Shown piece after piece: positions 1 through 64,000 of a DNA stretch of 64,000 nucleotides (the stretch's first letter is position 1; the number at the start of each line of letters is the position of its first letter). This DNA comes from Candidatus Woesearchaeota archaeon (GTDB lineage: Archaea; Nanobdellota; Nanobdellia; Woesearchaeales; GW2011-AR4). Position numbers and translations under genes: made by a program. Where the stretch lies: assembly GCA_018303185.1 (NCBI GenBank), contig JAGVYR010000066.1, positions 29,553 through 93,552 of the forward strand. The letters are read 5' to 3'. The notes under the pieces are model-generated. The model was not told where the DNA came from. It did no database searches and saw only the letters and a program-made list of their open reading frames with translations.

Positions 1-967
1 CAGCGAAATGCTCAATCAAGTGCAGCGGCTTCGGATAATAGACGCCGGTGTTTATGCCCCTGCTGCCAAGTTTTTCAATGATATTTTCCCTGCCAATGCC
101 AAATTCATTATTTATCCTTATTGTATATTGGTGGAACACATGCTTTGCCCCATCGCCTGCTGACGGTGTTATTATTCCCTTTACGCCTTTCAGCCCCTTT
201 GTCAATTTTGCTGCAATCTCAATCCGTTTGCTTGTTATGAAGTCAGCCTTTTTCAGCTGCTCAAGCAGTATTGCTGCGGCAATATCCGTCATCCTGTAGT
301 TATATCCCAGCCCTGAATATTCATAATTTGTCATTTTAGAGCGGCCGTGCTGCCTCATAAGCCTTGCCTTTTCCGCAAATCCCTCATTGCTTGTGGTGAG
401 CATTCCTCCTTCTCCCGCGGTTATGTTCTTGGTCGCGTAAAATGAGAAAGAGGAGATATCCGCAAAATTGCCCGCTTTCTTTCCTTTGTATTCAGCATTC
501 ACGGACTGGGCAGCATCGTCAACCAGCACAAGATTATTTTCTTTTGCTATCTTATTTAATGAATCATAATCGCACGGGTTTCCGTACAGATCAACTGCAA
601 GTATCGCCTTTGTTTTCCTGGTTATTTTCTTTTTAACTTCTTCCGGATTGATGTTGAAAGACTCCTCCTTTATGTCGGCGAAAATGGGCTTTGCGCCCTG
701 CATAAGGATTGTATTTGCAGTGGCTATGAAAGTGAATGGCGTTGTTATAACCTCGTCTCCCGGCTTTATCCCTGCCGCAAAAATGGCAGAATGAAGGGCA
801 GAAGTGCCGCTGTTTGTTGCCACGGCAAATCTTGTGCCGCAGAGCCTTGCGAACTTTGCCTCTGCTTCCGCGACTTTCGGCCCTTGCGCTATTGTCCCTG
901 ACTTCAGGACTGAAACAACAGCATTTATCTCCTCTTCCCCTATGAAGGGCTTAGATATCGGTATCAT
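1..967 (-). CDS. DegT/DnrJ/EryC1/StrS-family sugar aminotransferase, 3'-partial (runs off the window start)
   Basis: Reverse-strand translation from the ATG at 967 gives MIPISKPFIGEEEINAVVSVLKSGTIAQGPKV...NSGTSALHSAIFAAGIKPGDEVITTPFTFIATAN...SFYATKNITAGEGGML...GYNYRMTDIAAAIL. These are classic DegT motifs. It is missing from the ORF track because its stop lies outside the window. Confidence 0.75.
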   Translation of the reverse strand, partial: MIPISKPFIGEEEINAVVSVLKSGTIAQGPKVAEAEAKFARLCGTRFAVATNSGTSALHSAIFAAGIKPGDEVITTPFTFIATANTILMQGAKPIFADIKEESFNINPEEVKKKITRKTKAILAVDLYGNPCDYDSLNKIAKENNLVLVDDAAQSVNAEYKGKKAGNFADISSFSFYATKNITAGEGGMLTTSNEGFAEKARLMRQHGRSKMTNYEYSGLGYNYRMTDIAAAILLEQLKKADFITSKRIEIAAKLTKGLKGVKGIITPSAGDGAKHVFHQYTIRINNEFGIGRENIIEKLGSRGINTGVYYPKPLHLIEHFA

Positions 968-1550
968 TTTTCCTTTTGGAAGTTATTTTTTCCCCGCACT
1001 TTCCGCAGTTGAGAATAAGAGCGCTGCCTTTTTCCTCAATGGAAATTATTTTTTCCCCGCATGTGCATACATAACCCTGGTGTCTTGCAGGATTTCCGTA
1101 AACAAGCTCATAGTCTGCAACATTTTTCGTGACAACAGAGCCTGCCCCTACCATTGCATTCTTTCCGATTGTGATGTCCGGCAATATGACTGAGCGGGCC
1201 CCTATTGAAGCGCCTTTTTTTACAAGAATTCGGCCGCATTTCCAGTCTCTTTCCCCTCTCAGCTTTCCTTCTTTGGTTGTCGCCCTTGGGTTTTTGTCAT
1301 TTGTCAAAACGACATGCGGGCCTATGAAAACTCCGTCCTCTATTGTAGTTCCATGATAGATTGAAGAATTGTTCTGTATCTTGCAGCTGCTGCCTATCTT
1401 TACACCAGTATCTATGTAGACGTTCTTTCCGAGAATGCAGTTGCTGCCTATGGAAGCGCCTTCCCTCACCTGCGAGAAATTCCACACCTTCGTGCCCTCC
1501 CCGATTCCCGCCTTTTCAGACACTTCCGCGGTCTCATGTACCTGTGCCAT
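951..1550 (-). CDS. Left-handed beta-helix (hexapeptide-repeat) sugar N-acetyltransferase (PglD/WbpD-like) with C-terminal zinc-ribbon
   Basis: Hexapeptide repeats (IGEGTKVWNFSQVREGASIGSNCILGKNVYIDTGVKIGSSCKI...). The C-terminal CTCGEKI...NCGKCGEKI is a duplicated CxxC pair. Confidence 0.7.
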   Translation of the reverse strand: MAQVHETAEVSEKAGIGEGTKVWNFSQVREGASIGSNCILGKNVYIDTGVKIGSSCKIQNNSSIYHGTTIEDGVFIGPHVVLTNDKNPRATTKEGKLRGERDWKCGRILVKKGASIGARSVILPDITIGKNAMVGAGSVVTKNVADYELVYGNPARHQGYVCTCGEKIISIEEKGSALILNCGKCGEKITSKRKNDTDI

Positions 1551-1601
1551 AGCAGTAGGGGATAGAAATAGGGCTTTTAAAAGGTTTGTTTTTTAGGGCA
1601 T

Positions 1602-2651
1602 CTACTTAATCTGCTCAGAAAACTTCCTGAGGTCGTAATTGACCATTATTTTTACCAGATCCTTGAACTTCGTCTTTGCTTCCCATCCCAGCTTTTTCTT
1701 TGCCTTGGACGCATCTCCCTGCAGGAAATCGACTTCAGCCGGCCTGAAATATCTCTGGTCAACTTCAATAATAACTTCGCCGGTCTTTTTGTTTATCCCC
1801 TTTTCATCTTTCCCTTTGCCTTTCCATTCAATATCTATGCCCACTTCCCTGAAAGACAACTCTGCAAATTCCCTTACTGAATGCGTCTCGCCTGTGGCTA
1901 TGACAAAATCTTCCGGAGACTTCTGCTGCAGCATAAGCCATATCGCCTCAACATATTCTTTTGCGTAGCCCCAGTCCCTTCTTGCATTGAGATTTCCAAG
2001 GAAAAGCTTCTTGTCCAGCCCCAGCTTTATTTTCGCCACCTGCTGGGTGATTTTCTTCGAGACGAAATTTTCGCCCCTTCTCTCAGACTCATGGTTGAAA
2101 AGGATCCCATTGCATGCAAACATGTTATATGCTTCACGGTAGTTGGTTGTTATCCAGTGCGCATACAGCTTTGCTATTCCGTAAGGGCTTCTTGGATGGA
2201 AAGGCGTCTTTTCCGTCTGTGGAGTTTCCTGCACAAGCCCGTAAAGCTCGCTTGTCGAGGCATTGTAGAATTTGGCCCTTCCTGTCATGTCCAGAACCTT
2301 TGTGGCCTCAAGAATCCTCAGTGTTCCAAGTGCATCCGCGTTTGCCGTGTATTCAGGAACCTCAAATGATACCTGAACATGGCTTTGGGCTGCAAGGTTG
2401 TATATCTCCTCGGGACTCGTCTGCTTTAATATCTTCAGTATCGAGCTTGAATCTGTCATGTCCCCGTAATGCAGCTTGAGGTTGCTTGACTTTTCATGGG
2501 CAAAGTCAAAAATGCTGCTGAGCCTTGCCCTGTTGAAAGAGCTTGACCTTCTTACAATTCCATGGACCATATAGCCCTTGTTGAGAAGGAGTTCTGCAAG
2601 GTATGAGCCGTCCTGCCCGGTAATTCCTGTTATCAGTGCTGTCTTGGTCAT
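1602..2651 (-). CDS. gmd: GDP-mannose 4,6-dehydratase
   Basis: [40 protein letters not shown]. The N-terminal Rossmann region and downstream SDR YxxxK region are typical of Gmd. Confidence 0.85.
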
Positions 2652-2652
2652 T

Positions 2653-3813
2653 TTATTTCGGCAAAACCTCCCTGAATGATTTTACCACATAATCCACGTC
2701 TTCGCCGCTTAGGAATTGGTGAACTCCTATATAAAACCCGTTGTCGCTGGCATATTCCGCATTTGGCAGCTTTCTTTCGTACTGCTTCTTCATGTGCATG
2801 TATGCCGGCTGCCTTGTGGGTATGCAGTGGAACAGCGGCCTTGTCTGGATGCCTCTTTTCTCCAGTTCCACTGTCAGCTTTTTCCTGCTTATTGCCTGCG
2901 GCTTCTTTATCAGGAGCGGGTAGGCAAGATAGCTGTAATTCCCGGAATGTTCCGGAAGCTGGAGGATATGGTCATATTTTCTCAGCCCGTCATTAAGCAC
3001 TCTGACATTTTCCTGGCGCTTCTTCAGTATCAGGCCTGCTTTCTTTATCTGGGCAAGCGCAAATGCCGCCTGGAATTCCATTGCCTTGAAATTGTACCCT
3101 ATAAGGTCGTGCTTAAACCTCAGTTCGCAGTTTCCCTCCGCCCTGCTTTCGTCGTCTATCATCTCGCCGTTGACTTTTATCCTTTTCACAAGCTCCATTA
3201 TCTCCCTGTCGCTCGTATTGATGGCTCCAAGCTCCCCAGCCTGTATGTTGTGCGAGACATAGAATGAGAATATCGAAGCGTCAGAAAGGCTCCCGGCCAT
3301 CTTTCCCTTGTAAACGCTGCCGTTTGATTCTGCAGCGTCTTCGATGACCCTGCAGCCGTATTTTTTTGCCATCGCGTTTATGCTGTCCATATCGGCAGTA
3401 AACCCCATAAGATGGACAGGCACTGTGAGTTTTGTATCGGGATTTTTTTCAAAAAACTCCGCCATTTTATCTGCGTCTATGCAGTAATTGTCCATCCTTA
3501 TGTCGGCAAATGCAGGCTCAAGCCTGTTGTGCACTATCGCATTTACAGTCGCATTATATGTCAGCGGCGTGGTAAGCACCTTGCTCCCGTCTTTGATGCC
3601 ATACTTGTGCTTTACAGCAAATATTGCTGCAATAAGCGCAGATGTGCCGGAGTTTGTGACGACGGAGAATTTGGTGCCTATGTACTTTGCCCATTCCTCC
3701 TCAAAGCGCCTGACAAACTTGCCCTCTGAAATCCAGTTCGAGTCCATAATTTCCTCTATGTAATCCCTTTCTGTTTTGTCAAGCCTGAAATTGCCGACTG
3801 TTATTTTGCGCAT
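2653..3813 (-). CDS. DegT-family aminotransferase, possibly GDP-perosamine synthase-like (adjacent to gmd)
   Basis: [15 protein letters not shown]..., [16 protein letters not shown].., PLP-enzyme fold. The gene pairing with gmd is the classic per arrangement. Confidence 0.6.
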
Positions 3814-3845
3814 TGTTTCCGGATATTTGCCTTGTTTTTTAAATG

Positions 3846-5378
3846 TTATTGGCTGGCTGGAATAAAATGGTAGATTTCTATATTTGTCGGCTCTGCCTTG
3901 CCATCAAGCCCGTATCCCTGACTGAAAAACCTGAGGAGGCTTCCGTCAGGGTCTGTATATTTTGAGTTGAAGAGTACAAGATAGGCGCTCTTGCCCCGAA
4001 TTTCGTCCCTGTCTATTTCGCCGGCATTGGCAACTCCCTTTATCCCTTTTGATTCCATGCATCCCAACAAATCCCTGCTGGCAAAGCATTCCTTGTCATG
4101 GTAATAGGCAAGAGAATATATTGAATAAGGCGTGTTTACATACACTAAGTCTTCTTCAGCCATGTTTTTGTCAAGGTATTCCGAAACAGATTTCCAGTCC
4201 TCTTTGTTCCTGAAGCTGAAATCTATGGAAAGAATGGCGACCGACAGGATTGTTATGGCAAGTATTGCTGCAGTTCCAAGAGGCTTTTTCATTGAAGAAA
4301 TTGAGCGGGCTGACAGCATTATGAATGGTGCAAGAGAGTATATGAAATACCTTATTACATAAGTCGGCTGCAATACCTGTGAAGCCGTGAAAAAAATCAG
4401 CATCGGCAAAATGAGCCACCCGAAAAGCACCGCTGTATTGATATCAATTTTTCCGGACTTTCTGTATTCACAGTATTCATTGTAAAGAAGCCTCAATAAA
4501 AGGAATGCAAAAATCGCGCAAAGAGCAATTCCGGCAGCAAGTGAAAGGGCGGTTTTTGTGGTGCCCGCTGAAAAGAAATAGAATGCCTTAACAAGGTCTT
4601 TTATCCCGGGAATGGGAATCCATGACGTTTTTGAGAAGCTGTTTAGGGAGGGCAGCAGAAAATAATAGAAAGGAAGGGCTGCAGCTCCCACCAATGACTG
4701 TGCAATTATCCATTGAACTGCTCTTTTGTAAGCCTTAAGCGCTGCAACATAGGAAAAAAATATCATGTTCTGCGCTATCAGCATCACAGGAGCCAAAGGA
4801 TGCGTTAAAAGAAACATAAGCGTGAATATGCCGTAAAGGGCGAGGTTTTTCTTCTCAGGCTCCTTTAAGTAGCTTATGAAAAAGTAGAATGACAAAGCAG
4901 AGAGAAGAAACAGCATTGCATAAGACCTTGCCTCCTGGGAGTAGGATACATGGAAAGGCGACACTAAAACAATGGCCGTTGATATTAACGCCGCCTTTCT
5001 TTCAAAAAGCCTGTCAGCCATGAAAAATAAGGCTGCTGCAGATAATGCGCCTATCAAAGCCGATAATGACCTCGCTGCAAATTCAGACATTCCGAAAGCA
5101 GCCATCCACTGATGCAGCATAATATGGTAAAAAGGGAGATAAGAGTTTGCCTGTGCATTCTTAAAAACCTCTAAAACGCTGCCTGCAGAGTCAGAATAAA
5201 CTGTAACTCCCTCATCAATCCAGAAATTCTCGTAAGAGATGTTAATGCTCCTTATTAGAAAAGCGGCAGTGAATATAACCAGCAATAGCAGGATTAGCTT
5301 TTTCCTTTTTTCCATCCCCTCACCTTCACCATTGATTTGCCTGTGTGGATATATAAACGTTTTCATGATGTTTCGCAT
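3846..5378 (-). CDS. GT-C fold membrane glycosyltransferase (ArnT/PMT_2, GT39/GT83-like)
   Basis: N-terminal TM helix plus IDEG acidic motif in the first loop, about 11 predicted TM helices, and a C-terminal soluble domain. Confidence 0.6.
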   Translation of the reverse strand: MRNIMKTFIYPHRQINGEGEGMEKRKKLILLLLVIFTAAFLIRSINISYENFWIDEGVTVYSDSAGSVLEVFKNAQANSYLPFYHIMLHQWMAAFGMSEFAARSLSALIGALSAAALFFMADRLFERKAALISTAIVLVSPFHVSYSQEARSYAMLFLLSALSFYFFISYLKEPEKKNLALYGIFTLMFLLTHPLAPVMLIAQNMIFFSYVAALKAYKRAVQWIIAQSLVGAAALPFYYFLLPSLNSFSKTSWIPIPGIKDLVKAFYFFSAGTTKTALSLAAGIALCAIFAFLLLRLLYNEYCEYRKSGKIDINTAVLFGWLILPMLIFFTASQVLQPTYVIRYFIYSLAPFIMLSARSISSMKKPLGTAAILAITILSVAILSIDFSFRNKEDWKSVSEYLDKNMAEEDLVYVNTPYSIYSLAYYHDKECFASRDLLGCMESKGIKGVANAGEIDRDEIRGKSAYLVLFNSKYTDPDGSLLRFFSQGYGLDGKAEPTNIEIYHFIPASQ

Positions 5379-5441
5379 TAATAACCCATAGAAAGATTAT
5401 TAAAGAAAGATAAGGAGCCTTAAACCGTTTTTGGGGCTAAA

Positions 5442-6221
5442 ATGGGGAATAAAGGCGATAAAACGGCATATGTCTGTGTTCACTCAAGGAAGGAAAATTT
5501 AAGTTTTCCAAAAAAGCTTCCCGGAAAGAAAAAATCGGTGTCGGTCATACTTGCCACGCTGAATGAGGAAGGCAACATAAGAAAGCTCGTTTCCGCAATC
5601 AGGAGCAGCCTGAAAGGCGTTAGCCATGAAATAATAATAGTGGATGACAACTCAGGAGATAAAACCCCGGAAATAATGGACAGGCTGGCATCTGAAAGCG
5701 TCATTGCCCTGCACAGGTACGGCAAAAAGGGCATCTTCTCTGCAATAACCGACGGGATTAAGCTCTCAAGGGGCGAGTTCATTGTCATAATGGATGCTGA
5801 CTTTTCACATTCGCCGGAATGCCTTAAGCAGTTCCTGAAGCATAAGAATGACTATGACATCATATCAGCTTCAAGGTTCGTCAAAGGCGGCGGGATAAAG
5901 GCTCCTTTAAGCCGCGTTCTCGCTCCCTATCTTTTCAGTATGGTCGCTAAAGTAATTATGGGAATAAAGGTAAAAGACCTCACCAACGGCTACCATATGA
6001 TAAGGAAGTCGTGCTTTGACCGCATTAAGTTCAGGCACAAAAGCGTGTGGGGCGAGTTTGACCTTGAAATCTTCTACAGGAGCGCTAAAATGGGCTTCCG
6101 CATACTTGAGATACCTTACACATACATATACAGGACACATGGCGCATCCAAATCGCAAAGCTTATTAAAATACGGCTTTATATATTTCAGGCGAGCTTTG
6201 CAGCTGAGGCTGGGACTATGA
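5442..6221 (+). CDS. Family 2 glycosyltransferase (dolichyl/polyprenyl-phosphate sugar synthase-like)
   Basis: SVILATLNEEGNI...IIIVDDNSGDKT...IMDADFSH (GT-A fold with DxD region). Confidence 0.75.
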   Translation: MGNKGDKTAYVCVHSRKENLSFPKKLPGKKKSVSVILATLNEEGNIRKLVSAIRSSLKGVSHEIIIVDDNSGDKTPEIMDRLASESVIALHRYGKKGIFSAITDGIKLSRGEFIVIMDADFSHSPECLKQFLKHKNDYDIISASRFVKGGGIKAPLSRVLAPYLFSMVAKVIMGIKVKDLTNGYHMIRKSCFDRIKFRHKSVWGEFDLEIFYRSAKMGFRILEIPYTYIYRTHGASKSQSLLKYGFIYFRRALQLRLGL

Positions 6222-7294
6222 AGATTCCGTTTGCTGATCCTCTTCTTGGTGATGAAGAGCTTAATAATGTGATTGACGCTGTCAAATCCACATGGATTGG
6301 CGCGCTTGGAAAGTATTTAGGCCAGTTTGAAAAGGACTTTTCCGGATATTTGGGCTCTAAGCATGCTTCCACAGTAACGAACGGCACGGTCGCAATCCAT
6401 GCGGCGCTTCTCGCGCTTGGAATAAAGCCCGGGGACGAAGTCATTGTGCCGGATATGACCTTTGTAGCCACTGCAAACGCAGCCGCTTTTATCGGCGCTA
6501 AAGTGGTGCTTGCAGATGTCGAAAAAGACACATGGAACATTGACCCAAAGGAAGTTGCCAAAAAGATAACAAAAAAGACAAAAGCCATAATCCCTGTCCA
6601 CCTTTACGGCCATCCTGCGGATATGGATCCCATAATGGAGCTTGCGCGCAAGAATGGCCTCTTCGTGGTTGAGGACTGTGCAGAGGCTGCAGGAGCAGAG
6701 TATAAAGGCAGGAAAGTTGGCACGATAGGAGACATAGGATGCTTCTCTTTCCATGCCAGCAAGCTAATCACAACAGGAGAGGGCGGCATGTGCGTTACTG
6801 GCAGGAAAGAGCTTTGGGAAAAGATAGAGCACCTCAAGAACCACGCGATGGATGAGAAAAGAAGGTACTGGCATGACATGATAGGCTATAATTACCGCAT
6901 GACGAACATACAGGCCGCGATAGGGGTTGCCCAGCTCAGGAAGCTTGACAGGATAATAGAGAAAAAAAGGCGGATTGCCGGAAAGTACATGGATTTTCTT
7001 GAAGGCGTGGGCGACATAAGGTTCCCTGCAGAGAAGGAATGGGCAAAGAATGTATTCTGGTTCTTCTCAATGCTGTCCTCAAAAAAAGATGCAATTGAAA
7101 TTGCACTGAAAAACAGAGGCATAGAGACAAGGCCTTTCTTCTGGCCAATGCATGAGCTGCCCATGTTTAGGAGTTCGGAGAAATTTCCCGTTTCCTCGAT
7201 GCTTCACCGCGAGGGAATAAGCCTTCCGTCCTCTGCTCTTCTGGAGGAAGGCCATATAAGGGAAGTATGCAGAGTTATAAAATCGGTTTTCTGA
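6218..7294 (+). CDS. DegT/DnrJ/EryC1/StrS-family sugar aminotransferase
   Basis: HASTVTNGTVAIHAALLALGIKPGDEVIVPDMTFVATANAA..., FSFHASKLITTGEGGM, GYNYRMTNIQAAIG. Confidence 0.85.
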   Translation: MKIPFADPLLGDEELNNVIDAVKSTWIGALGKYLGQFEKDFSGYLGSKHASTVTNGTVAIHAALLALGIKPGDEVIVPDMTFVATANAAAFIGAKVVLADVEKDTWNIDPKEVAKKITKKTKAIIPVHLYGHPADMDPIMELARKNGLFVVEDCAEAAGAEYKGRKVGTIGDIGCFSFHASKLITTGEGGMCVTGRKELWEKIEHLKNHAMDEKRRYWHDMIGYNYRMTNIQAAIGVAQLRKLDRIIEKKRRIAGKYMDFLEGVGDIRFPAEKEWAKNVFWFFSMLSSKKDAIEIALKNRGIETRPFFWPMHELPMFRSSEKFPVSSMLHREGISLPSSALLEEGHIREVCRVIKSVF

Positions 7295-8032
7295 TCAGAA
7301 CTTTATGGAATCTAGATTTTTATCTGGCGGAACCTTTATCTTGTAAGTTGCGGTTGTTTTCTCTGAAGAGTATTCTGTCTCAGCAGTCTTTATCCTGAAT
7401 TTCTCCTTGATATTGAACGGCTGGCCGTAGTGCAGTCCTTTGAGGCTGAGGAGGACGTCATTCCTTATGTAGGCCCTGCTGACTCTTCTGCCAAGCAGCA
7501 GTTTGGAAAACGGCATTATAAAAAAAGAAAGTAAGCCTATTATCGGTAGATATAGCCATATAGGCACGGCATTTGCAGCAAAAGTGAAGGCTCTTGTTAT
7601 CATGCCTTTATTCTTCTGGAAAGACACAAGCACAATGCCTTTTGGTTTTGTAACCCTGAGGAATTCAGATAGCGCCTTTGCCATACCTGCATTATCCAGA
7701 TAAAATATCGTTCCGATGCAGAAGGCAACATCAAACTCAGAATCTTTAAAATCTGACAAATCTGCAATATTACCTACAGCAAATTTGGTTTTTCCTTTAA
7801 TTGGATATTTCTTTTCAGCCTTCCGGATTCAGCTCCGGCTTATGTCAATCCCTGCAGCATATTTGGCTCCTTTCGCTAGGAAAACAGGAGCGTCGTATCC
7901 GGTTCTGCAGCCGGCAATGAGAACCTTTTTTCCTTTGATTTCAGAGTCATTGAAATAGCAGTCTATGAACCTTTTTGACTCATCATACCTGTGGTCGAAT
8001 TCCACCGAATAATCGAATGTTGCCTTACCCAT
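7295..8032 (-). pseudogene. Class I SAM-dependent methyltransferase split by a frameshift into ORFs 7829..8032 and 7295..7759
   Basis: The upstream ORF carries motif I (VLIAGCRTGYDAPVFLAKGAKYAAGIDIS). The downstream ORF carries the post-I/II region (FDVAFCIGTIFYLDN...LRVTKPKGIVLVSF). A second frame across the junction reads IRKAEKKYPIKGKTKFAVGNIADLSDFKDSEFDV, which joins the two ORFs. Confidence 0.6.
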
Positions 8033-9977
8033 GCCTAATCATCCCGTTATCAAGCAGTTTTACAAGCCTCTCCGTCGCCTTGCCGTCAACATCCATGTAA
8101 TAATGGGAAAAGCCTTTCCTGCCGGAAGGCATTTGCTGCTCTGGCCTCTTTCCTGACAGCATCTTCTTTATTTCATTGGATAGCTGCACTTTGCCGGTTA
8201 TCCTCGGAAGCATCTCTTTTCCTGCTCCCCCTATAAGTTCGTATCTTTCAAGCAGGTTAAGTTGCAATACTTTTTTCTTCATAAGAAGCGCGTCAAGCAG
8301 CACAGTGGAGTTTATCGCAATTACAATATCAGAAGCATAAAGTAGCTCGTAAAGGTCTATGTCCCTTATGATTGTGCAACTGAAATCAAGCTCTTTCATT
8401 ATGTCTCTATAATATTGCTCATCATCATTTGGATGCAGCTTTATGACAAGATGGGCGTTTCTCGCTTGCCGAAGTGATTCTGCAAGGGCAGAAAGCGCAG
8501 TTTTCATTTCCATGGAATCCTTGAGGGGCCCTGAGGCAAACATCACAATTTTCTTTTCCGGGCTTATTGCAAGCTTTCTGCATAAGCCCTCCTTGGAATA
8601 GTTTTTTTTCCGTTCGTATATTATGTCCGTCTTTGGCTGGCCGGTTACAAAGATCCCGTCCGCAGGATAGTTTCCGTACTTAAGCAGCAATTCCCTGAAA
8701 TAATCTCCGAAAACAGCAGTCTTGTCCGCCAAAATGCAGCCGAGCCCGTTTTCGTGCAGCCCGAAATCATCGGTGCCATAGTTGTAGGAAATATGATAGG
8801 GGTGGATTATCCCATGCTGTACGGCGACGGAATTGGCCCCTGCCTGCCTAGCCGCAAAAACAAGGAATCTTGAAGAGCCGTTTTCGTCAACACAGATTAC
8901 ATAGTCTATCTTCCTGCCCTTGATGAGTTTCATCCCTATTTCAATATTTCTTGCTGCCGAAGCGAATGAATCGAACCGGCCGTGGAAATAATGGCTTATG
9001 ACTGGCCTCAGGATTGAGTAAGCATCCACGCCCCCGCATTCCATGGCTCCCCTTACTTTCGGCTTTCCGTCTATTGAGGCAAACACAGCCTTCAGGCGTT
9101 TCTTCAGAGACAGCAGCCTTAAATTCATCCCGATATCAAAGAAGCTTTTGAAAGTGAAATATTCGTATGGGATGTATGGGCTTTTTTTCTTCTTAATCCC
9201 TTTTAATGCGGCCTGCCTGTTTACAGCCACGTCAAGCAGCGTAAGGCTGTATCTGCCGCTTTTTTTGAGCGCTTCTATTATTGTGTGGCAGTTTGCATCC
9301 CCTTCAATGCCTTGTGCAAGAGCGGTCCACATATGGGCCTGCGTGAATACGAGCACGTTTTTTTCCGCCTTCCCGGGTTTTGTGAAAGGCGCCCTGAGAA
9401 TCCCCTGAAGCGCCCTGAAGATCCTTACAGGAAACTCTGAAAATGCCGCTCTGGCTGTCAGGTCGTTGCCCGGCTTTGCGCAGGAATCATGAAATTTAAC
9501 TGCGACATTAAGCCTCTTCCCAATCTCTTCCATCATTGAATTGTATACTGCATCGCGGGATAACACCCCTATATTCTGCGCCTTAAGTCGCCTTATTGCC
9601 GTTTCAACAGAATACGACTCTTTCAGCACGACAGCGCAGTGTATGAAAAAGCCCTGCCTCACGAACCACCACAGAGACTGGCCGTTATACTCTAAAAGCT
9701 CCACAAGCGATTTTTTTCCGATAAGTTTCTTATGCGGGAATGTCTTGACAAGCTCAAGCGCCCTGCCCCTTATGTCATCGAATCCGATGTGCTTCGTAAA
9801 GTCCTCCAGAACCAGTGTCTTCATGCCGTGCTTCTCAAGAGTTTTTGCAAGAGGCCTGTCCCATGCTACAATTGCAGTATCTTTGGGGCTTATCCTGCCT
9901 TTCCGGAGCAATACATTGAGCGACTCAGCATCCCTTGCATCTTTGATGAAGATACATCCGACTTTTTCCATCAGCAC
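8025..9977 (-). CDS. Polysaccharide biosynthesis protein, TagF/TagB-like CDP-glycerol glycerophosphotransferase or capsule polymerase-like
   Basis: The C-terminal region (KKIVMFASGPL...HLVIKLHPND...IVIAINSTVLLDALLMKKKVLQLN) resembles the TagF-type HP-motif transferase domain. The N-terminal domain is unassigned. Confidence 0.4.
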   Translation of the reverse strand: MLMEKVGCIFIKDARDAESLNVLLRKGRISPKDTAIVAWDRPLAKTLEKHGMKTLVLEDFTKHIGFDDIRGRALELVKTFPHKKLIGKKSLVELLEYNGQSLWWFVRQGFFIHCAVVLKESYSVETAIRRLKAQNIGVLSRDAVYNSMMEEIGKRLNVAVKFHDSCAKPGNDLTARAAFSEFPVRIFRALQGILRAPFTKPGKAEKNVLVFTQAHMWTALAQGIEGDANCHTIIEALKKSGRYSLTLLDVAVNRQAALKGIKKKKSPYIPYEYFTFKSFFDIGMNLRLLSLKKRLKAVFASIDGKPKVRGAMECGGVDAYSILRPVISHYFHGRFDSFASAARNIEIGMKLIKGRKIDYVICVDENGSSRFLVFAARQAGANSVAVQHGIIHPYHISYNYGTDDFGLHENGLGCILADKTAVFGDYFRELLLKYGNYPADGIFVTGQPKTDIIYERKKNYSKEGLCRKLAISPEKKIVMFASGPLKDSMEMKTALSALAESLRQARNAHLVIKLHPNDDEQYYRDIMKELDFSCTIIRDIDLYELLYASDIVIAINSTVLLDALLMKKKVLQLNLLERYELIGGAGKEMLPRITGKVQLSNEIKKMLSGKRPEQQMPSGRKGFSHYYMDVDGKATERLVKLLDNGMIRHG

Positions 9978-10042
9978 AGCCTGATTTTAGGCTTATAAAA
10001 AGCTTTTTGTTGTGTTTGGGAGAATTGTGTTCATGCGGTGAG

Positions 10043-10678
10043 TCACTTCTTCCTCAGAAGGAACATCTCATCAACATTGTCGTCATAAAGGTACTTGAAT
10101 TTCTCTCTCTTCACCATTTCCAGTCCGGGAAAGATCTGGAGGTATTCTCCGGCAAAATCCGTCTTCCACAGGAGATTCTCGTGCCCGCGGTAATTTACCT
10201 CAGTACATTCCGGCGTGAAGTATTCAAAGCCCCAGATATATTCCTTTGCTACCCTGCATATCTCCTTCAGGGCTCTCTGTATGTCCTTCGGGCTTATGTG
10301 GATCAGCACCCTTGATGTGAACACCATATCAAAGCTTCTGTCAGGGAAAGGAATCTTGAATATATTGCCCTGCACGATGTTTGCAGAAGGAACGGCTTTC
10401 TTGGCGACTTCTATTGCGTGGGGATTAAGCTCGACAGCGCTCAGGTTCCTGAATCCCATTTTTGACAGCTCTATAAGCTGGTTTCCGGAATTCGGGCCTA
10501 TCTCAAGTATCTTCATTGACCTGTCAAGCTTTCCGAGAAAACGCCTGTTCATCTCAGTTCTTGTGATGCCGAAATCCTTCATGTACAGCTCATCCATGGA
10601 CTCATTCTGGTATTTGTTCCTGTCAGTGTAAATGGCTCCAAACTCACCTTTCCACACTTTCATCTGGTCTGTTTCCAT
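10043..10678 (-). CDS. Class I SAM-dependent methyltransferase
   Basis: ILEIGPNSGNQLIELSKMGFRNLSAVELNPHAIEVAKK (motif I), followed by downstream motif II/III. Confidence 0.7.
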   Translation of the reverse strand: METDQMKVWKGEFGAIYTDRNKYQNESMDELYMKDFGITRTEMNRRFLGKLDRSMKILEIGPNSGNQLIELSKMGFRNLSAVELNPHAIEVAKKAVPSANIVQGNIFKIPFPDRSFDMVFTSRVLIHISPKDIQRALKEICRVAKEYIWGFEYFTPECTEVNYRGHENLLWKTDFAGEYLQIFPGLEMVKREKFKYLYDDNVDEMFLLRKK

Positions 10679-10774
10679 GATGGCTTTTGCACTCTGATTT
10701 CGTTTATATATTTTTTGATGGTGTTATCCGGTTTTATTCCATAAAGCTTTTATATCCAGCGCGAGGACCATGCA

Positions 10775-11839
10775 GTGGTCGTTAAGCTTCGGCTTATGCT
10801 CATTGGGGAAACAAGAATGATTGACGAAAAAAAGCTCAAAAAGCTGTTCATGGCGAAAACTGTCCTTATAACAGGCGGGACAGGCTATCTCGGCAGGCAC
10901 ATCACTTCTGAAATACTTAAATATGAGCCCCACAGCATAAGGCTCCTGAGCAGGGATGAAGTGAAGCACCACAACATGCAGGAGCAGTTCGGCCACAATA
11001 TTAAGCTTAGGCATTTTGTCGGGGATGTCAGGGACTATGAAAGGATGGAAAAGGCGGCAAAGGGAGCCGATATTGTCATACATGCCGCCGCCCTCAAAAG
11101 GCTGGACATGATTGAGTACAATGTTGAAGAGTCTGTCAAGACAAATGTAATAGGCACATTGAATGTAGTGAGGGCATGCCTTGCAAACAATGTGGAGAAG
11201 GCAGTATTTATCTCGACTGACAAGGCCTGCTCGCCTGTAAATACATACGGCGCGTGCAAGTTCCTTGCCGAGCGCATCTTCTCTGAAAGCAACAGGAATA
11301 AAGGGGCGTGCAGGACAATATTCACAGTGGTAAGGTACGGCAACGTGCTTGAAAGTACCGGCTCTGTCATACCTTTCTTCGAATCGAGGATAAAGAAGGG
11401 AGAGCCGATAATGCTGACTGACAGGAGGATGACGCGCTTCATAATAACGCCGCAGCAGGCTGTGGAGCTTATATTCAAGAGCCTCATATACTGCAAGGGC
11501 GGCGAAGTCTTCGTGCCTAAGCTGGATTCGTTCAGGATTACAGACCTTATAACCATACTCAAAAGAAAGCACAATTCCGGCATGGAAGTGGTAATATGCG
11601 GCCTGAGGCCGGGAGAAAAGATAAATGAATGGATGCTGAACGACGCTGAAGTGAGGCGCACTTACAGTTTCCAGGACATGTTCGTGATAACATCCGAAAT
11701 AAACAGGGTAAAGGGCGCGGAATATGCTGTCCACGGAAAAAAATTGTCTGAAGATTCAATGGACCATTACAGCTCAGACCAGTGCCTGCTGAGCCTGGAT
11801 GAAGCCACTAAACTGTTCAAAAAACTCGGGCTCATATAA
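10775..11839 (+). CDS. CapD/PseB/PglF-like UDP-sugar 4,6-dehydratase (polysaccharide biosynthesis protein)
   Basis: KTVLITGGTGYLGRHI...VGDVRD...ADIVIHAAALK...ISTDKACSPVNTYGACK. The true start is probably an internal Met (MIDEKK or MAKTV). Confidence 0.8.
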   Translation: MVVKLRLMLIGETRMIDEKKLKKLFMAKTVLITGGTGYLGRHITSEILKYEPHSIRLLSRDEVKHHNMQEQFGHNIKLRHFVGDVRDYERMEKAAKGADIVIHAAALKRLDMIEYNVEESVKTNVIGTLNVVRACLANNVEKAVFISTDKACSPVNTYGACKFLAERIFSESNRNKGACRTIFTVVRYGNVLESTGSVIPFFESRIKKGEPIMLTDRRMTRFIITPQQAVELIFKSLIYCKGGEVFVPKLDSFRITDLITILKRKHNSGMEVVICGLRPGEKINEWMLNDAEVRRTYSFQDMFVITSEINRVKGAEYAVHGKKLSEDSMDHYSSDQCLLSLDEATKLFKKLGLI

Positions 11840-11862
11840 TCCTTGGGCGCGGAGAATCTAAA

Positions 11863-12768
11863 TTGGATATTCTTATAACCGGTGTAAGCGGGCTGGTCGG
11901 GGGAAATTTGGCTCACGAGTATCTTGGAAAATACAATATAGCTGGGACATACAGCCAGAATAAGGTCAATATAAAGCCATGCGACGTTTTTCGGCTTGAC
12001 CTTACAAAAAAAAGCGAAGTGGATTCGGTAAAAAAGCGGTTTGATGCGGTGATACACTGCGCAGGCCCCACAAATCTTGACTACTGCGAGCAGAACAGGA
12101 ATTATGCGTATGACAACATATTCAAGGCGACTGAAAACGCCCTCAGCCTGGCAAAAAGGCACGGTTCGTTCTTTATCTTCATGTCGACCAATGCAGTGTT
12201 TGACGGGAAAAATGGGCATTATTCCGAGAAAGACACTCCAAACCCAACAAATTACTATGGGGAACTCAAGCTGCAATGCGAGCGGATGGTAGGAGAATAT
12301 GAAAATCACTGCATCTTAAGGATAATCCCTTATGGGTGGAACATACTCAACAAGACAAGCATTGCTGAATGGGTGCTTTTAAGCCTTAGGGAAAGGAAAA
12401 ATATAAACGGCTTTACAGATGCCATATTTTCGCCCATACTTGTCAACAACATGGCGGAGGCCATTGAAGAGATTTTCACTAAAAGAGTAACCGGCACATT
12501 TCATCTTGGCGGCTCTGACTCGTGCTCGAAATATGATTTTGCTGTCATGATTGCTGAGCTGGCAGGACTGGATAAATCACTGATAAAGCCCGCAAGCGCA
12601 GAGGAATTTTTTAAGGCGAAAAGAGGCCACAAGCTCGATTTGAACATCAGCAGAATCTCCAAAGCAGTTGATACGCAAATCCTCGGGACAAAAGAAGGAT
12701 TAAAGAGGTTCCTCGAGCTTGAGAAGCGGGGATACGCCAAAAGGCTCAAGGCTGCATTGGATTCATAG
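11863..12768 (+). CDS. RmlD-like NAD(P)-dependent sugar-nucleotide reductase/epimerase
   Basis: MDILITGVSGLVGGNL...VIHCAGPTNLDYCEQN...STNAVFDGKNGHYSEKDTPNPTNYYGELK (RmlD substrate-binding family). Confidence 0.7.
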   Translation: MDILITGVSGLVGGNLAHEYLGKYNIAGTYSQNKVNIKPCDVFRLDLTKKSEVDSVKKRFDAVIHCAGPTNLDYCEQNRNYAYDNIFKATENALSLAKRHGSFFIFMSTNAVFDGKNGHYSEKDTPNPTNYYGELKLQCERMVGEYENHCILRIIPYGWNILNKTSIAEWVLLSLRERKNINGFTDAIFSPILVNNMAEAIEEIFTKRVTGTFHLGGSDSCSKYDFAVMIAELAGLDKSLIKPASAEEFFKAKRGHKLDLNISRISKAVDTQILGTKEGLKRFLELEKRGYAKRLKAALDS

Positions 12769-12776
12769 CATCAGCA

Positions 12777-13460
12777 TTGTTGAAGGGAACGATGAAACAA
12801 AAAAAATTGGCTGAAAGAAGCGCTTACTGCATCATACCTGCACTGAATGAGGAAGGCACAATAAAAAAAGTTATCTCCGGCGCAAAGAAGCACGTCAAAG
12901 GGGTTATTGTAGTGGATGACGGCTCATGCGACAGGACAGCGGCCATCTCAAAAAAAAGCGGTGCCATGGTAGTAAAGCACTCAAGAAGCATGGGTTATGC
13001 GAAGAGCATAGATGACGGCATAAAATTTGCATTGAAGCGTGGCATAAAGGTGGTTGTGACGCTTGATGCTGACGGGCAGCATGATTCCAGCGACATACCT
13101 AAAATGCTGGATCTTATAGCCAAGGGCGCAGATATAGCTACAGGCACCCGGCCCTACAGGGCAAGGCTGGCAGAATACGTGTTCTCCTGGTATTCCAAAA
13201 GGAAATTAGGAATTCCTGACCCTTTGTGCGGCCTCAGGGCTTACAGGGCAGATATCTTCAGGAAATGCCGCTCAATAGAAAGGAGGTATTCCGTTGGAAC
13301 CCAGATCTTGTTTGAGGCCAAAAGGCACGGGTTTTCCATAATGCACGGGAGTATATCTTTAAATACGAGAAAAGACAGCCCAAGGTTCGGGAACAGGGTT
13401 TTTGCAAACCTCAAGATATTTTTCGGTTTGCTTAATATGGCGCTCAGATACGGATTTTGA
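12777..13460 (+). CDS. Family 2 glycosyltransferase
   Basis: CIIPALNEEGTI...VIVVDDGSCDRT...VVTLDADGQHD. Confidence 0.75.
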   Translation: MLKGTMKQKKLAERSAYCIIPALNEEGTIKKVISGAKKHVKGVIVVDDGSCDRTAAISKKSGAMVVKHSRSMGYAKSIDDGIKFALKRGIKVVVTLDADGQHDSSDIPKMLDLIAKGADIATGTRPYRARLAEYVFSWYSKRKLGIPDPLCGLRAYRADIFRKCRSIERRYSVGTQILFEAKRHGFSIMHGSISLNTRKDSPRFGNRVFANLKIFFGLLNMALRYGF

Positions 13461-13469
13461 GGGGGGATA

Positions 13470-14519
13470 ATGGAGCCAATAACGATTGACGGCAGGAAAG
13501 TCGGGGGCAATAGCCCGTGCTATATAATTGCTGAGATAGGCTCCAATTTTGACGGAAGCCTTGAGAAAGCAAAATACATGATTGACCTTGCCAAGGAATG
13601 CGGGGCTGACGCTGTAAAGTTCCAGAGCTTCAGGGCAGAGGATATAGTCTCTGAGAAAGGATTCCGGTCATTGAAAGTGGCATTCCAGTCTGCATGGAAA
13701 AAGCCCGTGATTGAAGTCTACAGGGATGCTGAGCTTCCCACTCAATGGAACGAGGAGCTGATGGCACATGCAAAGAAGAAGGGCATAACATACTTCTCAA
13801 CCCCATACGACAAAAAGAATGCTGATTACCTTGATAAGATAGGGGTTCTCGCATTCAAGATAGGCTCGGGGGACATAACATGGCTCGAGATGATAAAGTA
13901 CATATCAGGGAAGAAAAAGCCAGTGATTATAGGCTGCGGAGCAAGCACAGTTGAGGAGATTGGCGAGGCGATAGAGGCGATAAGGTCAGAAGGCAATGAT
14001 GAGATTGTATTATTGCAATGCGTAACAAATTACCCGTCATCATTCAAAAATGCGAATATCAAAGCAATGAAAAGTCTCGGTGAAAGATATAAGGTATTAT
14101 ACGGGTATTCTGACCATTCTCCCGGGCACATAGTGCCTTTGGGCGCTGTTGCTCTTGGAGCCTGCGTGATTGAAAAGCATTTCACTTACGACAAGAAAGC
14201 TCTCGGCCCGGACCATCCTTTCGCGATGGACCCTTCTGACTTCAAAGAAATGGTAAAAGCCATCAGGCTGCTGGAATCGGGGCTGGGCGATAAAAAGGAG
14301 GTGTATGACGAGGAAAAGGAAACAGTGGTCATACAAAGAAGATGCCTGAGGGCGTCAAAGAGCCTTGATGCCGGCCATGTGGTAAAGGGAGAAGACATAG
14401 AAGTATTGAGGCCGGCTCCATTGAATTCCATCTATCCAAAGCACAAGGAATCCCTTATAGGCAAAAAACTGAAGCGCTCTCTTGAAAAAGGCGATTATTT
14501 CAAAAAGGCGGATTTCTGA
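13470..14519 (+). CDS. NeuB/PseI/LegI-family nonulosonic acid (sialic-acid-like) synthase
   Basis: NSPCYIIAEIGSNFDGSLEKAKYMIDLAKECGADAVKFQSF. The C-terminal SAF domain reads VVKGEDIEVLRP. Confidence 0.85.
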   Translation: MEPITIDGRKVGGNSPCYIIAEIGSNFDGSLEKAKYMIDLAKECGADAVKFQSFRAEDIVSEKGFRSLKVAFQSAWKKPVIEVYRDAELPTQWNEELMAHAKKKGITYFSTPYDKKNADYLDKIGVLAFKIGSGDITWLEMIKYISGKKKPVIIGCGASTVEEIGEAIEAIRSEGNDEIVLLQCVTNYPSSFKNANIKAMKSLGERYKVLYGYSDHSPGHIVPLGAVALGACVIEKHFTYDKKALGPDHPFAMDPSDFKEMVKAIRLLESGLGDKKEVYDEEKETVVIQRRCLRASKSLDAGHVVKGEDIEVLRPAPLNSIYPKHKESLIGKKLKRSLEKGDYFKKADF

Positions 14520-14663
14520 TGCCTTCAAAACAGGAAAAGCCTTAATAAATGCATTGTTTTCTCATCAGTCTATAGTTAAGCAGACATGCGGAATTTATAT
14601 ATACAGAATTAAAAGACAGGTGCTTGAAATGAACATTGTCGCGATAATCCAGGCGGAAAGACC

Positions 14664-15368
14664 ATGATGAAGATACTTGGAAAGCCTATGCTCTGGTACT
14701 CGGTTGCAAGGGCAAAGGCTGCAAAATCCATAAGCCGCGTCGTAGTTGCAACAACAACAGAAGAGAGGGACAGGCCGATATTCGATTACTGCACAAAGAA
14801 CGGCATTGACTGCTACAGGGGCAGCGAACAGGATGTTCTCGACCGGTATTATCAGGCAGCAAAAATATTCAAGGCAGATACAATTGTCAGGGTGACTTCA
14901 GACTGCCCGCTTGTCGATCCAAACGTGATTGATTTGGCCCTGAAAGGGCTTAATGGGGGAAAATATGACTACGTTAAGACAGGAAAATCATGGCCCAATG
15001 GGATAGGAACCGTGGAGATAGCCGGTTTCGGGGTGCTCGAAAGAGCTTGGCGCGATGCGAAGCTTCCCGGAGAAAGGGAGCATGTCATGCCGTACATATA
15101 CACCCATCCTGAACTTTTTAAAATAAAAACAATAGATTATAAAAAAGACTGCTCAGGCATAGTGCTGTCTGTTGATACAAAGCCGCAGCTTGAGGCTGTA
15201 GCAAAAATAATCGGGGCCCTCGGAAAGGGTGGGCTGTCTTTTACAACAGCCGACATACTCGCATACCTGAAGAAAAATCCTGCTGTTTTGAAATCGCTGG
15301 AAGGGATAGGCAGGAGGGGCCCTGAGCAGTATATAAGGGACATGAAGGGCAAAGGGAAGCTGAGGTAA
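14664..15368 (+). CDS. CMP-nonulosonic acid synthetase (acylneuraminate cytidylyltransferase family)
   Basis: MMKILGKPMLWYSVARAKAAKSISRVVVATTTEE...VRVTSDCPLVDP. Confidence 0.8.
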   Translation: MMKILGKPMLWYSVARAKAAKSISRVVVATTTEERDRPIFDYCTKNGIDCYRGSEQDVLDRYYQAAKIFKADTIVRVTSDCPLVDPNVIDLALKGLNGGKYDYVKTGKSWPNGIGTVEIAGFGVLERAWRDAKLPGEREHVMPYIYTHPELFKIKTIDYKKDCSGIVLSVDTKPQLEAVAKIIGALGKGGLSFTTADILAYLKKNPAVLKSLEGIGRRGPEQYIRDMKGKGKLR

Positions 15369-15400
15369 TATTTATTGCGCCCATAGGCGGATGGCAAATC

Positions 15401-16717
15401 ATGGAAAACGACAATCTCAAGGAAGAGGCTGAAAATCTTCTCAGGGAACTTTTTCCCATAAACAGGAGCATAACAGGGAGCGGCGTCAGAAAAAGCCTTA
15501 AGATTTTAAGCAAAGTTGCTGATTTTGAGATAAAGGGGGTTCCTTCCGGAACCAAGTGCTACGACTGGGAAATCCCTCCCGAATGGGAACTGAAGGATGC
15601 ATACGTCGAGGATTCAAAGGGTAAAAGGATAATAGACATAAAGGACAGCAACCTGCATGTTATGGGATACAGCACACCTGTTGACAGGAAGGTGCCGTAT
15701 TCCGAGCTTATAGCACATATCCATACAATGAGCGATATGCCGGACGCAATCCCATACAGAACTTCATATTACGACAGGAAATTCGGGTTCTGCATGAAGC
15801 ACAGGGATTTCATCGCTCTCGACAAGAAAGAAACATACCATATGTACATAGACTCAAGCCTCAAGGAAGGCTCTCTCACCTATGGTGAGCGCATTCTGAA
15901 AGGAACCTCGGGAAAGGAGTTCATCATATCGACATACTGCTGCCATCCTTCCCTTGCAAATGACAATTTGTCAGGAATGGTTCTTTGGGTGCTGCTTCTC
16001 AGGAATTTAAGCAAAAGAAAGCTGAGGCACACTTACCGCTTTGTCATTGCGCCTGAAACAATAGGCGCGATAGCATACTGCTCGCTTAATGAAGAAGCGA
16101 TGAAGAATATTGAGGCAGGGCTTGTGATAACCACTGTCGCCGGTCCGGGGAAGAGGGGCTACAAGCGCTCTTTCATGGGCAGCAGCATCATAGACATGGC
16201 AATTGAGCATGTATTCAGGCAGAGCGGCATTGATTTCATAAGATATCCTTTTGACATACAGGGCAGCGATGAGAGGCAATTTTCCTCTCTTCCTTTCAGG
16301 ATTCCGATATGCACGATAACAAAAGACAAGTATTATGAATATCCTTATTACCACACTTCCCTTGACAATCTTGATTTCATAAAAAGCGATTGGCTTATAG
16401 AAGCGCTCGGAATATACCTTAAAGTTATAGAAAGCCTTGAGAACAGCATCGTTTATGCCCCGTTGAATCATGCGTGCGAGCCCATGCTGGGGAAGAGGGG
16501 GGCTTATCCGAAAACGGGCGGCGCGATAAACCAGAACAGGAAAGACGCAGAAAAGGATAAAAAGAGCGACCTGGACGTCATAAAATGGATTCTGTTCCTG
16601 AGCGACGGAAAAAAGACCTTGCTGGAGATATCGGAAGAAACTGGCATTGATAGTTCAAGGCTTAATGAGGCCGCTATCAGGCTTTGCAAGCTGTCGCTGC
16701 TTAAGGAAGTGAAATAA
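15401..16717 (+). CDS. Aminopeptidase-like domain protein (COG4310/DUF4910 type) with C-terminal winged-helix, polysaccharide-cluster associated
   Basis: The N-terminal region (ELFPINRSITGSGVRKSLKILS...KCYDWEIPPEWEL) is typical of this family. The C-terminal LLEISEETGIDSSRLNEAAIRLCKLSLL looks like a winged helix. Confidence 0.4.
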   Translation: MENDNLKEEAENLLRELFPINRSITGSGVRKSLKILSKVADFEIKGVPSGTKCYDWEIPPEWELKDAYVEDSKGKRIIDIKDSNLHVMGYSTPVDRKVPYSELIAHIHTMSDMPDAIPYRTSYYDRKFGFCMKHRDFIALDKKETYHMYIDSSLKEGSLTYGERILKGTSGKEFIISTYCCHPSLANDNLSGMVLWVLLLRNLSKRKLRHTYRFVIAPETIGAIAYCSLNEEAMKNIEAGLVITTVAGPGKRGYKRSFMGSSIIDMAIEHVFRQSGIDFIRYPFDIQGSDERQFSSLPFRIPICTITKDKYYEYPYYHTSLDNLDFIKSDWLIEALGIYLKVIESLENSIVYAPLNHACEPMLGKRGAYPKTGGAINQNRKDAEKDKKSDLDVIKWILFLSDGKKTLLEISEETGIDSSRLNEAAIRLCKLSLLKEVK

Positions 16718-16734
16718 AATATGGAGGCGGACCA

Positions 16735-17526
16735 ATGAGGGTGCTCGTAATAGGAGGAAACCATAGGAGGCATCTTTATTTCATGGACCGGATAAGCCAG
16801 AGCCATGAACTATGCGGAGCTATAATTGAACAGAGGGAGAAGTTTATGCCACAGCCTCCCGAAGGGATAATGGAAGCTGACAGGCATAATTTCATCAGGC
16901 ATTTTACAAATAGGGAAGCGGCTGAAAAGAAATATTGCGGGGATAAGGGCGTTCCAAAATGTGAAATCCTTGAAGTAACCAAAGAAAGCCTGAACAGCGA
17001 TGCCGCCATTGGTTTCATAAAGCGCGCAAAGCCTGATGCCGCATTGGTTTTCGGAAGCGACCTTATTGCTCAATCGCTCATTGATGCCCTGCCTAAGGAT
17101 ACAATCAACATGCACCTTGGCCTTTCCCCCAGATACCGTGGTGCAGCAACTTTGTTCTGGCCCTTCTATTTCCTTGAGCCGAATTATGCGGGCAGCACTT
17201 TCCATTATCTTGTGTCGGAACCGGATGCCGGGAACGTTGTGCACCAAGTTGTTCCCCAGCTTAAGAAGGAAGACGGCATACATGATGTTGCCTGCAGGAC
17301 TTTGCTGGAGTCGGCAGAGCAGGCCATAAAGCTGCTCGACATCATAAAGAGCGGCAAAAGATGGAAAACATTCAGCCAGAAAGGCACGGGAAAAAATTTC
17401 CTGTTCAGGGACTTCAGGCCTGAGCACTTAAGGGTGATTTATAACCTGTTTGATGATGATATTGTAAAGCGATTTATGGAAGGCAGCTTAAAGCCGGGAG
17501 AGCCTAAGCTGTGCAGGCAGTTTTGA
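16735..17526 (+). CDS. Formyltransferase-domain protein (Fmt/PurN-like N-terminal domain)
   Basis: ALVFGSDLIAQSLIDALPKDTINMHLGLSPRYRGAATLFWPF matches the formyltransferase HxSLLPxxRG-type motif. Confidence 0.5.
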   Translation: MRVLVIGGNHRRHLYFMDRISQSHELCGAIIEQREKFMPQPPEGIMEADRHNFIRHFTNREAAEKKYCGDKGVPKCEILEVTKESLNSDAAIGFIKRAKPDAALVFGSDLIAQSLIDALPKDTINMHLGLSPRYRGAATLFWPFYFLEPNYAGSTFHYLVSEPDAGNVVHQVVPQLKKEDGIHDVACRTLLESAEQAIKLLDIIKSGKRWKTFSQKGTGKNFLFRDFRPEHLRVIYNLFDDDIVKRFMEGSLKPGEPKLCRQF

Positions 17527-17558
17527 TTTGTATTGGGTTTATCGAAACCGGGTTTAAA

Positions 17559-19055
17559 TTATTGCTTTGATTTCTTAAGCCTTTTCAAAATATCCATAAT
17601 CTCTTCCGTGGAAATTACCTTAAGCATAAAGAGGGCTGCAAGATAAACCACTCCGGATGATGCCAGTATTACCGCTATCTTCGGCACACTCTCCATGACA
17701 AGTACTTTATTGAGGTAAACCATCACTCCGAAAAACAAAGCGGCTGCAAACCCTGTTTTTGCCCAGTTCGCATAAGGCAGCTCAGCAATCTTTCCCCTGT
17801 AAAGGGCAATTGTCCCGACTAAGGACATCAGTATGTAAGTGGCTGCGGTAGTTATTGAGGCCCCGAGATAGCCGTACATAATAATGAAAGGGATGTTAAG
17901 CGCAACATTTGCAGCGGCTCCTATTGCCAGTATCCATGTGTTCACTTTCGGCTTCCCTATGCCTGCAAAAACCGTGCTGTTGACCATATGCAGTGAGTTG
18001 AACATGACGCCTATGACCAAAACCTTGAATGCGAGCGACCCAGCGGCAAATTCACTGCCATACAAAATACGAAGCACGAAGTCGGAATATATAAAGAGCG
18101 CAAGCGACAAAGGCAGCATGAGGGCTATGAGGAATTTGTAAAGGAGCCTCAGCCCTTCCTTCATGTGCTCGGTCATTCCTTTGCTCCAGAATTCCGAGAT
18201 GAGCGGCAGCTGGACGCTCGTCAGTGTCATGGGAATATACCACAGCAGCATTGCAGTCGGGAATACTGCGCTGTATATGCCGACTTCCGTAAGATTGCGC
18301 AGAAGAGTTAGCATAATCTTGTCTGAATAGCTCAGCACCAGGCCGCCGACATAGATGAGCATTATCTGCAGGCCGTAAAATCTCAGGTTTTTCGAGAGCT
18401 CCCTGTCCTTTTCAATGCTCCTGAGCCGCTCTTTTCCAAGCAGGATAAAAAAGTAAATCAAAAATGTTGCAAGCTGAGAGACAAGATATGCGGCTGCGGC
18501 CCCCTTCACTCCGTAGCCAAGATTAAAGGCAAAAACCGAAGAGGCTGCCGCGATTGACATCCTTGTGAAATCAACGCTGGAGAAGACTGCCATCCTCTGG
18601 CTGCCCTGCGCATAGAATTTCAGTATGTTTACAAAGCTGTCGAATACAGAATGGACTGCAAGTATTATGAGGACTGCAGATGCGCTTGGGTGCCTGAAAT
18701 AATGCGACTGCAGCAGCCCTGAAAAGAGCGCTATCAGCACCAAAAACGCAGCGTTTGTCGCAAGAAGCATTGAAAACACATGCCTCAATGCAGACTTGAT
18801 CTTTGATTCCTGCTTTGCGCTCCTAAGCTTGGGAATGTAGTATATCAGGGCCCTGTCCATTCCAAGGCTTTTGAAGATGCCGAACATGCCCACAAATGCC
18901 AATACAGAGTAAAAAAGGCCGAAGTCTTCCAGGGGAAGTTTCCTTGCAAAGATTGCCCTCACAATATAGCCCATTATGCCGGCAAGTATCGTGAATGCCG
19001 TTATTATGCCGACACTGAAAAGCGCTTTTCTTGTATAATTTGCCATTGTTTTCAA
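17559..19055 (-). CDS. Wzx-like polysaccharide flippase (MOP superfamily)
   Basis: About 12-14 TM helices with the typical Wzx/MATE-like organisation. Confidence 0.6.
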   Translation of the reverse strand: MKTMANYTRKALFSVGIITAFTILAGIMGYIVRAIFARKLPLEDFGLFYSVLAFVGMFGIFKSLGMDRALIYYIPKLRSAKQESKIKSALRHVFSMLLATNAAFLVLIALFSGLLQSHYFRHPSASAVLIILAVHSVFDSFVNILKFYAQGSQRMAVFSSVDFTRMSIAAASSVFAFNLGYGVKGAAAAYLVSQLATFLIYFFILLGKERLRSIEKDRELSKNLRFYGLQIMLIYVGGLVLSYSDKIMLTLLRNLTEVGIYSAVFPTAMLLWYIPMTLTSVQLPLISEFWSKGMTEHMKEGLRLLYKFLIALMLPLSLALFIYSDFVLRILYGSEFAAGSLAFKVLVIGVMFNSLHMVNSTVFAGIGKPKVNTWILAIGAAANVALNIPFIIMYGYLGASITTAATYILMSLVGTIALYRGKIAELPYANWAKTGFAAALFFGVMVYLNKVLVMESVPKIAVILASSGVVYLAALFMLKVISTEEIMDILKRLKKSKQ

Positions 19056-19072
19056 TTTAAAGGATAAATCTC

Positions 19073-20932
19073 CTAAACCTTTAATATTACTGCGCCATTG
19101 TTCTGCGTAACCGGGGAAAACAGCCCTGATTCCGCAATATCATTCAGCTTATTGTTTGTGTTTTCCGTCCCAAACTTCTTGGCAGTCTGCCCGTCAATGA
19201 TTAAGTACTGGAAGCCGTTTTCCTTCAGCCATGCGTGGTTCTCTTCGGCGCTCTGGTTAAAGCCGATAGCCCTGTACGAGCTTATTTCATCGCACCATGC
19301 ACAAGCCTCCATATCCATTCCAATCAGCGCCCCGAAATTGTCAAAAGTGAACACGTTGGACTGCTTTGGCAGGTTCTCACGCATCCACACATAGGCGCCT
19401 ACCTCCTCTCCAGATGTCCAGAATCCCCCCGGAGACCATTGGGCTGTGTTTACCTTGTACTTTGGGATGAAAGAGGTCTGGTATATTGCGAATGCGAGCA
19501 GTAAAATTATTCCGTATGAAAAAATTTTGGCAATATTTTCATTTTTAGTGAAGGCTTTAGCGGCGGATTTCACAAAGGCTCTTATGTAATCAAAAGCCTC
19601 TGCTGCGGCCAGCGCCGTCACAAAGGCAAGCAGCATCCATGCCCTGAATGGAGAGAGCTTTATCTTGAACCTGACAGCGTTGACTGCATAGAATGCAAAA
19701 AGAAACCATATTATCATGACTGCCTTGTTGTAATTTTCTTTGTTGAAAAACGACTTGTATCCCGATATCAAAAGAATAAGCCCGAATACTGCCAGAGGAA
19801 ACAAAAATATCCCGATGCCAACTGGATTGTTTATCATGTTGCTCCCGTTATAGCATCCGCTCTTGGGGGAGCAGAGAAAATCCTGCAGGGCATAAGGCCT
19901 ATCCCCTGTCCCTCCGAGGCTGAGGACATTCGCTCCACTCTGTATATGGACGCCGCGCATTGTCTCTGCAAGTCCATGTGTATATATCATGGGGGCCCAC
20001 CATAGCGCAAATGCCAAAAAGACAGCGAGAGCCCCCGCCATGAACTCATATTTCAAAAACCTGCGCTCTACAGCAGTCCTCGTGAAAAAATAAAGCAGGA
20101 AAAAAAGGCCAAAATAAGTGCTGTGCGTCGGAGAGGAAGTGATTGTAGTCAAAATCACAATAGCCGCAATGCTCCACCACTTATTGTCTTCCCTTATCCT
20201 TTCAGCAGCGTAGAAAGAGACAAAATACAGTGTCATTGTAAATCCAAGCGCCCATATGAAATGGCTCAGGTAGGCTGGCACTGCAAAAAGGGCGAATGCG
20301 GCGAAAGCTGCTTTTCTTGAGGACTTCATAAATTCTTTCGCGAAATAGAAAAAGAATATTATGCCAAGTGAGATTATCAGGGAATTAAAAAATTTGAGGT
20401 TCCAATAGACAGAATCATTTGTCTGGTGCAGGATGCCCATCGTCATCTCATAAGTCGGAGGATAAGGGTCGAGATAATGGAATTTTATCCCGCCTCCGGA
20501 AAACAGAGTTTTTTCCTGCGCAATAAAGCTTGTTCCGATGGAATGGCTCCACGGGTCGTCATCTTCAAGGTAAGGATAGGCAAAAGAGCCTGAAAGATAC
20601 ATGTAGAATGTGGCTGCAAGCAAAACTAAGGCAATTATTGTATAGAGATTCAGCCTTACCTGCAAGCCGCCCAAGACGGGCTTTTTATTTTTTAAATCAA
20701 TGTATATTGAAAATGCAATTAATGCTATGCTAAATAATAAAAAAATCCTCCAGTCTAAGGGGATATGCAGAAGGTTTAGGAGAAGGCCGAAAGCGGGCAT
20801 TGCCGCAAGCCCTATCCCAATCCTCATTATGTGCCTTTCAAGAAAATCCTCTGATTCCTTTGCAAGCCTTGCTATGCTTCCGAACCCATAGCAGTACACG
20901 AAAAACAATATTATGCTCAGCGCAGATGCCAC
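19073..20932 (-). CDS. Polytopic membrane protein with C-terminal soluble domain; possible GT-C glycosyltransferase or polymerase
   Basis: Many TM helices, an acidic loop (YLEDDDPW), and a C-terminal soluble domain of about 150 aa. No WWDYG motif was seen. Confidence 0.3.
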   Translation of the reverse strand: MASALSIILFFVYCYGFGSIARLAKESEDFLERHIMRIGIGLAAMPAFGLLLNLLHIPLDWRIFLLFSIALIAFSIYIDLKNKKPVLGGLQVRLNLYTIIALVLLAATFYMYLSGSFAYPYLEDDDPWSHSIGTSFIAQEKTLFSGGGIKFHYLDPYPPTYEMTMGILHQTNDSVYWNLKFFNSLIISLGIIFFFYFAKEFMKSSRKAAFAAFALFAVPAYLSHFIWALGFTMTLYFVSFYAAERIREDNKWWSIAAIVILTTITSSPTHSTYFGLFFLLYFFTRTAVERRFLKYEFMAGALAVFLAFALWWAPMIYTHGLAETMRGVHIQSGANVLSLGGTGDRPYALQDFLCSPKSGCYNGSNMINNPVGIGIFLFPLAVFGLILLISGYKSFFNKENYNKAVMIIWFLFAFYAVNAVRFKIKLSPFRAWMLLAFVTALAAAEAFDYIRAFVKSAAKAFTKNENIAKIFSYGIILLLAFAIYQTSFIPKYKVNTAQWSPGGFWTSGEEVGAYVWMRENLPKQSNVFTFDNFGALIGMDMEACAWCDEISSYRAIGFNQSAEENHAWLKENGFQYLIIDGQTAKKFGTENTNNKLNDIAESGLFSPVTQNNGAVILKV

Positions 20933-21208
20933 ATTTAACCCCTCAATCAGGCCCGGAACCGCACTTTAAAAAGTTTGTCTTTTAAATCAGGTTAAGGGCG
21001 TCATCTGCTTCGTCAGTTTTGTTGATTTTTATTGGGTTTTTTCGGTTAAGATGAGCCGCCTTGGGGTTCGGTGGTTTTTTGGATATTTTTTATTTTTTGA
21101 ACCATTGGATTTTATTATTGAGAAAAAACCATCTCTTTTGCCCCAGAACACATAACCTGCCTCACTCCAAAACAAATGGCGGGCATGCCTTAACATGATA
21201 CCAGCACT

Positions 21209-21925
21209 CTAAGGCTTCTCAAGAATAAACTCGGCATGCCACGTAAGGAATTCATTCAGAAGCGGAATCTTCGCAAAATTCACTGGAGACATCCTTGTAG
21301 ATATGCTTCTTATCCTGAGCCCGTTCCTTCTTATAATGCGCTTTACCTGCATTATTGTCCTCTTTTTCAGCTTGCCATACTCATCGTCATATTTCTGGCT
21401 TTTGGTTCCGTACAAAACCCGTGAAATCCTTACTGCAGCCCACTCACCGAGATAATGGAATGGCTTGAACTGGTGGCTCCCTACAGGGCTCCAGAATGGC
21501 GGAAAAGACAGATAGCATATGCCATGGGGCTTCATCACTCTCTTAATCTCATTTACGAGCTTATTTGGGTCTGCAACATGCTCAATCAGGCTTGAGCAGA
21601 ATACAAAGTCAAACCCGTTATCCTTAAAAGGCATGCTCAGCGCATCTCCACGGACGAATTTTATCCCCTTATGCGGCATAAAATAATCTTTGGTTATGTC
21701 AAGCGCAGTCACTTTTGCCCCTGCTTCCAGAAGCATCCTGGTATAGCCGCCGCGGCCGCAGCCTATGTCGAGCGCCTTTTTGCCTTTCAGCATTATTCTC
21801 TTTTTGTTCAAAAAATCTGAAACTATCTTTGCCTGAAATTTTTCAAACTCCACATAATCTTGGTTTGACCTTGCCCTCTTCCTTGCAGCCTTATAGAATG
21901 CCAGATAATCGGAGAAATTGACCAT
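21209..21925 (-). CDS. Class I SAM-dependent methyltransferase
   Basis: ALDIGCGRGGYTRMLLEAGAKVTALDI (motif I), then DFVFCSSLIEHV. Confidence 0.75.
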   Translation of the reverse strand: MVNFSDYLAFYKAARKRARSNQDYVEFEKFQAKIVSDFLNKKRIMLKGKKALDIGCGRGGYTRMLLEAGAKVTALDITKDYFMPHKGIKFVRGDALSMPFKDNGFDFVFCSSLIEHVADPNKLVNEIKRVMKPHGICYLSFPPFWSPVGSHQFKPFHYLGEWAAVRISRVLYGTKSQKYDDEYGKLKKRTIMQVKRIIRRNGLRIRSISTRMSPVNFAKIPLLNEFLTWHAEFILEKP

Positions 21926-21991
21926 TGTATGCCTTATTTCAATTCCGTCAGAACAGAAAGCTATTTAAATATTTTACCATTAGTGAGAAGC

Positions 21992-22876
21992 ATGAAGATA
22001 ATTGTTACTGTTCCTGCTTATAATGAGCAGGACACCATAGGCAAGGTTGTTGATGAAATAAAGGAGGTCATGGAGAGCAACAGCTACAGCTATGCTGTTT
22101 TGGTAGTGGACGATGGCAGCAAGGACGGCACTGCAGAAATTGCAAAGGAGCATGGAGCGGCTGTTTTCTCCCATCCGAAGAACTACGGCCTCGCAGAGAC
22201 TTTCAGGACAGAAGTCAAGAAATGCCTTGAGATGGGAGCTGACATCATAGTGCATATTGACGCCGACACCCAGTATAAAGCTGCCGAAATTCCAAAGCTG
22301 GTAAAGGAGATAGAAAACGGCTATGACCTTGTCCTTGGCAGCAGGTTCAGGGGCAGGATAGAGAGCATGCCTCTTGTAAAAAGAATCGGAAATATAGCAT
22401 TTTCAAGGGCGATATCAAGGATAACAGGCCTGAAAATCAGCGATGCCCAGACAGGCTTCAGGGCTTTCACAAGGGACATTGCAAAAAAGATACAGATCAG
22501 TTCCAATCACACTTACACGCAGGAACAGATAATAAGGGCCGTGCGCGAGAAATTCAGGATTAAGGAAGTCCCGATTTACTTCGCAAAGAGGCTCGACAAA
22601 AGCAGGCTCATAAGCAACCCTTTTGGGTATGCAGTAAGGGCATGGATTAATATAATAAGGATATACCGCGATTATGAGCCTCTAAAGTTCTTTGGCACCG
22701 TAGGATCAGCAATATTCGGCTTTGGCGTTGCGATAGGCCTTTTCCTTGTCTACAGGCACATCACTATCGGCCTTTCCGGCAGGCATTTCGGGCTTATGAT
22801 GCTTGATGTCATAATCCTGAGCCTGGGATTCCAGATACTTATCTTCGGATTCATAGCAGATATGATGAGGAAGTAA
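21992..22876 (+). CDS. Family 2 glycosyltransferase (Dpm1-like) with C-terminal TM helices
   Basis: MKIIVTVPAYNE...VLVVDDGSKDGT...HIDADTQY, with C-terminal hydrophobic segments. The ORF-track start at 21929 is probably too early. Confidence 0.75.
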   Translation: MKIIVTVPAYNEQDTIGKVVDEIKEVMESNSYSYAVLVVDDGSKDGTAEIAKEHGAAVFSHPKNYGLAETFRTEVKKCLEMGADIIVHIDADTQYKAAEIPKLVKEIENGYDLVLGSRFRGRIESMPLVKRIGNIAFSRAISRITGLKISDAQTGFRAFTRDIAKKIQISSNHTYTQEQIIRAVREKFRIKEVPIYFAKRLDKSRLISNPFGYAVRAWINIIRIYRDYEPLKFFGTVGSAIFGFGVAIGLFLVYRHITIGLSGRHFGLMMLDVIILSLGFQILIFGFIADMMRK

Positions 22877-22895
22877 GCCGGAGAAAATTTCAGGG

Positions 22896-24104
22896 CTATA
22901 TTTTATTTATTATTTTATCAAAATTATCTGCAACTTTATCCCATGAATAATTCTGAAGAACGTGCTTTCTTCCTGCATTGGCTGTTTTTTCCCTCAGTCT
23001 TCTGTCTGAAAGCATCCTTATAATTGCAGAAGCCAGCCCATTCGGGTCTTTTTCCCTAACCAGAAGCCCGGTCTTCTCATGCTTTATTATGTCAGGAATC
23101 CCACCCACATCGCTTCCTACAACGGCAGTCCCGGAAGCAAGAGCCTCAAGAAAAACCACTCCAAGGCCTTCTGTATCTCCGGTTGCAGTCACTATCGAAG
23201 GGCCGGCAAAAAGGTCTGCAGCTGCATAATATGAAGGCAGCTCCTCATTCCTTATTTTTCCAGGAAGCATTATATTTTTCCCGAGGCTTAAATCTGAAAC
23301 CATCCTTGATATCCTTTCCTTTTCAGGGCCATCGCCCACAATGACAAGCCGGGCATCCTGAAATCTTTCAAGCACTTTCGGCATTGCCATGACAAGGTAT
23401 TTTATCCCTTTTTTCTCGGCAAGCCTTCCGACAGAAAGTATAAGCTCTTTCTTTATTCCGAGTTTCTTCTTAATAGCTTCTTTTTTGTTTTTTGGATTGA
23501 ATTTTTGCAAATCTACGCCCATTGGAATGACGGAAATGTTTTTTGCTTTTTTTATTTTGTTTATCGCATCTTTCGTGTAACTGCTGTTCACTGTAACATA
23601 GTCAGAATTCCTTATTGTATATGCGGCAATCCTCCTGAAAAGCCTTTTCTTCAGTGGAAATACATCCCCTGCATGTGCCGTTGAAATGACTTTCACGCCG
23701 TATCTCCTTCTAAGGAGCGCCGCTATAAGCCCCTGAGGGATTATCCAGTGGGCATGGATTATGCCTATTTTCTCTTTTTTCAGTATCCTTCTTATAGAAA
23801 AAAGCTCTGAAACCAGCAAAAAAGGCGCCTGCATCCTGGCAAGAAAGCTCTTTTTCATGTTCTCAAGAATGCCGCCCTCATAGCAGAGCCTCTGCATCCC
23901 CTCAGGCAGGAAATACCTGAACCTGTGCACTTTGACGCCGTCCATAACTTCAAATCTCTTGGCTCCCTTAAAATGCGGCGCAAGAACAATGACATTATGC
24001 CCTTTCTTTGCAAGAAGCCTGCTTAGGTAGAATACAAAAGAAGGCTCTGTATCCCCTTTCCAGCGCGGGAAGGTTGTTGCAGTTACAAGTACGTTCTTTG
24101 CCAT
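22896..24104 (-). CDS. Family 4 (GT-B) glycosyltransferase
   Basis: EGLGVVFLEALASGTAVVGSDVGGIPDII (GT4 E-x7-E region). Confidence 0.8.
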   Translation of the reverse strand: MAKNVLVTATTFPRWKGDTEPSFVFYLSRLLAKKGHNVIVLAPHFKGAKRFEVMDGVKVHRFRYFLPEGMQRLCYEGGILENMKKSFLARMQAPFLLVSELFSIRRILKKEKIGIIHAHWIIPQGLIAALLRRRYGVKVISTAHAGDVFPLKKRLFRRIAAYTIRNSDYVTVNSSYTKDAINKIKKAKNISVIPMGVDLQKFNPKNKKEAIKKKLGIKKELILSVGRLAEKKGIKYLVMAMPKVLERFQDARLVIVGDGPEKERISRMVSDLSLGKNIMLPGKIRNEELPSYYAAADLFAGPSIVTATGDTEGLGVVFLEALASGTAVVGSDVGGIPDIIKHEKTGLLVREKDPNGLASAIIRMLSDRRLREKTANAGRKHVLQNYSWDKVADNFDKIINKI

Positions 24105-24367
24105 TTTATGGTTTTTTATCTTGTTGGTTTTATTGGATTTTTTGTTGTTGTTTTTTAATATTGTTGCCTATCTCTCCATTGAGTTGTTGTATTCGCTATT
24201 TTTTTGCTGATTTTTCTTATTGAATTATAGTATTTTGCTGATTTTTTGTTTTATTTATTGTTTGATTTTGTTGTGTTTTGCTGCTGATACAACTATTGCA
24301 TATTATATGCCTTGTTATATGTATAATGAAGCCTCTCTTTTAAAATTGTCTATATTCCGTAAGAGAA

Positions 24368-24570
24368 GGCTTTGCCTGAAATCTCATTGCATTCGGGTTA
24401 GCGGCTTTCGCCCAATTTACGTACTTCATGAAGTATCGTTAAAGCCCCGCAGGGGATAATCTCACTCCGTTCGTTAGTTCGAGCATGCTCAAACCGTCCC
24501 CTTTAACTCTTTTGCCGGAAATCTGGAATGGGCTCACCTTATGCCGCTAACCTCCATTTGAGGCAAAGCC
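24368..24570 (+). ncRNA. Candidate structured RNA or leader upstream of rfbF (identity unknown)
   Basis: Two perfect long-range 9-bp pairings enclose about 140 nt that contain several local palindromic hairpins. The pairings are ggctttgcc(24368-76)/ggcaaagcc(24562-70) and gttagcggc(24397-405)/gccgctaac(24543-51). The hairpins include tacttcatgaagta, ccccgcagggg and gagcatgctc. The region is GC-richer than its flanks. Confidence 0.3.
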
Positions 24571-24616
24571 GCTTGAAGTGCAAACCTTTTTAAATTCCCT
24601 TCGTTAACAGCAGGGC

Positions 24617-25315
24617 ATGCAGGTCGTGATATTGTGCGGGGGAAAAGGCACGAGGCTGAGCGAGTTTACTGACAGCTTACCGAAGCCTCTTGTTGAGATA
24701 GGGAATAAGCCGATACTCCGCCACCTCATGGAGCTTTATGCGGGCCATGGCCACCGCGATTTTATACTGTGCCTTGGCTATAAGGGCGACAGGATAAAGG
24801 AGCATTTCAAAGGCAGCACCCCAAAGGACTGGAGCATAATTTTTGCCGATACCGGAGAAGACTCAAACAAGGCAGAAAGGCTGATGAGAATAAAAAACAG
24901 GATAAAAGAGGATACTTTCCTTGTATCTTACGGCGATGACCTGAGCGATGTGGACATGGATAAGCTGGTTAAATTTCACAAAAAAAATGGAAAAGTAGTT
25001 ACCCTTACTGCTGTCCCTTTGATGTCCCCTTTTGGAATCATGGAACTGAATAAAGACAATGAAGTGACGCAGTTTAAAGAAAAGCCAAAGCTCAATCACT
25101 GGATGAACGGCGGATTTTACGTCTTCAGCAGGGACATATTCAATTACCTGAAAAGCGGGCATGACCTCGAGAAAGGGGCTTTTGAAGCGCTTGCAAAGGA
25201 AAAAAAGATTGCGGCTTTCAGGCACGAGGGCTTCTGGAAAAGCATGAACACATTAAAGGATGTAATTGAGCTGAATGAGATGTTTGAACGGGGAGAGATG
25301 CCATGGATAAGATGA
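24617..25315 (+). CDS. rfbF: Glucose-1-phosphate cytidylyltransferase
   Basis: MQVVILCGGKGTRLSEFTDSLPKPLVEIGNKPILRHLMELYAGHGHRDFILCLGYKGD. Confidence 0.85.
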   Translation: MQVVILCGGKGTRLSEFTDSLPKPLVEIGNKPILRHLMELYAGHGHRDFILCLGYKGDRIKEHFKGSTPKDWSIIFADTGEDSNKAERLMRIKNRIKEDTFLVSYGDDLSDVDMDKLVKFHKKNGKVVTLTAVPLMSPFGIMELNKDNEVTQFKEKPKLNHWMNGGFYVFSRDIFNYLKSGHDLEKGAFEALAKEKKIAAFRHEGFWKSMNTLKDVIELNEMFERGEMPWIR

Positions 25316-26274
25316 GCTGGAAAGGGCTCAATGTGCTTGTCACAGGGGCTGACGGATTCATAGGCAGCCACATTGCAAAAGCGCTCATAGAAAGAGGCTC
25401 CAATGTAGTGACAATAGTGAGGGACATAAAAAAGAAAAGCAATATTGACGTTCTTGGAATAAAGGATAAGATAACTATAATCCACGGCGACCTTGTCAAT
25501 TATGCCGACTGCGAGCGCGCAATAAACGAATACGACATTGAATTTGTCTTCCATATAGCGGCCCAGGCGATAGTCGGCCCTGCCAACCGCAGCCCTCTTT
25601 CAACGTTTGAATCCAACATAAAGGGAACGTGGAACATTCTTGAGGCATGCAGGCTTTGCAAGACAGTGAAGGGCATAATTGTTGCCTCTTCTGACAAGGC
25701 ATACGGCCAGCAGAAAAAGCTGCCTTACACAGAAGAATCCCCGCTGAACGGCTATTATCCTTATGACGCATCAAAGGCATGCGCAGAGCTTCTTGCAAGA
25801 AGCTATTTCATGACCTATGCACTTCCATTGGCGATAACGAGGAATGCCAACACATACGGCCCTGCCGACATGAACATGAGCCGCATCGTTCCTGATGTCA
25901 TAACCAGCCTTTTGAAGGGCGGGCAGCCCGTGATAAGAAGCGACGGCAGCCCTGAGAGGGATTATATGTATATCAAGGATGCTATCTCTGCATATTTGAC
26001 TCTTGCTGAAAATCTCCACAGGAAAGATGTGCTCGGGCAGGCTTTTAACTTCGGAACCGGAAAACCGGTTTCTGTCCTAAGCCTCTATAATGCGATAATA
26101 AAGGCAATGGGAAAGGATACCAAGCCTAAAATTCTCGGAGAGGCAAAGAACGAGATTGACAGGCAGTATCTTGATTCTTCAAAGGCAAAAAGAGTTCTGG
26201 GATGGGAATCCGCTTACAGCCTTGAGCAGGGCCTGAAAGAGACAATAGAGTGGTACAAAAATAATACTCAATAG
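25303..26274 (+). CDS. rfbG: CDP-glucose 4,6-dehydratase
   Basis: WKGLNVLVTGADGFIGSHIAKAL..., an SDR fold, and a 13-nt overlap with rfbF. Confidence 0.8.
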   Translation: MDKMSWKGLNVLVTGADGFIGSHIAKALIERGSNVVTIVRDIKKKSNIDVLGIKDKITIIHGDLVNYADCERAINEYDIEFVFHIAAQAIVGPANRSPLSTFESNIKGTWNILEACRLCKTVKGIIVASSDKAYGQQKKLPYTEESPLNGYYPYDASKACAELLARSYFMTYALPLAITRNANTYGPADMNMSRIVPDVITSLLKGGQPVIRSDGSPERDYMYIKDAISAYLTLAENLHRKDVLGQAFNFGTGKPVSVLSLYNAIIKAMGKDTKPKILGEAKNEIDRQYLDSSKAKRVLGWESAYSLEQGLKETIEWYKNNTQ

Positions 26275-26282
26275 AGCCTATC

Positions 26283-27371
26283 ATGAAAATTCTTGTCTTG
26301 ATGAAAAGGTTCGGGGCGAACAAGGACATGGCCCTCGGGAATTTCGGCAGGCAGGTAAGGCTCTTCGAGCCGCTCGCCAAAAGGCATAAGGTGGATTTTT
26401 TCTGCCCTGATTACACAAAGAGGGAGAAGAAAGTTTTTAAAAAAAATAGCATCACTTATTTCATCGAGCCCGTATCATTTTTTTTAATTCCAAAACTTTT
26501 GGCTTCGCTGGAAAAAATAATAAAAAATAAAAAATATGATGTGATTGTCGGCACCACCGATCCTTTATTGGGAATCCTTGCAAATAAGCTGTCTAAAAAA
26601 TACAAAACAAAGTTTGTCTACGACCTTCAGGACAACTTTGAGATATATTCATCCTGCAGGATTCCGTTTGTCCGCCATCTTGACCATAAGGCTGTAAGGG
26701 AAGCCGATCTTGTGATAACTGTAAGCGATACTTTAAGGGAGTGCCTGAGAAAATACAGGAAAAAACCCATGATAACAATTCAGAACGGCATTGAAAAAGG
26801 CATCTTCAGGCCAATGGACAGGAAGAAGTGCAGGGCAGCCCTGAAACTGCCGCAGCATGGAAAAATAATCGCATATATCGGGCACATATCCAATTACAAG
26901 GGATTTGATGTTTTGTTCAAGGCATTTCAGGAGGTAAGGAAAGAAATTCCTGATACGTTTCTTTTGCTGAGCGGAAAGGTCGATTACGGTCTTGATATAA
27001 AAAAAGAAAACGTAGTTTACAGCTCCCTTCCTGAAAGGAAACAGGTTGCAATGGCAATCAATGCCGCAGATGTATGCATAATCCCCAATACCGAGAATGA
27101 ATTTTCAAAATACTGCTTCCCTTACAAGCTGCTTGAGTACATGGCATGTGATGTTCCTATTGTAGCGAGCGATATAGGGGATGTCGGCATTGTCCTGAAA
27201 AAATACGGGAATTCCCTGTTCAGGGCAGGCGGCGCTTCCGATTTGGCGGAAAAGATAAAGCTCAGCATTTCAGCCGGCAGAAAAATAAGCTATAAGAGAG
27301 AAGTCGAAAAGTTCAGATGGAATGCCCTTTCATCAAAGATGGAAAAGGCGATGCTGGACAGGAAGCTATAG
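26283..27371 (+). CDS. Family 4 (GT-B) glycosyltransferase
   Basis: KYCFPYKLLEYMACDVPIVASDIGDVG. Confidence 0.75.
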   Translation: MKILVLMKRFGANKDMALGNFGRQVRLFEPLAKRHKVDFFCPDYTKREKKVFKKNSITYFIEPVSFFLIPKLLASLEKIIKNKKYDVIVGTTDPLLGILANKLSKKYKTKFVYDLQDNFEIYSSCRIPFVRHLDHKAVREADLVITVSDTLRECLRKYRKKPMITIQNGIEKGIFRPMDRKKCRAALKLPQHGKIIAYIGHISNYKGFDVLFKAFQEVRKEIPDTFLLLSGKVDYGLDIKKENVVYSSLPERKQVAMAINAADVCIIPNTENEFSKYCFPYKLLEYMACDVPIVASDIGDVGIVLKKYGNSLFRAGGASDLAEKIKLSISAGRKISYKREVEKFRWNALSSKMEKAMLDRKL

Positions 27372-28238
27372 TGCCTTCCTGCTCCTGATATTTTCAAGCA
27401 CGCTGTAAGGTATTTTTATTTTTCCGAGAGTGAACCTGAAATTGCCGTGATGGTCATTGCCGCCGCTTTCAAGGACGTGCTTTTTTGCCGCTATGCTTTT
27501 GTAGAACTTAATCATTTCCTCATTCCCTCTTTCATCAATCTTAAGCTCCGGGCAGATGATATGGTAGGGGTAATAAGTCTCTATGCCATCGCCCCCGTTA
27601 TCAAGGAAATAATCGATAAGCTTAAGCGATTCTTTTTGCGGATAAATCCCGGGATGGGCAAGTATTGCAACGCCCCCTGCGCCATGGATTGCCTTTATCC
27701 CATCTTCTATGGAAACCCTGTCATGAGTTTCCAGAAAAGCGGGCTTTCCCACGCCTATAAGCCTGTCAAAAACATCCGCTACTGAGCTGAATTTCTCAGG
27801 GTATTTTTTCAGCAGGTATTTTGCAATGTGCGGCCTTCCAAAAGTCCCTTTGACAGCCATTTTCACATCATTAAACTCTATCTTATAGCCCATGCCCTTG
27901 AGCTTTTCTATTATCTGCTTTTTATTCTCGTCCCTTTGCGAGTTGATATGCTTGATTAAATCAGCCAGTTTTTTATTGTTAATATCTGTCAAAAGCCCTA
28001 AAACATCAATCTTGTCAAAATCAAAAAGAGGGTCATCGCAGCTCAGCTCAACTCCCGGCACTATCTCAATGCCCCTATCCTTTGCATATTCAATAGCTTT
28101 CTGCACAGATCCTATGGAATCGTGGTCAGTAATGGCAATCGCCTTAAGGCCCTGCTTCAGGGCAAGGTCCACAAGCTCCTTTGCTTCCAGCTCGCCGTCA
28201 GAAGCTACAGTATGGCACTGGAGGTCTATATGCTCCAT
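27366..28238 (-). CDS. PHP-domain metal-dependent phosphoesterase (TrpH/YciV, COG0613-like)
   Basis: MEHIDLQCHTVASDGELEAKELVDLALKQGLKAIAITDHDS. Confidence 0.8.
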   Translation of the reverse strand: MEHIDLQCHTVASDGELEAKELVDLALKQGLKAIAITDHDSIGSVQKAIEYAKDRGIEIVPGVELSCDDPLFDFDKIDVLGLLTDINNKKLADLIKHINSQRDENKKQIIEKLKGMGYKIEFNDVKMAVKGTFGRPHIAKYLLKKYPEKFSSVADVFDRLIGVGKPAFLETHDRVSIEDGIKAIHGAGGVAILAHPGIYPQKESLKLIDYFLDNGGDGIETYYPYHIICPELKIDERGNEEMIKFYKSIAAKKHVLESGGNDHHGNFRFTLGKIKIPYSVLENIRSRKAL

Positions 28239-28239
28239 C

Positions 28240-28860
28240 TTAACCTTCCAAAATCCTTATGAGCTTATCCTTGAGCTCTTCAAACCTTTCCTCAGAAAGC
28301 ACAACTTTCCTCACAGGCTTCATCTTTACGAATTCTTCCCCTGAATCATCCCTAAAAGCCTGCTTCTTCCCGAATGAGCTGTCGACCGTGTAAGGCTGCC
28401 CTATGTTTCCCCTGAAAGGGAATATCTTGATGTGAAGATGCTCTTTCTTCTCCAGCCATGTGGTGCATTTTCCATAAATGGCAACTGAAGCGGCACCATC
28501 TTTTTTCTTTGAGGCTGCTTCAAGCTTTTTCTCAGACATCATTACCTCTGTAAGCGCCCTGCTGGCCTTTGAGAATATCCTGCCGTAATTCTCGGCAAGC
28601 TTGGGATATAAATCAATCTGCGAGAAATGAGTAAGGTGCGCGAAAGGCATTATCTGTATTGTGAAATCTTCCTCGGGATTGCTTCCTGTTTTCGGGGAAA
28701 GTGTTGCAAACCATCCGTCCTTTTTGCTTCCAACCCTGCATATTATGGCTGCGCCGTATTCGGTCTTGTCTCCGACTTTAAGGGCGATTTCCCTGCATAG
28801 GTTGCATTCTTTAGACATTTTTGCTGCCTCGCTGAACAGCTTTTCAGGTTCTTTTGCCAT
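28240..28860 (-). CDS. HIT-family (histidine triad) nucleotide hydrolase/transferase
   Basis: N-terminal CNLCREI (the HIT CxxC start) and histidine triad EHLHIKIFP. Confidence 0.65.
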   Translation of the reverse strand: MAKEPEKLFSEAAKMSKECNLCREIALKVGDKTEYGAAIICRVGSKKDGWFATLSPKTGSNPEEDFTIQIMPFAHLTHFSQIDLYPKLAENYGRIFSKASRALTEVMMSEKKLEAASKKKDGAASVAIYGKCTTWLEKKEHLHIKIFPFRGNIGQPYTVDSSFGKKQAFRDDSGEEFVKMKPVRKVVLSEERFEELKDKLIRILEG

Positions 28861-28861
28861 T

Positions 28862-29950
28862 TTAATTATCCAATACTCTTATGTATTCTCCGTCTCTCAT
28901 GCCCGATATGTAGCTGTCAAAATACCCAACGACTATCCTGTTGTGTTTCCTGCCTGACTTTTCAGACACTTCCTCAACTGTGCCGCTCACTTCAATATTC
29001 TCTCCGGGATATGCAAGCATGCAGTAATCCCTTGAATAAAAGGCTACTTTATCAATTTTAATATTTTCGCACGATTTGTCTCCGGAGACAAATTTTGAGC
29101 CTGAAACAGCATAGCAGCCCGGCCTTACAATGGAATCCGCATTCGCAGAAACTTTTGCCTTTACCTTGGCGTGCCCTATTTTTTTATAGTGCTCCTGCCC
29201 CCATTTGAACCATGTCTCGCCTTCATTTTCAACTGCAAATATGACGAATAAGGTATTTTTAAAAAATCCCTCTGACTTTTTCCTGTGCATGTTCTCAATG
29301 TAGGTTTCCTTTTTATGCACCATGTGCCTGTTCCTTTTGGTGTAGAAGTGCTCCCATTCTTCATAGGTTTTCCACCTTAAATCCTTGTCCTGCGCTTTCT
29401 CAAGATATTTCATAAGCTCCCAGAATTTTTTCTTTCCGTAGACGACAATGTTTATGTCTGATATGTTCTGGGAATAATGCCCCATTAAAGTTGAATAAGT
29501 TATGCCAAAATCCCCGAGCTTAAGCCCGCTTTTCATCAAAAGAGCGGCAAATTCTGATACTGTCTTAAGATGAAAGTCCATATCTTTGGGAGGAATGCTC
29601 ATCAGCTCCCTAAGCCCGTCTCTTGGCGAGTATTCTTTTTCTATATTTTCCTTGGGAATGGCGAAGAACAATGGGCTTATGTCGTGCATGTCGCTCTTGT
29701 AGATGTAGCCGGGATAAGCCCTGATAAATGCCTTGATATACTCGCTTAATTTCTCCCTGTTTATCCACAGGTCAAGCCGGTTCATCTTCTTTCCTGAAAG
29801 GAATCTTGAAGGCAGGGCATCGCTTGAAATCCTGTCCGTGGGAATGTATTTCGGCTTTACAAGAATCCTGCCCGGAGGATGCTCATTCCCGTAGACCTGG
29901 CAGTGCATGCCCTCTTTTGTTGTGATTATTGTAGATTCGTAGAAGTGCAT
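28862..29950 (-). CDS. Pol-beta-fold nucleotidyltransferase with N-terminal extension and C-terminal OB-like barrel (paralog 1)
   Basis: NTase motif TLMGHYSQNISDINIVVYG (G-x-SDhDh). The C-terminus reads NIEVSGTVEEVSEKSGRKHNRIVVGYFD. Confidence 0.45.
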   Translation of the reverse strand: MHFYESTIITTKEGMHCQVYGNEHPPGRILVKPKYIPTDRISSDALPSRFLSGKKMNRLDLWINREKLSEYIKAFIRAYPGYIYKSDMHDISPLFFAIPKENIEKEYSPRDGLRELMSIPPKDMDFHLKTVSEFAALLMKSGLKLGDFGITYSTLMGHYSQNISDINIVVYGKKKFWELMKYLEKAQDKDLRWKTYEEWEHFYTKRNRHMVHKKETYIENMHRKKSEGFFKNTLFVIFAVENEGETWFKWGQEHYKKIGHAKVKAKVSANADSIVRPGCYAVSGSKFVSGDKSCENIKIDKVAFYSRDYCMLAYPGENIEVSGTVEEVSEKSGRKHNRIVVGYFDSYISGMRDGEYIRVLDN

Positions 29951-29951
29951 T

Positions 29952-31022
29952 TTATATCAGAGCCTTCATGTACTCTTTTTTCCCCCTGTCTGAAGTGTAA
30001 GTGTCAAAATAGCCAAGGACAAGCTGATAGTATTCCTCTTTGCCTTTTACTTTCTCAAGAAGGCCGCACGCTTCAACTTTCTCCCCTTCTTTGGCCTGCA
30101 GCGCAAAAGGCCTTGCCCACGTAACAATTCTTTTTACCGGAACTTCCTTGTGCCCTTCCAGTATTTTTGTGTTTTCAAGCTCATAGAAGCCCGGCCTTAC
30201 TATAGAATAGCGTGCATCCTTTACAGTGCCACTTATTTTCACAGTGCCGAGCGGCTCATGCTCCTCTTCCCAATTGTACCATCCCTTGCCTTCTTCAATG
30301 CAGAAAAGCGAGAATACATTTCCGTCTATGAAGCCGTCATCCCTCTTTCTTGCCATGTTCTTTGCATATTCCTGCTCGCTGTAAACTTCTGACACTATCC
30401 TGTCCCTGAAGTACCTTGCCCAGTCCTGCTCTGATTTCCACTTCAGCGCGGGATGGGAGCGCGTTTCGAGGTGCTTCACTGCCTTCCAGCCGTTTTCTAT
30501 TCCGAAAATGAGTATGTCCATGTCCGATTTCCCCGGCGTGTAATTTCCAAGCAGCGTTGAGTGGCTTATTCCCAGATTTTCATTGCTTATGCCTGCATCA
30601 TTCAGTATGCCTGTCATTTCCCTTACAGCTTTAAGGTACGGGTCCAAATCTTCAACAGGGACTTTAAGCAGCTCCTGAAAGCCTTTTTTTGTATCATAGA
30701 ATTTCTCCACCTTGCCTTCAGGCACCCCTAAAAACCAGTTCCTGTGTTTTTTGCATTCGTATATGTAGTATGGGAATTTTTTCCTTATTGCTGCAAGATT
30801 TTTCTCGACAGATTCCTTTTTGTTGAAAAGATTAAAGCGGAACATGCACTTTCCGAAAAGAAACCTCTTTTTGAGGCCTACGAGGTCCAGAGTGCCGCAT
30901 GGTATGTACTTCGGCTTCGCTATAATGAACCCCTTAGGATGCGAAGAGCTGTACACCTTGAACTGTATGCCGTCAGCTGAGTCTATCAATGCCGCCTCAT
31001 AGTATTTTCCCACATCTTCCAC
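29952..31022 (-). CDS. Pol-beta-fold nucleotidyltransferase, paralog 2 of 28862..29950
   Basis: STLLGNYTPGKSDMDILIFG. It is colinear with paralog 1 throughout (VYSSSHPKGFIIAKPKYIP vs VYGNEHPPGRILVKPKYIP). Confidence 0.45.
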   Translation of the reverse strand: MEDVGKYYEAALIDSADGIQFKVYSSSHPKGFIIAKPKYIPCGTLDLVGLKKRFLFGKCMFRFNLFNKKESVEKNLAAIRKKFPYYIYECKKHRNWFLGVPEGKVEKFYDTKKGFQELLKVPVEDLDPYLKAVREMTGILNDAGISNENLGISHSTLLGNYTPGKSDMDILIFGIENGWKAVKHLETRSHPALKWKSEQDWARYFRDRIVSEVYSEQEYAKNMARKRDDGFIDGNVFSLFCIEEGKGWYNWEEEHEPLGTVKISGTVKDARYSIVRPGFYELENTKILEGHKEVPVKRIVTWARPFALQAKEGEKVEACGLLEKVKGKEEYYQLVLGYFDTYTSDRGKKEYMKALI

Positions 31023-31143
31023 CCAAAATGCCCTTATTAAGCAATAAAAAGGTTTTTAAAAACGTATAAAAACATTGTGTTTTATAGGGCTTAATCGAAG
31101 GAGAGTAACAACAGCCAGAAAGGGGGGGTTTTCACAATAAAAC

Positions 31144-31198
31144 CGCGAGGCGAGCGTTATGCATGAGAGCGAGCCTCGCGACAACCATTGCGGAGCGG
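31144..31198. repeat. GC-rich 55-nt hairpin repeat, copy A (copy B at 58476..58530)
   Basis: cgcgaggcgagcgttatgcatgagagcgagcctcgcgacaaccattgcggagcgg. About 90% identical to copy B, with an 8-bp stem cgcgaggc/gcctcgcg. Confidence 0.6.
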
Positions 31199-31296
31199 AT
31201 TGACAATAAAAATAACGAAAAACCAATAAGAAAAACAATAAAACAAATCAACACAAAAATATCCTAAAATAATAAATAAACAAAAGCAAAAATCTT

Positions 31297-31836
31297 ATGG
31301 AAAACAGACAAAGCTGGACTCTTTGGTTCATTGGGCTGCACGGCTCCGGAAAGACAACAATATCCTCAAGGATAGCTGATATCCTAAGGAAAAAAGGCAT
31401 GGAAATTGTGCTGCTTGACGGCGATGAAGTCAGGAAAAGCATATCCTCGGATTTGGGATACAGCTTAGAGGACAGGAATATCCACATGCAGCGTGTTGCT
31501 GACCTATGCAGCCGCCTCAATAATGAAGGAAAGATGGTGATTGCCGCAGTTGCCTCCCCAACAGAAAAGTCAAGGGACTATGCAAAAAAGGCGATAAAAA
31601 ACTTCTTCACAGTGTATGTAAAATGCCCGCTGGAAATCTGCGAGAAGAGGGATGTAAAGGGCCACTATAAGAAAGCCCGCCTTGGAGAGAAGGGATTCGA
31701 GCATTTTCTCGGCATAGGCATCAGGTTTGAGGAGCCGAAGAATCCTGACATAGTGCTTGAGACTTCAAAATATGCAGTGGAAGAATGCGTTGGTGTGCTT
31801 CTTGGGAAGATGAAGGAGAGAAATATTCTTCGGTAA
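31297..31836 (+). CDS. cysC: Adenylylsulfate (APS) kinase
   Basis: LWFIGLHGSGKTTISSRIADILRKKGMEIVLLDGDEVRKSISSDLGYSLEDRNIHMQRVADL...CEKRDVKGHYKKARLGE. Confidence 0.85.
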   Translation: MENRQSWTLWFIGLHGSGKTTISSRIADILRKKGMEIVLLDGDEVRKSISSDLGYSLEDRNIHMQRVADLCSRLNNEGKMVIAAVASPTEKSRDYAKKAIKNFFTVYVKCPLEICEKRDVKGHYKKARLGEKGFEHFLGIGIRFEEPKNPDIVLETSKYAVEECVGVLLGKMKERNILR

Positions 31837-32440
31837 ACCATTGGAAAACCAGTTGGCAATAAAATAACTATTCAGGGCATAGGGCTAAAGTTACATACCG
31901 TGGATAGTGAAGATTTCTTCCTGTTTACAGATGATGAGAGAGTTATGAAGAAGCCGCCTTATATGACGTATTACGGGGCTGAACACGATATAACAGTCTA
32001 CAATAATCCAAAAATATACGTTCAACAAAAAATAATAGAAATAAATGGGACCGTTATAAATTGTAAACGAGAAGATGATGGAAAATATTGCATAAATGCT
32101 GAATCAATTAAAATTTTAAACGAATTTGCAAATGCTTAGATACAATAGTTTTTTACAATTAATTGTCAAAAGCATTAATCACTATTTTTGGCTTAGATTT
32201 CCAGTATACAAACGCTTGATGGTGAGGTTTATTTTCAAAAGCTTTTGTTGTTTTATTTACATTAAAATAATCACATACGTGAATCGATAAACCAAGTCCT
32301 TTTGTAAATTGTCTCAAATCAATCAAAAATTTACATGATAAAGGAGTTTAATAAATTTAGGTCTTTAGCTTAAGAAACCACAATCTTTATATATAAGATA
32401 GTCTTACTAATAAGATATTCTTATCAAGGAGGCGAACAAA

Positions 32441-32698
32441 ATGGAAAAATTGGAAATAACAAGTATGAGTTCAAGAGGGCAGGTAGTTATTCCTTTAGAC
32501 ATTAGAGAACAGCTTGGATTAAAGGAAGGTGAGAAATTTGTTGTTGTTGGAGAAGATGATACAGTTATCTTGAAAAAAGTAACCATGCCTTCCTTCAAAA
32601 ACTTTGATAAATTAATTCAAAGAACACAGCAGTTTGCAAAAGAAAAAGGAATAACTCCAGTCGATGTTAAGAGTGCCATAAAGAGAGCTAGAAAATGA
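32441..32698 (+). CDS. AbrB/SpoVT-family antitoxin
   Basis: SSRGQVVIPLDIREQLGLKEGEKFVVV (swapped-hairpin barrel motif). Confidence 0.7.
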   Translation: MEKLEITSMSSRGQVVIPLDIREQLGLKEGEKFVVVGEDDTVILKKVTMPSFKNFDKLIQRTQQFAKEKGITPVDVKSAIKRARK

Positions 32699-33096
32699 AA
32701 GTAGTTCTTGACACAAATATATTTATTTCTGGAATCTTTTGGAAAGGTAGTTCCAACAAAGTTATAACTAATTGGAGAGAAGAAAAATTTACACTGGTTA
32801 CTTCTTTAGAAGCAATTTCAGAAATAATAAAAGTCCTCAAAGATTTTAAAATCAAGCTTTCAGATGAAATGATTAAAGAATGGGTTGATTTGATTGTAAG
32901 AAATTCTATGATTGTAGATCCAAAAGAAAAAATTGAGGCAGTTAAAGATGATCCAAAAGACAATATTTTCATTGAAACTGCTGTAGTTGGAAATGCGGAC
33001 TATATTATTTCGCAGGATAATCATTTGTTAAAATTAAAGGATTTCGGAGGAATTAAAATAATCACACCTGAAGAATTCGACAAAATATGTAACTGA
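32695..33096 (+). CDS. PIN-domain (VapC-like) toxin
   Basis: MKVVLDTNIFISGIF..., with a 4-nt ATGA overlap with the antitoxin gene. Confidence 0.7.
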   Translation: MKVVLDTNIFISGIFWKGSSNKVITNWREEKFTLVTSLEAISEIIKVLKDFKIKLSDEMIKEWVDLIVRNSMIVDPKEKIEAVKDDPKDNIFIETAVVGNADYIISQDNHLLKLKDFGGIKIITPEEFDKICN

Positions 33097-33369
33097 GTTT
33101 CCTCCACCCAACTACTACGACGAACCTTTTTCTCGCCTCTATACTGATTCTCGATGTACCGCTTTGCTCATTTGATAGAACGCCCTCCTTCTCAACTCCG
33201 CTGACGCGATTTTCGGAGCCTTGCAACAGAAAACAAAATTAACCGGAATTCCGTATGTTATTGGCTAAAAAAGTTAAGGCTTTGAATCTGCTGAACTGAG
33301 TGAAGCCCGTCTTGCGGCAAAGCCTAAAACCCATATAAATTTAAAAACCATGCTCTATTCTTAGGCAAA

Positions 33370-34209
33370 ATGGTGGAATCAGTAAAAGAATTGAGGAAAA
33401 TCTGCTATAAAGACTCCGGAAAGAAAAGGCCGCTCTACATGGAGCTGGTTACCATGAAATTCTCCATATACGTGACCAAGCTGTCCCTTTACACTCCTAT
33501 TGGCGCTGACCAGGTTTCCATGCTGATGATACTGCTTACGTTTATAGGGGCGGGCATGATTGCTTTCGGTAATCTCTGGTGGATGCTTGCCGGCATTTTA
33601 ATCGCGCATTTCACGATAGTGCTTGACAATGTAAACGGAGAGGTCGCAAGATACAGGAAGGAAGGCAGCCTCATAGGAACGTATCTTGAGGAAGTCTACC
33701 ACTCTGTCGCGGAGCCTCTTGTATTCTTCGCTTTCGGTTACGGAATATTCAGGAACACAGGATGGGAATCTGCAATACTGTTCGGATTCATCTGCTCCCT
33801 GTTCGTCCCGCCAATAATAATATCCTCAATAAAAAATGCTGTCGTAAAAAAGGGGATAGACCGATTAGAGAGCAGGGAAGGCATGCTGCCTAAAAAATAC
33901 ACTTTGCTCAATGAAAAGATAAACCTGAAGGGCGGAAGCACAAGAGCAGGATCAAAATTCTATGCCCTTTACGGCAAAATCAACGAGCTGTGGGGCTTTC
34001 CTTTCAATTTTGTGCACATAAACATAATCATAGCGCTGGAGATAATAAACCTCAGCTACAGCGTCATCCCTGAATTTTACCTTTCTTTTGGCTATATAGC
34101 AGCTTACGGAACTGCCAATTTCATCATACAAATCGCTTCCTTCATAGTGCATTACAAGGGAAGGACAATTTTCCACTACTACAACGCCCTGTTCGGCAAC
34201 AAGAAGTAA
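33370..34209 (+). CDS. Membrane protein with degenerate CDP-alcohol phosphatidyltransferase-like motif
   Basis: DNVNGEVARYRKEGSLIGTYLEE resembles D-x2-DG-x2-AR...G...D...D, but the last acidic residues are replaced. Confidence 0.35.
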   Translation: MVESVKELRKICYKDSGKKRPLYMELVTMKFSIYVTKLSLYTPIGADQVSMLMILLTFIGAGMIAFGNLWWMLAGILIAHFTIVLDNVNGEVARYRKEGSLIGTYLEEVYHSVAEPLVFFAFGYGIFRNTGWESAILFGFICSLFVPPIIISSIKNAVVKKGIDRLESREGMLPKKYTLLNEKINLKGGSTRAGSKFYALYGKINELWGFPFNFVHINIIIALEIINLSYSVIPEFYLSFGYIAAYGTANFIIQIASFIVHYKGRTIFHYYNALFGNKK

Positions 34210-34211
34210 AA

Positions 34212-35630
34212 ATGAAGACTGCCAGAAGGATAACAGCGAATTTTCTCAGCCTGCTTTCAGCGGAAATGCTCTCCAGAGTAGTGCAGCTTGCCATCTTCAT
34301 TTTTCTTGCCCGCTACCTTGGAAAGGAGGCTTTTGGCATTATAAACTTCTCAATGGCTTTTGCCATGATAATTCTTATAGTGGCCGATTTCGGCTTCAGC
34401 ACTTTCCTCATAAAGGAGATTGCCACAAAAAAGAACAAGGCTGCACAGATTGTCTCCAACTCGCTCATATTGAAATTCCTTCTGGGCGCGGCATCATTCC
34501 TGATTGCTTACATCTCTTTAGAGGTGCTTGGATACGGCAGCGACGTAAAAGTTATATCCTATGTGATGGTGCTCTTCGCGATAGTGCAGTCTTTCACATT
34601 CGTATATTACTCTGTTTTCAGGGCATTCGAAAAGATGTATTACGACGCTATCGTCAAGGTGATAAGGATATCATTGCTTGCCGCAATGGTATATGCGGGT
34701 TTTGCCATGAATTACGGGCTTCTCTGGATTGCGTCTTCATTCCTCATAACAGAAATTGCAGTGCTCTTTGTTTCTGCTGCTATAGCCTACTCAAAATTCA
34801 TCCCGCTTTCTTTCAGGGCCAGCCTGCCGTTCTCCATGAGGCTTCTTTCAGAATCCTCATTGTTCTGCTTCTCAATGGCGTTTGCCGGGATTTTCATGTA
34901 TATAGACATTGTAATCATTTCAAAGATAAGGGGAAATGCCGAAGTCGGCATCTACAGCGCGGCTTACAACATACTCCTTGCCCTCATATTTATCCCCATG
35001 ATGTATGCAAATGCCATATTTCCGGTAATATCGCGCCTGCACATTTCATCCAAAAACAGCCTTTCCTTTGCCTACCAGAAGTCATACAAGTACATGCTAA
35101 TTGCGGGGCTTCCTGTCTCTGCAGGAGTGTTTGTGCTTTCAAGGAACATCATAAATTTCCTTTACGGCCAGGAATACGGTGCTGCAGTGCTTGCATTAAA
35201 AATACTTTCCGGCTACATGTTCCTCAGGTTCATCAATATAATTTCAGGATTTACCCTCTCATCCATGGACAGGCAGAAATCCCGGGTCGTGAGCCAGGGC
35301 GCTACCGCAGTAATGAACATTGCCCTTGACCTTATCCTTGTGCCGATATTCGGATTCATAGGAGCTGCAATCGCAACTTTGATTACGGAAGTTTTTTTCT
35401 TCTTTCTTTACAGCTACTTCATAATAAAGTATGGCATAAAAAACAGGTTCTTCAGCGTGGCTGTAAAGCCGATAATTGCAGTGGCCGCCATGTCTGTCAT
35501 TGTAAGCTGGATAAGCGACCTGTTTTACGGCTTTATAGCGGGGGCGCTTGTCTACGGCTCCATGCTTCTAATCCTTGGGGCATTTGACAGGGAAGACATC
35601 ACTCTATTGAAGAGGGTGCTTAAGAATTAG
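34212..35630 (+). CDS. Wzx-like polysaccharide flippase (MOP superfamily)
   Basis: About 12-14 TM helices with a typical Wzx N-terminus. Confidence 0.6.
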   Translation: MKTARRITANFLSLLSAEMLSRVVQLAIFIFLARYLGKEAFGIINFSMAFAMIILIVADFGFSTFLIKEIATKKNKAAQIVSNSLILKFLLGAASFLIAYISLEVLGYGSDVKVISYVMVLFAIVQSFTFVYYSVFRAFEKMYYDAIVKVIRISLLAAMVYAGFAMNYGLLWIASSFLITEIAVLFVSAAIAYSKFIPLSFRASLPFSMRLLSESSLFCFSMAFAGIFMYIDIVIISKIRGNAEVGIYSAAYNILLALIFIPMMYANAIFPVISRLHISSKNSLSFAYQKSYKYMLIAGLPVSAGVFVLSRNIINFLYGQEYGAAVLALKILSGYMFLRFINIISGFTLSSMDRQKSRVVSQGATAVMNIALDLILVPIFGFIGAAIATLITEVFFFFLYSYFIIKYGIKNRFFSVAVKPIIAVAAMSVIVSWISDLFYGFIAGALVYGSMLLILGAFDREDITLLKRVLKN

Positions 35631-35767
35631 AGGTTATTTAATATTCCCAGCAAATGAGTTGAGGGGGACGCCCCCTGCGGGGCTTCAACGGTACTTTTAA
35701 GACAATGGCAATAGCCGAGCCTGATGCCAACCGAGCAAAGCGAGTCTTGTGGCAAAGCCTGAATTTT

Positions 35768-36715
35768 TCATTTATCCCCTTTAAAAAACTCAATCGTCTT
35801 CCTGAGCCCGTCTTCAAGGCTTACTTTCGGCTCCCATCCAAGCTCCTTCCTTGCTTTTGTTATGCCCGGCCTCCTTACATGGGGATCGTCTGTAGGAAGG
35901 GGCCTGAATGTGATTTTGCTTTTGCTTCCTGTAAGCTTTATTATAATGTCGGCAAACTGCAGCATATCATACTCATCGGGATTACCTAAATTAACTGGGT
36001 CGTTTATATCTGACATCATGAGCCTGTAAATGCCGTCTATTAAATCGGAAACGTAGCAGAAGCTTCTTGTTTGCTTCCCGTCTCCGAAAACAGTTATTGG
36101 CTTTCCCTCAAGAGCCTGCGAAATAAAGGCAGGCACAACGCGGCCGTCATTTTTCCTCATCCTTGGGCCGTAAGTGTTGAATATCCTGACAATCTTTGTA
36201 TCAAGCTTATGTATCCTGTGGTATGCCATCACAAGCGCTTCCGCAAACCTCTTTGCCTCGTCATAACAGCCCCTTGGGCCAACAGGATTTACATTGCCCC
36301 AGTAGCTCTCAGGCTGCGGGTTTACTTCAGGGTCGCCATAGACTTCGGAAGTTGATGCGAGAAAGTATTTCGCCTTTTTTGCCAGGGCAAGCCCGAGAGT
36401 GTTGTGCGTTCCCAAGCTGCCTGCCTTAAGCGTCTGTATAGGTATCTTCTGGTAGTCTATCGGGGATGCAGGCGAGGCAAAATGAAGCACGTAATCGATT
36501 TTTTCCTCGATTTTTATGAATTTTGAAATATCCTGATTGATGAATGAAAAATTTCCATTTTTATTGAGATGTTCAATGTTCTTTTTGCTGCCAGTTATAA
36601 GGTTGTCCATGCATATTACTCTGAAGCCCTTCCCAAGAAGGAATTCGCACAGGTGGCTTCCCAGAAATCCTGCCCCTCCAGTTACAAGCGCTGCCTTCAT
36701 TTTCTGCTGCTCCAT
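35768..36715 (-). CDS. UDP-glucuronate decarboxylase (UDP-xylose synthase)
   Basis: [42 protein letters not shown], strongly UXS-like. Confidence 0.8.
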
Positions 36716-37440
36716 ACTATATCGGCCTGCTTCAGCTGCTCCCTGCTTCCGATGTCAAACCATGTTTCCCTGAATACATGCCCAAATACTGTGCTGTTCT
36801 TTATCAGGTACTTTATGAAATCTCCAAGGTTGTCGGGCTTGCTGTTTTCCTTTATGCATTTCTCCATCAGGGCCATATCCTTCCTTGAGAAGATGTAGCA
36901 TGCAGTGCTCACCAGAGTCGTTTTAGGGCTTTCAGGCTTCTCTTCAAGCGCCTTTATGCTTCCATCTTTGCCTGTCTCCACAACTCCGTACTTTTTTGCG
37001 GCAAGGCTTCCGTCAAGAATGTCGTACAATGCTATTGAAGATGTTTTTTTCTCAAGGAAAAGCTGCTCAAGCGCCGCAAGGCTGAAATCAAAAAGATTGT
37101 CACCTGCAATGACCATTATGTCATCGCTGATTTTTTCGCTTTGCATCACAAAATGCATGTCTCCTATTGCGCCAAGCCTCTTCTCCTCTGTTTTTGTGCG
37201 GTCGTTCACTATCTTTATTGGCTTTTGCGATGAGAATGAAAGCTTCCATTTCCTGAAAGAATCGTAGAACTTGTCATTTGTGACCACAAATATTTCATCA
37301 ACACTGTCAACCTTCTCAACCTTTGCGATTATGTGCTCTATTATCGGCCTGCCGGCTATTGGAAGGAGGGGCTTTGGCTGGTCAAGAGTTATCGGATAGA
37401 GCCTTGTCGCATATCCTGCGCAGAGTATTATGCATTTCAT
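36697..37440 (-). CDS. Sugar-phosphate nucleotidyltransferase
   Basis: [38 protein letters not shown]. Confidence 0.75.
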
Positions 37441-37442
37441 CT

Positions 37443-38738
37443 TTATCTTCCCATGCTGATATATCTTATTCCTGATTTTTCCATTTCACTTGGGCCGTAT
37501 ATGTTCCTTCCGTCTATGACAAGCGGAGTTTTCATCAATTTTCCGATTTTCGCAAAGTCAATCTCCATGAATTCGCTCCATTCTGTAAGTATAAGGAGCG
37601 CTTCTGCATCATTTGCAGCTTCATAGGCATCTTTGCAGTATTCTATATTCCTGAACAAAGCTTTTGCCTTTTCCATGGCTTCGGGATCGTATGCTTTTAT
37701 CTTCGCCCCTTCCTTCTGCAGCTCCGATATTATGTAAATCGAAGGCGCTTCCCTCATGTCGTCGGTATTCGGCTTGAAGGCCAGCCCAAGGACGGCAATC
37801 TTTTTGTCCTTCAGGTTCCATACGGCATCCTTGACTTTCTTCACAAAAGCGGCTTTCTGCCGCTTATTGACTTCCTGCACTTCTCTTAGCAGCTTAAAAT
37901 CGTACCCGTTCTTCTCAGCTATCTTTACAAATGCATCCACATCCTTTGGAAAGCATGAGCCTCCGTAGCCTATGCCCGCATTCAGGAATGCCCTTCCTAT
38001 CCTTTTGTCAAAGCCCATCCCCTCTGCAACCTGCTCCACATTTCCACCGGTCTTCTCGCATATATTCGCAACGGCATTTATGAAAGATATCTTTGCCGCG
38101 AGGAATGAGTTGGAAGCGTGCTTTATTATCTCGGCGCTGTTTATGTCTGTAAAGAGTATGGGGGCCTTTAAGGGTGCGTAAAGCTTCCTGAATATCTCCC
38201 TTGCCCTTTCACTTTCAGCCCCGACAACTATCCTGTCGGGCTCCATGAAATCCTTTATCGCTGTCCCTTCCCTGAGGAATTCTGGATTTGAAGCAACATC
38301 AAACTCAATGCCTTTTCTGCAGAACCTCCTTATGGTTTCTTCGACTTTCCTGCCTGTCTGCACAGGAACAGTACTTTTCTCAACGACAAGCTTGTACCTG
38401 TCAATGTGCTCTGCAACCATCCTTGCCGTGTTCTCGACATAGGACAGCTCCGCATCCCCGTCAGCTTTTGGCGGAGTTCCGACACATACAAATATTACAT
38501 CTGCAAAGGTTATTGCTTTTTTTAAGTCGACAGTGAAAGAAAGCCTTCCGTCCTTTATGTTTCTCTGAACAAGCTCCTTAAGGCCCGGCTCGTAAATTGG
38601 CATCTCTCCCCTGTTGAGAGTCGCTATCTTGCTCTCGTCTATGTCAGCGCACACCACACTGTTGCCCAATTCCGAGAGGCATGTGCCGCTCGTAAGGCCG
38701 ACATATCCTGTCCCGATTATTGCTATCCTCATAGGCAT
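37443..38738 (-). CDS. UDP-glucose/GDP-mannose 6-dehydrogenase family
   Basis: IAIIGTGYVGLTSGTCLSELGNSVVCADIDESKI. Confidence 0.85.
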   Translation of the reverse strand: MPMRIAIIGTGYVGLTSGTCLSELGNSVVCADIDESKIATLNRGEMPIYEPGLKELVQRNIKDGRLSFTVDLKKAITFADVIFVCVGTPPKADGDAELSYVENTARMVAEHIDRYKLVVEKSTVPVQTGRKVEETIRRFCRKGIEFDVASNPEFLREGTAIKDFMEPDRIVVGAESERAREIFRKLYAPLKAPILFTDINSAEIIKHASNSFLAAKISFINAVANICEKTGGNVEQVAEGMGFDKRIGRAFLNAGIGYGGSCFPKDVDAFVKIAEKNGYDFKLLREVQEVNKRQKAAFVKKVKDAVWNLKDKKIAVLGLAFKPNTDDMREAPSIYIISELQKEGAKIKAYDPEAMEKAKALFRNIEYCKDAYEAANDAEALLILTEWSEFMEIDFAKIGKLMKTPLVIDGRNIYGPSEMEKSGIRYISMGR

Positions 38739-38790
38739 TGCTTATGGAAAGTTATTTAAATATCTTACCTTTATCCTACCTTATGCTACC

Positions 38791-39588
38791 ATGAAGAAGA
38801 AGATTTCCATAACCATAGATGAGAACACGCTGCACGACATAGACTCAATAGTTGACAACATCTACATAAGAAACAGGTCACAGGCGATAGAGCACCTAGT
38901 CAAAAGCAGCCTTGGGGAGAAAAAAAGCGCCGTGATACTTCTTGGCGGCCCTGAGGAGCATCTTCTCATTTCTCCGGATGAATTCAGGCCAACTGCAATG
39001 GTAAAGGGCAAAAGAGTCATTGAGCTCGCACTGAAGAAGCTCCGCGAAAACAATTTCAGGTCTGTTTACATCATAGCAAGAGGCGGTTTGCTCACAAGGC
39101 TCTTCGACATACTGAAGGACGGCTCCCAATACGGAGTTAAGATAATCTATACAGAGGAGAAAAGCTGCAGCGGCACTTTCGATTCGCTGAAGCTGCTTAA
39201 GGGAAAGATTGGCGGCAACTTCCTTGTTGTCTACGGGGATGTAATCTTCAATAAGATAAGCATAGAGGAGCTCTGGAACGACCACATAAGGCAGAATTCC
39301 GTTGCCACGATAATGCTGACGACTTCCTCAAAGCCTTCGGAAAAGGGCACTGTAAGGGTTGAGGGCAACCGCGTCCTAAGCTTCACCCAGAAGCCTAAGA
39401 AATCCGACATCTACCTTGTATTCTCTCCCATCTTCATTACAGAGCCCCAGATATTCGAATATTCCGGCAAAAGCCTTGAATCAGATGTTTTCCCTGAGCT
39501 TGCTGAAAAAGGGCTTCTTAACGGGCATTTGAGCTCTGAGAAAGAAGTGCATATTCACTCAAAAGCTGATATAACGGGGTTTAGATAG
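38791..39588 (+). CDS. Ribbon-helix-helix (CopG-like) domain fused to a degenerate sugar-nucleotidyltransferase domain
   Basis: N-terminal RHH (KISITIDENTLHDIDSIVD...RNRSQAIEHLVK). The NTP-transferase fold follows (ILKDGSQYGVKIIYTEE, LVVYGDVIF). The GGxGTRL loop is replaced by LLGGPEEHLLISPDEFRP. Confidence 0.55.
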   Translation: MKKKISITIDENTLHDIDSIVDNIYIRNRSQAIEHLVKSSLGEKKSAVILLGGPEEHLLISPDEFRPTAMVKGKRVIELALKKLRENNFRSVYIIARGGLLTRLFDILKDGSQYGVKIIYTEEKSCSGTFDSLKLLKGKIGGNFLVVYGDVIFNKISIEELWNDHIRQNSVATIMLTTSSKPSEKGTVRVEGNRVLSFTQKPKKSDIYLVFSPIFITEPQIFEYSGKSLESDVFPELAEKGLLNGHLSSEKEVHIHSKADITGFR

Positions 39589-39622
39589 GTTTAGAAAAGT
39601 TTTACATTCGCCAGGATTAGGG

Positions 39623-40153
39623 TCATTTCACAGCCTCGGCATAATAGGCAAACGGGTACTGCCTTATGCCTGAATGCCTTATTCTGACATTCCTGAACCT
39701 TTGGAACAGTTTCCTTATCGAATGCTCTGTAAAGCGCCAATAATCATAAGGCTCGTCATGCAGCGGATAGAAGCCCGGGACAAAGAAGACAAGCGTGCCA
39801 TTCTTTTTTAATGCGCGGTGCATGTTCTCCATGGCCTTTTCGAAGCCAAAAACATGCTCAAGCACATTAAGGCACAGTATCATGTCAAACTCGCCCTTGT
39901 TTTTCATTTTTGTTACGTCTATAATTTTGTGCCCGTACTCAGGATGGATGTCTGACTGTATGAAATCGTTGGAGCTACTGAAAAATTTCTTTACGGAATA
40001 CTCATGCCTTCCCTTCTCTATCTTGCCGCTCCCAAGCTCCAGGATTTTTTTGTTTTCAGTTTTTTTTGCGAGCTTCCTTATCATCGAGTTCCTGAAGCTG
40101 CCTGTCCTGAAAATCATGTGGGAGAAAGTCCTGAAAAGCTTTTTTAGGGACAT
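39623..40153 (-). CDS. Class I SAM-dependent methyltransferase
   Basis: ILELGSGKIEKG...FDMILCLNVLEHV. Confidence 0.6.
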   Translation of the reverse strand: MSLKKLFRTFSHMIFRTGSFRNSMIRKLAKKTENKKILELGSGKIEKGRHEYSVKKFFSSSNDFIQSDIHPEYGHKIIDVTKMKNKGEFDMILCLNVLEHVFGFEKAMENMHRALKKNGTLVFFVPGFYPLHDEPYDYWRFTEHSIRKLFQRFRNVRIRHSGIRQYPFAYYAEAVK

Positions 40154-40252
40154 ATACGGGCTTCTTTATGCGGTATTTTTATACTTATCTCTTTATTGCT
40201 TTTTATTGTTTTTAATGCCAAAGTTTATTGGAAATGCAACTTTATAAGAAAA

Positions 40253-40368
40253 GGCGGACAGCTTTCCTGGTTTCCCACATAGAAATGCAGTACACCCAAG
40301 AACGGAGGCTCGCTTGACTTCCGAGTTCGGAATGGGATCGGGTAGAACCAAGCCCCTATGGCCGTCCT
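40253..40368 (-). rRNA. 5S ribosomal RNA (unlinked)
   Basis: The reverse complement reads GGACGGCCAUAGGGGCUUGGUUCUACCCGAUCCCAUUCCGAACUCGGAAGUCAAGC...GGGAAACCAGGAAAGCUGUCCGCC. It has the conserved CCGAAC and GGAAGU.AAGC motifs, and helix I closes GGACGGC/GCUGUCC. Confidence 0.85.
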
Positions 40369-40463
40369 AGGGTTTGGGAATGAATTTCGATTTATAAAGC
40401 TTATGGTTTTCGCTCGCCCCATATTGACGCAAAAACAAAGCTTTTATAGTATTAAATTGTCCT

Positions 40464-40757
40464 GTGCTCATGGTATCCAAAGAAGACGTAATAAAAGTCC
40501 TTGAGCAGGTACAGGACCCTGAGCTTGGCATGGACATATATTCTTTAGAGCTGATTTACGAGATTAAGGTGGAAGATGGCAAAGTATATGTGAAGATGAC
40601 CTTCACAACGCCAATGTGCCCCTACGGCCCTATGCTTCTTGATGAAGTCAAATACAGGCTGTCTGAGATTAAGGGCGTGAAGGAAGTAGATGTTGAAGTT
40701 TCTTTTGACCCCCCGTGGGAGCCTTCGCCTGAATTAAGGGCTACGCTTGGGGTTTAG
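40464..40757 (+). CDS. DUF59/MIP18-family Fe-S cluster assembly protein
   Basis: VLEQVQDPELGMDIYSLELIYEIKVEDGKVYVKMTFTTPMCPYGPML. Confidence 0.7.
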   Translation: MLMVSKEDVIKVLEQVQDPELGMDIYSLELIYEIKVEDGKVYVKMTFTTPMCPYGPMLLDEVKYRLSEIKGVKEVDVEVSFDPPWEPSPELRATLGV

Positions 40758-41824
40758 AAATCCGTCAGCTTCTTCGCCTGCCCGTACTTGACTATTGTAG
40801 TTTTGCCGTCTTTGCCGCCTGAAACTTTTTCGGTGGAAATGAACTTGTTCTCGCTTAATTTCTCAATCTTCCTCTGGAATGATTTATACACTAAAGAGCC
40901 GCCCTTGCCATGGTAAATCTTGAATAATTCTCCTATCTTCGACTCCGAATTCGCCCGGCATATATCCAGTATCATCTTCTCATCCGAAGCCAGCTCATCG
41001 CTGCTCTTGACTGTGAGATGGTCAATCTTCTTTATCGCTTCTTCCACATCCCTTAATTCAATTTTCCTTGAGGACCTGTTTTCCGCAGCCAAAGCCGCTT
41101 CTCTCATAAGATGAAGCCCTGTTCTCATGTCTTCAAGCTCTGCTGTCTTTTTTGCAATCGTCTCAAGGGCATCTGCCTCAAGCACATTAGGCGGAAAGGC
41201 GTATTCTGACCTTTGCTTCAGTATGCCTCTTGTTTCATTCAAATTATAGGGCCTGAACTCTATCATTTCCGGCAGTAATCTTGACTTTACCCTTAAATCC
41301 AGCTTGTCAATGAAATCATGGAAATTTGTTATCATGATTATTGATTTCTTGAATATCTCCTCAAGCATCGAATAGACAAGGTCAAAATCCTCAAGCTTGT
41401 CCACTTCATCCAAAGCTATTACAGCAGCTTTCCTGTTCAGTATCCCCTTTACAATGTTGAAAAGCTCGTCAGTCCTTTTGTTGTGCGTAAACTTATATTT
41501 CAGGATCTCGCACATTTCCATCAGAAGCTTAAAGCTGGAGTTTTTCTGCCAGCAGTTTATGTATATGGGGATGACTTCATCAGTCTCGTCTTCCAGCTCA
41601 TTGAGAACGTGCCTTATCGCTGCTGTCTTCCCTACCCCAGGCGGCCCGTGGATGAAAACATTCCTGCCGTTCCTTCCTTCAAGCAAAGGCCTTATGCATC
41701 CCGCAACTTTCCGCTGCTCTGTCTCCCTGTAAAGTAAAGGCTTTGGTAAGTACTCGAAATCCAGCGGGTACTCGTCATTTATCAGTTCTTCATTGGATTT
41801 GAGCATATCCTTGAAAAGAGCCAT
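40754..41824 (-). CDS. Orc1/Cdc6 replication initiator
   Basis: AAA+ Walker A (VFIHGPPGVGKTAAIRHV), Walker B (IALDEVDKL), and a C-terminal winged helix. Confidence 0.85.
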   Translation of the reverse strand: MALFKDMLKSNEELINDEYPLDFEYLPKPLLYRETEQRKVAGCIRPLLEGRNGRNVFIHGPPGVGKTAAIRHVLNELEDETDEVIPIYINCWQKNSSFKLLMEMCEILKYKFTHNKRTDELFNIVKGILNRKAAVIALDEVDKLEDFDLVYSMLEEIFKKSIIMITNFHDFIDKLDLRVKSRLLPEMIEFRPYNLNETRGILKQRSEYAFPPNVLEADALETIAKKTAELEDMRTGLHLMREAALAAENRSSRKIELRDVEEAIKKIDHLTVKSSDELASDEKMILDICRANSESKIGELFKIYHGKGGSLVYKSFQRKIEKLSENKFISTEKVSGGKDGKTTIVKYGQAKKLTDF

Positions 41825-41976
41825 TTTTTTGGTGTTTTATTTTCAGTTATTTCATTTATTATCAAAGCAATGAAATAAAAAACTTTGGTTATATAGGCGG
41901 CCCCATTGTTGGGCCGCATTATGATGCGCCGCATCATTGGCGGCGCCTAACTGGCTAAGGTTTAAAGTTTTTTAGC

Positions 41977-43272
41977 CTAATGCATCCTCATTTTCTCTAA
42001 TCTCTTTAAACCATTCATGTAGGGCTGCAGCACCTTCGGAATGTCTACAGTGCCGTCCTTGTTCTGGTAATTTTCCAGTATTGCCCTCAAAGCCCTTGAA
42101 GTTGCTATTGCAGTGCTGTTCAGCGTATGCACCGGCATTTTTTCAGCGCCTTTCTGGTATCTTATGTTCAGCCTGTTTGCCTGATAGGCAGTGCAGTTTG
42201 AGCATGACACGACTTCCTTGTACTCTTCTTCGCGGGGCATAAAGGCTTCTATGTCGTATTTTTTAGCTGCAACAATCCCAATGTCACCAGTGCAGATATT
42301 CACAACCCTGTAAGGCAGCTCCAGTTTTTTGAAAATGCTTTCTGCAATGGAAAGAAGCTCCTCGTGCATCTTCCATGAGTCTTCCTGCCTGCAAAAAATG
42401 AACATCTCAACCTTGTTGAAATGATGGACGCGGAAGAAGCCCCTTTCATCCACGCCATGGCTTCCCAGCTCTTTCCTGAAGCACGGGCTTATTCCTGCGT
42501 ATTTCTTTGGCAGCTCTTTTTCATTCATGGTTTTATCCTTTAACATTGCCGCAATCGGGTGTTCAGATGTCGCTATAAGATACAAATCCTCATTCTCAAT
42601 CTTGTACATCATCGTCTCGAAATCTGCAAGGTCGGTAACGCCTTCATAAGGCTCCCTCCTCAGCATCAAAGGCGGCTCTACAAGAGTGAAGCCTTTTTCT
42701 ATCAGGATGTCAAGGGCAAGCCTCTGCAAAGCAAGTTCCGTCCTTGCCAAATCCCCTAAGAGGTAATAAAATCCGTGCCCTGAATTCTTCCCTGCGTCAT
42801 CAAAATTAGCCATTCCCAATGATTCTGCAATCTCGCCGTGCGGCTTTAATTTGAAGTCAAACTTCTTTTTCTTTCCTTCTTCCTTCATGACTTTGTTTTC
42901 ACTGCTGTCTTTTCCGTACGGCACTGATTCATGCAGCATGTTCGGGATGTGCATGAGGTACCTGTCAACCTCTTCCTTGATTTTTACGGTCTTTTCCTGC
43001 GCTTCCTTCACTTTCCCGGGAATGTCCTTTGCTTCCTGCATTGCCCTTGACGCATCCTTGCCTTCTTTCTTCAGCTGCCTGATTTCATCAGTGACTTCAT
43101 TCCTTCTTTTTCTCAGACTTTGCTCATCCTGAAGCAGCTTCCTGTATTCCTCATCCTTCTTAACAAGGTCGTCAAACCAATCCAGAATTTTAGCATTTCT
43201 TCTTTTCTCAAGGTTCTTCCTAACTTCCTGAGTGTGTTCCCGCACGTATTTTATATCGAGCATTTTGCTCAA
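41977..43272 (-). CDS. serS: Seryl-tRNA synthetase
   Basis: N-terminal coiled coil with class II aaRS motifs (FRKELGSHGVDERGFFRVHHFNKVEMF...). Confidence 0.85.
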   Translation of the reverse strand: MSKMLDIKYVREHTQEVRKNLEKRRNAKILDWFDDLVKKDEEYRKLLQDEQSLRKRRNEVTDEIRQLKKEGKDASRAMQEAKDIPGKVKEAQEKTVKIKEEVDRYLMHIPNMLHESVPYGKDSSENKVMKEEGKKKKFDFKLKPHGEIAESLGMANFDDAGKNSGHGFYYLLGDLARTELALQRLALDILIEKGFTLVEPPLMLRREPYEGVTDLADFETMMYKIENEDLYLIATSEHPIAAMLKDKTMNEKELPKKYAGISPCFRKELGSHGVDERGFFRVHHFNKVEMFIFCRQEDSWKMHEELLSIAESIFKKLELPYRVVNICTGDIGIVAAKKYDIEAFMPREEEYKEVVSCSNCTAYQANRLNIRYQKGAEKMPVHTLNSTAIATSRALRAILENYQNKDGTVDIPKVLQPYMNGLKRLEKMRMH

Positions 43273-43323
43273 GAAAGAAAAAGCGTATAAAAAGGTTTTG
43301 GAAAGGCGCCAGTTCAGCAGAAG

Positions 43324-43605
43324 CTAGCCGTGGTAATTATTGGATGGCTCCCATCCTTGAGATTTATAATACGTGCCTAGACGGTCTTCTCTTGGAACCT
43401 CTCCGGGCGCATAAAGGCCGCTTGGCGAATATGTCCAACATTTGGGAGCTTCAGGTTGAGGTGCTATGGCTTCAGCAACCCTAGCGTCTATATTAAACTC
43501 TCCGGAACGTACAACTCTAAGATGTCTTGGCTTTTTTTCCTGTGGAGATTGTATTCCATGTTGTATTCCGGGATCATATGGAAGTGGTCTCGCTGCTTCA
43601 TGCAT
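43324..43605 (-). CDS. Hypothetical protein
   Basis: ORF only, no recognisable motif. Confidence 0.2.
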   Translation of the reverse strand: MHEAARPLPYDPGIQHGIQSPQEKKPRHLRVVRSGEFNIDARVAEAIAPQPEAPKCWTYSPSGLYAPGEVPREDRLGTYYKSQGWEPSNNYHG

Positions 43606-43771
43606 TTAATTTCACCATAACATTCTTTTTAGAATAATAGTTATTACTGAGATGCTTTCTCCATGCAACTGGCGGTGGGGTCATCGTATTCTTATGCTGA
43701 CACTAAAACTTCTTTTTCCTCTCTATGTGCCCCCACTATTGCAATTATAAAAAAATCATAATCGTTAATTA

Positions 43772-44146
43772 TCATTTCTCACGTTCGGCCAATTTTGAAT
43801 ATATCAACAGCATTTCAACCGCTTCTCTGCCATTTCTTGCCATGAAGCCGTCTGATTCCACTTTTGCCATCATTGCTTGATAGCCAAGAGAATATCTCGG
43901 TAGTTCTGAGAGAAGACTTAACTCCAGAATCCTGTGCGTTTGTGAATCCATCGGCCTTCGCAGAATGCCGGCAGCCTGTATCAAAGCGTCAATCGTTCCG
44001 TCAGGGCCGTCAACCACACCCGTACTAAATTGCGCTCTTGCATGATTAACTCGACCATAGAATTCTATCTCTAATAGTTTGGGAGCCATGACTTTTGTCC
44101 CAACAGGGAGTTTATAATTCGCCTTCACTGTACTTATTGGAGCCAT
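43772..44146 (-). CDS. Hypothetical protein
   Basis: ORF with plausible composition, no recognisable motif. Confidence 0.3.
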   Translation of the reverse strand: MAPISTVKANYKLPVGTKVMAPKLLEIEFYGRVNHARAQFSTGVVDGPDGTIDALIQAAGILRRPMDSQTHRILELSLLSELPRYSLGYQAMMAKVESDGFMARNGREAVEMLLIYSKLAEREK

Positions 44147-44265
44147 TTCTTGCCTACTAGTATTCTCTTATCCACACTAGTCATACCTTTCTATATCTTT
44201 GAAACAATAAATATATAAAGCTTTGGGTGTTTTTATGGTATAAATGTAACATTTTAAAGGCAAAA

Positions 44266-44841
44266 ATGAGAAAATTGGATCCGCAGGAGACGAAGATTGT
44301 CCGCCAATTAATAAGAAATCCAAGGATTTCGGACAATCAGATCTCAAAAAACACACTAATCCCTGTCATGACAGTCAACAGGAAAAGGAAGCTGCTTGAG
44401 AAAGAAGGGATTATCGGCTATCACACTATAGTGTACCACGGCGATTCTTCAACCAAGGAGTACAGGGCAAAGCAGCTCTACACAATCCAATTCAGGACAG
44501 GCATTACAAAGGAAGACTACCTCAACGCAATAAAGAGCAGCAAGAAGTTCATGGAATTCAATGCCAAATACCATTCAGATTCTTTTCTTGGGGAAAAAGA
44601 CGGCCATCTTGCGGTTGTCATAATACTTGAGGCTGACAGCCATGCAGAGCTGATGGAGATTTTTAACGGCGAAGTGATACAAAACATAAAGAAGCGCCAT
44701 GGAGAAGACTGCATAGACAAGACATACACTGTGAAGCTCTACCAGCCGATAAGGCTCCACCACAATTACCTTCCTGCCTTCAACATGGAGAACGGCATAA
44801 TAAGGAAAGACTGGCCCGATGAGTGGGTTTATGTGCAGTGA
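44266..44841 (+). CDS. Lrp/AsnC-like HTH transcription regulator with extended C-terminal domain
   Basis: N-terminal KLDPQETKIVRQLIRNPRISDNQISKNTLIPVMTVNRKRKLLEKEGII (AsnC-type HTH). Confidence 0.45.
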   Translation: MRKLDPQETKIVRQLIRNPRISDNQISKNTLIPVMTVNRKRKLLEKEGIIGYHTIVYHGDSSTKEYRAKQLYTIQFRTGITKEDYLNAIKSSKKFMEFNAKYHSDSFLGEKDGHLAVVIILEADSHAELMEIFNGEVIQNIKKRHGEDCIDKTYTVKLYQPIRLHHNYLPAFNMENGIIRKDWPDEWVYVQ

Positions 44842-44922
44842 TTGGATTAAGGCTTATCTTGTTTTTCGAATGTTTTATTGTTGATTGAAGTTCAGAGATG
44901 CTCTTCGGCACGTCAAAAAGAA

Positions 44923-45252
44923 TCAGGCAGTAACTTTCTGTTTCTGGTCGGTAATCTCCTCATTCATAAGCTTTTTGGAAATATCAATATCCAGATCTAT
45001 CAATTTCTTCACAAGATGGTTGCTCAAGTTTAATTTGTACAGCTCCGCTCTCCCGATTTTCCTTGTCTTTGCCACTATCCCCAATTTTACTATGTTTCCC
45101 CAAAATCCGTGCAGGGTGCTCCAGCCGATATCAGCATTTTTTGCAATATCTGTCAGGCTATAGTCAAATTCCCTGTTGTCCAGAAAGAAGTCTATGACTT
45201 TGACTATAGGGGAATCTCCAAATACTACTCTAAAAGATGATTTTTCTTCCAT
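44923..45252 (-). CDS. Winged helix-turn-helix DNA-binding protein
   Basis: YSLTDIAKNADIGWSTLHGFWGNIVKLGIVAKTRKIGRAELYKL. Confidence 0.45.
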   Translation of the reverse strand: MEEKSSFRVVFGDSPIVKVIDFFLDNREFDYSLTDIAKNADIGWSTLHGFWGNIVKLGIVAKTRKIGRAELYKLNLSNHLVKKLIDLDIDISKKLMNEEITDQKQKVTA

Positions 45253-45343
45253 CGTATTGTATTATTAGGAGAACTTGTTTATATATTTTTCTATAGTTTA
45301 ATGTTCAGTATAGTGAACAAATCTATAAATATATGCTGCACTT

Positions 45344-45595
45344 TTGGAGTATTATATGGACTTCAAAAAGATTATTCTGAGGAAGATGTTCAGGCTAAGG
45401 ATTATTGGAGGAAAGCATACAGCTATAGAGCATTTGAACAAAGGGCTGCCAAAACATGCAGTTGGAGAAGCAAAAAATGCTGTTAAAGAGCTTATCAAAG
45501 AGGAATTTATTCTGCAGAAGCCCACTTCCTACGGCTTGCAGGTTAGCCTGAATCCGGAAAAAATTGAAGAGATAATCAAGATTATAGAAAACTGA
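45344..45595 (+). CDS. Hypothetical small protein
   Basis: ORF only, divergent from the wHTH gene. Confidence 0.3.
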   Translation: MEYYMDFKKIILRKMFRLRIIGGKHTAIEHLNKGLPKHAVGEAKNAVKELIKEEFILQKPTSYGLQVSLNPEKIEEIIKIIEN

Positions 45596-45630
45596 TAAAA
45601 AAGTTTGTATGCTTGTTGTGGTGCCTTAAT

Positions 45631-47556
45631 CTACTCCAGAATCCTTATCTCTTCCCCTGAATTCATCGCCTTCATGACAGCCTGCCCGATATTGTTCTTT
45701 TTCTTGATTTTAATCACGCCCGTCTTGCCTGCCTGCACTGTCAGAAGGTAATTTTCCCCTATGTAAACATCAAACTCCCTGTTCTGGTTTTCCATTCCCA
45801 AGTCGAAGTGCATCGCATTGCCCTTCATGTGCAGGCTGTATTTTATTTCGTTTCCAATGATTTCATTTCCATGCTCTTTTTCATTGAATGAGTTTTCTTT
45901 TCTATTCTCTGTTTTTTCATTGAATTTATTTTCCTTGTGCCCATGTTTCAATTCCCTGACATCAACGCCCATCCCCAATTCTTTCTCAATCCTTTCAATA
46001 TTTTTCCCTTGCTTCCCTATAATGCCTGCAATCTCATTCTCAGGAACATAGACAATGCATTTATTGTCATTCAAAACCTCGACTTCAATGCTATCCACAT
46101 ATTGCCTGAAAAAATCCTTTATCCCTTTCTCGGCGTGCTTCAAAGCCCCGGACTTCCTGCTGCTTTCCTGCACCGGCACTACAACAGTCTGCTCACCATA
46201 GCTGTAAATCTCATAAGCTGCCTTTCCCGTCTCGAAATCATCCACAACCACAACAGGCCTTGACAAATCAGCTTCTGTCATTCCTGCAGGCACTTTCACT
46301 GTCATTTTTACTGACAGTGTTTTTTCTATTTTTCCGTTTTTGATAAAAATGACCGTGTCTATGATTTGCGGGATAACGCCCATCTCAACCCTTCCTAAGA
46401 ATCTCTGTATTGCATCTATGGGGTTTGTGGCATGCACGACACCGACCATGCCGACTCCTGCCAGCCTCAAATCAGCAAAGAGCTGGAAGTCTTTTGTATT
46501 CCTCATCTCATCAAATATGGTATGGTCGGGCCTTGTCAATAAAAGAATATCGTGTATCTCCTGCGCATCCCCGTGGCTTATTGCATACTGCGTTATCGAT
46601 TCCGGCAGCACAAGATCCCTTGGAGCCTCGACTGTCTTTACAATCTTGTCCTGCTTTGCATAGTTTTCTGCCAGCGCCTGGGCAAAAGTCGATTTTCCCA
46701 TTCCCGGGCTTCCTGCAACTAAAATGCCTTCTGCCTGCTTTCCTATCCTTTCCTTCAGCTTTTCGCTCATCTCATAGTCTTCAAGGCTAAGCTTCTTTAC
46801 AGGCCTTACTGCGGTGATTTCATGCCCGTCAGAAAACGGCGGCCTTGTTATCACAATCCTGAAATTTCCAAGCTGTATTATAGTTGAGCCGAACCTTTCA
46901 ATCTCAATAAAGCCATCCCTTCTTATTTTCGCTTCCTCAATTATTTCCTTGCTTATTTCCTGGATTTCTTCCTGTGACAGTAATTTTTTCCTTAATTCCC
47001 TGAATTCCCATTCTCCCGGCTTTCCCCTTTTTGCATATGGCGGCACGTTTTCTCTCAAGTGAACTGACATGGTTGTTTCATCAAAGAACTTTTCTAGCTT
47101 CAGTTTTTTTATCTGGGTTTCCGGCACTTGAAAATATTGGCACTTTATGCCTTTTGCAAAAGCCACTTCGCTTTGAACCTTATCTGATGTGACTAAGGTA
47201 GCATCCTCATCATGCGCCAGCTGCCTGATTAAAGCGTCAATCTCCCCTAGGGAAGCGTGCCTTATTTCCGCAGCCCTTGGGCGATGCCCTTTGAAGCTTA
47301 AAGTGAAATTTTTCTCTTTTGAAAGCTCCCTCAGCTTCTTTATTTCATCCAATCCAAGGAAGCCTATTGCCTTGCCCTCATTTGCCTGATGCTCCAGTTC
47401 TGCCAGGGAAGCCTCATGTATGATAATCTCTTCAGGCTTTATCTCCTCTTTCGCTGTCATATGTGAAAGCAAAGCCGGCTTTATCTCCTCTTTCGCTGTC
47501 ATATGTGAAAGCAAAGCCCGTATTATTACAGAAGTATCCGGCACAATCCTTTCCAT
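45631..47556 (-). CDS. PIN-domain / PilT-like ATPase / KH-domain protein (archaeal COG1855 family)
   Basis: N-terminal PIN (MERIVPDTSVIIRA), Walker A (GSPGMGKSTFAQALAENY), and a C-terminal KH (NEIAGIIGKQGKNIERIEKELGMGVDV). Contains an in-frame 42-nt tandem duplication. Confidence 0.75.
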   Translation of the reverse strand: MERIVPDTSVIIRALLSHMTAKEEIKPALLSHMTAKEEIKPEEIIIHEASLAELEHQANEGKAIGFLGLDEIKKLRELSKEKNFTLSFKGHRPRAAEIRHASLGEIDALIRQLAHDEDATLVTSDKVQSEVAFAKGIKCQYFQVPETQIKKLKLEKFFDETTMSVHLRENVPPYAKRGKPGEWEFRELRKKLLSQEEIQEISKEIIEEAKIRRDGFIEIERFGSTIIQLGNFRIVITRPPFSDGHEITAVRPVKKLSLEDYEMSEKLKERIGKQAEGILVAGSPGMGKSTFAQALAENYAKQDKIVKTVEAPRDLVLPESITQYAISHGDAQEIHDILLLTRPDHTIFDEMRNTKDFQLFADLRLAGVGMVGVVHATNPIDAIQRFLGRVEMGVIPQIIDTVIFIKNGKIEKTLSVKMTVKVPAGMTEADLSRPVVVVDDFETGKAAYEIYSYGEQTVVVPVQESSRKSGALKHAEKGIKDFFRQYVDSIEVEVLNDNKCIVYVPENEIAGIIGKQGKNIERIEKELGMGVDVRELKHGHKENKFNEKTENRKENSFNEKEHGNEIIGNEIKYSLHMKGNAMHFDLGMENQNREFDVYIGENYLLTVQAGKTGVIKIKKKNNIGQAVMKAMNSGEEIRILE

Positions 47557-47759
47557 GCTGCTTTGGAAGCCAGATTAGTATAAATAATTATGTATTTTAA
47601 TTATTTTCAGTATGGAAGTAAATTAATATTTTTATTGTTTTAATTATTTTCAATAAGGAAAAAATTTAATTTTTCAATAGAACTTATGTGAAACGGATAC
47701 CTACTAAAGAATAGTTATCAAGCGAATGATATAAATACAGATAACGGTTTCCTTGGATT

Positions 47760-47993
47760 ATGCCAAATCCATTACCCGAAGACCTTGAAAGAAGATTGGA
47801 ACAGATTTTCGAAACCTTTGGAAAAGAAGCTGACGGGGGCTATGCTGCCTTAATGAATAAAGTGATTGATTCTCTTTTGAAGTTGACTGTGTGGTCTGCA
47901 GGATATGCTGACCATGAGACAGCAAGAGATAAAACGGCCTTCATTTTAGCAGCAAAAAGAGAAGTTGCGAATATGCAGGGGTACGCTATTTGA
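47760..47993 (+). CDS. Hypothetical protein (first gene of a two-gene operon)
   Basis: ORF, with a 4-nt ATGA overlap with the next ORF. Confidence 0.35.
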   Translation: MPNPLPEDLERRLEQIFETFGKEADGGYAALMNKVIDSLLKLTVWSAGYADHETARDKTAFILAAKREVANMQGYAI

Positions 47994-48292
47994 GTAATGA
48001 CACCAAATATTATGAACCTGGTCTGATGGGAGTTGGCCAGGCGCTGCTGTATCTTGACCAGGCTTTTTCCGGTGACCCTGTTGTTTCTGGCGCATTCCGC
48101 CTCAGGCTGGATAAGATGGGGATGGCGATGCTCGAGTCATCCAAAGCTGCAATCATAAGAACTGTCGATGGGCAGAAATCGAAGGTTGATATGGAAAAGC
48201 TGAAATTAGTGGATAAAGGCATAGTAGACATAATGGCAGGCCATAAGGACGCATTTTATCATGAACATAAATCGTATCTTCAACAGGCTTGA
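47990..48292 (+). CDS. Hypothetical protein (second gene of a two-gene operon)
   Basis: ORF, translationally coupled to 47760..47993. Confidence 0.35.
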   Translation: MSNDTKYYEPGLMGVGQALLYLDQAFSGDPVVSGAFRLRLDKMGMAMLESSKAAIIRTVDGQKSKVDMEKLKLVDKGIVDIMAGHKDAFYHEHKSYLQQA

Positions 48293-48296
48293 TTTT

Positions 48297-48638
48297 CTAT
48301 ATCTTCATTCTCAGATAAAGCGCTATCAGCACCGCTATGAGCAGCCCAAGAATCAATGAAATTATTCCGAACTTCCTCATCCTTAGGTTTTTCCAGCACT
48401 CCGCATTTTGCTTCCATTTTTCCTTATGCAGAAGCCCTAAAACCATGAAGGCAAATCCCATCAACGTGAAGAAATGATTTCCGGAGAAAATGCCTATCGG
48501 AACCCAGAAGAGCCCTATTATGAAGAAAGTGAGGTAGTCTGTCTCGCGCTTCTTTCTGTTTCTCAGCTTGTATGCTGCCAATGCCGCTATGGCCAGGACA
48601 GCAATCAGCCCTAATATTATCCATGGGGCGGGAGACAT
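48297..48638 (-). CDS. Small membrane protein (3 predicted TM helices)
   Basis: Hydrophobic segments. Confidence 0.4.
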   Translation of the reverse strand: MSPAPWIILGLIAVLAIAALAAYKLRNRKKRETDYLTFFIIGLFWVPIGIFSGNHFFTLMGFAFMVLGLLHKEKWKQNAECWKNLRMRKFGIISLILGLLIAVLIALYLRMKI

Positions 48639-48714
48639 ATTGGGTTAATTGGATTAGGGAGTATTTAGGGGTTTCTGGGGGAAGGTGAGTATAACGGGTG
48701 TTATACTCTCCTTC

Positions 48715-48948
48715 TCACACCCCCAAAAACACCATCAGCTTGTAGACTAAAAACGCAGGCCACACGATGGCTTTCAGGACTACCAAGGCTCCGTTCCAGA
48801 ATCCTGTAGCATTGGAGATGTAATAGACTAAAGCTCCTATGAATCCCAGGCCGTATACAGCACCGCCGCCTCCGCAGCTCATGCTATGCTTCCCGCAGCA
48901 TATGCTCTGCTTGGCTGTTTTTTCCTCAGAAACTTTCTTTTTTGGCAT
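48715..48948 (-). CDS. Small membrane protein with Cys-rich N-terminus
   Basis: SICCGKHSMSCGGGG followed by two TM helices. Confidence 0.4.
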   Translation of the reverse strand: MPKKKVSEEKTAKQSICCGKHSMSCGGGGAVYGLGFIGALVYYISNATGFWNGALVVLKAIVWPAFLVYKLMVFLGV

Positions 48949-49654
48949 TTAATCTCACCTCATTTGATGCCTGACTTTGCAGTTTTAAGGGCTTAATTTA
49001 AGCAGGCACTACCTTAAATCCATTGCCTTCAACTTCAATCAAAACATTTTCCCCCTTCTCTAAGCTGAAAGCATGCTCCAGATCTTTTGGCAATCTCAAA
49101 ATTAAGTTGCTTCTGATTTTGCCAAGTTTTGCCTTTAGCACTTCTTTTTTAGTTTGTTCAACAGCAGCACTTTTTGTGCCTGCTCAGGGTCGTAATAAAT
49201 TTCACCGCAAGAGCATTTCCACCCGTCTATTGAATACTCATTAAATTTTATTCCCTTGATAAATTTCATTGTTTTGCCGTCTTTATTGCATTTCATTTTT
49301 TACCTATCCTAAAACCTTTGTATCTCTCATTGAACATACCTACCTAACATACGTTAGATGTGTATGCCTATAAAGCTTTTCGTCTTTTTAGTTGCTGACA
49401 AAAGTAATTGCTTAAAGAAATCAGCTACTGTTTGAAAGACAAAACAAGTTAAGTTAAAATTTTTGTCTTTCATTATTTAACGGAAAAACGCCCTTTGATT
49501 ATACAACCTTTCCATCCACCACCGCAAACAATTTAAAACCATGCAGGTGTTCCCGCTCCTGTGGCAGACAGCCCCTACAAAACCGGAGTAAAGCAGGGAA
49601 TAATCTCAATAGTAATAAACACAGCCCTCTTCATATTCAAGTTCTGGGCAGGAA

Positions 49655-50386
49655 TTGTTTCAGGCTCATTGGTCATTAAGCTCTGTAGTTATGCTCTACG
49701 GACTGAAAGTCTCAAATAAGCCTGCAGACGAGAAGCACCAGTTCGGGCATGGAAGGGCGGAATTGATAGCAGCCATGGTAATAGGCATAATGCTCGCCAC
49801 CATAGGCGTTGAAATCCTGGCAGAATCCTCCTCAAACATATGGGACAAAAAGCTGGCAAATTACAATGCAATAGCAATAACAGCAGTCATAACATCAATA
49901 ATAGTAAAAGAGCTGATGGCCCAGTACACCTTCGCAGCGGCAAGAAAGACAAAGCTCCAATCATTAAACGCAGACGCATGGCACCACAGGACTGATTCCA
50001 TTTCATCAGTGATTGTTTTAGTGGGAATCTTCATAGGCTCAAAATTATGGTTCATGGACAGCATCCTTGCGATAATAATAGCCGCTTTCATCTTCTACGC
50101 TGCCTACAAAATTGTGAGGAAGAGCGCAAGCGACCTTCTTGGAGAATCGCCAAGCAGGGAACTTATTAAGGACGTAGAGAGGATTTCCAAGAAGATATTT
50201 GACAAGGAGACAAATCCGCACCATTTCCACATACATAATTACATTAACCAGAAGGAGCTTACCTTCCATATAAGGGTCCCGGCCAGAATGACTGCAAAAC
50301 GCTCACATGCAATAGCAAAAGCCATAGAGAATAGAATCAGGAAAAAGCACAATATTGAAGCTACGATACATGTGGATCCGAGATGA
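49655..50386 (+). CDS. Cation diffusion facilitator (CDF) family metal transporter, apparently N-terminally disrupted
   Basis: GLKVSNKPADEKHQFGHGRAE plus TM3-6 and a C-terminal cytoplasmic domain. TM1 (ISIVINTALFIFKFWAGIVSGSLVI) lies in another frame upstream. Confidence 0.6.
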   Translation: MFQAHWSLSSVVMLYGLKVSNKPADEKHQFGHGRAELIAAMVIGIMLATIGVEILAESSSNIWDKKLANYNAIAITAVITSIIVKELMAQYTFAAARKTKLQSLNADAWHHRTDSISSVIVLVGIFIGSKLWFMDSILAIIIAAFIFYAAYKIVRKSASDLLGESPSRELIKDVERISKKIFDKETNPHHFHIHNYINQKELTFHIRVPARMTAKRSHAIAKAIENRIRKKHNIEATIHVDPR

Positions 50387-50445
50387 TTCTAAAACAAAAG
50401 ATATTTATATAAGTTTATATATATCACTATATAAATTCATATAGG

Positions 50446-50712
50446 GTGATTAAAATGCCGGAAGTAATACATTATCCAAACTTAAAGACGGTATTAATGG
50501 TAGAGGATGCCCTGAAAAAGGCCAATAGCCCGATGACGAGAGAAGGCCTGAAGAGAAAGCTTTCAGCAAAAATAATGCACCAGACATTAAATGTCATTCT
50601 CAAATATCTTGAGGACAGCGGGAAAATACTGGATGGAAGAAAAGGCATTTTGTGGATATACAACCCGAGCCCAAAACTGGATAAAGCGATACGGGAAGGT
50701 GTTGAATTATAA
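50446..50712 (+). CDS. Putative antitoxin (winged-helix-like) paired with a RelE-like toxin
   Basis: 88-aa ORF; its stop overlaps the start of the next gene (TAATG). Confidence 0.4.
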   Translation: MIKMPEVIHYPNLKTVLMVEDALKKANSPMTREGLKRKLSAKIMHQTLNVILKYLEDSGKILDGRKGILWIYNPSPKLDKAIREGVEL

Positions 50713-51089
50713 TGTTTAAGGGAAAGCCTACAAGAGTGATAATAACTGGGGAAGCTAAAGAAGAGTTCCATGAACTGAATAGGATTGTCGGGCAGGAAAT
50801 TGCCGGAGGAATCACGAGAAGCGATCATCAGACCCTGCTGAATTCAATAAAGCAGAAAATTGAGCTGCTGAAAGCAAATCCTGAATACGGCATACATATT
50901 CCCAGGGACAGGATTCCAAAAGAATACATCATCGAGTATGGCGTGAATAATCTATGGAAAGCAGACCTTTCCGGCGCCTGGAGAATGATATATACAATAA
51001 GAGGAAGTAAAGTTGAGATTATTTCTCTGATACTGGACATCCTGAGCCACAGGGATTATGAGAAGAAATTCAGGTATAGGAATAGTTAA
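50712..51089 (+). CDS. RelE/ParE-superfamily toxin-like protein
   Basis: The C-terminal WRMIYTIRGSKVEIISLILDILSHRDY resembles the RelE/YoeB core (R..Y.I......I.I...GHR). Confidence 0.45.
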   Translation: MFKGKPTRVIITGEAKEEFHELNRIVGQEIAGGITRSDHQTLLNSIKQKIELLKANPEYGIHIPRDRIPKEYIIEYGVNNLWKADLSGAWRMIYTIRGSKVEIISLILDILSHRDYEKKFRYRNS

Positions 51090-51094
51090 ACCCC

Positions 51095-51769
51095 ATGAAA
51101 ACCGCCCTGATAACCGGAGCAAACAAAGGCATCGGCTTTGCCGTAGCCAAAGGCCTTTCGGATAAAGGAATCAAGGTCATAATGGCTGCAAGGGACGAAA
51201 GCAAAGGAAAAGAAGCTGCAAAGAAAGTGAAAAACGCTGCTTTCATAAGGATTGATGTTACCGATGAAAAAACAATAAAGGAAGCTGCAAAACAGATTGA
51301 AAAAGAATTCAGGAAACTTGATATTCTAATCAACAATGCGGGAATTTTGTTAGACAGGGAAAAAAATATTGAAGATGTTGGCATTGAAACAATCAAAAAA
51401 ACTTTGGAAACGAACTTCTACGGCCCTTTAAGAGTCTCCCAAGCTTTCCTTCCATTATTGAAAAAATCAGAAGGCCCAAGAATCATAAACATGTCCAGCA
51501 TGATGGGCTCATTAAGCGCAGGAGCAGGCGGTTATCCTGCATACCGCATCTCAAAGACAGCGTTGAATGCCCTTACTGTAAACTTGGCAGCCGACTTTCC
51601 GAATATCAAGGTAAACAGCACGCATCCGGGCTGGGTTCGCACAGACATGGGCGGAAAAAATGCATCAATATCAGCTGAAGAAGGAGCAGACACTGCGGTA
51701 TGGCTTGCAACAGAAAAAAACACGCCAACTGGAAAATTCTTCTACAATAGAAAAGAGATTGATTGGTAG
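51095..51769 (+). CDS. Short-chain dehydrogenase/reductase (SDR)
   Basis: MKTALITGANKGIGFAVAKGL... with a downstream YxxxK region. Confidence 0.8.
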   Translation: MKTALITGANKGIGFAVAKGLSDKGIKVIMAARDESKGKEAAKKVKNAAFIRIDVTDEKTIKEAAKQIEKEFRKLDILINNAGILLDREKNIEDVGIETIKKTLETNFYGPLRVSQAFLPLLKKSEGPRIINMSSMMGSLSAGAGGYPAYRISKTALNALTVNLAADFPNIKVNSTHPGWVRTDMGGKNASISAEEGADTAVWLATEKNTPTGKFFYNRKEIDW

Positions 51770-52399
51770 TCAGTCCATCGGGAATAGATTTCCTGAGTAA
51801 GGCGCCCTTGGCGATTTTAAAGATAAATCCCCGTTGGAAATGCCTGGGTGATTGAAAATAAGAATGCCCTGAAGGTGGTCAAACTCATGCTGCATAATCG
51901 CAACAGGATGCACCTTATCCGGAGATTGCCTCTGCTTCTCTGTAAGCCTGTAAGAATACTGAACCTTTTTTGGCGGCTCTCCTCTGATGAGCTCAAATGC
52001 ATCCACTTTAAAGAAAGTATGTCTCATCACCTGCACACTTTCATCATTTTTCGCGCCGCATGTCTCGAAAGACGGGTAAGTGCGCCAAGGCCACGACCTT
52101 TTGACGATTTGCGGATTCAATAAGGTCGTATGCCCTTCCCTGTCAGGATACGGAACCCTTACAACTGATATGGGAGCTTCAGTAGCAGTCCAGTATATGT
52201 TGTTTGAGCTTACACCAATCCAGTGGAATTCTCCCATATAGTGCTTCATCATCAGGTCAAGCTCGTGCACCGACTGCATGTCGGCTTCATTTGCAATATC
52301 AATCTCCCTTGCTTTCGCATAAAGCCAAGAATCGTGCCTGCCTACAAGCGCCCTTTCTGCCCCAAGCCTCCTTTCAAGCTCTCCAATGTCCATAGCCAT
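51770..52399 (-). CDS. Peptide deformylase-like metallohydrolase
   Basis: IMQHEFDHLQG matches PDF motif 3 (QHExDHLxG). ETCGA loosely matches the EGCLS motif. Confidence 0.4.
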   Translation of the reverse strand: MAMDIGELERRLGAERALVGRHDSWLYAKAREIDIANEADMQSVHELDLMMKHYMGEFHWIGVSSNNIYWTATEAPISVVRVPYPDREGHTTLLNPQIVKRSWPWRTYPSFETCGAKNDESVQVMRHTFFKVDAFELIRGEPPKKVQYSYRLTEKQRQSPDKVHPVAIMQHEFDHLQGILIFNHPGISNGDLSLKSPRAPYSGNLFPMD

Positions 52400-52640
52400 C
52401 AGTTTAAGATGCTCCCATTTATATTTTTATGTCATAAAATTTATATACAAGTCTCGCTTTCTAAATTAACATGGATTCAGAGAGTGGTTGTCTTTGGGGT
52501 TTGTAGGCGCATTTTCTTAGACTTAAATATTTTCAGGAATTCAAAGGGAATCTGGTTCCGGTTATTTCTATAAAAAATCTGCATTTGAGCTTAGCATAGC
52601 TGAAGCTCCATTCTAAAAAACAAAACGGAGGGAAAATAAG

Positions 52641-53417
52641 ATGAAACTAGATACACTTGTAGATATTTTGGACAAGGAAATACCGAGCTTTGAAGGCCTT
52701 CAATTCGAGGAGAGGGGCGTTATAAACCCGGCTTCAAAGGAAATAAGGAGGATTGGAGTCTGCCTTAACCTTACAGAGAATGTAATTAGGGAATCCAGAA
52801 AAAGGGAGATAGACTTCTTGGTGATGCATCATGGGTTCGGAGATGAAGTGAAGGCTGCCCTAAAAAGGATTGGCATTGGAGCATATCAGGCGCACCTGCC
52901 CCTTGACATAATGGAAGGCGGCCTGATTGACTCGTTTGCCGAAATTCTGGGGCTTTCCAGTGCCTCGCCGGTCGACATAGAATACAAAAATATCATTGTG
53001 CCGAAGGGTGCCCTGATAGCGGATGCTCCTGAGGGCAGCCTGAAATATTTTGCAGCAGCGCTGAAATCATATTTCGGCTGCCTGTTGCCGGGCTACATCC
53101 CTCACTTTAACGGTGGCAGCCAGGGGAATATATCCAAAGTGGCTATCTCTACAGGAAAGTTCCTGCGTCCTGAATTTGTCGAGCAGGTCGCTCCATTAGG
53201 GGCAGGGCTGATAGTAGCGGGTGAAGCAAGCACGAATGGCGAGAAATATGCGAGAGAACGCGGCATATCTACAATCTGTGTGGGTGATTTTGCATCGCAT
53301 CTGCCGGGGCTGAAAAATCTTGTTTCGGGCCTTAACCTGAGGATTACAGTATCCAAGGGCTTGGCCTATGACGGCTGCTGCAGGCTCTTGCCGGACAGGA
53401 TGCTGTACTCTGGATAA
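52641..53417 (+). CDS. Nif3-family (YqfO/GTP cyclohydrolase 1 type 2-like) dinuclear metal protein
   Basis: MKLDTLVDILDKEIPSFEGLQFEERGV...IGVCLNLTENVIRESRKREIDFLVMHHG. Confidence 0.6.
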   Translation: MKLDTLVDILDKEIPSFEGLQFEERGVINPASKEIRRIGVCLNLTENVIRESRKREIDFLVMHHGFGDEVKAALKRIGIGAYQAHLPLDIMEGGLIDSFAEILGLSSASPVDIEYKNIIVPKGALIADAPEGSLKYFAAALKSYFGCLLPGYIPHFNGGSQGNISKVAISTGKFLRPEFVEQVAPLGAGLIVAGEASTNGEKYARERGISTICVGDFASHLPGLKNLVSGLNLRITVSKGLAYDGCCRLLPDRMLYSG

Positions 53418-53502
53418 AACATGCTTTCATTTATTTTTTATTTTATTATTTAACCGCAACTTTTATATACAACTATCGTATATCCGATATTTAGGTGATA
53501 AA

Positions 53503-54105
53503 ATGGAATTTAAGGTTTCTGATGAGGTAAAAAAGGCGAGAAAGCCGGAATACAATATCCATCCGTTGATCCTGAGCAGGTGGAGCCCAAGGGCATTTTC
53601 AGGAGAGGAAATAACAGACAGCCAGCTAATGCAGTTATTTGAAGCTGCAAAATGGGCGCCTTCCTCATACAATGCGCAGCCGTGGCGCTTCATCTATGCA
53701 AAAAGAAATACAGAGCACTGGAACACTTTATTCAGCCTGATGGGCGAATTCAATCAGTCATGGACTAAAAACGCTGCAGTACTGGCAGTAATAGTCTCAA
53801 GAAAAAACTTTGAGCATAATGAAAAGCCGAACGGCACAGCAAACTTCGATTCCGGAGCTGCCTGGGAGAACCTTGCGCTGCAGGCAGAGTATATGGGTCT
53901 TGCAGCCCACGGCATGGCAGGATTTGACTATGAAAAGGCAAGAACTGCATTAAGCATACCGGACACATTCAAAGTTGAGGCTATGGCGGCAATAGGAAAA
54001 AAAGGAAAGAAAGAATCCCTGCCGAAGGAGATGCAGGAGAGGGAAGCCCCCAGCCAAAGAAAATCTGTGAAGGAAATTGCCATGGAGGGGAAATTCGGAG
54101 GGTAA
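53503..54105 (+). CDS. Nitroreductase-family protein
   Basis: HPLILSRWSPRAFSGEEITDSQLMQLFEAAKWAPSSYNAQPWRFIY. Confidence 0.8.
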   Translation: MEFKVSDEVKKARKPEYNIHPLILSRWSPRAFSGEEITDSQLMQLFEAAKWAPSSYNAQPWRFIYAKRNTEHWNTLFSLMGEFNQSWTKNAAVLAVIVSRKNFEHNEKPNGTANFDSGAAWENLALQAEYMGLAAHGMAGFDYEKARTALSIPDTFKVEAMAAIGKKGKKESLPKEMQEREAPSQRKSVKEIAMEGKFGG

Positions 54106-54108
54106 TTT

Positions 54109-56169
54109 TTAATTCCTCTTCCTGAAAACAAAAACAACAATAAGGATAAAGACAGCAGAGCCCATTACGGCAATTATGGCTGCAGTCTCCGGAGTTATAT
54201 TAGCTAAAGATTCGTTCAGCTGGAAGAACACTACTGCAATCTTCTGAAGCGCATTCAGGTTTACCAATGAAACTGAGAAAGCGCCGCTGCTTGTATATTT
54301 CCTGCCATTCTCGTCCTCATACTCCAGCAAAATCTCAAAATCATTCCTACCCTCCTTAAGCCTCCTGCCCTCAAGATTAACTGCAAATGCCTTGTCTTCA
54401 GGAAGCTCATTTATCGCCCATCCCTTTTCATGCCCGTTCCGGAGCAGCTTGACCTTCACATTCATCGGATTTGAAAAAGATGCCTTGTCCATGATAAACT
54501 CTGCATCAAACTTATCGCCATACTCGACAGATGAAGGAACTTTCACATCTTTTACATTTATTACGGGCACATCAAAAACAGTAAATTCGACATTCTCGGT
54601 CTTGGAGACATAATCATTCCTTGCCCGTATCAAAACATCCTGCTGCCCAGCCTTTTCATCAGCATCAAACACTACCTCTTTCTCCTGTGATATCCCCAAA
54701 TCAATCCTACTGCATTTCTTGTAGCATACATCCAGATTTTCAAGGAAAACATTTCCATTGTTTTTCACATTGCATTTGATTTTTGCGCTGTCGTATTGGT
54801 AGAATTCCTTCTTGTCTATGCTGCATTGTATCTCGACATTCCTTGAATAAATCATTTCTTCCTCTTCAGCCCTCTGCCCAACTATCTCCTCTATCTCGCT
54901 TAATGAATAGTAAGGGGAATTCTCAGAGCTTTTGAAGCTGCTCTCAGCACTGGTATTAAGCTCGTCTCTTGCAATGACGGGAAAAGTGTAGATGAAATTC
55001 TTCCTTAGGCTGTCAGAAACCTTTACAATGAAGAAAACGCTCTTTTCCTGGTAAGGCCTGAGCATCACGCTCTTTGTGTGCCCTTCCAGGGACTCAAGCT
55101 CGTCTGTCTTTGAAATTTGCGCTTCCGTGGAAACATAGAAATCGCCCGGATTCTTTACCTTAACTTCAATCGCATTATAGGAATCGAAAGAAACTTCCTG
55201 CTTGAGCGGCTTCACTTCAATTGAAACCCTGCCATCGGATTTCTTCCCCGAGCGGATTATATCTGCGCCCATTTCAAGGCTCTTCGTCTCAAGATTCGCA
55301 TTCCTTCCTGTCCACTTGAACTGCGTCCCGATCTTATTGCTGTCCGGGCTTTCTCCAAGAGTTATATGGGTAGGATCAATATATCCAAATTCGCCGTATG
55401 TGACATCAAAAGGCACCCACCCGACATCAGGAAAATACACTTCCGCCCAGCCGTGGGCGCCCCATCTTTCGGCAAAAAGCGGGCTTTCTGTATATGACAC
55501 TCCCGAAACGAACCTTGCCGGAATGCCCAGGGAACGAAGCATCGCAATAAACAATGAAGTTATCTCATCGCACACTCCCTGCCTGTTCTCAAGCACCCAT
55601 GACGCTTTCTGGGATGCTTCTGCAGTTAGAGTTGAAAGGTTATATTCGACATTGCTCTTTGTCCATGCAGCCACTTTATGCACGATAGAGTAAAGGTCGT
55701 CATCGCCCTCAGCCACCTTGGAGGCTGCTTCAATTATTGCCGGATCATTGGAATCTATTATCTCTGCAGGCTCAATATAGCTTTCAAGGCCTTCCGGCAG
55801 GCCCTCCAGCGGAAATTTTATCTTATTCCTCACTCCCAGGACTCGGTTAAAAGTCCTTATGTCTGCAGTATATGCATATTCTAAAACATCCGAGGAAGGA
55901 TTGTCAAATGTAAAAACTACCGAATCGCTCTCCAATTTGCCAAAGTTTCCCGCATCAAAGGAAAGCACTTTCTGGTTTATCGTGTCAGAGGGCGCAAAAG
56001 TGACATTGACAAGAACCTGCTGCACGTTGTAATTTGATGATTGCGGCTTTATCACAGCCTCAGAGCCCACTTTCAGCTTCAAATCAAGGGTTTCTGCAGT
56101 ATAATAGCTTGAGGCAAAGGCTATTGGCAGGAGCATAATCATCAAAAGAAAAGGCAGCATTTTTTTCAT
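54109..56169 (-). CDS. Secreted/surface protein with transglutaminase-like cysteine-protease core and C-terminal TM anchor
   Basis: Signal peptide, Cys...His...Asp core (GVCDEITSLFIAMLRSLGIPARFV...HGWAEVYFPDVGWVPFDVT), and a C-terminal hydrophobic anchor. Confidence 0.65.
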   Translation of the reverse strand: MKKMLPFLLMIMLLPIAFASSYYTAETLDLKLKVGSEAVIKPQSSNYNVQQVLVNVTFAPSDTINQKVLSFDAGNFGKLESDSVVFTFDNPSSDVLEYAYTADIRTFNRVLGVRNKIKFPLEGLPEGLESYIEPAEIIDSNDPAIIEAASKVAEGDDDLYSIVHKVAAWTKSNVEYNLSTLTAEASQKASWVLENRQGVCDEITSLFIAMLRSLGIPARFVSGVSYTESPLFAERWGAHGWAEVYFPDVGWVPFDVTYGEFGYIDPTHITLGESPDSNKIGTQFKWTGRNANLETKSLEMGADIIRSGKKSDGRVSIEVKPLKQEVSFDSYNAIEVKVKNPGDFYVSTEAQISKTDELESLEGHTKSVMLRPYQEKSVFFIVKVSDSLRKNFIYTFPVIARDELNTSAESSFKSSENSPYYSLSEIEEIVGQRAEEEEMIYSRNVEIQCSIDKKEFYQYDSAKIKCNVKNNGNVFLENLDVCYKKCSRIDLGISQEKEVVFDADEKAGQQDVLIRARNDYVSKTENVEFTVFDVPVINVKDVKVPSSVEYGDKFDAEFIMDKASFSNPMNVKVKLLRNGHEKGWAINELPEDKAFAVNLEGRRLKEGRNDFEILLEYEDENGRKYTSSGAFSVSLVNLNALQKIAVVFFQLNESLANITPETAAIIAVMGSAVFILIVVFVFRKRN

Positions 56170-56249
56170 ATTACTGGCTGTTTTGTTTTTGGTTTATATA
56201 TATTTTCAATGATAATCTTTATAAAACAGGTTAAATAACTCAGTGCTGT

Positions 56250-56372
56250 GCCGCGGTCGCATAGCCCGGCCATTGCGGAGGATTGCTAAGGGCCAGGGTC
56301 CTTATGATACCTTGCCATGGTTGGATATTCTCTGTCCGCAAGGACACGTGAGTTCAAATCTCACCCGCGGCG
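56250..56372 (+). tRNA. tRNA-Ser (GCU), class II, with a 38-nt intron at the canonical 37/38 position
   Basis: Acceptor stem GCCGCGG/CCGCGGC. Anticodon stem GAGGA/UUCUC with loop UUGCUA|intron|A. Variable arm UGUCCGCAAGGACA. T-arm GUGAG-UUCAAAU-CUCAC. Confidence 0.7.
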
Positions 56373-56395
56373 TCTTTTCATTTAAGGTAACAAAA

Positions 56396-57106
56396 ATGGC
56401 ACGGATAAAATATATCATCCCCAGCCTCATAACAGCCGCAAGCCTTGCTTTCGGGCTGCTGTCAATAAGGTCTTCAGTGCAGGGCAATTACATTGATGCG
56501 TCCTGGCTCATTGTCTGGACTGTCCTGCTGGACAAGCTGGATGGAAGCATAGCATCATACCTTGATGCAAAAACAAGATTCGGGAATTATTTTGATTCTA
56601 TCTCTGACTTCGTGTCATTCGGTGCTGCCCCTTCATTCCTGGCGTACAGGATTGCCATGCCGATGGCTCCTGGCTATAAGGCTGCCCTGATGGCAGCTTC
56701 AGTAATTTTCATGCTTTCATCCGGATTAAGGCTCCTGAATTTCTCGGCAAAGATGTATAAATTCGAAGATTTCTGGGGCATACCAACTACCCTGTCAGCG
56801 TCATTATTGGCGCCTTACATGATACTTATCCTGAAATATGGCCTTGGCAGCGCCTTTATCCGGGCATTGCCGTTTATCCTTGTTGCTCTAGGCATATTGA
56901 TGAACTCAAAGTTTGTGTTTGCAAGGCTGAAGAAAAAGAAGAGCAGGGGCATGGCGATTTTCCAGTTTGTCTTGATTGTCCTTGTCTATTCTTTCGGAAT
57001 CCTGCGCATCTTCCCAGAATTCCTGATGGGCTGCGCCGTCTTCTACCTTTTTTACGGAATCGTTATTTTCAGGCTGCCAAAGAGGCTGCATGACGCTCTT
57101 TCTTAA
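56396..57106 (+). CDS. CDP-alcohol phosphatidyltransferase family membrane protein
   Basis: DKLDGSIASYLDAKTRFGNYFDSISD matches D-G-x2-A-R-x8-G-x3-D-x3-D. The true start is the ATG at 56396, because the 5' part of the ORF-track call overlaps the tRNA. Confidence 0.75.
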   Translation: MARIKYIIPSLITAASLAFGLLSIRSSVQGNYIDASWLIVWTVLLDKLDGSIASYLDAKTRFGNYFDSISDFVSFGAAPSFLAYRIAMPMAPGYKAALMAASVIFMLSSGLRLLNFSAKMYKFEDFWGIPTTLSASLLAPYMILILKYGLGSAFIRALPFILVALGILMNSKFVFARLKKKKSRGMAIFQFVLIVLVYSFGILRIFPEFLMGCAVFYLFYGIVIFRLPKRLHDALS

Positions 57107-57155
57107 GCAGGCATTCGTAGCAACCTTTTTAAAGTAACTTCCATTCGCATAACTT

Positions 57156-57261
57156 AGCGGGGTAGGGCTTTTGCAGCCTTAGCTGACTGCAGACCTAAGA
57201 GTCAGGAGTGCCCGGGGGGCTCATAACCCCCAGGTCGGAAGTTCAAATCTTCTCCCCGCTA
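57156..57261 (+). tRNA. Initiator-type tRNA-Met (CAU) with an intron of about 33 nt at a non-canonical position in the D-arm region
   Basis: A1:U72 acceptor stem AGCGGGG/CCCCGCU. Anticodon stem-loop GGGGG-CUCAUAA-CCCCC, with three or more G-C pairs as in the initiator. T-arm GGAAG-UUCAAAU-CUUCU. About 41 nt lie between D-stem GGGC and its partner GCCC. Confidence 0.65.
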
Positions 57262-57558
57262 TTAAAGCTTAAGGGGCTCACTCCCCCCTTTAGCTATTAT
57301 TATATCTACTGCACGCCCTCTTGCCGCTATCGCTTTGATGTTTTTAGGGACTGCTGCGACTTTAGGGATTGCTGATAAAACGCCTAAAGCTGCTCCGGTT
57401 TCCAATGCAGTTATTACTTTTGTTCCGGGAGGGGCCGTGTAGGCAGCCTGTCCTTTCCTTTGAAAAAGTATAATCCGGCTCTCCTGTTTTTTTGGGGCTT
57501 AGCCTGTTCTCAAAACCCGTATTTTTCAAAAATAATATTAACCAGTTCTCTGAATGTA

Positions 57559-58434
57559 ATGAAAATGAAGATTTGCGGCATTGACGAGGCCGGCCGCGGC
57601 CCATTGATTGGCCCTCTTGTAATGTGCGGCGTGCTGATAGGGGAGAAAGACGAAGCTAAACTGAAGGCTATCGGCGTTAAAGATTCTAAGCTTCTTCTCC
57701 CGGAAAAAAGGGAAGAGCTGTTTGAAAAGATAAAGGATATTGTGAAAGGCTTTGAGCTCATAGAGATACAGCCTGAGGAGATTGACAATGCCGTGAACGG
57801 GAAAGGCGGGCTGAACCTGAACAGGCTTGAGGCAAGAAAAAGCGCCGAAATTATAAACGCCCTCAATCCTGAAAAGGCGATAATTGACGCACCGAGCAAC
57901 AACATAGAAGTCTACAAAGGCTATTTCTCAAAATTTGTAAAGAACAAAAAAATAAAACTGGTCTTTGAGCACAAGGCCGATTTCAATTATCCTGTCGTGG
58001 CCGCTGCCTCAGTACTTGCAAAAGTCACAAGGGACAGGGCAATTGAAAGCATAAAGAAAAAGATAAGGAAGGATTTCGGCTCAGGCTACATGTCCGACCC
58101 GAAGACGGTGAAATTTTTGGAGGAAAACATTGGCAGGTATCCTGAGCTGTTCAGGAAAAGCTGGATGCCTTACATGGAGATGAAGGGGAAAAAGCTGCAG
58201 AGCAAACTTGATGATTTCTCAAAATTTATAGAAACTGCAGAAGAAGGCAACAAAAGCCTCAAGGAAAAGCTGAAAAAGCTGGAAGAATTCGGATACAGGT
58301 TCATTGAAGCAAAGACAGAGCATGAGGAGCTCAGGATGAAAGGCGCATGCACAATAACATTATACAAGACAGGAAAATTGCTGATTCAGGGTCCTGAGGA
58401 AAATAGGAAAGTGCTTGAAAGGATGCTGAAATGA
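57559..58434 (+). CDS. rnhB: Ribonuclease HII
   Basis: MKICGIDEAGRGPLIGPLVMCGV... Confidence 0.85.
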   Translation: MKMKICGIDEAGRGPLIGPLVMCGVLIGEKDEAKLKAIGVKDSKLLLPEKREELFEKIKDIVKGFELIEIQPEEIDNAVNGKGGLNLNRLEARKSAEIINALNPEKAIIDAPSNNIEVYKGYFSKFVKNKKIKLVFEHKADFNYPVVAAASVLAKVTRDRAIESIKKKIRKDFGSGYMSDPKTVKFLEENIGRYPELFRKSWMPYMEMKGKKLQSKLDDFSKFIETAEEGNKSLKEKLKKLEEFGYRFIEAKTEHEELRMKGACTITLYKTGKLLIQGPEENRKVLERMLK

Positions 58435-58475
58435 GCAGAAGCCCTAAAGGCTAATGCTTCTGCGGGTCATGGATG

Positions 58476-58530
58476 CGCAAGGCGAGCGTTATGCATAGAG
58501 AGCGAGCCTCGCGGCTAACATTGCGGAGCA
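58476..58530. repeat. GC-rich 55-nt hairpin repeat, copy B
   Basis: cgcaaggcgagcgttatgcatagagagcgagcctcgcggctaacattgcggagca. Confidence 0.6.
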
Positions 58531-58640
58531 TATTTTTCCAGTTGAAAAACAGTTTTTGAAAATATACCAAATCCTCCACTACTATATGAATCCCTACATA
58601 ACAAAAACCTTTAAATACCTATATCTCATGTTCTAATCCA

Positions 58641-61600
58641 ATGAAAGAGGAAATGCAAGCGCAATCGGTAGATAATGGAGTGAGCAAGCCTACCAGGATA
58701 AACAGGATGGTAATGCACGGTTTCAAGAGCTTTGCAAAGCTCACAGAGCTTCCTTTGTCTGACGGCTTCAATGTTGTTCTCGGTCCGAACGGCTCCGGAA
58801 AGAGCAATGTAATGGATGCTTTATGCTTCGTTCTCGGAAAAAGTTCGTCAAAATCTTTAAGGGCTGAAAAATCCTCAAACCTGATCTACAATGGCGGCAA
58901 GAGCAAAAAGCCCGCAAAGCAGGGCGAAGTCTCGATTTTCTTTGACAACTCCAAAAGCACTTTCCCTGTTGATGAAAAAGAAGTCAAGATCAGCAGGATA
59001 GTCAGGCAGAACGGCCAGTCCATTTACAAGATAAACGACAGGCCCATGACAAGGCAGCAGGTCCTTGACCTTCTCTCGCACGGCCGCATCAATCCGGACG
59101 GATTCAACATAATCCTGCAGGGCGACATTGTAAGGTTTGTCGAGATGCCGCCAATCGAAAGAAGGGAGCTTATTGAGGAAGTTTCCGGCATATCAGTCTA
59201 CGAGGAAAAGAAAAGAAAGGCCATCAGCGAGCTTGAAAAAGTCGAAGAGCGCCTTAAAGAGACGGAAATAGTCCTGACAGAAAGGAATACCTACCTTAAA
59301 GAGCTGAAAAAAGACCGCGACCAGGCTCTGAAGTACAAGGACATGAATGACCGCATCCGTGAAAGCAAAGCTTCCTATCTCAGGATACAGATTGATGCAA
59401 AGGAAAAAGAAAACAGGGAAATGCAGGAAAAGCTCGACAAGACTTCTGAAGAATTGAAAAAAATCAATGAAAAAATTTCAAAGCTGAAGGAAGACAGCAG
59501 CAGGAAAAGGGATGAAATAAAAAAAATAACGCAGGATATAGAGGAGAAAGGCGAGGTTGAGCAGGTAAGGCTCAACAAGGAAATTGAGTCGCTGAAGATA
59601 GACCTTACGAGAAGCACTTCCAGGATAGATGCTCTGAAGGGCGAGCTGTCCAAGCTTGAGCAGAGGAAAAAAGACCTTAAGGATTCCATTTCTGAAGTTG
59701 ATTCAAAGATGAAGGAGCTTGCGAAAGAAAAGGAAAGCATCCAGAAAAAAATCAATGACCGCATTAAGGAAAGGAAGCTGATGGCGGACAGGATTGCCGG
59801 CTTCAGGCAGAAGCATAACCTTGAAGGCGCAAATGACATAGACAAAAAGGTTGAGGAGATAGACAAAAAAAGCGAAGAGCTCCAGAAAGAGATACAGTCA
59901 TTAAGGGAGAGGCGGCACGAATTCATAAGGAGGAAAGACGCGATAAGGCATGAGCTCAATGCGATAGAGTCCCAAATGAGCAAGGTCGCGGAAGTGGAAA
60001 AGGAGCACAAAAGCCAGATTGACGCGCTGAAGAAAAAAAGGGAGGATTTCAAAAAGCATACACTTGAGCTGAACAAAAAGCTGGATGAGGACTCCAGCCT
60101 TTCATCCCAGCTGGGGAATGCGAGGCAGAAGCTCCATGTGGCAGGCGAGGAGATTGCAAAGCTCAATGCAAGGCAGATGAGCATAAGGGAAGTGATGCAC
60201 ACAGACACTGCAATAAAGAAGATACTTGAGGAAAGGAAAAAAAACAGGAAAATCTACGGCACTGTCGCAGAGCTGGGAAATGTGGCATCAAAATATTCCC
60301 TCGCTCTGGAAATCGCAGCGGGCCCGAGGATAAAGAACATTGTTGTTGAGGATGACAAGACAGCTTCAGATCTCATAAAATACCTCAAGCAGAACAGATT
60401 GGGTACGGCAACCTTCCTCCCATTGAACAAGATAAAGGGCCGTGATTCTAAGATCCAGGAGGATTTCAGTAAGGCGAACGGCTGCCACGGCCTGGCAATA
60501 GACCTTATTTCGTATGACAGTAAGTTCAAGAATGTTTTCTCGTATGTCTTCGGGGACGCTTTTGTTGTCGACAATATAGACGTGGCCAGGCGCCTCGGCA
60601 TCGGCAAGGCAAAATTCGTCACTCTCGACGGCGACCTGGCAGAGTTCAGCGGCGCGATGCATGGAGGATTCAGGGACAAAAAAAGGCAGGGCATGGGATT
60701 CAAGGAATCGGACTTAAACAAGGATATTGAGAAATACGATGGCATGGCTGCAGAGCTTCAGGGCACAATTGACATTCTCGAAAAAAGAAGAAAAGAAAAC
60801 GAAGCCGCTATCCAGGAGCTGAGACAGCTGAAAGCGGGCCTTGAGGGCGAGATAATAAAAACTGAAAAATCCCTTCATCTTGAGGACAGCGACCTTGGAG
60901 CCTCAAAAGACAAAAAGGCGGAGCTTGGGAAGCAGGACAAAAAGCTTGATGAAGGGGCCATGGAGCTCAACGGCGCCCTTTCAAAGAAAAACGCAGAGCT
61001 GATGCAGCTTAAAGTGGAAAAGCAGAAGCTCCGCAGCCAGATTTCGCAGCTGAGAAACCCCACCCTTATAGCGGAACTGAACACTTTCGAGCAGAAGATG
61101 CAGGAATTCAGCGAGGAGATAATAACCCTAAACTCTGAGATGAAAAGCATGGACACGCAGATGACGGAGATATACAGCAGCGAGATAGAAAAAACGCAGA
61201 AGATACTGAAGCAGCACGAAAAGGATGCGGAATTATTCCAGAAAGAGCTCAGGGAGCTGAATCTGAAAGTGAAGGAGAAGGAAAAAATCCTGAATGAAAG
61301 GGAAAAGGCGGCCCAGGAATTCTATGCAAAATTCAAGAGCCTCTTCGCCGAAAGGGGCAAAATTGAGTCTGATATCCAGAAAAATGAAGTGGACATGGGA
61401 AAGCACATAGACAGCAGCAGGCAGGTCGAGATAAGAAACAATACCCTTTCCCTCAAGATAGCGGAGATAAAGGCTATTTTGTCCGGGCTGCAGCAGGAAT
61501 TTTCCCAATATGAGGGTGTGAAGCTTGACCTCGAGAAGAGCGAGGAGCAGCTTAAGAATGAAATAAGGAAATTTGAAAAGATGAAAGAGGAGATAGGCTC

Positions 61601-62183
61601 TGTCAATATGCGCGCCCTGGAAATTTACGAGGAGGTTGAGAAGCAGTATAATATCCTTATGGAGAAGAAAGACAAGCTAGTGAAGGAGAAGGAGGATGTC
61701 GTCCAGATGATGGAAGAGATAGAGGCAAAGAAAAAGGACCTTTTCTTGAAAAACTTCGACATTGTCAACACAAAGTTCAAGCACAACTTTTCGCAGCTTT
61801 CAACAAAAGGAGATGCGTATCTTGTGCTTGAGGACCCGGAAAACATTTTTGAGGCTGGTGTAAGAATCAATGTCAAGATAACAGGAAGCAAGTTCATGGA
61901 CATACGCTCCTTGTCTGGAGGGGAGAAGACAATGACTGCGCTTGCATTCATATTCGCGATACAGGAATACCAGCCGGCATCTTTCTATGTGCTTGACGAA
62001 GTGGACGCAGCCTTGGACAAGCACAACAGCGAGAAGCTGGCAAAGCTCGTAAGAAGCTACTGCACCACAGCGCAATACCTTGTCATAAGCCACAACGATT
62101 CTTTGATATCAGAAGCTGACACCCTCTACGGGACTTCAATGAACGAGCACGGGATAACGCAGATTCTCAGCCTGAAGGTTTGA
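58641..62183 (+). CDS. smc: SMC (structural maintenance of chromosomes) protein
   Basis: N-terminal Walker A (VLGPNGSGKSNVMDAL), long coiled coils, a hinge, and a C-terminal signature LSGGEKTMTALAFIFAI plus Walker B (FYVLDEVDAALD). The true start is possibly at MVMHGFKSF. Confidence 0.85.
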   Translation: MKEEMQAQSVDNGVSKPTRINRMVMHGFKSFAKLTELPLSDGFNVVLGPNGSGKSNVMDALCFVLGKSSSKSLRAEKSSNLIYNGGKSKKPAKQGEVSIFFDNSKSTFPVDEKEVKISRIVRQNGQSIYKINDRPMTRQQVLDLLSHGRINPDGFNIILQGDIVRFVEMPPIERRELIEEVSGISVYEEKKRKAISELEKVEERLKETEIVLTERNTYLKELKKDRDQALKYKDMNDRIRESKASYLRIQIDAKEKENREMQEKLDKTSEELKKINEKISKLKEDSSRKRDEIKKITQDIEEKGEVEQVRLNKEIESLKIDLTRSTSRIDALKGELSKLEQRKKDLKDSISEVDSKMKELAKEKESIQKKINDRIKERKLMADRIAGFRQKHNLEGANDIDKKVEEIDKKSEELQKEIQSLRERRHEFIRRKDAIRHELNAIESQMSKVAEVEKEHKSQIDALKKKREDFKKHTLELNKKLDEDSSLSSQLGNARQKLHVAGEEIAKLNARQMSIREVMHTDTAIKKILEERKKNRKIYGTVAELGNVASKYSLALEIAAGPRIKNIVVEDDKTASDLIKYLKQNRLGTATFLPLNKIKGRDSKIQEDFSKANGCHGLAIDLISYDSKFKNVFSYVFGDAFVVDNIDVARRLGIGKAKFVTLDGDLAEFSGAMHGGFRDKKRQGMGFKESDLNKDIEKYDGMAAELQGTIDILEKRRKENEAAIQELRQLKAGLEGEIIKTEKSLHLEDSDLGASKDKKAELGKQDKKLDEGAMELNGALSKKNAELMQLKVEKQKLRSQISQLRNPTLIAELNTFEQKMQEFSEEIITLNSEMKSMDTQMTEIYSSEIEKTQKILKQHEKDAELFQKELRELNLKVKEKEKILNEREKAAQEFYAKFKSLFAERGKIESDIQKNEVDMGKHIDSSRQVEIRNNTLSLKIAEIKAILSGLQQEFSQYEGVKLDLEKSEEQLKNEIRKFEKMKEEIGSVNMRALEIYEEVEKQYNILMEKKDKLVKEKEDVVQMMEEIEAKKKDLFLKNFDIVNTKFKHNFSQLSTKGDAYLVLEDPENIFEAGVRINVKITGSKFMDIRSLSGGEKTMTALAFIFAIQEYQPASFYVLDEVDAALDKHNSEKLAKLVRSYCTTAQYLVISHNDSLISEADTLYGTSMNEHGITQILSLKV

Positions 62184-62229
62184 AATATTGCAGAGCGTAG
62201 TTTCTACTTATAAGTGATGTAAATAATAA

Positions 62230-63345
62230 GGCTTAAATGAGGCAATTGACAAATTCAATTTTTATATAGCAACAACGATTTTTGAACTTGAATTCTCTTC
62301 ATTTTTGATAACAATTTGAATTGTTCTAAAACAAATGAAAACGCAATTATATTCTCAACAGTTGTCTTTTTTATCGTATGACTTTTCTTTACTTTATTTT
62401 GTATTAAACAAATCTGCGTATAAATTTTTGAGTAACTGTTGACTCTTTCTATGCTTGTTCTTTTCTTAAATTCTTCCATTACAAATTCATTATTTTTATA
62501 GACGGGATTGATTTTAAAATGCCAATCTGTCATCGGTAAATCAATTCGTTCTGTAATTCCTGAAGCCCTTTGATTGTATCCAACCAAAGGAATTTTGTGC
62601 TGGACTAAAATTATTATTTCGTGCATTTCACGAAAATCGAAAATACCATCCATAGTTATAAAAATATTATTTTTGCTATCATCAACTTGTTTTTCTTTTA
62701 GCAACTCTTTCGCCAAATTTATCTGTCCTTCTCTTGCATAGCCAACTAAAAATCTTCTTGCTATTTGATGTTTTGTAGACGCTAAAATCATTAGCCAAAA
62801 TCCATGAAATTTCTTTTTGTCGCTTTTTGCTCCAAAGTGGTATCTGTCAAAACTCATGTCATCGTTTTCAAAAGCTCTGCTTTTTTCCAAAATTCCATCG
62901 AGAAAATTAAAAATTTCTACAAATTTATAGGAAAATTTCTTTTCGAATTTGCTTAAAGTATCATGACTCGGGATTTTTTGAAAGCCGCAAAATTCCAGAT
63001 AAGACTTATTTTCTTGCAATCTGTTCACCAAAATTGTGTTATCATCTATCAGAAGATACGATTTCAAAATAAATGACTTAAACAAATTTACATACCCAAA
63101 CTCTCTTTTCCTGCCACGACGAGAAAACCTTGATTTGCCTAATATTTGCTTGATGGGAAGCCAGTCAAACTCTTGGATTAGGCTTTTTAAATGTAGAAAT
63201 TCTCGGTAATTTTGCATAAAAAGTGCACCTCTTTTATCATATTACCGACTAGAAATTTGGTGCTTTAAATGCTTTGCGTGTATTCTGTCGTCTAGAAAGT
63301 TATTTTTTGTCATCTAAAAAAATTAAGCGATTGCCTCTTAAATAA
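62230..63345. mobile_element. IS4/IS5-superfamily insertion sequence (single transposase ORF, imperfect terminal inverted repeats)
   Basis: The IR core is GAGGCAATTG (62239-48) versus the reverse complement of 63328-37 (GAGGCAATCG). The element is AT-rich and encodes the 62255..63217 transposase. Confidence 0.5.
62255..63217 (-). CDS. IS5/IS4-like DDE transposase
   Basis: The N-terminal SRRGRKREFGYVNLFKSFILKSYLLIDDNTILVNRLQENKSYLEFCGF is an InsH-type N-domain. It is followed by a DDE region. Confidence 0.55.
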   Translation of the reverse strand: MQNYREFLHLKSLIQEFDWLPIKQILGKSRFSRRGRKREFGYVNLFKSFILKSYLLIDDNTILVNRLQENKSYLEFCGFQKIPSHDTLSKFEKKFSYKFVEIFNFLDGILEKSRAFENDDMSFDRYHFGAKSDKKKFHGFWLMILASTKHQIARRFLVGYAREGQINLAKELLKEKQVDDSKNNIFITMDGIFDFREMHEIIILVQHKIPLVGYNQRASGITERIDLPMTDWHFKINPVYKNNEFVMEEFKKRTSIERVNSYSKIYTQICLIQNKVKKSHTIKKTTVENIIAFSFVLEQFKLLSKMKRIQVQKSLLLYKN

Positions 63346-63704
63346 CATGCGATATTATTCAGCCTATGGGCGATTCAAACGCAGGGAAGGCAACCCCGGA
63401 TTACTCAAGATTGGAAGTCTATGCTCTTGTCTTTGGTTTTGACACAAGAGCGGGCCTGCCAAATATGGTTGTGCAGGTTTGCCAACCAAGATTCTGGGCT
63501 GCTAAATTTTATCATTCAGATAAAGGGCAGCAAATACACAGGAGCGATTCGCTCAAATTTAGCCCTAATATGCTGAGAGGCGGATTGGGATAAAAAAGAA
63601 GAATTTGAAAAAATAAATGGTTCCTATAAAGTTATATCCGATGAGTGGTGGGGGTTTGTGCACAAAAACAGATAAGGGCAAGAGCGGATAAAAAAATCAA
63701 GAAT

Positions 63705-63909
63705 GCGTCGGCCGGGACTTTCAAAGCTGCGCTCGCTTTAAGGGCAAGCATCAGTTGTTCGAACCCGGATAGGCGGCTGTCTTCGCTAGAAGACCCGGCG
63801 GATTCCGCAGGAATTCTAGCGCATGGAAGGCCGCAGTCATTTACAGCGCGCTAGCGCTGTAAGCCAGCGAATCTTTGATTCTAGCGCGTAGCCGTTAGAC
63901 CACCGACGC
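63705..63909 (+). ncRNA. Candidate GC-rich structured RNA of unknown identity at the right end of the window
   Basis: A 7-bp terminal helix gcgtcgg(63705-11)/ccgacgc(63903-09) encloses about 190 nt. That segment has strong local hairpins (ttacagcg-cgctag-cgctgtaa, gcgga-ttc-cgc) and three copies of TCTAGCGC-like units. Local GC is much higher than the flanks. The ORF 63645..63854 has a non-protein-like composition. Confidence 0.3.
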
Positions 63910-64000
63910 ACTTTCTCAAGGGTAAGTATTTTCTTTATAAATTTAATTGATTTGCCTGCAGGAATTGGGGGTGAGTTTGATTAAATTTATATAAGGGCAT

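What the first reader, a model, noticed from the sequence alone, without database searches (positions are those of the whole stretch)
31297..31836. Orphan APS kinase next to the glycan island and the PHP/HIT operon: possible PAPS-dependent glycan sulfation
A canonical CysC (APS kinase) sits divergently from the NTase-HIT-PHP operon, with no sulfate adenylyltransferase or PAPS reductase in the window. COG0613 PHP enzymes include 3',5'-bisphosphonucleotide (pAp) phosphatases, and some HIT enzymes act on adenylylsulfate. Together with the large glycan cluster, this suggests a PAPS supply and turnover module for sulfated surface glycans. This is a hypothesis only.
Basis: inference. Interest (0 to 1): 0.5.

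Follow-up and report, generated by a model that had tools for sequence, protein, structure and literature searches.

The report
Archaeal sulfate-activation module lacking ATP sulfurylase
A normal APS kinase gene in a tiny DPANN archaeon belongs to a widely conserved gene set for making and recycling the sulfate donor PAPS, in which the usual first enzyme (ATP sulfurylase) is missing and three uncharacterised proteins sit in its place.

Summary
ORF 31297-31836(+) is a bona fide APS kinase (TIGR00455 175.7 bits, cutoff 138.7). It lies 274 bp divergent from a tightly packed four-gene operon, inside a glycan-biosynthesis island, and the window has no ATP sulfurylase, CysDN or CysH.

The window comes from a DPANN (Woesearchaeota-type) archaeon. 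The operon is conserved in 62 DPANN loci. It encodes two paralogous Pol-beta-type nucleotidyltransferases (NT1 with DxD, NT2 with DxN), a protein recognisable as HIT only by fold, and a PHP phosphoesterase.
- APS kinase lies within 10 kb in 23 of the 62 loci, in at least five different arrangements.
- It is fused to the PHP protein in two loci and to a CysQ-like phosphatase in two loci that lack PHP.
- Sulfotransferases (11 loci) and sulfatases (9 loci) are neighbours.
- No Sat or CysD exists in 1.1 Mb of these loci, whereas half of the control bacterial cysC loci carry one.

No sulfotransferase is recognisable in this window.

My added inference is that NT1-NT2-HIT fill the sulfate-adenylylation step. 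This is untested.

The parts
31297..31836 (+). cysC: adenylyl-sulfate (APS) kinase, 179 aa
   Evidence: PF01583 E 1.4e-46; TIGR00455 175.7 bits > 138.7 cutoff. PDB APS kinases down to 8e-37. Clade alignment A3 keeps all catalytic motifs.
31023..31296 (.). 274-bp A/T-rich divergent intergenic region between NT1 and cysC (presumed divergent promoters). It contains an 8-bp GC-rich hairpin, 31144-31151 / 31173-31180.
   Evidence: Sequence and repeats. The fold is not better than shuffles, z -1.08. No Rfam family.
29952..31022 (-). NT1: Pol-beta-type nucleotidyltransferase core flanked by beta-barrel/OB-like domains; keeps GxSHSTLLGNY...SD[IM]D (DxD). Gene callers start it 3 codons later (353 aa).
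28862..29950 (-). NT2: paralogue of NT1 (33% identity) with an invariant degenerate metal motif SDIN (DxN). Probably the non-catalytic or altered partner of a heterodimer.
28240..28860 (-). HIT-fold protein, 206 aa, with CxxC (C19, C22) and H141-L-H143-I-K145 (third histidine of the triad replaced by Lys).
27366..28238 (-). PHP-family metal phosphoesterase (COG0613 type), predicted 3'-phosphoadenosine-5'-phosphate (pAp) phosphatase.
   Evidence: PF02811 52.9 bits. Best NCBIfam hit is 3',5'-nucleoside bisphosphate phosphatase NF041577 at 145 bits, but the cutoff is 400. PDB: RNase AM 7ug9 1.8e-24, Cv1693 2yb1 1.9e-22. Fused to APS kinase in L025 and L037; replaced by CysQ-like or HD-like proteins elsewhere.
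33370..34209 (+). c9: polytopic membrane protein, a degenerate relative of CDP-alcohol phosphotransferases. It directly follows cysC in related loci and is separated here by a MazE/PIN insertion. Membership in the module is uncertain.
   Evidence: NCBIfam archaetidylinositol-phosphate synthase E 1.4e-8, 34.8 bits (cutoff 180). Gene order 'PHP APSK c9' in L013, L015, L016, L017, L020 and L048.

Best explanation
The cysC gene is one component of a conserved DPANN-archaeal gene module that makes and recycles PAPS for sulfation of cell-surface glycans. The steps, and the basis of each, are:

1. Inferred, about 40-45% likely. The NT1/NT2 pair and the HIT-fold protein together provide APS from ATP and sulfate, taking the place of ATP sulfurylase. 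NT1 keeps a DxD site; NT2 carries a conserved DxN and is sometimes fused to HIT. Two chemistries are possible. NT1 may adenylylate sulfate directly, with release of PPi. Alternatively, a His143-AMP intermediate on the HIT protein may be resolved by sulfate, the reverse of the ADP-sulfurylase / APS-phosphorylase half-reaction known for HIT/GalT-branch enzymes.
2. Shown by homology. CysC phosphorylates the 3'-OH of APS to give PAPS.
3. Inferred from orthologous loci. A sulfotransferase sulfates a glycan made by the surrounding island and releases pAp. The enzyme is not identified in this window.
4. Homology plus context. The PHP protein hydrolyses pAp to AMP + Pi, the CysQ role.

In many relatives a PF01663 alkaline-phosphatase-superfamily protein also belongs to the unit. 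It is fused to NT1 in some DPANN loci and sits next to cysC-sat in bacteria. It may remove PPi. It is absent from this window.
For: Family and anatomy: see the APS kinase and fold results.

Conserved linkage:
- A genome scan with the NT2 family found 62 loci, 58 of them in DPANN-type genomes.
- In my set of 62 DPANN loci (58 from that scan, plus L009-L011 and the window), HIT is present in 52 and PHP in 41.
- APS kinase is within 10 kb in 23, a sulfotransferase in 11, a sulfatase in 9, and glycan genes in 50.
- APS kinase takes several arrangements: co-directional right after PHP (10 loci), divergent from NT1 (6 loci including the window), fused to PHP (L025, L037), fused to a CysQ-like IMPase (L024, L064), or beside a sulfotransferase (L042, L066, L154).

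Phosphatase slot:
- PHP (41 loci) and an HD-like 239-aa domain (10 loci) never co-occur.
- The two loci with IMPase-APSK fusions (L024, L064) lack PHP.
- The IMPase best matches CysQ TIGR01331.
- Cv1693-type PHP enzymes are known pAp phosphatases (PMC8268124).

Fusions chain the parts together: PF01663-NT1, PF01663-HD-NT1, HD-NT1, NT2-HIT and PHP-APSK.

The Sat slot:
- Sat/CysD HMMs and motifs find nothing in 1.1-1.2 Mb of these loci.
- Of 32 control cysC loci of at least 8 kb, 16 carry Sat or CysD, usually adjacent, and none carries NT1, NT2 or HIT.
- Bacteria show 'PF01663 > cysC > sat', where DPANN show 'PF01663 > NT1 > NT2 > HIT > PHP > cysC'.
- In Iainarchaeum (L010, L035) the six genes stay together beside replication genes, away from any glycan genes.
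Against: - No biochemical data exist for any of these proteins.
- Whole genomes could not be searched, so a canonical sat or cysDN elsewhere is not excluded.
- Only 23 of 62 loci show cysC within 10 kb.
- No sulfotransferase is recognisable in this window.
- The beta-barrel domains of NT1 and NT2 most resemble nucleic-acid-binding OB folds: SSB, RPA, MCM-N, Lys/Asp-tRNA synthetase N-domains.
- The nearest solved relative of the PHP protein is the exoribonuclease RNase AM.
- Distant relatives of the NT family occur, without HIT, PHP or cysC, in Thermoproteota, Korarchaeota, Bathyarchaeia and Methanococcus. The family is therefore not intrinsically a sulfate enzyme.
- The PHP score is far below NCBIfam's equivalog cutoff (145 vs 400). 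The first His of its HxH motif is Gln in this clade.
- A Pol-beta NTase or HIT enzyme that makes APS has no precedent.
- The loci are phylogenetically related, so the counts are not independent events.
Confidence: 0.6

Rival explanations
1. The PAPS module is real (CysC plus a pAp phosphatase serving glycan sulfation), but APS comes from a canonical ATP sulfurylase encoded elsewhere. NT1-NT2-HIT would then do a different job in the same pathway. Candidates are APS/PAPS proofreading or hydrolysis, adenine-nucleotide recycling, activation of the acceptor, or synthesis of another 3'-phospho-adenylyl donor.
Against: No Sat or CysD lies within 10 kb in any of 62 loci, although half of the control cysC loci have one adjacent. 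The bacterial 'PF01663-cysC-sat' order parallels 'PF01663-NT1-NT2-HIT-PHP-cysC'. From general knowledge, DPANN genomes are small and usually lack sulfate assimilation; this was not tested here.
Confidence: 0.27
2. cysC is merely a displaced gene of ordinary assimilatory sulfate reduction, and its position next to the NT-HIT-PHP operon and the glycan island is coincidental.
For: APS kinase is a standard assimilatory enzyme. This cysC is canonical in sequence.
Against: Linkage to the operon recurs in 23 of 62 loci across several DPANN lineages and in five different arrangements. Translational fusions to PHP and to a CysQ-like phosphatase occur. No CysH was found in any locus. Sulfotransferases and sulfatases are neighbours.
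Confidence: 0.05
3. NT1-NT2-HIT-PHP is a nucleic-acid or nucleotide-signal processing system: NTase with OB folds, an aprataxin- or Fhit-like HIT, and an RNase AM-like PHP exonuclease. The P-loop kinase would then be recruited to phosphorylate a nucleotide other than APS.
For: OB-fold similarity to ssDNA- and tRNA-binding domains; Pol-beta NTase similarity to TUTases, cGAS-like enzymes and CCA-adding enzyme. PHP is closest to RNase AM. The HD-like alternative resembles the SpoT hydrolase region.
Against: 50 of 62 loci lie in glycan clusters with sulfotransferases, sulfatases and CysQ-like proteins, and no RNA-repair genes recur. The kinase scores above the APS-kinase equivalog cutoff. No match to any anti-phage defence model. 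Identity of 55-75% across DPANN lineages fits core metabolism rather than a mobile defence or signalling island.
Confidence: 0.08

Closest known systems
Sat-CysC / CysDN-CysC / NodPQ / PAPS synthase (sulfate activation for sulfotransferases)
   Same: Same predicted product (PAPS) and the same logic: the activation genes are clustered with a pAp phosphatase and with glycan or sulfotransferase genes. CysC is an ordinary member of the APS kinase family.
   Different: No ATP-sulfurylase (PF01747) or CysD/CysN homologue occurs in the window or in any of the 62 related loci. Its usual position next to cysC is taken by two Pol-beta NTase paralogues and a HIT-fold protein.
Cv1693 / TrpH (YciV, RNase AM) COG0613 PHP phosphoesterases; CysQ
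   Same: PHP domain. Sequence similarity to Cv1693 (2yb1, 1.9e-22), a proven 3',5'-nucleotide bisphosphate phosphatase (PMC8268124). Occupies the same genomic slot as CysQ-like proteins and is fused to APS kinase in L025 and L037.
   Different: Scores 145 bits against an equivalog cutoff of 400. It is equally close to the exoribonuclease RNase AM. The first His of the HxH motif is Gln in this clade.
HIT-superfamily nucleotidyl phosphorylases/transferases: Ap4A phosphorylase Rv2613c, yeast Apa1/2 ADP-sulfurylase, GalT-like ADP-glucose phosphorylase, Fhit/Hint acting on APS
   Different: Not detectable by any sequence model. The triad reads H-L-H-I-K. About 200 aa, with extra C-terminal elements. 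Fused to or co-operonic with an NTase pair. The proposed direction (APS formation) is the reverse of the known physiological reactions.
Sulfate-assimilation pathway of Methanothermococcus thermolithotrophicus (PMC10322725)
   Same: An archaeal pathway with a canonical APS kinase (8a8h, 2e-31 to this CysC), in which other steps are carried out by atypical, non-orthologous enzymes, including the pAp phosphatase.
   Different: That pathway is reductive assimilation (PMC10322725). From my own recollection of that paper, not checked here, it starts with a canonical ATP sulfurylase. The present module has no reductase and no recognisable sulfurylase, and sits with glycan and sulfotransferase genes.

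Membership tests
APS kinase (PF01583 / TIGR00455) | Whole-protein HMM score above the curated cutoff | tested here: met
   TIGR00455 175.7 bits vs 138.7; PF01583 158.7 bits vs 21.1.
APS kinase (PF01583 / TIGR00455) | P-loop GxxGxGK[ST], LDGDxxR, ISP-type Ser-Pro and RDxKGxY motifs | tested here: met
   GLHGSGKTT, LLDGDEVR, VASP and RDVKGHY align with solved APS kinases and are invariant in the clade.
APS kinase (PF01583 / TIGR00455) | ATP-dependent 3'-phosphorylation of APS | not testable with these tools
   Needs an enzyme assay.
ATP sulfurylase (PF01747) or CysD/CysN | A homologue present in the window or next to cysC | tested here: not met
   No Pfam hit in the scanned ORFs. No RNPxHxxH, GRDHAG or CysD motif. 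HMMs from 19 Sat and 3 CysD give best E 1.6 in 1.1 Mb.
COG0613 PHP 3',5'-bisphosphonucleotide phosphatase (NF041577; Cv1693) | Equivalog HMM score above cutoff | tested here: not met
   145.4 bits vs cutoff 400. RNase RNM scores 137.9 vs 375.
COG0613 PHP 3',5'-bisphosphonucleotide phosphatase (NF041577; Cv1693) | PHP domain with conserved metal-binding His/Asp/Glu | tested here: inconclusive
   PF02811 52.9 bits. H9, D14, E64, H195, D262 and H264 are conserved in the family, but the first His of HxH is Gln here and in 18 of the 45 family sequences.
COG0613 PHP 3',5'-bisphosphonucleotide phosphatase (NF041577; Cv1693) | Functional link to PAPS metabolism | tested here: met
   PHP-APSK fusions in L025 and L037. 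The slot is filled by a CysQ-like or HD-like protein when PHP is absent.
HIT superfamily | Match to HIT sequence models | tested here: not met
   No Pfam or NCBIfam hit. The family profile finds no HIT protein in the PDB.
HIT superfamily | HIT fold | tested here: met
HIT superfamily | His-phi-His-phi-His-phi-phi triad | tested here: inconclusive
   H141-L-H143-I-K145-I-F. The first two His are invariant and the third position is an invariant Lys, comparable to Gln in the GalT/Apa branch. The CxxC is invariant.
Pol-beta-type nucleotidyltransferase | hG[GS] and [DE]x[DE] metal-binding motif | tested here: met
   Met for NT1 only: GxSHS...SD[IM]D is invariant. NT2 has an invariant SDIN, so NT2 does not meet it.
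Pol-beta-type nucleotidyltransferase | Fold and sequence-model match | tested here: inconclusive
Sulfotransferase (PF00685, PF03567, PF13469) | A member encoded in this window | tested here: not met
   No Pfam hit. HMMs built from the DPANN sulfotransferases of L009, L011, L022, L042 and others give no hit in the six-frame translation.

The most novel reading that the evidence does not exclude
NT1/NT2 (a heteromeric Pol-beta-type nucleotidyltransferase with one intact and one degenerate site) together with the HxHxK HIT-fold protein constitute a third, previously unrecognised kind of sulfate-adenylylating (APS-forming) enzyme. It would replace ATP sulfurylase and CysDN across DPANN archaea. 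PHP, CysQ-like or HD-like proteins would serve as interchangeable pAp phosphatases, and a PF01663 protein as a possible PPi-removing partner.
Probability: 0.4. Interest if true: 0.85.

Novelty: new variant of a known kind. Interest (0 to 1): 0.68.

Why it matters
Only two enzyme types are known to catalyse sulfate activation: homo-oligomeric ATP sulfurylase and CysDN. A third, unrelated solution built from a Pol-beta NTase pair and a HIT protein would be new enzymology for an energetically difficult reaction. It would also change how sulfur metabolism is annotated in metagenomes, where these genes are now 'hypothetical'.

The finding would also show that DPANN archaea invest in a dedicated PAPS pathway for surface glycans. 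These are ultra-small, mostly symbiotic cells with stripped-down metabolism. That points to sulfated glycans as part of their cell-cell interface with hosts.

It assigns a testable function to a family of several hundred conserved 'dark-matter' proteins. It also identifies three non-homologous candidates for the pAp phosphatase step.

Tried and rejected
- Sequence-level identification of the three unknown proteins failed: Pfam, NCBIfam, PDB phmmer and a family profile against the PDB all gave nothing. Only predicted structures were informative.
- The metagenome scan with the DPANN APS-kinase alignment was meant to sample the cysC side without bias. I reused these as a control set.
- The afdb50 fold library was unavailable.
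- Foldseek against the PDB gave no significant hit for NT1.
- The hairpin in the cysC/NT1 spacer is not better than shuffled sequence and matches no Rfam family.
- PADLOC gave no support for a defence-system reading.
- Eight literature searches found no description of this operon.
- A PP-loop protein (SGGKDS; L045, L049) was considered as a possible CysD and rejected. It has no Pfam hit and no match to the CysD HMM.
- Contexts of distant NT relatives (Terraquivivens, M. voltae) gave no functional clue.
- I could not scan whole DPANN genomes for sat.

Full report
**Observation**

ORF 31297-31836(+) encodes a 179-aa protein that is an APS kinase by every sequence test. Pfam PF01583 gives E 1.4e-46. 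NCBIfam TIGR00455 gives 175.7 bits against a cutoff of 138.7. It matches 24 solved APS kinases at E up to 1e-6, the best being 7yq0 at 8e-37, and also matches the Methanothermococcus thermolithotrophicus enzyme 8a8h. The P-loop, LDGD, SP and RDxKGxY motifs are intact.

Four minus-strand genes, each separated by a single nucleotide, end 274 bp upstream of cysC: 29952-31022, 28862-29950, 28240-28860 and 27366-28238.

I scanned essentially all ORFs of at least 130 aa with Pfam (precomputed Pfam for the central 20 kb).
- On both sides lies a glycan island: GT2/GT4 transferases, DegT aminotransferases, NeuB, a CMP-sugar transferase, two Wzx-type flippases, UDP-glucose dehydrogenase, epimerases and a Glyphos_transf protein.
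- Further out are housekeeping genes: SerRS, SMC, RNase HII and Orc1/Cdc6.
- There is no ATP sulfurylase, CysD/N, CysH, sulfate transporter or sulfotransferase. Motif scans and purpose-built HMMs on the six-frame translation agree.

**Source organism**

The 362-aa protein is 100% identical to a 'Candidatus Woesearchaeota archaeon' protein. All its relatives come from Woese-, Nano-, Pace-, Aenigm- and Iainarchaeota (Diapherotrites) bins. The window is therefore from a DPANN archaeon recovered from groundwater metagenomes.

**What the neighbouring genes are**

- **NT1 and NT2.** The 356-aa (NT1) and 362-aa (NT2) proteins are paralogues, 33% identical, E 6e-78. Neither hits any Pfam or NCBIfam model.
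  - AlphaFold models are confident: NT1 has pLDDT 92.5 and pTM 0.90; a natural NT2-HIT fusion has pLDDT 89.
  - Every NT1 orthologue keeps GxSHSTLLGNY...SD[IM]D. Every NT2 orthologue has SDIN at the same place. This suggests an active/degenerate heteromer.
- **The PHP protein.** The 290-aa protein is a COG0613-type PHP phosphoesterase. It is equally close to RNase AM (7ug9) and to Cv1693 (2yb1), a proven pAp phosphatase (PMC8268124).

**Comparative genomics**

A scan of one genome per GTDB species with the NT2 family returned 62 loci. Fifty-eight are in DPANN-type genomes, counting one bin labelled Patescibacteria (L062) that may be mis-binned. Four are distant pairs in Ca. Terraquivivens. I called ORFs and clustered them across 66 loci. 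Restricting to the 62 DPANN loci (58 from the scan, plus L009-L011 and the window) gave these counts:

| Feature within the locus | Loci (of 62) |
|---|---|
| HIT-fold protein | 52 |
| PHP | 41 |
| HD-like 239-aa domain (X239) | 10 |
| CysQ-like IMPase | 3 |
| PF01663 (alkaline-phosphatase superfamily) protein | 33 |
| APS kinase within 10 kb | 23 |
| Recognised sulfotransferase | 11 |
| PF00884 sulfatase | 9 |
| Glycan genes | 50 |

APS kinase occurs in several arrangements:
- Right after PHP in the same direction (10 loci).
- Divergent from NT1, as in this window (6 loci).
- Fused to PHP (L025, L037; 469 aa).
- Fused to a CysQ-like IMPase (L024, L064).
- Beside a sulfotransferase (L042, L066, L154).

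PHP and the HD-like domain never co-occur. The two loci with IMPase-APSK fusions (L024, L064) lack PHP. The IMPase best matches CysQ, and the HD-like domain weakly resembles the SpoT 3'-pyrophosphohydrolase region. Three unrelated phosphatases thus alternate in one slot. This is the classical signature of non-orthologous displacement for a single function, which here is most simply pAp hydrolysis.

Further fusions link PF01663-NT1, PF01663-HD-NT1, HD-NT1 and NT2-HIT. In Iainarchaeum (L010, L035) the six genes PF01663, APSK, NT1, NT2, HIT and PHP remain together next to replication genes, with no glycan genes nearby. They behave as a self-contained unit.

**The missing first step**

No Sat or CysD was found in 1.1-1.2 Mb of these loci, either by motif or by HMMs built from 19 Sat and 3 CysD sequences.

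The unintended control set came from the metagenome scan. It consists of generic cysC loci, apparently bacterial.
- Of the 32 that are at least 8 kb long, 16 carry Sat or CysD, usually directly adjacent. None carries NT1, NT2 or HIT.
- Several show 'PF01663 > cysC > sat > GHMP kinase > SIS'.
- DPANN loci instead show 'PF01663 > NT1 > NT2 > HIT > PHP > cysC'.

The place of Sat is thus taken by NT1+NT2+HIT.

It is chemically conceivable. Pol-beta NTases catalyse attack of an oxygen nucleophile on the alpha-phosphate of ATP. HIT/GalT-branch enzymes form His-AMP intermediates that exchange with phosphate or sulfate. Examples are ADP-sulfurylase (general knowledge), and Fhit acting on APS (PMC4613722). 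The inference is nevertheless unproven.

**Caveats**

- I could not search whole genomes, so a sat elsewhere is not excluded.
- The OB-like domains look most like nucleic-acid binders.
- PHP is as close to an exoribonuclease as to a pAp phosphatase, and it scores far below the equivalog cutoff. In this clade its HxH motif reads QxH.
- The wider NT family comprises 949 representatives at E<=1e-3 and 107 at E<=1e-30. It extends to Thermofilum, Vulcanisaeta, Korarchaeota, Bathyarchaeia and Methanococcus voltae, all annotated as hypothetical. Their contexts are unrelated to sulfur; the Vulcanisaeta homologue lies in a methanofuran/H4MPT cluster beside CitG.
- No sulfotransferase is recognisable in this window or in its closest relatives.
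- The loci are evolutionarily related. The variety of arrangements, rather than the raw counts, carries the argument.

**Comparison with known systems and verdict**

The module works like the Sat-CysC-CysQ sets that feed sulfotransferases. CysC is a plain family member. The pAp phosphatase is a plausible member of the Cv1693-type PHP group. The first step has no homologue of either known sulfate-activating enzyme.

I found no paper describing the operon. One review only notes uncharacterised PF03567 sulfotransferases in Woese- and Pacearchaeota (PMC11625862).

I rate this a new variant of a known kind of system.
- Confidence that this is a PAPS supply/turnover module: about 0.7-0.75.
- Confidence that NT1-NT2-HIT make APS: about 0.4.
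- Overall interest: 0.68.

Noticed in passing
window 32441-33096 (+): A MazE (PF04014) / PIN (PF13470) toxin-antitoxin pair sits between cysC and the membrane protein c9. In related loci c9 follows cysC directly, so this looks like a recent insertion into the module.
   Followed up: partly
window 33370-34209 (+); L013, L015-L020, L025, L037, L040, L044, L046-L048: c9 is a polytopic membrane protein with a degenerate CDP-alcohol phosphotransferase motif (D..NG..AR...G...E...H). It follows cysC in the window-type loci. The 15 loci with c9 and the 11 loci with a recognised sulfotransferase do not overlap (weak statistics). It could be the unknown PAPS/APS-using transferase or an unrelated phospho-headgroup transferase.
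   Followed up: partly
L077:2802-4316, L083:3924-5324, L142:753-2153, L129, L106 (control loci, apparently bacterial) and about 33 DPANN loci: A roughly 460-aa PF01663 (alkaline-phosphatase superfamily) protein recurs directly next to cysC-sat in the control loci, followed there by GHMP kinase and SIS heptose genes. In DPANN it is fused or adjacent to NT1. It is an uncharacterised, apparently general partner of PAPS synthesis, possibly a PPi-removing enzyme or a sulfuryl-transfer enzyme.
   Followed up: partly
L013:7536-8927, L016, L021, L028 (directly upstream of NT1): A pyruvate-kinase-like protein lacks the N-terminal part of the barrel (TIGR01064 186 bits, cutoff 306) and has a weak MarR-like N-terminus. 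It precedes NT1 in the closest relatives of the window but is absent from the window itself.
   Followed up: no
L009:5286-5531 and 19 other loci (cluster c7), just upstream of the PF01663 gene: A conserved roughly 80-aa protein with a ribbon-helix-helix-like N-terminus and an invariant C-terminal LGYL(D). It is probably the module's transcription regulator and is absent from the window.
   Followed up: no
L055:6222-7721 and L069 (between NT2 and PHP): A ProRS-like class II aminoacyl-tRNA-synthetase core (PF00587 + ProRS-C_1) sits where the HIT gene normally lies. It is another adenylate-forming enzyme in the same slot.
   Followed up: no
L156:7001-8089 (Vulcanisaeta sp. JCM 14467): A distant NT-family homologue lies inside a methanofuran/H4MPT gene cluster (FTR, Fmd, MCH, MfnB-like 4HFCP_synth, ATP-grasp ligases), immediately upstream of a CitG-family gene. 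This hints that the wider family acts on small-molecule cofactors rather than nucleic acids.
   Followed up: no
window 31144-31180 and 31131-31142 / 31200-31211: A GC-rich 8-bp inverted repeat (CGCGAGGC / GCCTCGCG, 21-nt loop) is flanked by direct repeats TTCACAATAAAA / TTGACAATAAAA in the otherwise A/T-rich cysC-NT1 spacer. It is not significant as RNA structure (z -1.08) and matches no Rfam family. It could be an operator.
   Followed up: partly
window 31900-32139 (+): A 79-aa ORF just downstream of cysC is called as a gene in near-identical contigs, but no family matched. A sub-threshold C/D-box sRNA match (sR23, 16.9 bits vs 45) lies inside it and is probably chance.
   Followed up: partly
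window 19073-20932 (-); 10 related loci (cluster c11): A 619-aa protein has no Pfam or NCBIfam match and recurs in the glycan islands that carry the module (for example directly after cysC in L012). Its function is unknown.
   Followed up: partly
L017, L020, L021, L048: A second PHP paralogue (about 291 aa) follows cysC ('PHP cysC PHP c9'). The two PHP proteins may therefore have distinct substrates.
   Followed up: no
window 62255-63217 (-): A DUF772 transposase-domain protein lies near the window end, beside SMC.
   Followed up: no

What the first reader, a model, noticed from the sequence alone, without database searches (positions are those of the whole stretch)
38791..39588. RHH DNA-binding domain fused to a sugar-nucleotidyltransferase fold whose catalytic G-loop is degenerate
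The N-terminus is a clear CopG-like ribbon-helix-helix. The rest aligns with RmlA-like NTP-transferases (DGSQYGVKIIY, VVYGDVIF). The nucleotide-binding GGxGTRL loop is replaced by GGPEEHLLISPDEFRP. This suggests an enzyme domain repurposed as a sugar-nucleotide sensor that controls transcription of the surrounding glycan genes. It sits at the edge of the island, next to ugd, uxs and an intact NTP-transferase.
Basis: partly seen in the sequence, partly recalled or inferred. Interest (0 to 1): 0.55.

Follow-up and report, generated by a model that had tools for sequence, protein, structure and literature searches.

The report
Dead sugar-nucleotide enzyme turned gene switch
A small archaeal (Woesearchaeota) protein joins a DNA-binding ribbon-helix-helix domain to a catalytically crippled sugar-nucleotidyltransferase domain. 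It sits beside a strikingly conserved triple DNA repeat at the promoter of the UDP-xylose pathway genes, so it is very probably a local transcription factor, of an undescribed design, that senses a nucleotide-sugar.

Summary
ORF 38791-39588 (265 aa) has a NikR/CopG-type RHH at residues 1-45 and an RmlA/GDP-mannose-pyrophosphorylase fold at residues 46-265.

Several catalytic residues are lost. GGxGTRL has become GGPEEHL, and the second catalytic/metal Asp has become His254. The former G-loop is the most variable part of an otherwise highly conserved protein.

New evidence supports a regulatory role:
- In about 40 of 46 reference genomes the gene is divergent from a ugd / sugar-1-P nucleotidyltransferase / UDP-glucuronate decarboxylase operon.
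- The 52-bp gap holds a 40-bp block, near-invariant in 43 loci: a TATA box followed by three direct repeats TATCYTACC at a 10-11 bp period.
- The block occurs once in the 64-kb window.
- A metagenome scan using the repeat pattern alone recovered 120 contigs. The regulator lay just downstream in 96 of 107 testable contigs, and ugd lay divergently in 91 of 105.

Best reading: a local, probably autoregulated and probably repressing RHH factor whose pseudo-enzyme domain senses a nucleotide-sugar.

DNA binding, the ligand and the sign of regulation are all inferred, not shown. The regulon looks local rather than covering the whole glycan island. No literature on this architecture was found, and databases call the protein "hypothetical".

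The parts
38791..39588 (+). Regulator CDS, 265 aa: RHH domain fused to an NTP-transferase-like pseudoenzyme domain
   Evidence: There are 755 word-index homologs. The top 120 are 74-80% identical and come from Woesearchaeota.
38791..38925 (+). Ribbon-helix-helix DNA-binding domain, residues 1-45. The beta-strand is KKISITI, helices span 11-20 and 29-40, and an NRS motif sits at 28-30.
   Evidence: The family profile hits the NikR RHH at E=2.7e-11. 35 of 38 members hit PF01402 at E<=0.1. K4, S6 and T8 align with NikR R3, T5 and T7 (alignment). That these are NikR's base-contacting residues is my own recollection.
38926..39585 (+). Sugar-1-phosphate nucleotidyltransferase-like domain, residues 46-265, predicted to be catalytically dead and to serve as the putative ligand sensor
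   Evidence: PF00483 matches at E=4.7e-17. The family profile hits GMPPB 7d72_K at E=1.1e-42.
38944..38988 (+). Remnant of the G-loop, residues 52-66: GGPEEHLLISPDEFR. It replaces GGxGTRL...PK.
   Evidence: Alignments. No family member among 63 carries GTR in register. Arg occupies the catalytic-Arg column in only 4 of 63, and the Lys column reads R31/K16. This is the most variable segment in 114 close homologs.
39550..39558 (+). H254-I255-H256, which replaces the D-x-G of the WxDxG motif (the second catalytic/metal Asp)
   Evidence: hhalign against the neighbouring active NTase and alignment to GMPPB/VTC1 FWMDIG. Asp is present in only 11 of 63 family members.
38755..38762 (.). TATA box TTTAAATA. 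It is 22 nt from the ugd start codon (ATG at 38732) and 28 nt from the regulator ATG. It is flanked by mirror-image purine-rich BRE-like arms, GGAAAG and GGTAAG.
   Evidence: palindrome I2. The TATA-to-ugd distance is conserved across loci. TATA boxes starting at -28 to -31 are typical of first genes in this window.
38761..38790 (+). Candidate operator: three direct repeats. R1 is TATCTTACC (38761-38769), R2 is TATCCTACC (38772-38780) and R3 is TATGCTACC (38782-38790). The period is 10-11 bp.
   Evidence: Near-invariant in 43 loci while the flanks are unconserved. Unique in the window. The pattern-only metagenome scan recovers the regulator and ugd.
37443..38732 (-). UDP-glucose 6-dehydrogenase (ugd), first gene of the predicted target operon. 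The start is revised to the ATG at 38732.
   Evidence: (TuaD, E=1e-177).
36697..37440 (-). Intact short sugar-1-phosphate nucleotidyltransferase (probable UDP-glucose pyrophosphorylase), second gene of the operon
   Evidence: (AglF-like, E=1.7e-27). The G-loop AGYATRL and the PKPLLP motif are present.
35768..36715 (-). UDP-glucuronate decarboxylase (UDP-xylose synthase), third gene of the operon
   Evidence: Human UXS1 (2b69, 4gll) matches at E=1.1e-107 over the full length.

Best explanation
The gene encodes a one-component transcription factor.

Proposed mechanism:
- Its N-terminal RHH, presumably as dimers, binds the three 10-11-bp-spaced TATCYTACC repeats. These abut the TATA box shared by, or sandwiched between, the divergent promoters of the regulator and of the ugd / NTase / uxs (UDP-xylose) operon.
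- Repeat 1 overlaps the BRE position of the ugd promoter. Repeats 2-3 cover the regulator's own start region. Occupancy would therefore most likely repress both transcripts.
- The C-terminal domain is a sugar-nucleotidyltransferase that can no longer carry out canonical catalysis. Its pocket remains under strong purifying selection. It most likely binds a nucleotide-sugar or precursor of the pathway (UDP-Xyl, UDP-GlcA or UDP-Glc) and thereby tunes DNA binding, giving feedback control.

Shown here: the domain identities, the loss of catalytic residues, the synteny, and the conserved and specific repeat element.

Inferred: DNA binding to that element, the sign of regulation, and the ligand.
For: Domain identities: RHH and NTase fold.

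Catalytic loss, mapped on VTC1/GMPPB residues (PMC9168903):
- Lost: T12->E56, R13->H57, K196->S231, D219->H254.
- Conservative change: K23->R66.
- Kept: G9->G53, D111->D150, G146->G186, E195->E230, and K201 of the E-K-P motif.
- Sources.

Inverted conservation: in 114 close homologs the G-loop remnant has entropy 1.34 bits against 0.47 for the whole protein, while the pocket motifs are invariant.

The degeneracy holds across the wider RHH-fused family, down to about 30% identity.

Synteny: the regulator is divergent from ugd/NTase/uxs in about 40 of 46 GTDB loci, and the downstream genes are not conserved. Where an extra gene heads the operon (L033, L034), the element stays at the operon head.

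Operator:
- A 40-bp block is near-invariant across 43 loci whose regulators are 57-80% identical. The flanks are unconserved.
- It occurs once in the window.
- The pattern-only scan of metagenomes gave 96 of 107 contigs with the regulator and 91 of 105 with ugd.
- The RHH beta-strand K-I-S-I-T is conserved in nearly all loci that carry the element.
Against: - There is no experimental or structural evidence for DNA binding or for any ligand.
- Part of the conserved block (TATA plus repeat 1) could be conserved simply as a promoter/BRE.
- A few contigs carry the element and ugd with no adjacent regulator (L074, L087, L131, L167). A few regulators lack an adjacent element or ugd (L017, L025).
- D150, K201 and R66 are retained, so non-canonical catalysis cannot be excluded.
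- Binding upstream of a TATA box can activate in archaea, so the sign of regulation is open.
- Distant family members show no conserved sugar-gene context.
Confidence: 0.6

Rival explanations
1. A bifunctional enzyme-repressor in the manner of PutA, BirA or NadR. The NTase domain would still be catalytically active through non-canonical residues (R66, K201, D150, His254/His256), and the RHH would couple enzyme state to transcription.
For: D150, K201 and the conservative K->R66 change are retained. His246, His254 and His256 are invariant in the 16-sequence alignment of close homologs and might substitute as metal ligands. The fold is fully intact at pLDDT 94.
Against: The loop that binds the NTP beta/gamma-phosphates is the least conserved part of the protein and carries acidic residues. 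No family member has GTR in register, and the catalytic-Arg column holds Arg in only 4 of 63. The second catalytic/metal Asp is present in only 11 of 63 members. An intact NTase is encoded two genes away, so the activity would be redundant.
Confidence: 0.1
2. A non-catalytic regulatory subunit of the neighbouring NTase or Ugd, analogous to GMPPA-GMPPB, GalF-GalU or the large subunit of ADP-glucose pyrophosphorylase. Here the RHH would serve mainly as a dimerisation module, and the conserved intergenic block would be only a strong bidirectional promoter.
For: There is precedent for inactive NTase paralogs that bind the product and inhibit the active enzyme (GMPPA; PMC11228364 abstract; PMC9168903). 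Co-occurrence with an active NTase is tight. The TATA box has mirror-symmetric BRE-like arms.
Against: The RHH residues that align with NikR's R3, T5 and T7, together with the NRS motif, are invariant. That these positions contact DNA in NikR is my own recollection. The conserved DNA extends about 30 bp beyond a TATA/BRE, as three phased repeats. The repeat core also appears in inverted orientation in a subclade, which is expected for a protein-binding site and not for a promoter. The protein lacks the LbH domain that mediates GMPPA-GMPPB contacts (length 265 aa).
Confidence: 0.12
3. A ligand-independent RHH regulator, or a transcriptional activator. The NTase-like domain would be only an oligomerisation scaffold that positions RHH dimers on phased repeats.
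For: RmlA-type NTases are obligate dimers or tetramers (my own knowledge). Three phased sites call for a higher-order oligomer. In loci with two TATA boxes the repeats lie upstream of both boxes, a position from which archaeal activators can act.
Against: The pocket-lining motifs are invariant or nearly so in close homologs: G128-T129, Y148-G149-D150, K185-G186-T187, Q200-K201, E230 and H254-I-H256. A mere scaffold would not require this.
Confidence: 0.15

Closest known systems
NikR (nickel-responsive RHH regulator)
   Same: The N-terminal RHH is the closest sequence match (1q5v E=2.7e-11, 2bj1 E=6.8e-7). The design logic is the same: an RHH DNA-binding domain followed by a C-terminal ligand-binding, oligomerising domain, acting as a local repressor with a small-molecule corepressor.
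   Different: The C-terminal domain is an NTP-transferase fold, not the ACT-like nickel-binding domain. The candidate operator is three direct 10-11-bp repeats, not two inverted half-sites about 16 bp apart. No nickel-site motif is present.
GMPPA (inactive paralog of GDP-mannose pyrophosphorylase) and, by my own recollection, GalF and the large subunit of ADP-glucose pyrophosphorylase
   Same: A sugar-nucleotidyltransferase fold that has lost catalysis and is used as a sensor for feedback control of a nucleotide-sugar pathway (PMC11228364, PMC9168903). The family profile's best PDB hits are GMPPB at E=1.1e-42 and GMPPA at 3.3e-24.
   Different: Those proteins act by protein-protein allostery on the active enzyme and carry a C-terminal LbH domain. 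This protein has no LbH and instead carries a DNA-binding RHH, so its output would be transcriptional.
Enzyme-derived or enzyme-fused repressors: NrtR (Nudix-like + wHTH), PutA (RHH + proline dehydrogenase), BirA, ROK/Mlc (own knowledge)
   Same: The same principle applies: a metabolic enzyme fold is recruited as the effector-sensing module of a transcription factor that controls the cognate pathway.
   Different: Both the enzyme fold and the pairing with a DNA-binding domain differ. I found no description of an RHH + PF00483 architecture in the searchable literature.
RHH repressors that bind arrays of short repeats (omega, CopG, Arc, ParG, MetJ; own knowledge)
   Same: Short recognition units are repeated in phase. 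The units are tolerated in direct or inverted orientation, as in subclade L110/L129/L133/L143, which suggests cooperative binding of several RHH dimers.
   Different: Those are small stand-alone RHH proteins, or use SAM in the case of MetJ. None has an NTase-like domain.

Membership tests
Sugar-1-phosphate nucleotidylyltransferases (PF00483; RmlA/GalU/GMPP), as an active enzyme | Rossmann-like NTase fold | tested here: met
   PF00483 matches at E=4.7e-17, above the gathering score. AF2 pLDDT is 94.3. Foldseek TMq is 0.72-0.76 to VTC1, RmlA and CugP-like 8x7s.
Sugar-1-phosphate nucleotidylyltransferases (PF00483), as an active enzyme | N-terminal G-loop GxGT(R)L with the PPi/NTP-binding Thr and Arg (VTC1 Gly9/Thr12/Arg13; PMC9168903) | tested here: not met
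   The sequence is GGPEEHL: Thr has become Glu56 and Arg has become His57. The column is variable across 63 family members, with Arg in 4 of 63. This is the highest-entropy segment in 114 close homologs.
Sugar-1-phosphate nucleotidylyltransferases (PF00483), as an active enzyme | Lys of the (P)K(P)L motif (VTC1 Lys23) | tested here: inconclusive
   It is replaced by Arg66. The family column reads R31/K16 of 63. The positive charge is kept.
Sugar-1-phosphate nucleotidylyltransferases (PF00483), as an active enzyme | The two catalytically critical Asp residues (VTC1 Asp111 and Asp219, PMC9168903; they correspond to RmlA D111/D226 and are Mg2+ ligands by my own recollection) | tested here: not met
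   The first is kept as D150 (59 of 63). The second is His254 (family column H25/N20/D11 of 63).
Sugar-1-phosphate nucleotidylyltransferases (PF00483), as an active enzyme | E-K-P motif and the Glu-Lys pair (VTC1 Glu162, Glu195-Lys196) | tested here: inconclusive
   The protein has Q200-K201-P202, with the Lys kept. E230 is kept, but Lys196 has become Ser231 at a variable column.
Ribbon-helix-helix (CopG/Arc/MetJ/NikR) DNA-binding superfamily | An N-terminal beta-strand followed by two helices, detectable by sequence profile | tested here: met
   Profile against the NikR RHH gives E=2.7e-11, and against CopG 5.5e-3. 35 of 38 members match PF01402 at E<=0.1. AF2 helices span 11-20 and 29-40.
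Ribbon-helix-helix (CopG/Arc/MetJ/NikR) DNA-binding superfamily | Dimerisation through the paired beta-strands, and sequence-specific binding to repeated operator subsites | not testable with these tools
   Only a monomer could be modelled. A candidate operator of three phased repeats was found and is strongly conserved and specific, but binding itself was not tested.
NikR | C-terminal ACT-like tetramerisation domain with a His/Cys nickel site | tested here: not met
   The C-terminal 220 residues have an NTase fold. NikR similarity is confined to residues 2-45.
GMPPA-type pseudo-pyrophosphorylase sensors | An inactive NTase domain plus a C-terminal left-handed beta-helix that contacts the catalytic paralog. 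The domain binds the product NDP-sugar. | tested here: not met
   No LbH domain is present: the protein ends at residue 265 and has no PF00132 hit. Foldseek alignments cover only the NTase domain of GMPPA/B. Ligand binding is not testable here.

The most novel reading that the evidence does not exclude
This would be the founding, directly testable example of a previously undescribed class of one-component regulators. A NikR-like RHH is fused to a dead NDP-sugar pyrophosphorylase that reads the intracellular level of a nucleotide-sugar and feeds back on transcription of its biosynthetic operon. Such RHH-NTase fusions form a large family: 598 clusters at 50% identity score E<1e-10. They occur in DPANN archaea, and at least one sits on a contig that looks bacterial. 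If this reading is right, they would be a widespread metabolite-sensing system in organisms for which almost no transcriptional regulation is known.
Probability: 0.4. Interest if true: 0.75.

Novelty: new variant of a known kind. Interest (0 to 1): 0.6.

Why it matters
Transcriptional regulation in DPANN archaea, which are uncultivated and have reduced genomes, is essentially uncharacterised. This locus offers a complete and compact testable system:
- a 265-aa regulator;
- a 30-bp operator defined at nucleotide resolution by phylogenetic footprinting;
- a three-gene target pathway (Glc-1-P to UDP-Glc to UDP-GlcA to UDP-Xyl).

If the pseudo-enzyme domain senses a nucleotide-sugar, it would be a transcription-level counterpart of the GMPPA/GMPPB feedback loop, and a rare example of a transcription factor that responds to a nucleotide-sugar. 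It would also assign a function to a large family now annotated as "hypothetical" or mis-annotated as "NDP-sugar pyrophosphorylase". Finally, it warns against counting these genes as enzymes in metabolic reconstructions of DPANN genomes.

Tried and rejected
It was not found. The conserved element consists of direct repeats. The only palindromes are the BRE-like arms around the TATA box and a 12-nt pair that reaches into the CDS and is probably chance.
- Island-wide regulon. Rejected, because the two-repeat pattern, even with mismatches allowed, occurs only at 38761-38790 in the 64-kb window. Single 8-mers occur at chance frequency (38 observed against 30 expected).
- Literature. Three searches for RHH + nucleotidyltransferase/pyrophosphorylase found nothing relevant. 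The archaeal dark-matter review does not mention this architecture.
- Taxonomic range and names for the wider family. A second word-index search with distant members returned only 39 unnamed hits. The cluster look-up gave only one generic name and no organism. The AFDB fold library was unavailable.
- Context of five distant family members. There is no conserved sugar-gene neighbourhood, so the ugd link is specific to the Woesearchaeota clade.
- Predicting base specificity from the residue five positions before G128. Glu123 corresponds to the guanine-binding acidic residue of VTC1. However, the neighbouring active NTase has Glu at the same position, and a Glu lies nearby in the UDP-glucose enzyme 8x7s. 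No conclusion was drawn.
- A Nudix identity for the extra gene facing the element in L033, L068 and L151. A Nudix-box-like motif is visible by eye, but Pfam gives no hit, so the idea is not supported.
- The sigma-70 promoter scanner was not used, because the organism is archaeal.

Full report
**1. The observation**

The ORF at 38791-39588 (+) encodes 265 aa starting MKKKISITIDENTL. The mechanical ORF can be extended to a TTG at 38614, but that stretch overlaps ugd on the other strand, and all homologs start at the ATG.

- NTase domain. Pfam PF00483 (NTP_transferase) matches residues 47-230 at E=4.7e-17. An AlphaFold2 model built on a 63-sequence family alignment is confident (mean pLDDT 94.3, pTM 0.86). 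Foldseek against the PDB puts it among GDP-mannose pyrophosphorylases (VTC1 7x8j, E=4.7e-19, TMq 0.72), RmlA enzymes and the GMPPA/GMPPB complex. A family profile hits GMPPB at E=1.1e-42.
- RHH domain. The single sequence is only weakly NikR-like (TIGR02793 E=2.9e-4). A profile of the first 46 residues from 38 family members hits the RHH of E. coli NikR at E=2.7e-11, P. horikoshii NikR at 6.8e-7 and CopG at 5.5e-3. 35 of 38 members match Pfam RHH_1 at E<=0.1, best 1.8e-9. The model shows helices at 11-20 and 29-40 after an extended N-terminus. K4, S6 and T8 align with NikR R3, T5 and T7, which are its DNA-contacting residues by my own recollection.

So both halves of the fusion are real.

**2. 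Loss of catalytic residues**

Three alignments give the same register: profile-profile alignment to the intact NTase two genes away, and HMM alignments to GMPPB/VTC1 and to RmlA. Residue roles come from the VTC1 structure paper (PMC9168903).

| VTC1 residue | Role | This protein |
|---|---|---|
| Gly9 | PPi/NTP site | G53 (kept) |
| Thr12 | PPi/NTP site | E56 (lost) |
| Arg13 | PPi/NTP site | H57 (lost) |
| Lys23 | PPi/NTP site | R66 (conservative change) |
| Asp111 | catalytically critical | D150 (kept) |
| Glu195 | catalytically critical | E230 (kept) |
| Lys196 | catalytically critical | S231 (lost) |
| Asp219 | catalytically critical | H254 (lost) |
| Gly146 | sugar contact | G186 (kept) |
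| Gly85 | base contact | G128 (kept) |

E-K-P reads Q200-K201-P202.

Across 63 RHH-fused family members, down to about 28% identity:
- No member has GTR in register, and the Arg column holds Arg in only 4 of 63.
- The second Asp column holds Asp in 11 of 63.
- D150 is kept in 59 of 63.

In 114 close homologs the former G-loop (residues 54-65) is the most variable stretch of the protein, apart from the C-terminal tail. Its mean entropy is 1.34 bits against 0.47 for the whole protein. The remaining pocket motifs are invariant or nearly so. This pattern is the opposite of what I recall for active NTases, where the G-loop is the most conserved motif. Canonical catalysis is therefore very unlikely, yet the pocket is under selection.

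**3. Who carries it**

The word-index search found 755 homologs. The top 120 are 74-80% identical, about 265 aa long and from Woesearchaeota or Nanoarchaeota MAGs. They are named "hypothetical protein" or "NDP-sugar pyrophosphorylase family protein".

The exhaustive search of 50%-identity representatives found 4463 hits at E<1e-3, 598 at E<1e-10 and 50 at E<1e-30. Most of the best 150 are 250-290 aa and align from residue 1-3, so they carry the RHH.

Five distant members were placed on contigs. Two of those contigs carry archaeal-type genes (deoxyhypusine synthase and IF5A; NMD3). One carries a GreA/GreB-family gene and so looks bacterial. None has the ugd context.

**4. Genomic context**

The upstream genes on the minus strand are:
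- ugd (TuaD E=1e-177, AglM E=4e-126);
- a short NTase with intact AGYATRL and PKPLLP motifs (AglF-like);
- a UDP-glucuronate decarboxylase (human UXS1 E=1.1e-107).

Together these form a Glc-1-P to UDP-Glc to UDP-GlcA to UDP-Xyl pathway.

In 46 GTDB species-representative loci, about 40 carry the regulator divergent from ugd, usually followed by the NTase and uxs. Genes downstream of the regulator are not conserved. In L033 and L034 an extra gene heads the operon.

**5. The intergenic element**

The gap between ugd and the regulator is 52-58 bp in the window. Aligning 43 loci on this gap reveals the block TATTTAAATATCTTACCnTTATCCTACTTTATnCTAC. It is almost invariant, while the flanking intergenic DNA is unconserved, and the regulators themselves range from 57 to 80% identity.

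In window coordinates:
- TATA box TTTAAATA at 38755-38762;
- R1 TATCTTACC at 38761-38769;
- R2 TATCCTACC at 38772-38780;
- R3 TATGCTACC at 38782-38790;
- regulator ATG at 38791.

The period is 11 then 10 bp, so the repeats fall on one face of the helix.

The TATA-to-ugd start distance is conserved at about 22 nt if ugd starts at the ATG at 38732 (MRIAIIGTG). That matches the -28 to -31 TATA position seen for other first genes in this window, which implies leaderless transcripts. The TATA is flanked by mirror-image purine-rich arms, GGAAAG and GGTAAG, consistent with a bidirectional promoter. Repeat 1 occupies the BRE position of the ugd promoter. Repeats 2-3 lie between the TATA and the regulator's start.

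In a more distant clade (L029, L030, L035, L037, L045 and others) a second TATA follows the repeats, so the repeats lie between two back-to-back promoters.

**6. Specificity of the element**

- The two-repeat pattern occurs once in the 64-kb window. About 0.07 matches are expected by chance, and 7 of 100 shuffles gave one.
- It occurs essentially only at this position in about 450 kb of related loci.
- A blind scan of JGI metagenome contigs used only the DNA pattern ATATCTTACYNTTATCCTACYT.
- Of the 107 contigs with at least 400 bp downstream, 96 encode the regulator within 600 bp on the same strand. Of the 105 with at least 400 bp upstream, 91 encode ugd divergently within 1.5 kb.
- Three contigs (L062, L063, L130) are one unrelated sequence and count as a chance match.

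Informative variants:
- A subclade with about 50% identical regulators has the third copy inverted (TTATCCTA-cTTTT-TAGGATAA).
- In L162 the element faces a GHMP sugar kinase.
- In L068 and L151 it faces an unannotated 279-314-aa protein.
- In a few marine contigs the element and ugd lack an adjacent regulator.
- Two reference loci (L017, L025) have the regulator without ugd or the element.

The RHH beta-strand K-I-S-I-T is conserved in nearly all loci that carry the element.

**7. Interpretation**

The most economical reading is a local, autoregulated RHH transcription factor.

- Several RHH dimers, held by the oligomerising NTase-like domain, would bind the phased repeats. This would occlude the BRE/TATA of the ugd operon and the start region of the regulator's own gene.
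- The NTase-like pocket would report the level of a pathway nucleotide-sugar.
- The logic parallels NikR (an RHH plus a ligand domain) on the DNA side. On the sensing side it parallels GMPPA, an inactive GDP-mannose pyrophosphorylase paralog that binds GDP-mannose and restrains GMPPB (PMC11228364, PMC9168903).

What remains inferred: DNA binding, repression versus activation, whether there is a ligand, and which one.

Rivals that the data do not exclude:
- a bifunctional enzyme-repressor with non-canonical catalysis;
- a protein-level regulatory subunit, with the DNA block being only a promoter;
- a ligand-independent scaffold.

The variable acidic G-loop, the invariant residues aligned with NikR's DNA contacts, the length and phasing of the conserved DNA, and the invariant pocket each argue against one of these rivals.

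**8. Novelty**

Ligand-responsive RHH regulators are well known, and so are sensors derived from enzymes. I found no description of an RHH + PF00483 architecture or of this operator. Public annotations call the protein hypothetical or an enzyme. I therefore class it as a new variant of a known kind, with a complete and readily testable system.

It needs two corrections: the operator is direct repeats rather than a palindrome, and the regulon is local rather than island-wide.

Noticed in passing
window 38730-38738 (- strand): The ugd ORF as listed starts at the ATG at 38738 (MPMRIAIIG...). Alignment of 43 loci and the conserved 22-nt distance to the TATA box indicate the real start is the second ATG at 38732 (MRIAIIGTG), giving a leaderless mRNA.
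   Followed up: yes
L002, L003, L004, L010, L014, L018, L023, L046 (between the operator and the regulator ATG): In several genomes a 200-500-bp insert separates the repeat element from the regulator gene. Some inserts share sequence, for example GGGTTTCGCCCCTTGAGGACGAGRAACTTTTT(C)GCGAAAAAGTTCCATCAAAAA in L004 and L014 with related copies in L023 and L046, and they contain hairpin-like repeats. This suggests a small mobile (MITE-like) element. In these loci the operator stays with ugd.
   Followed up: partly
L110, L129, L133, L143 (metagenome contigs), at the motif position: A subclade with about 50% identical regulators has the third repeat inverted, forming the palindrome TTATCCTA-CTTTT-TAGGATAA after one or two direct copies. 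A 100-aa unannotated ORF, conserved in three of these loci, lies about 240 bp upstream on the other strand.
   Followed up: partly
L162 (upstream of the motif); L068, L151 and L033:5007-5909: In some contigs the element faces genes other than ugd. One is a GHMP-family sugar kinase (PF00288, E=3.5e-8), whose GNPSDGFNG N-terminus reminds me of glucuronokinase (recollection only). Another is an unannotated 279-314-aa protein with a Nudix-box-like REx2EE motif but no Pfam hit. These are possible further regulon members tied to nucleotide-sugar metabolism.
   Followed up: partly
L074, L087, L167, L131, L070: These contigs carry ugd and the repeat element but no adjacent regulator. In L070 the regulator lies 2.6 kb away. 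L017 and L025 have the regulator but no ugd or element nearby. The module can evidently be split.
   Followed up: no
window 38739-38750 and 38804-38815: A 12-nt inverted repeat, 92% complementary (TGCTTATGGAAA / TTTCCATAACCA), brackets the whole promoter/operator. The right arm lies in codons 5-9 of the regulator, which encode the RHH beta-strand. The left arm is not conserved in other loci, so this is probably chance.
   Followed up: partly
window 21209-35630: The adjoining glycan gene cluster contains GT2 and GT4 glycosyltransferases, methyltransferases and a PHP-domain protein. It also has a second intact NTase + SDR pair (24617-25315, 25303-26274), an adenylyl-sulfate kinase (31297-31836, E=7e-52) and a Wzx-like flippase (34212-35630). 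The kinase hints at sulfated glycans. None of these genes carries the repeat element upstream.
   Followed up: partly
P0237 (413 aa, distant family member): One distant family member has an extra N-terminal region of about 140 aa that itself begins with an RHH-like strand-helix (MVKTTIQISEGLRKSLKILAS...). This suggests further domain accretion in the family.
   Followed up: no
L047/L048 (contig with P0272): A distant RHH-NTase family member (about 29% identity) sits on a 183-kb groundwater contig that also encodes a GreA/GreB-family protein. The family may therefore extend into bacteria, perhaps CPR.
   Followed up: no
window 40754-41824 and 41977-43272: An Orc1/Cdc6-like AAA+ protein (judged by eye from the translation) and a seryl-tRNA synthetase-like ORF lie just downstream. 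Together with the homologs' source this supports an archaeal (Woesearchaeota) origin. Contig L101 (Ga0209211_10042453) is 100% identical over the regulator and ugd.
   Followed up: partly

What the first reader, a model, noticed from the sequence alone, without database searches (positions are those of the whole stretch)
57156..57261. Initiator tRNA-Met interrupted by an intron at a non-canonical (D-arm) position
The gene is 106 nt. The acceptor stem, the anticodon arm (GGGGG-CUCAUAA-CCCCC) and the T-arm are intact and contiguous. About 41 nt separate D-stem GGGC from its partner GCCC. The intervening sequence contains its own helices (CUGACU/AGUCAG, CUUAG/CUAAG) that are compatible with a bulge-helix-bulge motif. 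Non-canonical tRNA introns are known in some archaeal lineages and are a useful lineage marker.
Basis: partly seen in the sequence, partly recalled or inferred. Interest (0 to 1): 0.5.

Follow-up and report, generated by a model that had tools for sequence, protein, structure and literature searches.

The report
Initiator tRNA with D-arm intron
This is a real archaeal start-codon tRNA gene, from an uncultured Woesearchaeota (DPANN) archaeon, interrupted by a 31-base intron between the D-stem and the D-loop; this kind of interruption is already known in archaea, so it is a good annotation catch and not a new mechanism.

Summary
Observation confirmed and interpretation largely right. Window 57156..57261 (+) is an archaeal initiator tRNA-Met(CAU) gene of 106 nt. 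An initiator-specific covariance model matches it end to end (78.2 bits, E 5e-15), with all four stems intact and an oversized D-loop. Comparison with 119 intron-less initiator tRNAs puts the insertion at exactly 31 nt (57169..57199), between tRNA positions 13 and 14. The spliced 75-nt product is 71/75 identical to the Nanobsidianus initiator.

It is a relaxed bulge-helix-bulge (HBh' type):
- Central helix: exon UAGG (nt 8-11) pairs with intron CCUA.
- Bulges: GCU and AGA carry the two cut sites.
- Intron helix: 7 bp.
- Outer helix: absent.

Chance gives this geometry at the homology-defined junction in about 4 of 100,000 intron shuffles. The gene is identical in 8 independent assemblies.

Related DPANN initiators carry D-arm introns at 9/10 to 15/16. 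Splicing itself is inferred, not shown; no endonuclease gene lies in the window. Verdict: new member of a known kind, modest interest. A second intron-containing tRNA (Ser-GCU) lies 780 nt upstream.

The parts
57156..57261 (+). Complete initiator tRNA-Met(CAU) gene, 106 nt; no encoded CCA
   Evidence: Sequence. Full-length hit of own initiator covariance model R1: 78.2 bits, E 4.6e-15, model positions 1-75. Identical in 8 independent metagenome assemblies.
57156..57168 (+). 5' exon, tRNA positions 1-13 (acceptor 5' strand, U8 A9, D-stem 5' strand GGGC)
   Evidence: Collinear with intron-less initiators AGCGGGGTAGGGC^AG...
57169..57199 (+). Intron, 31 nt (UUUUGCAGCCUUAGCUGACUGCAGACCUAAG), between tRNA positions 13 and 14
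   Evidence: This is the only deletion that restores a 75-nt initiator collinear with 119 intron-less genes; shifting by 1 nt either way destroys C13:G22 or A14. The BHB-rule cut sites give the same boundaries.
57200..57261 (+). 3' exon, tRNA positions 14-73 (D-loop AGUCAGGAGU, D-stem 3' strand, anticodon arm, variable loop, T-arm, acceptor 3' strand, A73)
   Evidence: Rfam tRNA partial hit at 57200..57261; R1 alignment.
57163..57166 (+). Central helix H, 5' strand (exon U8 A9 G10 G11); pairs with 57194..57197
   Evidence: 4/4 pairs, kept in L137 with A:U changed to G:U at 9:41.
57194..57197 (+). Central helix H, 3' strand (intron CCUA)
57167..57169 (+). 5' bulge G12 C13 | U (predicted cut after C13, i.e. 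57168|57169)
   Evidence: Three unpaired nt between H and h'. The cut after the second bulge nucleotide follows the canonical BHB rule (own knowledge, checked against the canonical 37/38 geometry) and coincides with the homology junction.
57170..57193 (+). Intron hairpin h': UUUGCAG (57170..57176) pairs with CUGCAGA (57187..57193); 10-nt loop at 57177..57186
   Evidence: 7 bp. Two compensatory changes against L137: 18:35 G:C to A:U and 20:33 A:U to G:C.
57198..57200 (+). 3' splice-site trinucleotide A G | A14 (predicted cut 57199|57200); not closed by an outer helix
   Evidence: h = 0 bp, hence the relaxed HBh' type.
57222..57224 (+). Anticodon CAU
   Evidence: Sequence.
57126..57134 (+). A/T-rich TATA-box-like element TTTTTAAAG, centred about 26 nt upstream of tRNA position 1 (inferred promoter)
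   Evidence: Sequence. Identical in all 8 other assemblies. The neighbouring tRNA-Ser has TTTATAAAA at a similar distance. The function is inferred, not tested.

Best explanation
Window 57156..57261 encodes the precursor of an archaeal initiator tRNA-Met of a Woesearchaeota (DPANN) archaeon.

Proposed mechanism (steps 1, 3 and 4 are inferred from established knowledge of archaeal tRNA splicing; only the structure in step 2 is supported by sequence evidence here):
1. The gene is probably transcribed from an A/T-rich promoter about 26 nt upstream.
2. In the precursor the D-stem cannot form. Exon nucleotides U8-A9-G10-G11 pair with the last CCUA of a 31-nt intron, making a 4-bp central helix. The intron also folds into a 7-bp hairpin.
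3. This presents the two splice sites three nucleotides from either end of the 4-bp helix, as a relaxed bulge-helix-bulge motif of the HBh' type with no outer helix. The archaeal tRNA splicing endonuclease (EndA) cuts after C13 and before A14 (57168|57169 and 57199|57200).
4. An RtcB-type ligase joins the halves. G10-C13 are then free to pair with G22-C25, giving a normal 75-nt cloverleaf. CCA is added afterwards.

Because the outer helix is missing, the organism's EndA must be one of the broad-specificity forms. In DPANN these are reported as alpha4 enzymes with the L3 loop, (alpha-beta)2, or epsilon2.
For: 1. Identity as an initiator tRNA:
- A1:U72, CAU anticodon and G29-31:C39-41 are visible in the sequence.
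- The initiator covariance model gives a full-length hit of 78.2 bits.

2. Intron boundaries by homology:
- All 119 intron-less initiators retrieved place AGCGGGG 28-29 nt before the anticodon-stem match.
- Deleting gene nt 14-44 gives a 75-nt product that is 71/75 identical to the Nanobsidianus initiator (L002) and 70/75 identical to a Micrarchaeota one. Its minimum-free-energy fold is a cloverleaf.

3. Splice motif at exactly that junction:
- H has 4/4 pairs and h' has 7 bp. It is the only such site in the 5' half of the gene, and 4e-5 of 200,000 intron shuffles reproduce it.

4. Conservation with covariation:
- L137 carries the same 31-nt intron at 13/14, directly upstream of RNase HII as in the window.
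- Of the 15 differences between the two genes, 10 form 5 compensatory pairs (2 in h', 2 in the anticodon stem, 1 in the acceptor stem), 2 are G:U-compatible and 3 are unpaired. All 56 pair cells (28 pairs x 2 sequences) form standard pairs, against 44-59% when partners are slid by 1-3 columns.

5. Not an artefact:
- The gene and its 60 nt of upstream sequence are identical in 8 independent ENA assemblies.

6. Family context:
- All 13 other DPANN-type initiators with one D-arm insertion have an intron-side helix h' at a homology-compatible junction (positions 9/10 to 15/16), 12 of them with a full 4-bp H (L175 has 3 of 4). All but 3 have no outer-helix pair at all (those 3 have 1-2 bp).

7. The genome splices tRNAs:
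- tRNA-Ser(GCU) at 56250..56373 carries a 38-nt intron at 37/38.

8. Literature:
- BHB is defined as two 3-nt bulges separated by a 4-nt helix, with relaxed hBH and HBh' forms, and occurs in D-loops (PMC6379350).
- D-loop introns are excised in A. pernix tRNA-Thr (in vitro, and mature tRNA detected in cells) and M. kandleri tRNA-Glu (mature sequences seen by RNA-seq) (PMC3241643, PMC5829648).
- DPANN EndAs with the L3 loop are associated with disrupted tRNA genes (PMC5829648).
Against: - No RNA data: splicing, cut sites and ligation are all inferred.
- The outer helix h is absent, so a strict BHB is not formed.
- The BHB conformer (-35.4 kcal/mol) is not the predicted minimum-free-energy fold of the 106-nt RNA (-47.3 kcal/mol). 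The MFE fold uses nt 8-14:20-26 and 28-33:45-50 instead.
- Covariation rests on a single diverged relative.
- No EndA or RtcB gene lies in the 64-kb window, so the enzyme type is unknown.
- I could not run tRNAscan-SE.
Confidence: 0.88

Rival explanations
1. The gene is a decaying pseudogene: an initiator tRNA disrupted by a 31-nt insertion and no longer functional, with the working initiator tRNA encoded elsewhere in the genome.
For: Standard finders reject it. Only 64 kb of the genome is visible, so a second initiator gene cannot be excluded. The strict BHB is incomplete, with no outer helix.
Against: All 21 cloverleaf pairs are intact. Every one of the 15 substitutions relative to L137 is either compensatory, G:U-compatible or unpaired, including two compensatory pairs inside the intron hairpin; this is not expected without selection on the precursor structure. 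The gene sits in the same place, upstream of RNase HII, in L137. The same architecture recurs in 13 other DPANN-type initiators.
Confidence: 0.04
2. The extra 31 nt are not removed, and the mature initiator tRNA carries an expanded D-arm with an extra hairpin.
For: A conformer with the D-stem formed and the h' hairpin inside the D-loop is energetically similar (-36.7 versus -35.4 kcal/mol). Covariation in h' alone would also fit a retained hairpin.
Against: The 4-bp H helix and the 3-nt spacing place the canonical cut sites exactly at the homology junction, which a retained insertion would not require. The insertion separates C13 from A14 and would disrupt U8:A14 and the D-loop/T-loop core. 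Related genes carry insertions of different length and position (9/10 to 15/16) but always with the H plus h' geometry. As far as I know, no archaeal cytoplasmic tRNA with such a D-arm is known.
Confidence: 0.03
3. The intron is real, but its boundaries or motif differ from those given here. For example, it could be defined by the first reader's helices (CUGACU/AGUCAG, CUUAG/CUAAG) or by the MFE hairpin nt 8-14:20-26.
For: These helices exist, and the MFE fold uses 8-14:20-26 and 28-33:45-50. The 8-14:20-26 pairing remains possible in L137.
Against: CUGACU/AGUCAG loses 3 of 6 pairs and CUUAG/CUAAG loses 1 of 5 in L137, with no compensatory change. No other (a,b) pair in the 5' 58 nt gives a 4-bp H with h' of 4 bp or more. 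Any other junction yields a product that is not collinear with intron-less initiators.
Confidence: 0.04
4. The insertion is an assembly or chimera artefact.
For: The source is a metagenome-assembled genome.
Against: The same 106 nt and flanks were recovered from 8 independent assemblies, and a diverged homologue comes from an unrelated JGI metagenome (L137).
Confidence: 0.005

Closest known systems
Non-canonical archaeal tRNA introns in the D-loop with relaxed HBh' motif, e.g. Methanopyrus kandleri pre-tRNA-Glu(UUC) intron at 20b/21 (PMC5829648) and Aeropyrum pernix pre-tRNA-Thr2(UGU) D-loop intron (PMC3241643)
   Same: A short protein-spliced intron inside the D-arm. It has a 4-bp central helix formed between exon and intron, an intron-side helix, and splice sites 3 nt from the helix ends. 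It needs an endonuclease that tolerates position and motif relaxation.
   Different: The tRNA species differs (initiator Met), as do the exact position (13/14, the D-stem/D-loop boundary, so H uses U8-G11 and the D-stem must be unpaired in the precursor) and the lineage (Woesearchaeota, DPANN). There is no experimental evidence for splicing here.
Disrupted tRNA genes of DPANN archaea (ARMAN-2 pre-tRNA-Cys 59/60 hBH intron, PMC3239211; tRNA predictions for Woesearchaeota/Pacearchaeota genomes and L3-loop alpha4 EndAs, PMC5829648)
   Same: Same superphylum. Relaxed motifs at non-canonical positions are linked to endonucleases with extra loops.
   Different: The examples described in the text of those papers lie in the T-loop or are not itemised. 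I found no description of an initiator tRNA 13/14 intron in the held literature, although the key surveys (Marck and Grosjean 2003; Sugahara 2008) were not readable here.
Canonical archaeal tRNA intron at 37/38 with strict hBHBh' motif
   Same: Same inferred enzymes and chemistry, and the same 3-4-3 geometry around the central helix. The neighbouring tRNA-Ser(GCU) in this window has an intron at that position.
   Different: The position differs (D-arm rather than anticodon loop). The outer helix h, which the anticodon stem provides at 37/38, is missing, and the precursor must refold after splicing.

Membership tests
Archaeal initiator tRNA-Met | CAU anticodon, A1:U72 terminal pair, three consecutive G:C pairs (29-31:39-41) in the anticodon stem, overall cloverleaf | tested here: met
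   Sequence. Covariance model of 29 archaeal initiators: 78.2 bits, full length. The spliced product is 71/75 identical to the Nanobsidianus initiator and folds as a cloverleaf.
Endonuclease-spliced (BHB-type) archaeal tRNA intron | Removing the intron restores a tRNA collinear with intron-less homologues | tested here: met
   There is a unique solution, nt 14-44 (57169..57199).
Endonuclease-spliced (BHB-type) archaeal tRNA intron | Central 4-bp helix H, with both splice sites in the 3 nt flanking it on opposite strands | tested here: met
   UAGG:CCUA forms 4/4 pairs. The cuts predicted by the geometry equal the homology junction. Shuffle frequency is 4e-5 with the 7-bp h'.
Endonuclease-spliced (BHB-type) archaeal tRNA intron | Intron-side helix h' closing the 5' bulge, conserved by covariation | tested here: met
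   7 bp, with 2 compensatory pairs against L137. Only one diverged relative was available.
Strict hBHBh' motif (substrate of narrow-specificity alpha4 / alpha'2 EndA) | Outer helix h (2 bp or more) closing the second 3-nt bulge | tested here: not met
   h = 0 bp in the window and in L137. It is absent in 10 of the 13 other DPANN-type D-arm introns examined and only 1-2 bp in the other three. The motif is therefore filed as relaxed HBh', not strict BHB.
Endonuclease-spliced (BHB-type) archaeal tRNA intron | A splicing endonuclease (EndA) of broad specificity and an RtcB ligase encoded by the same genome | not testable with these tools
   Neither was found among about 50 ORFs of the window. The rest of the genome is not available.
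Endonuclease-spliced (BHB-type) archaeal tRNA intron | Excision observed in RNA (mature junction, free or circular intron) | not testable with these tools
   No transcript data.
Self-splicing group I / group II intron in tRNA | Ribozyme core of at least about 200 nt with conserved P-helices / domains | tested here: not met
   The insertion is only 31 nt. No Rfam intron family is hit in 56900..57500 at E up to 10.
Intron-encoded C/D box sRNA (as in some archaeal tRNA-Trp introns) | C box RUGAUGA and D box CUGA with a guide segment | tested here: not met
   The intron UUUUGCAGCCUUAGCUGACUGCAGACCUAAG contains a CUGA but no C box, and is too short (sequence).

The most novel reading that the evidence does not exclude
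The 13/14 intron here and the 15/16 intron in the initiator gene upstream of RNase HII in another Woesearchaeota genome (L120) may be one ancestral intron that 'slid' by 2 nt. The mechanism would be re-registering of its conserved 3' element CCUAA on the exon sequence UAGGGC.

More broadly, D-arm HBh' introns at 9/10 to 15/16 would then form a DPANN-specific, mobile or sliding intron family targeted to the initiator tRNA. That would make maturation of the initiator tRNA (a single copy, if no second gene exists) strictly dependent on a broad-specificity EndA.

Both introns end in CCUAA and pair with the same exon segment in registers shifted by 2 nt. However, my metagenome search selected for D-arm insertions, so no enrichment can be claimed.
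Probability: 0.2. Interest if true: 0.45.

Novelty: new member of a known kind. Interest (0 to 1): 0.25.

Why it matters
Practical value comes first. The initiator tRNA of this organism is invisible to ARAGORN and scores below threshold with the Rfam tRNA model, so the genome could be scored as lacking tRNA-iMet unless intron-aware tools are used. According to its paper (PMC8450103), the BHB models of tRNAscan-SE 2.0 were trained on Crenarchaeota, Euryarchaeota and Thaumarchaeota, not on DPANN.

Biologically, it adds a clean, covariation-supported example of a relaxed HBh' intron at the D-stem/D-loop boundary of an essential tRNA in a DPANN archaeon. This predicts that the organism's splicing endonuclease has broad substrate specificity, in line with the proposed co-evolution of EndA loops and disrupted tRNA genes (PMC5829648).

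The set of related genes with introns at 9/10, 10/11, 13/14, 14/15 and 15/16 could be used to study intron gain, loss or sliding. It does not reveal a new mechanism.

Tried and rejected
- ARAGORN default found no tRNA in the window. Local ARAGORN with -i, and with lowered thresholds, gave only spurious calls on the 601-nt region 56900..57500 that contains the gene.
- I enumerated all splice variants and asked ARAGORN to score them. It accepts almost any deletion as tRNA-Met, so it does not discriminate.
- Rfam cmscan aligns only the 3' 62 nt, at 25.6 bits against a gathering score of 29.
- I used RNAfold MFE to look for the BHB. The MFE is a different fold, so energy alone does not identify the splice motif.
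These were useful as comparators but yielded no siblings.
- I sought more siblings through synteny. Nine further loci around RNase HII homologues (L121-L123, L253-L258) contain no initiator tRNA. Only L120 and L137 share the arrangement.
- P0001, the NCBI protein identical to the window's RNase HII, is not in the contig index, so I could not obtain the source accession.
- I looked for EndA and RtcB among the window ORFs and found none.
- Literature: Marck and Grosjean 2003 is not held, Kaneta 2018 has no held supplements, and a slash term such as '13/14' cannot be searched. I therefore could not establish whether a 13/14 intron in tRNA-iMet is already tabulated.
- Rejected readings: group I intron and C/D-box sRNA host (too short, no motifs), and assembly artefact (8 identical independent assemblies).

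Full report
**1. What is at the coordinates**

Window 57156..57261 (+) reads AGCGGGG UA GGGC [41 nt] GCCC G GGGGG CUCAUAA CCCCC AGGUC GGAAG UUCAAAU CUUCU CCCCGCU A.
- The acceptor stem (7 bp, A1:U72), the anticodon arm (CAU anticodon at 57222..57224, with three or more G:C pairs next to the loop) and the T-arm are uninterrupted.
- GGGC and GCCC are 41 nt apart.

Ordinary finders do not see the gene:
- The ARAGORN tool reports no tRNA in the whole window.
- Local ARAGORN runs with the anticodon-loop intron option give nothing, or spurious calls at lowered thresholds.
- Rfam's tRNA model aligns only 57200..57261, using AGUCAGG as a false acceptor strand. It scores 25.6 bits, below the gathering score of 29.

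**2. Formal test that it is an initiator tRNA**

I retrieved 119 archaeal initiator tRNA genes from the genome collection with a 3'-exon pattern. All are intron-less: AGCGGGG lies 28-29 nt upstream of the anticodon-stem match.

I built a covariance model (R1) from 29 distinct sequences with the cloverleaf as structure.
- R1 matches window 57156..57261 over model positions 1-75 at 78.2 bits, E 4.6e-15. All four stems align, and the D-loop is replaced by a long unaligned stretch.
- There is no other initiator in the 64 kb.

**3. Where exactly the intron is**

The intron-less DPANN-type initiators read AGCGGGGUAGGGC-AGYCWGGAGU-GCCCG (Nanobsidianus L002, Nanopusillus, Micrarchaeota L016, Woesearchaeota L053 and L063).
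- Deleting gene nt 14-44 (window 57169..57199, 31 nt) is the only deletion that restores this pattern. Shifting by one nucleotide breaks C13:G22 or removes A14.
- The 75-nt product is 71/75 identical to the Nanobsidianus initiator and 70/75 to a Micrarchaeota one. Its minimum-free-energy fold is a cloverleaf.

The intron therefore lies between positions 13 and 14, at the D-stem/D-loop boundary.

**4. The splice motif**

The archaeal splicing endonuclease recognises two 3-nt bulges separated by a 4-bp helix, or relaxed versions lacking one closing helix (hBH, HBh') (PMC6379350).

I searched all cut-site pairs in the 5' 58 nt for a 4-bp helix with the required 3-nt spacing. Exactly one site has H = 4/4 with an intron-side helix of 4 bp or more, and it is the homology-defined junction:

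| Element | Gene nt | Window | Sequence |
|---|---|---|---|
| H, 5' strand (exon) | 8-11 | 57163..57166 | UAGG |
| H, 3' strand (intron) | 39-42 | 57194..57197 | CCUA |
| 5' bulge | 12-14 | 57167..57169 | G C \| U |
| h', 5' strand | 15-21 | 57170..57176 | UUUGCAG |
| h' loop | 22-31 | 57177..57186 | 10 nt |
| h', 3' strand | 32-38 | 57187..57193 | CUGCAGA |
| 3' trinucleotide | 43-45 | 57198..57200 | A G \| A |

- With the intron shuffled and the junction fixed, H = 4/4 plus h' of 7 bp or more occurs in 4e-5 of 200,000 trials.
- The outer helix h is absent (0 bp), so this is a relaxed HBh' motif and not a strict hBHBh'.
- Because H uses G10 and G11, the D-stem cannot exist in the precursor and must form after ligation.
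- The rule that cleavage falls after the second nucleotide of each bulge is from my own knowledge of the canonical motif. I checked it against the canonical 37/38 geometry, and here it reproduces the homology junction.

**5. Conservation and covariation**

One of them, L137, has the same 31-nt intron at 13/14. It lies directly upstream of an RNase HII gene, as in the window.

The two 106-nt genes differ at 15 positions:
- 10 form five compensatory pairs: acceptor 7:66, anticodon stem 27:43 and 28:42, and h' pairs 18:35 (G:C to A:U) and 20:33 (A:U to G:C).
- 2 are G:U-compatible.
- 3 are unpaired.

All 56 pair cells of the BHB-plus-cloverleaf structure form standard pairs, against 44-59% when partners are slid by 1-3 columns.

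CUGACU/AGUCAG loses 3 of 6 pairs and CUUAG/CUAAG loses 1 of 5, with no compensation. They also cross each other, and AGUCAG is exon (D-loop) sequence.

This is only one relative, so the covariation evidence is real but thin.

**6. Not an artefact; organism**

The downstream RNase HII is 100% identical to an NCBI protein of 'Candidatus Woesearchaeota archaeon' on a 112,832-bp contig. The same 106-nt gene and its 60 upstream bases are identical in 8 independent ENA metagenome assemblies.

**7. Family context**

Fifteen DPANN-type initiators (D-loop ending GGAGU) carry a single D-arm insertion.
- All have an intron-side helix h' of 2-9 bp at a homology-compatible junction, and 14 of them have a 4-bp H (L175 has 3 of 4). 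Eleven have no outer-helix pair at all; the other four have 1-2 bp.
- The positions are 9/10 or 10/11, 13/14, 14/15 and 15/16.
- L120, a Woesearchaeota genome whose RNase HII is 68% identical, has its initiator about 1.1 kb upstream of that gene, with a 28-nt intron at 15/16 (H = GGGC:GCCU, h' 9 bp).
- Other Woesearchaeota have intron-less initiators (L015, L026, L053, L063).
- Soil, Thaumarchaeota-like initiators in the same scan carry two introns.

My pattern selected for D-arm insertions, so nothing can be said about frequency.

**8. Mechanism**

Shown here:
- gene identity;
- unique intron boundaries;
- an HBh' motif at those boundaries;
- compensatory evolution of h' and of the tRNA stems;
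- recurrence of the architecture in related genes;
- presence of a second intron-containing tRNA in the same window.

Inferred from established knowledge of archaeal tRNA splicing:
- transcription from the A/T-rich element TTTTTAAAG (57126..57134), about 26 nt upstream;
- cleavage by EndA at 57168|57169 and 57199|57200;
- ligation by RtcB;
- refolding of the D-stem;
- CCA addition (none is encoded).

Relaxed motifs require broad-specificity endonucleases. These are (alpha-beta)2, epsilon2 or, in DPANN, alpha4 enzymes with the L3 loop, which are reported to go with increased tRNA gene disruption (PMC5829648, PMC3239211, PMC6379350). D-loop introns are known to be excised in A. pernix tRNA-Thr (shown in vitro) and M. 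kandleri tRNA-Glu (mature sequences seen by RNA-seq) (PMC3241643, PMC5829648).

No EndA or RtcB gene is among about 50 window ORFs scanned against Pfam, so the enzyme type is untested.

**9. Points against, and open points**

- The BHB conformer (-35.4 kcal/mol) is not the predicted MFE of the precursor (-47.3 kcal/mol, z -2.85). The MFE pairs nt 8-14 with 20-26 and 28-33 with 45-50.
- The second of these helices is not conserved. The first remains possible in L137, because the intron carries a second exon-complementary CCUUA at nt 22-26. Its meaning, if any, is unknown.
- There are no RNA data.

**10. Comparison with the known, and verdict**

This is a non-canonical, protein-spliced archaeal tRNA intron of the relaxed HBh' class. 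That class has been known for two decades, including cases in D-loops and in DPANN genomes.

What is specific here is the tRNA (initiator), the exact position (13/14), the lineage (Woesearchaeota) and the refolding requirement. I found no description of this particular case in the searchable literature, but the main surveys were not readable.

I rate it a new member of a known kind, interest 0.25. Its main value is for annotation, since the initiator tRNA is otherwise missed, and as one data point for EndA/tRNA co-evolution and possible intron sliding (13/14 versus 15/16).

Noticed in passing
window 56250..56373 (+); intron 56289..56326: A second intron-containing tRNA lies 780 nt upstream of the finding: tRNA-Ser(GCU) with a 38-nt intron at the canonical 37/38 position. 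It was found as a weak hit of my initiator model (30.4 bits) and by local ARAGORN -i, but missed by the default ARAGORN tool and by Rfam gathering. One oddity: the best strict BHB-like motif shares the expected 3' cut but places the 5' cut 10 nt downstream of 37|38, while the expected H helix has only three G:U pairs. It may be a nested or relaxed intron.
   Followed up: partly
window 56243..57106 (+): The mechanical ORF (GTG start) runs through the tRNA-Ser gene. The real CDP-alcohol phosphatidyltransferase CDS most likely starts at ATG 56396 (MARIKY...). Gene callers in other assemblies also list the 287-aa version.
   Followed up: partly
window 51770..52399 (-): A polypeptide-deformylase-like ORF (PF01327, E 5e-10) occurs in an archaeon whose initiator tRNA is of the archaeal A1:U72 type. 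This is a bacterial-type enzyme and is unexpected where initiation uses unformylated Met.
   Followed up: no
window 1..38738: There is a very large surface-glycan / nucleotide-sugar biosynthesis cluster. It includes a GDP-mannose dehydratase, two DegT aminotransferases, NeuB, a cytidylyltransferase, several GT2/GT4 glycosyltransferases, two Polysacc_synt flippases and a UDP-glucose dehydrogenase.
   Followed up: no
window 40253..40369 (-): A 5S rRNA gene (74.1 bits) stands alone, with no 16S/23S rRNA in the window. It sits next to Orc1/Cdc6 (40754..41824) and seryl-tRNA synthetase (41977..43263).
   Followed up: no
window 57177..57181 and 57194..57197: The intron holds two elements complementary to exon U8-G12: CCUUA in the h' loop and CCUA in helix H. 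The first supports an alternative hairpin (nt 8-14:20-26) that is part of the predicted MFE fold and stays pairable in L137. It could be a competing precursor conformer or a relic of intron movement.
   Followed up: partly
L120 1313..1415; also L209, L227, L229, L232, L242, L179, L146, L191, L206: DPANN-type initiator tRNAs from metagenomes carry D-arm introns at 9/10, 10/11, 14/15 and 15/16, with the same H plus h' architecture and no outer helix. L120 (Woesearchaeota, initiator upstream of RNase HII) has 15/16, and its intron also ends in CCUAA.
   Followed up: partly
L124, L126, L130, L134, L125, L132, L133 and many others among L124..L243: Soil-metagenome initiator tRNAs (Thaumarchaeota-like 5' halves, AGCGGGGTGGGGAAGCCAG.. 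or ..GGGGTAGATTCTC..) carry two insertions, one in the D-loop and one in the variable/T-arm region.
   Followed up: no
L077, L101, L109 and many Thermoproteota loci among L001..L119: Immediately upstream of many crenarchaeal initiator tRNA genes there is a partial copy of the tRNA 5' end. In L077, L101 and L109 this is (A/G)GCGGGGTAGGGC directly abutting the gene. More widely, GGCGGGG(Y) lies 13-20 nt upstream. It may be a leader element or an integration scar.
   Followed up: no
window 62255..63217 (-): A transposase-like ORF (DUF772, weak) lies at the window edge. PIN-domain proteins are at 32695..33096 and 45631..47556.
   Followed up: no
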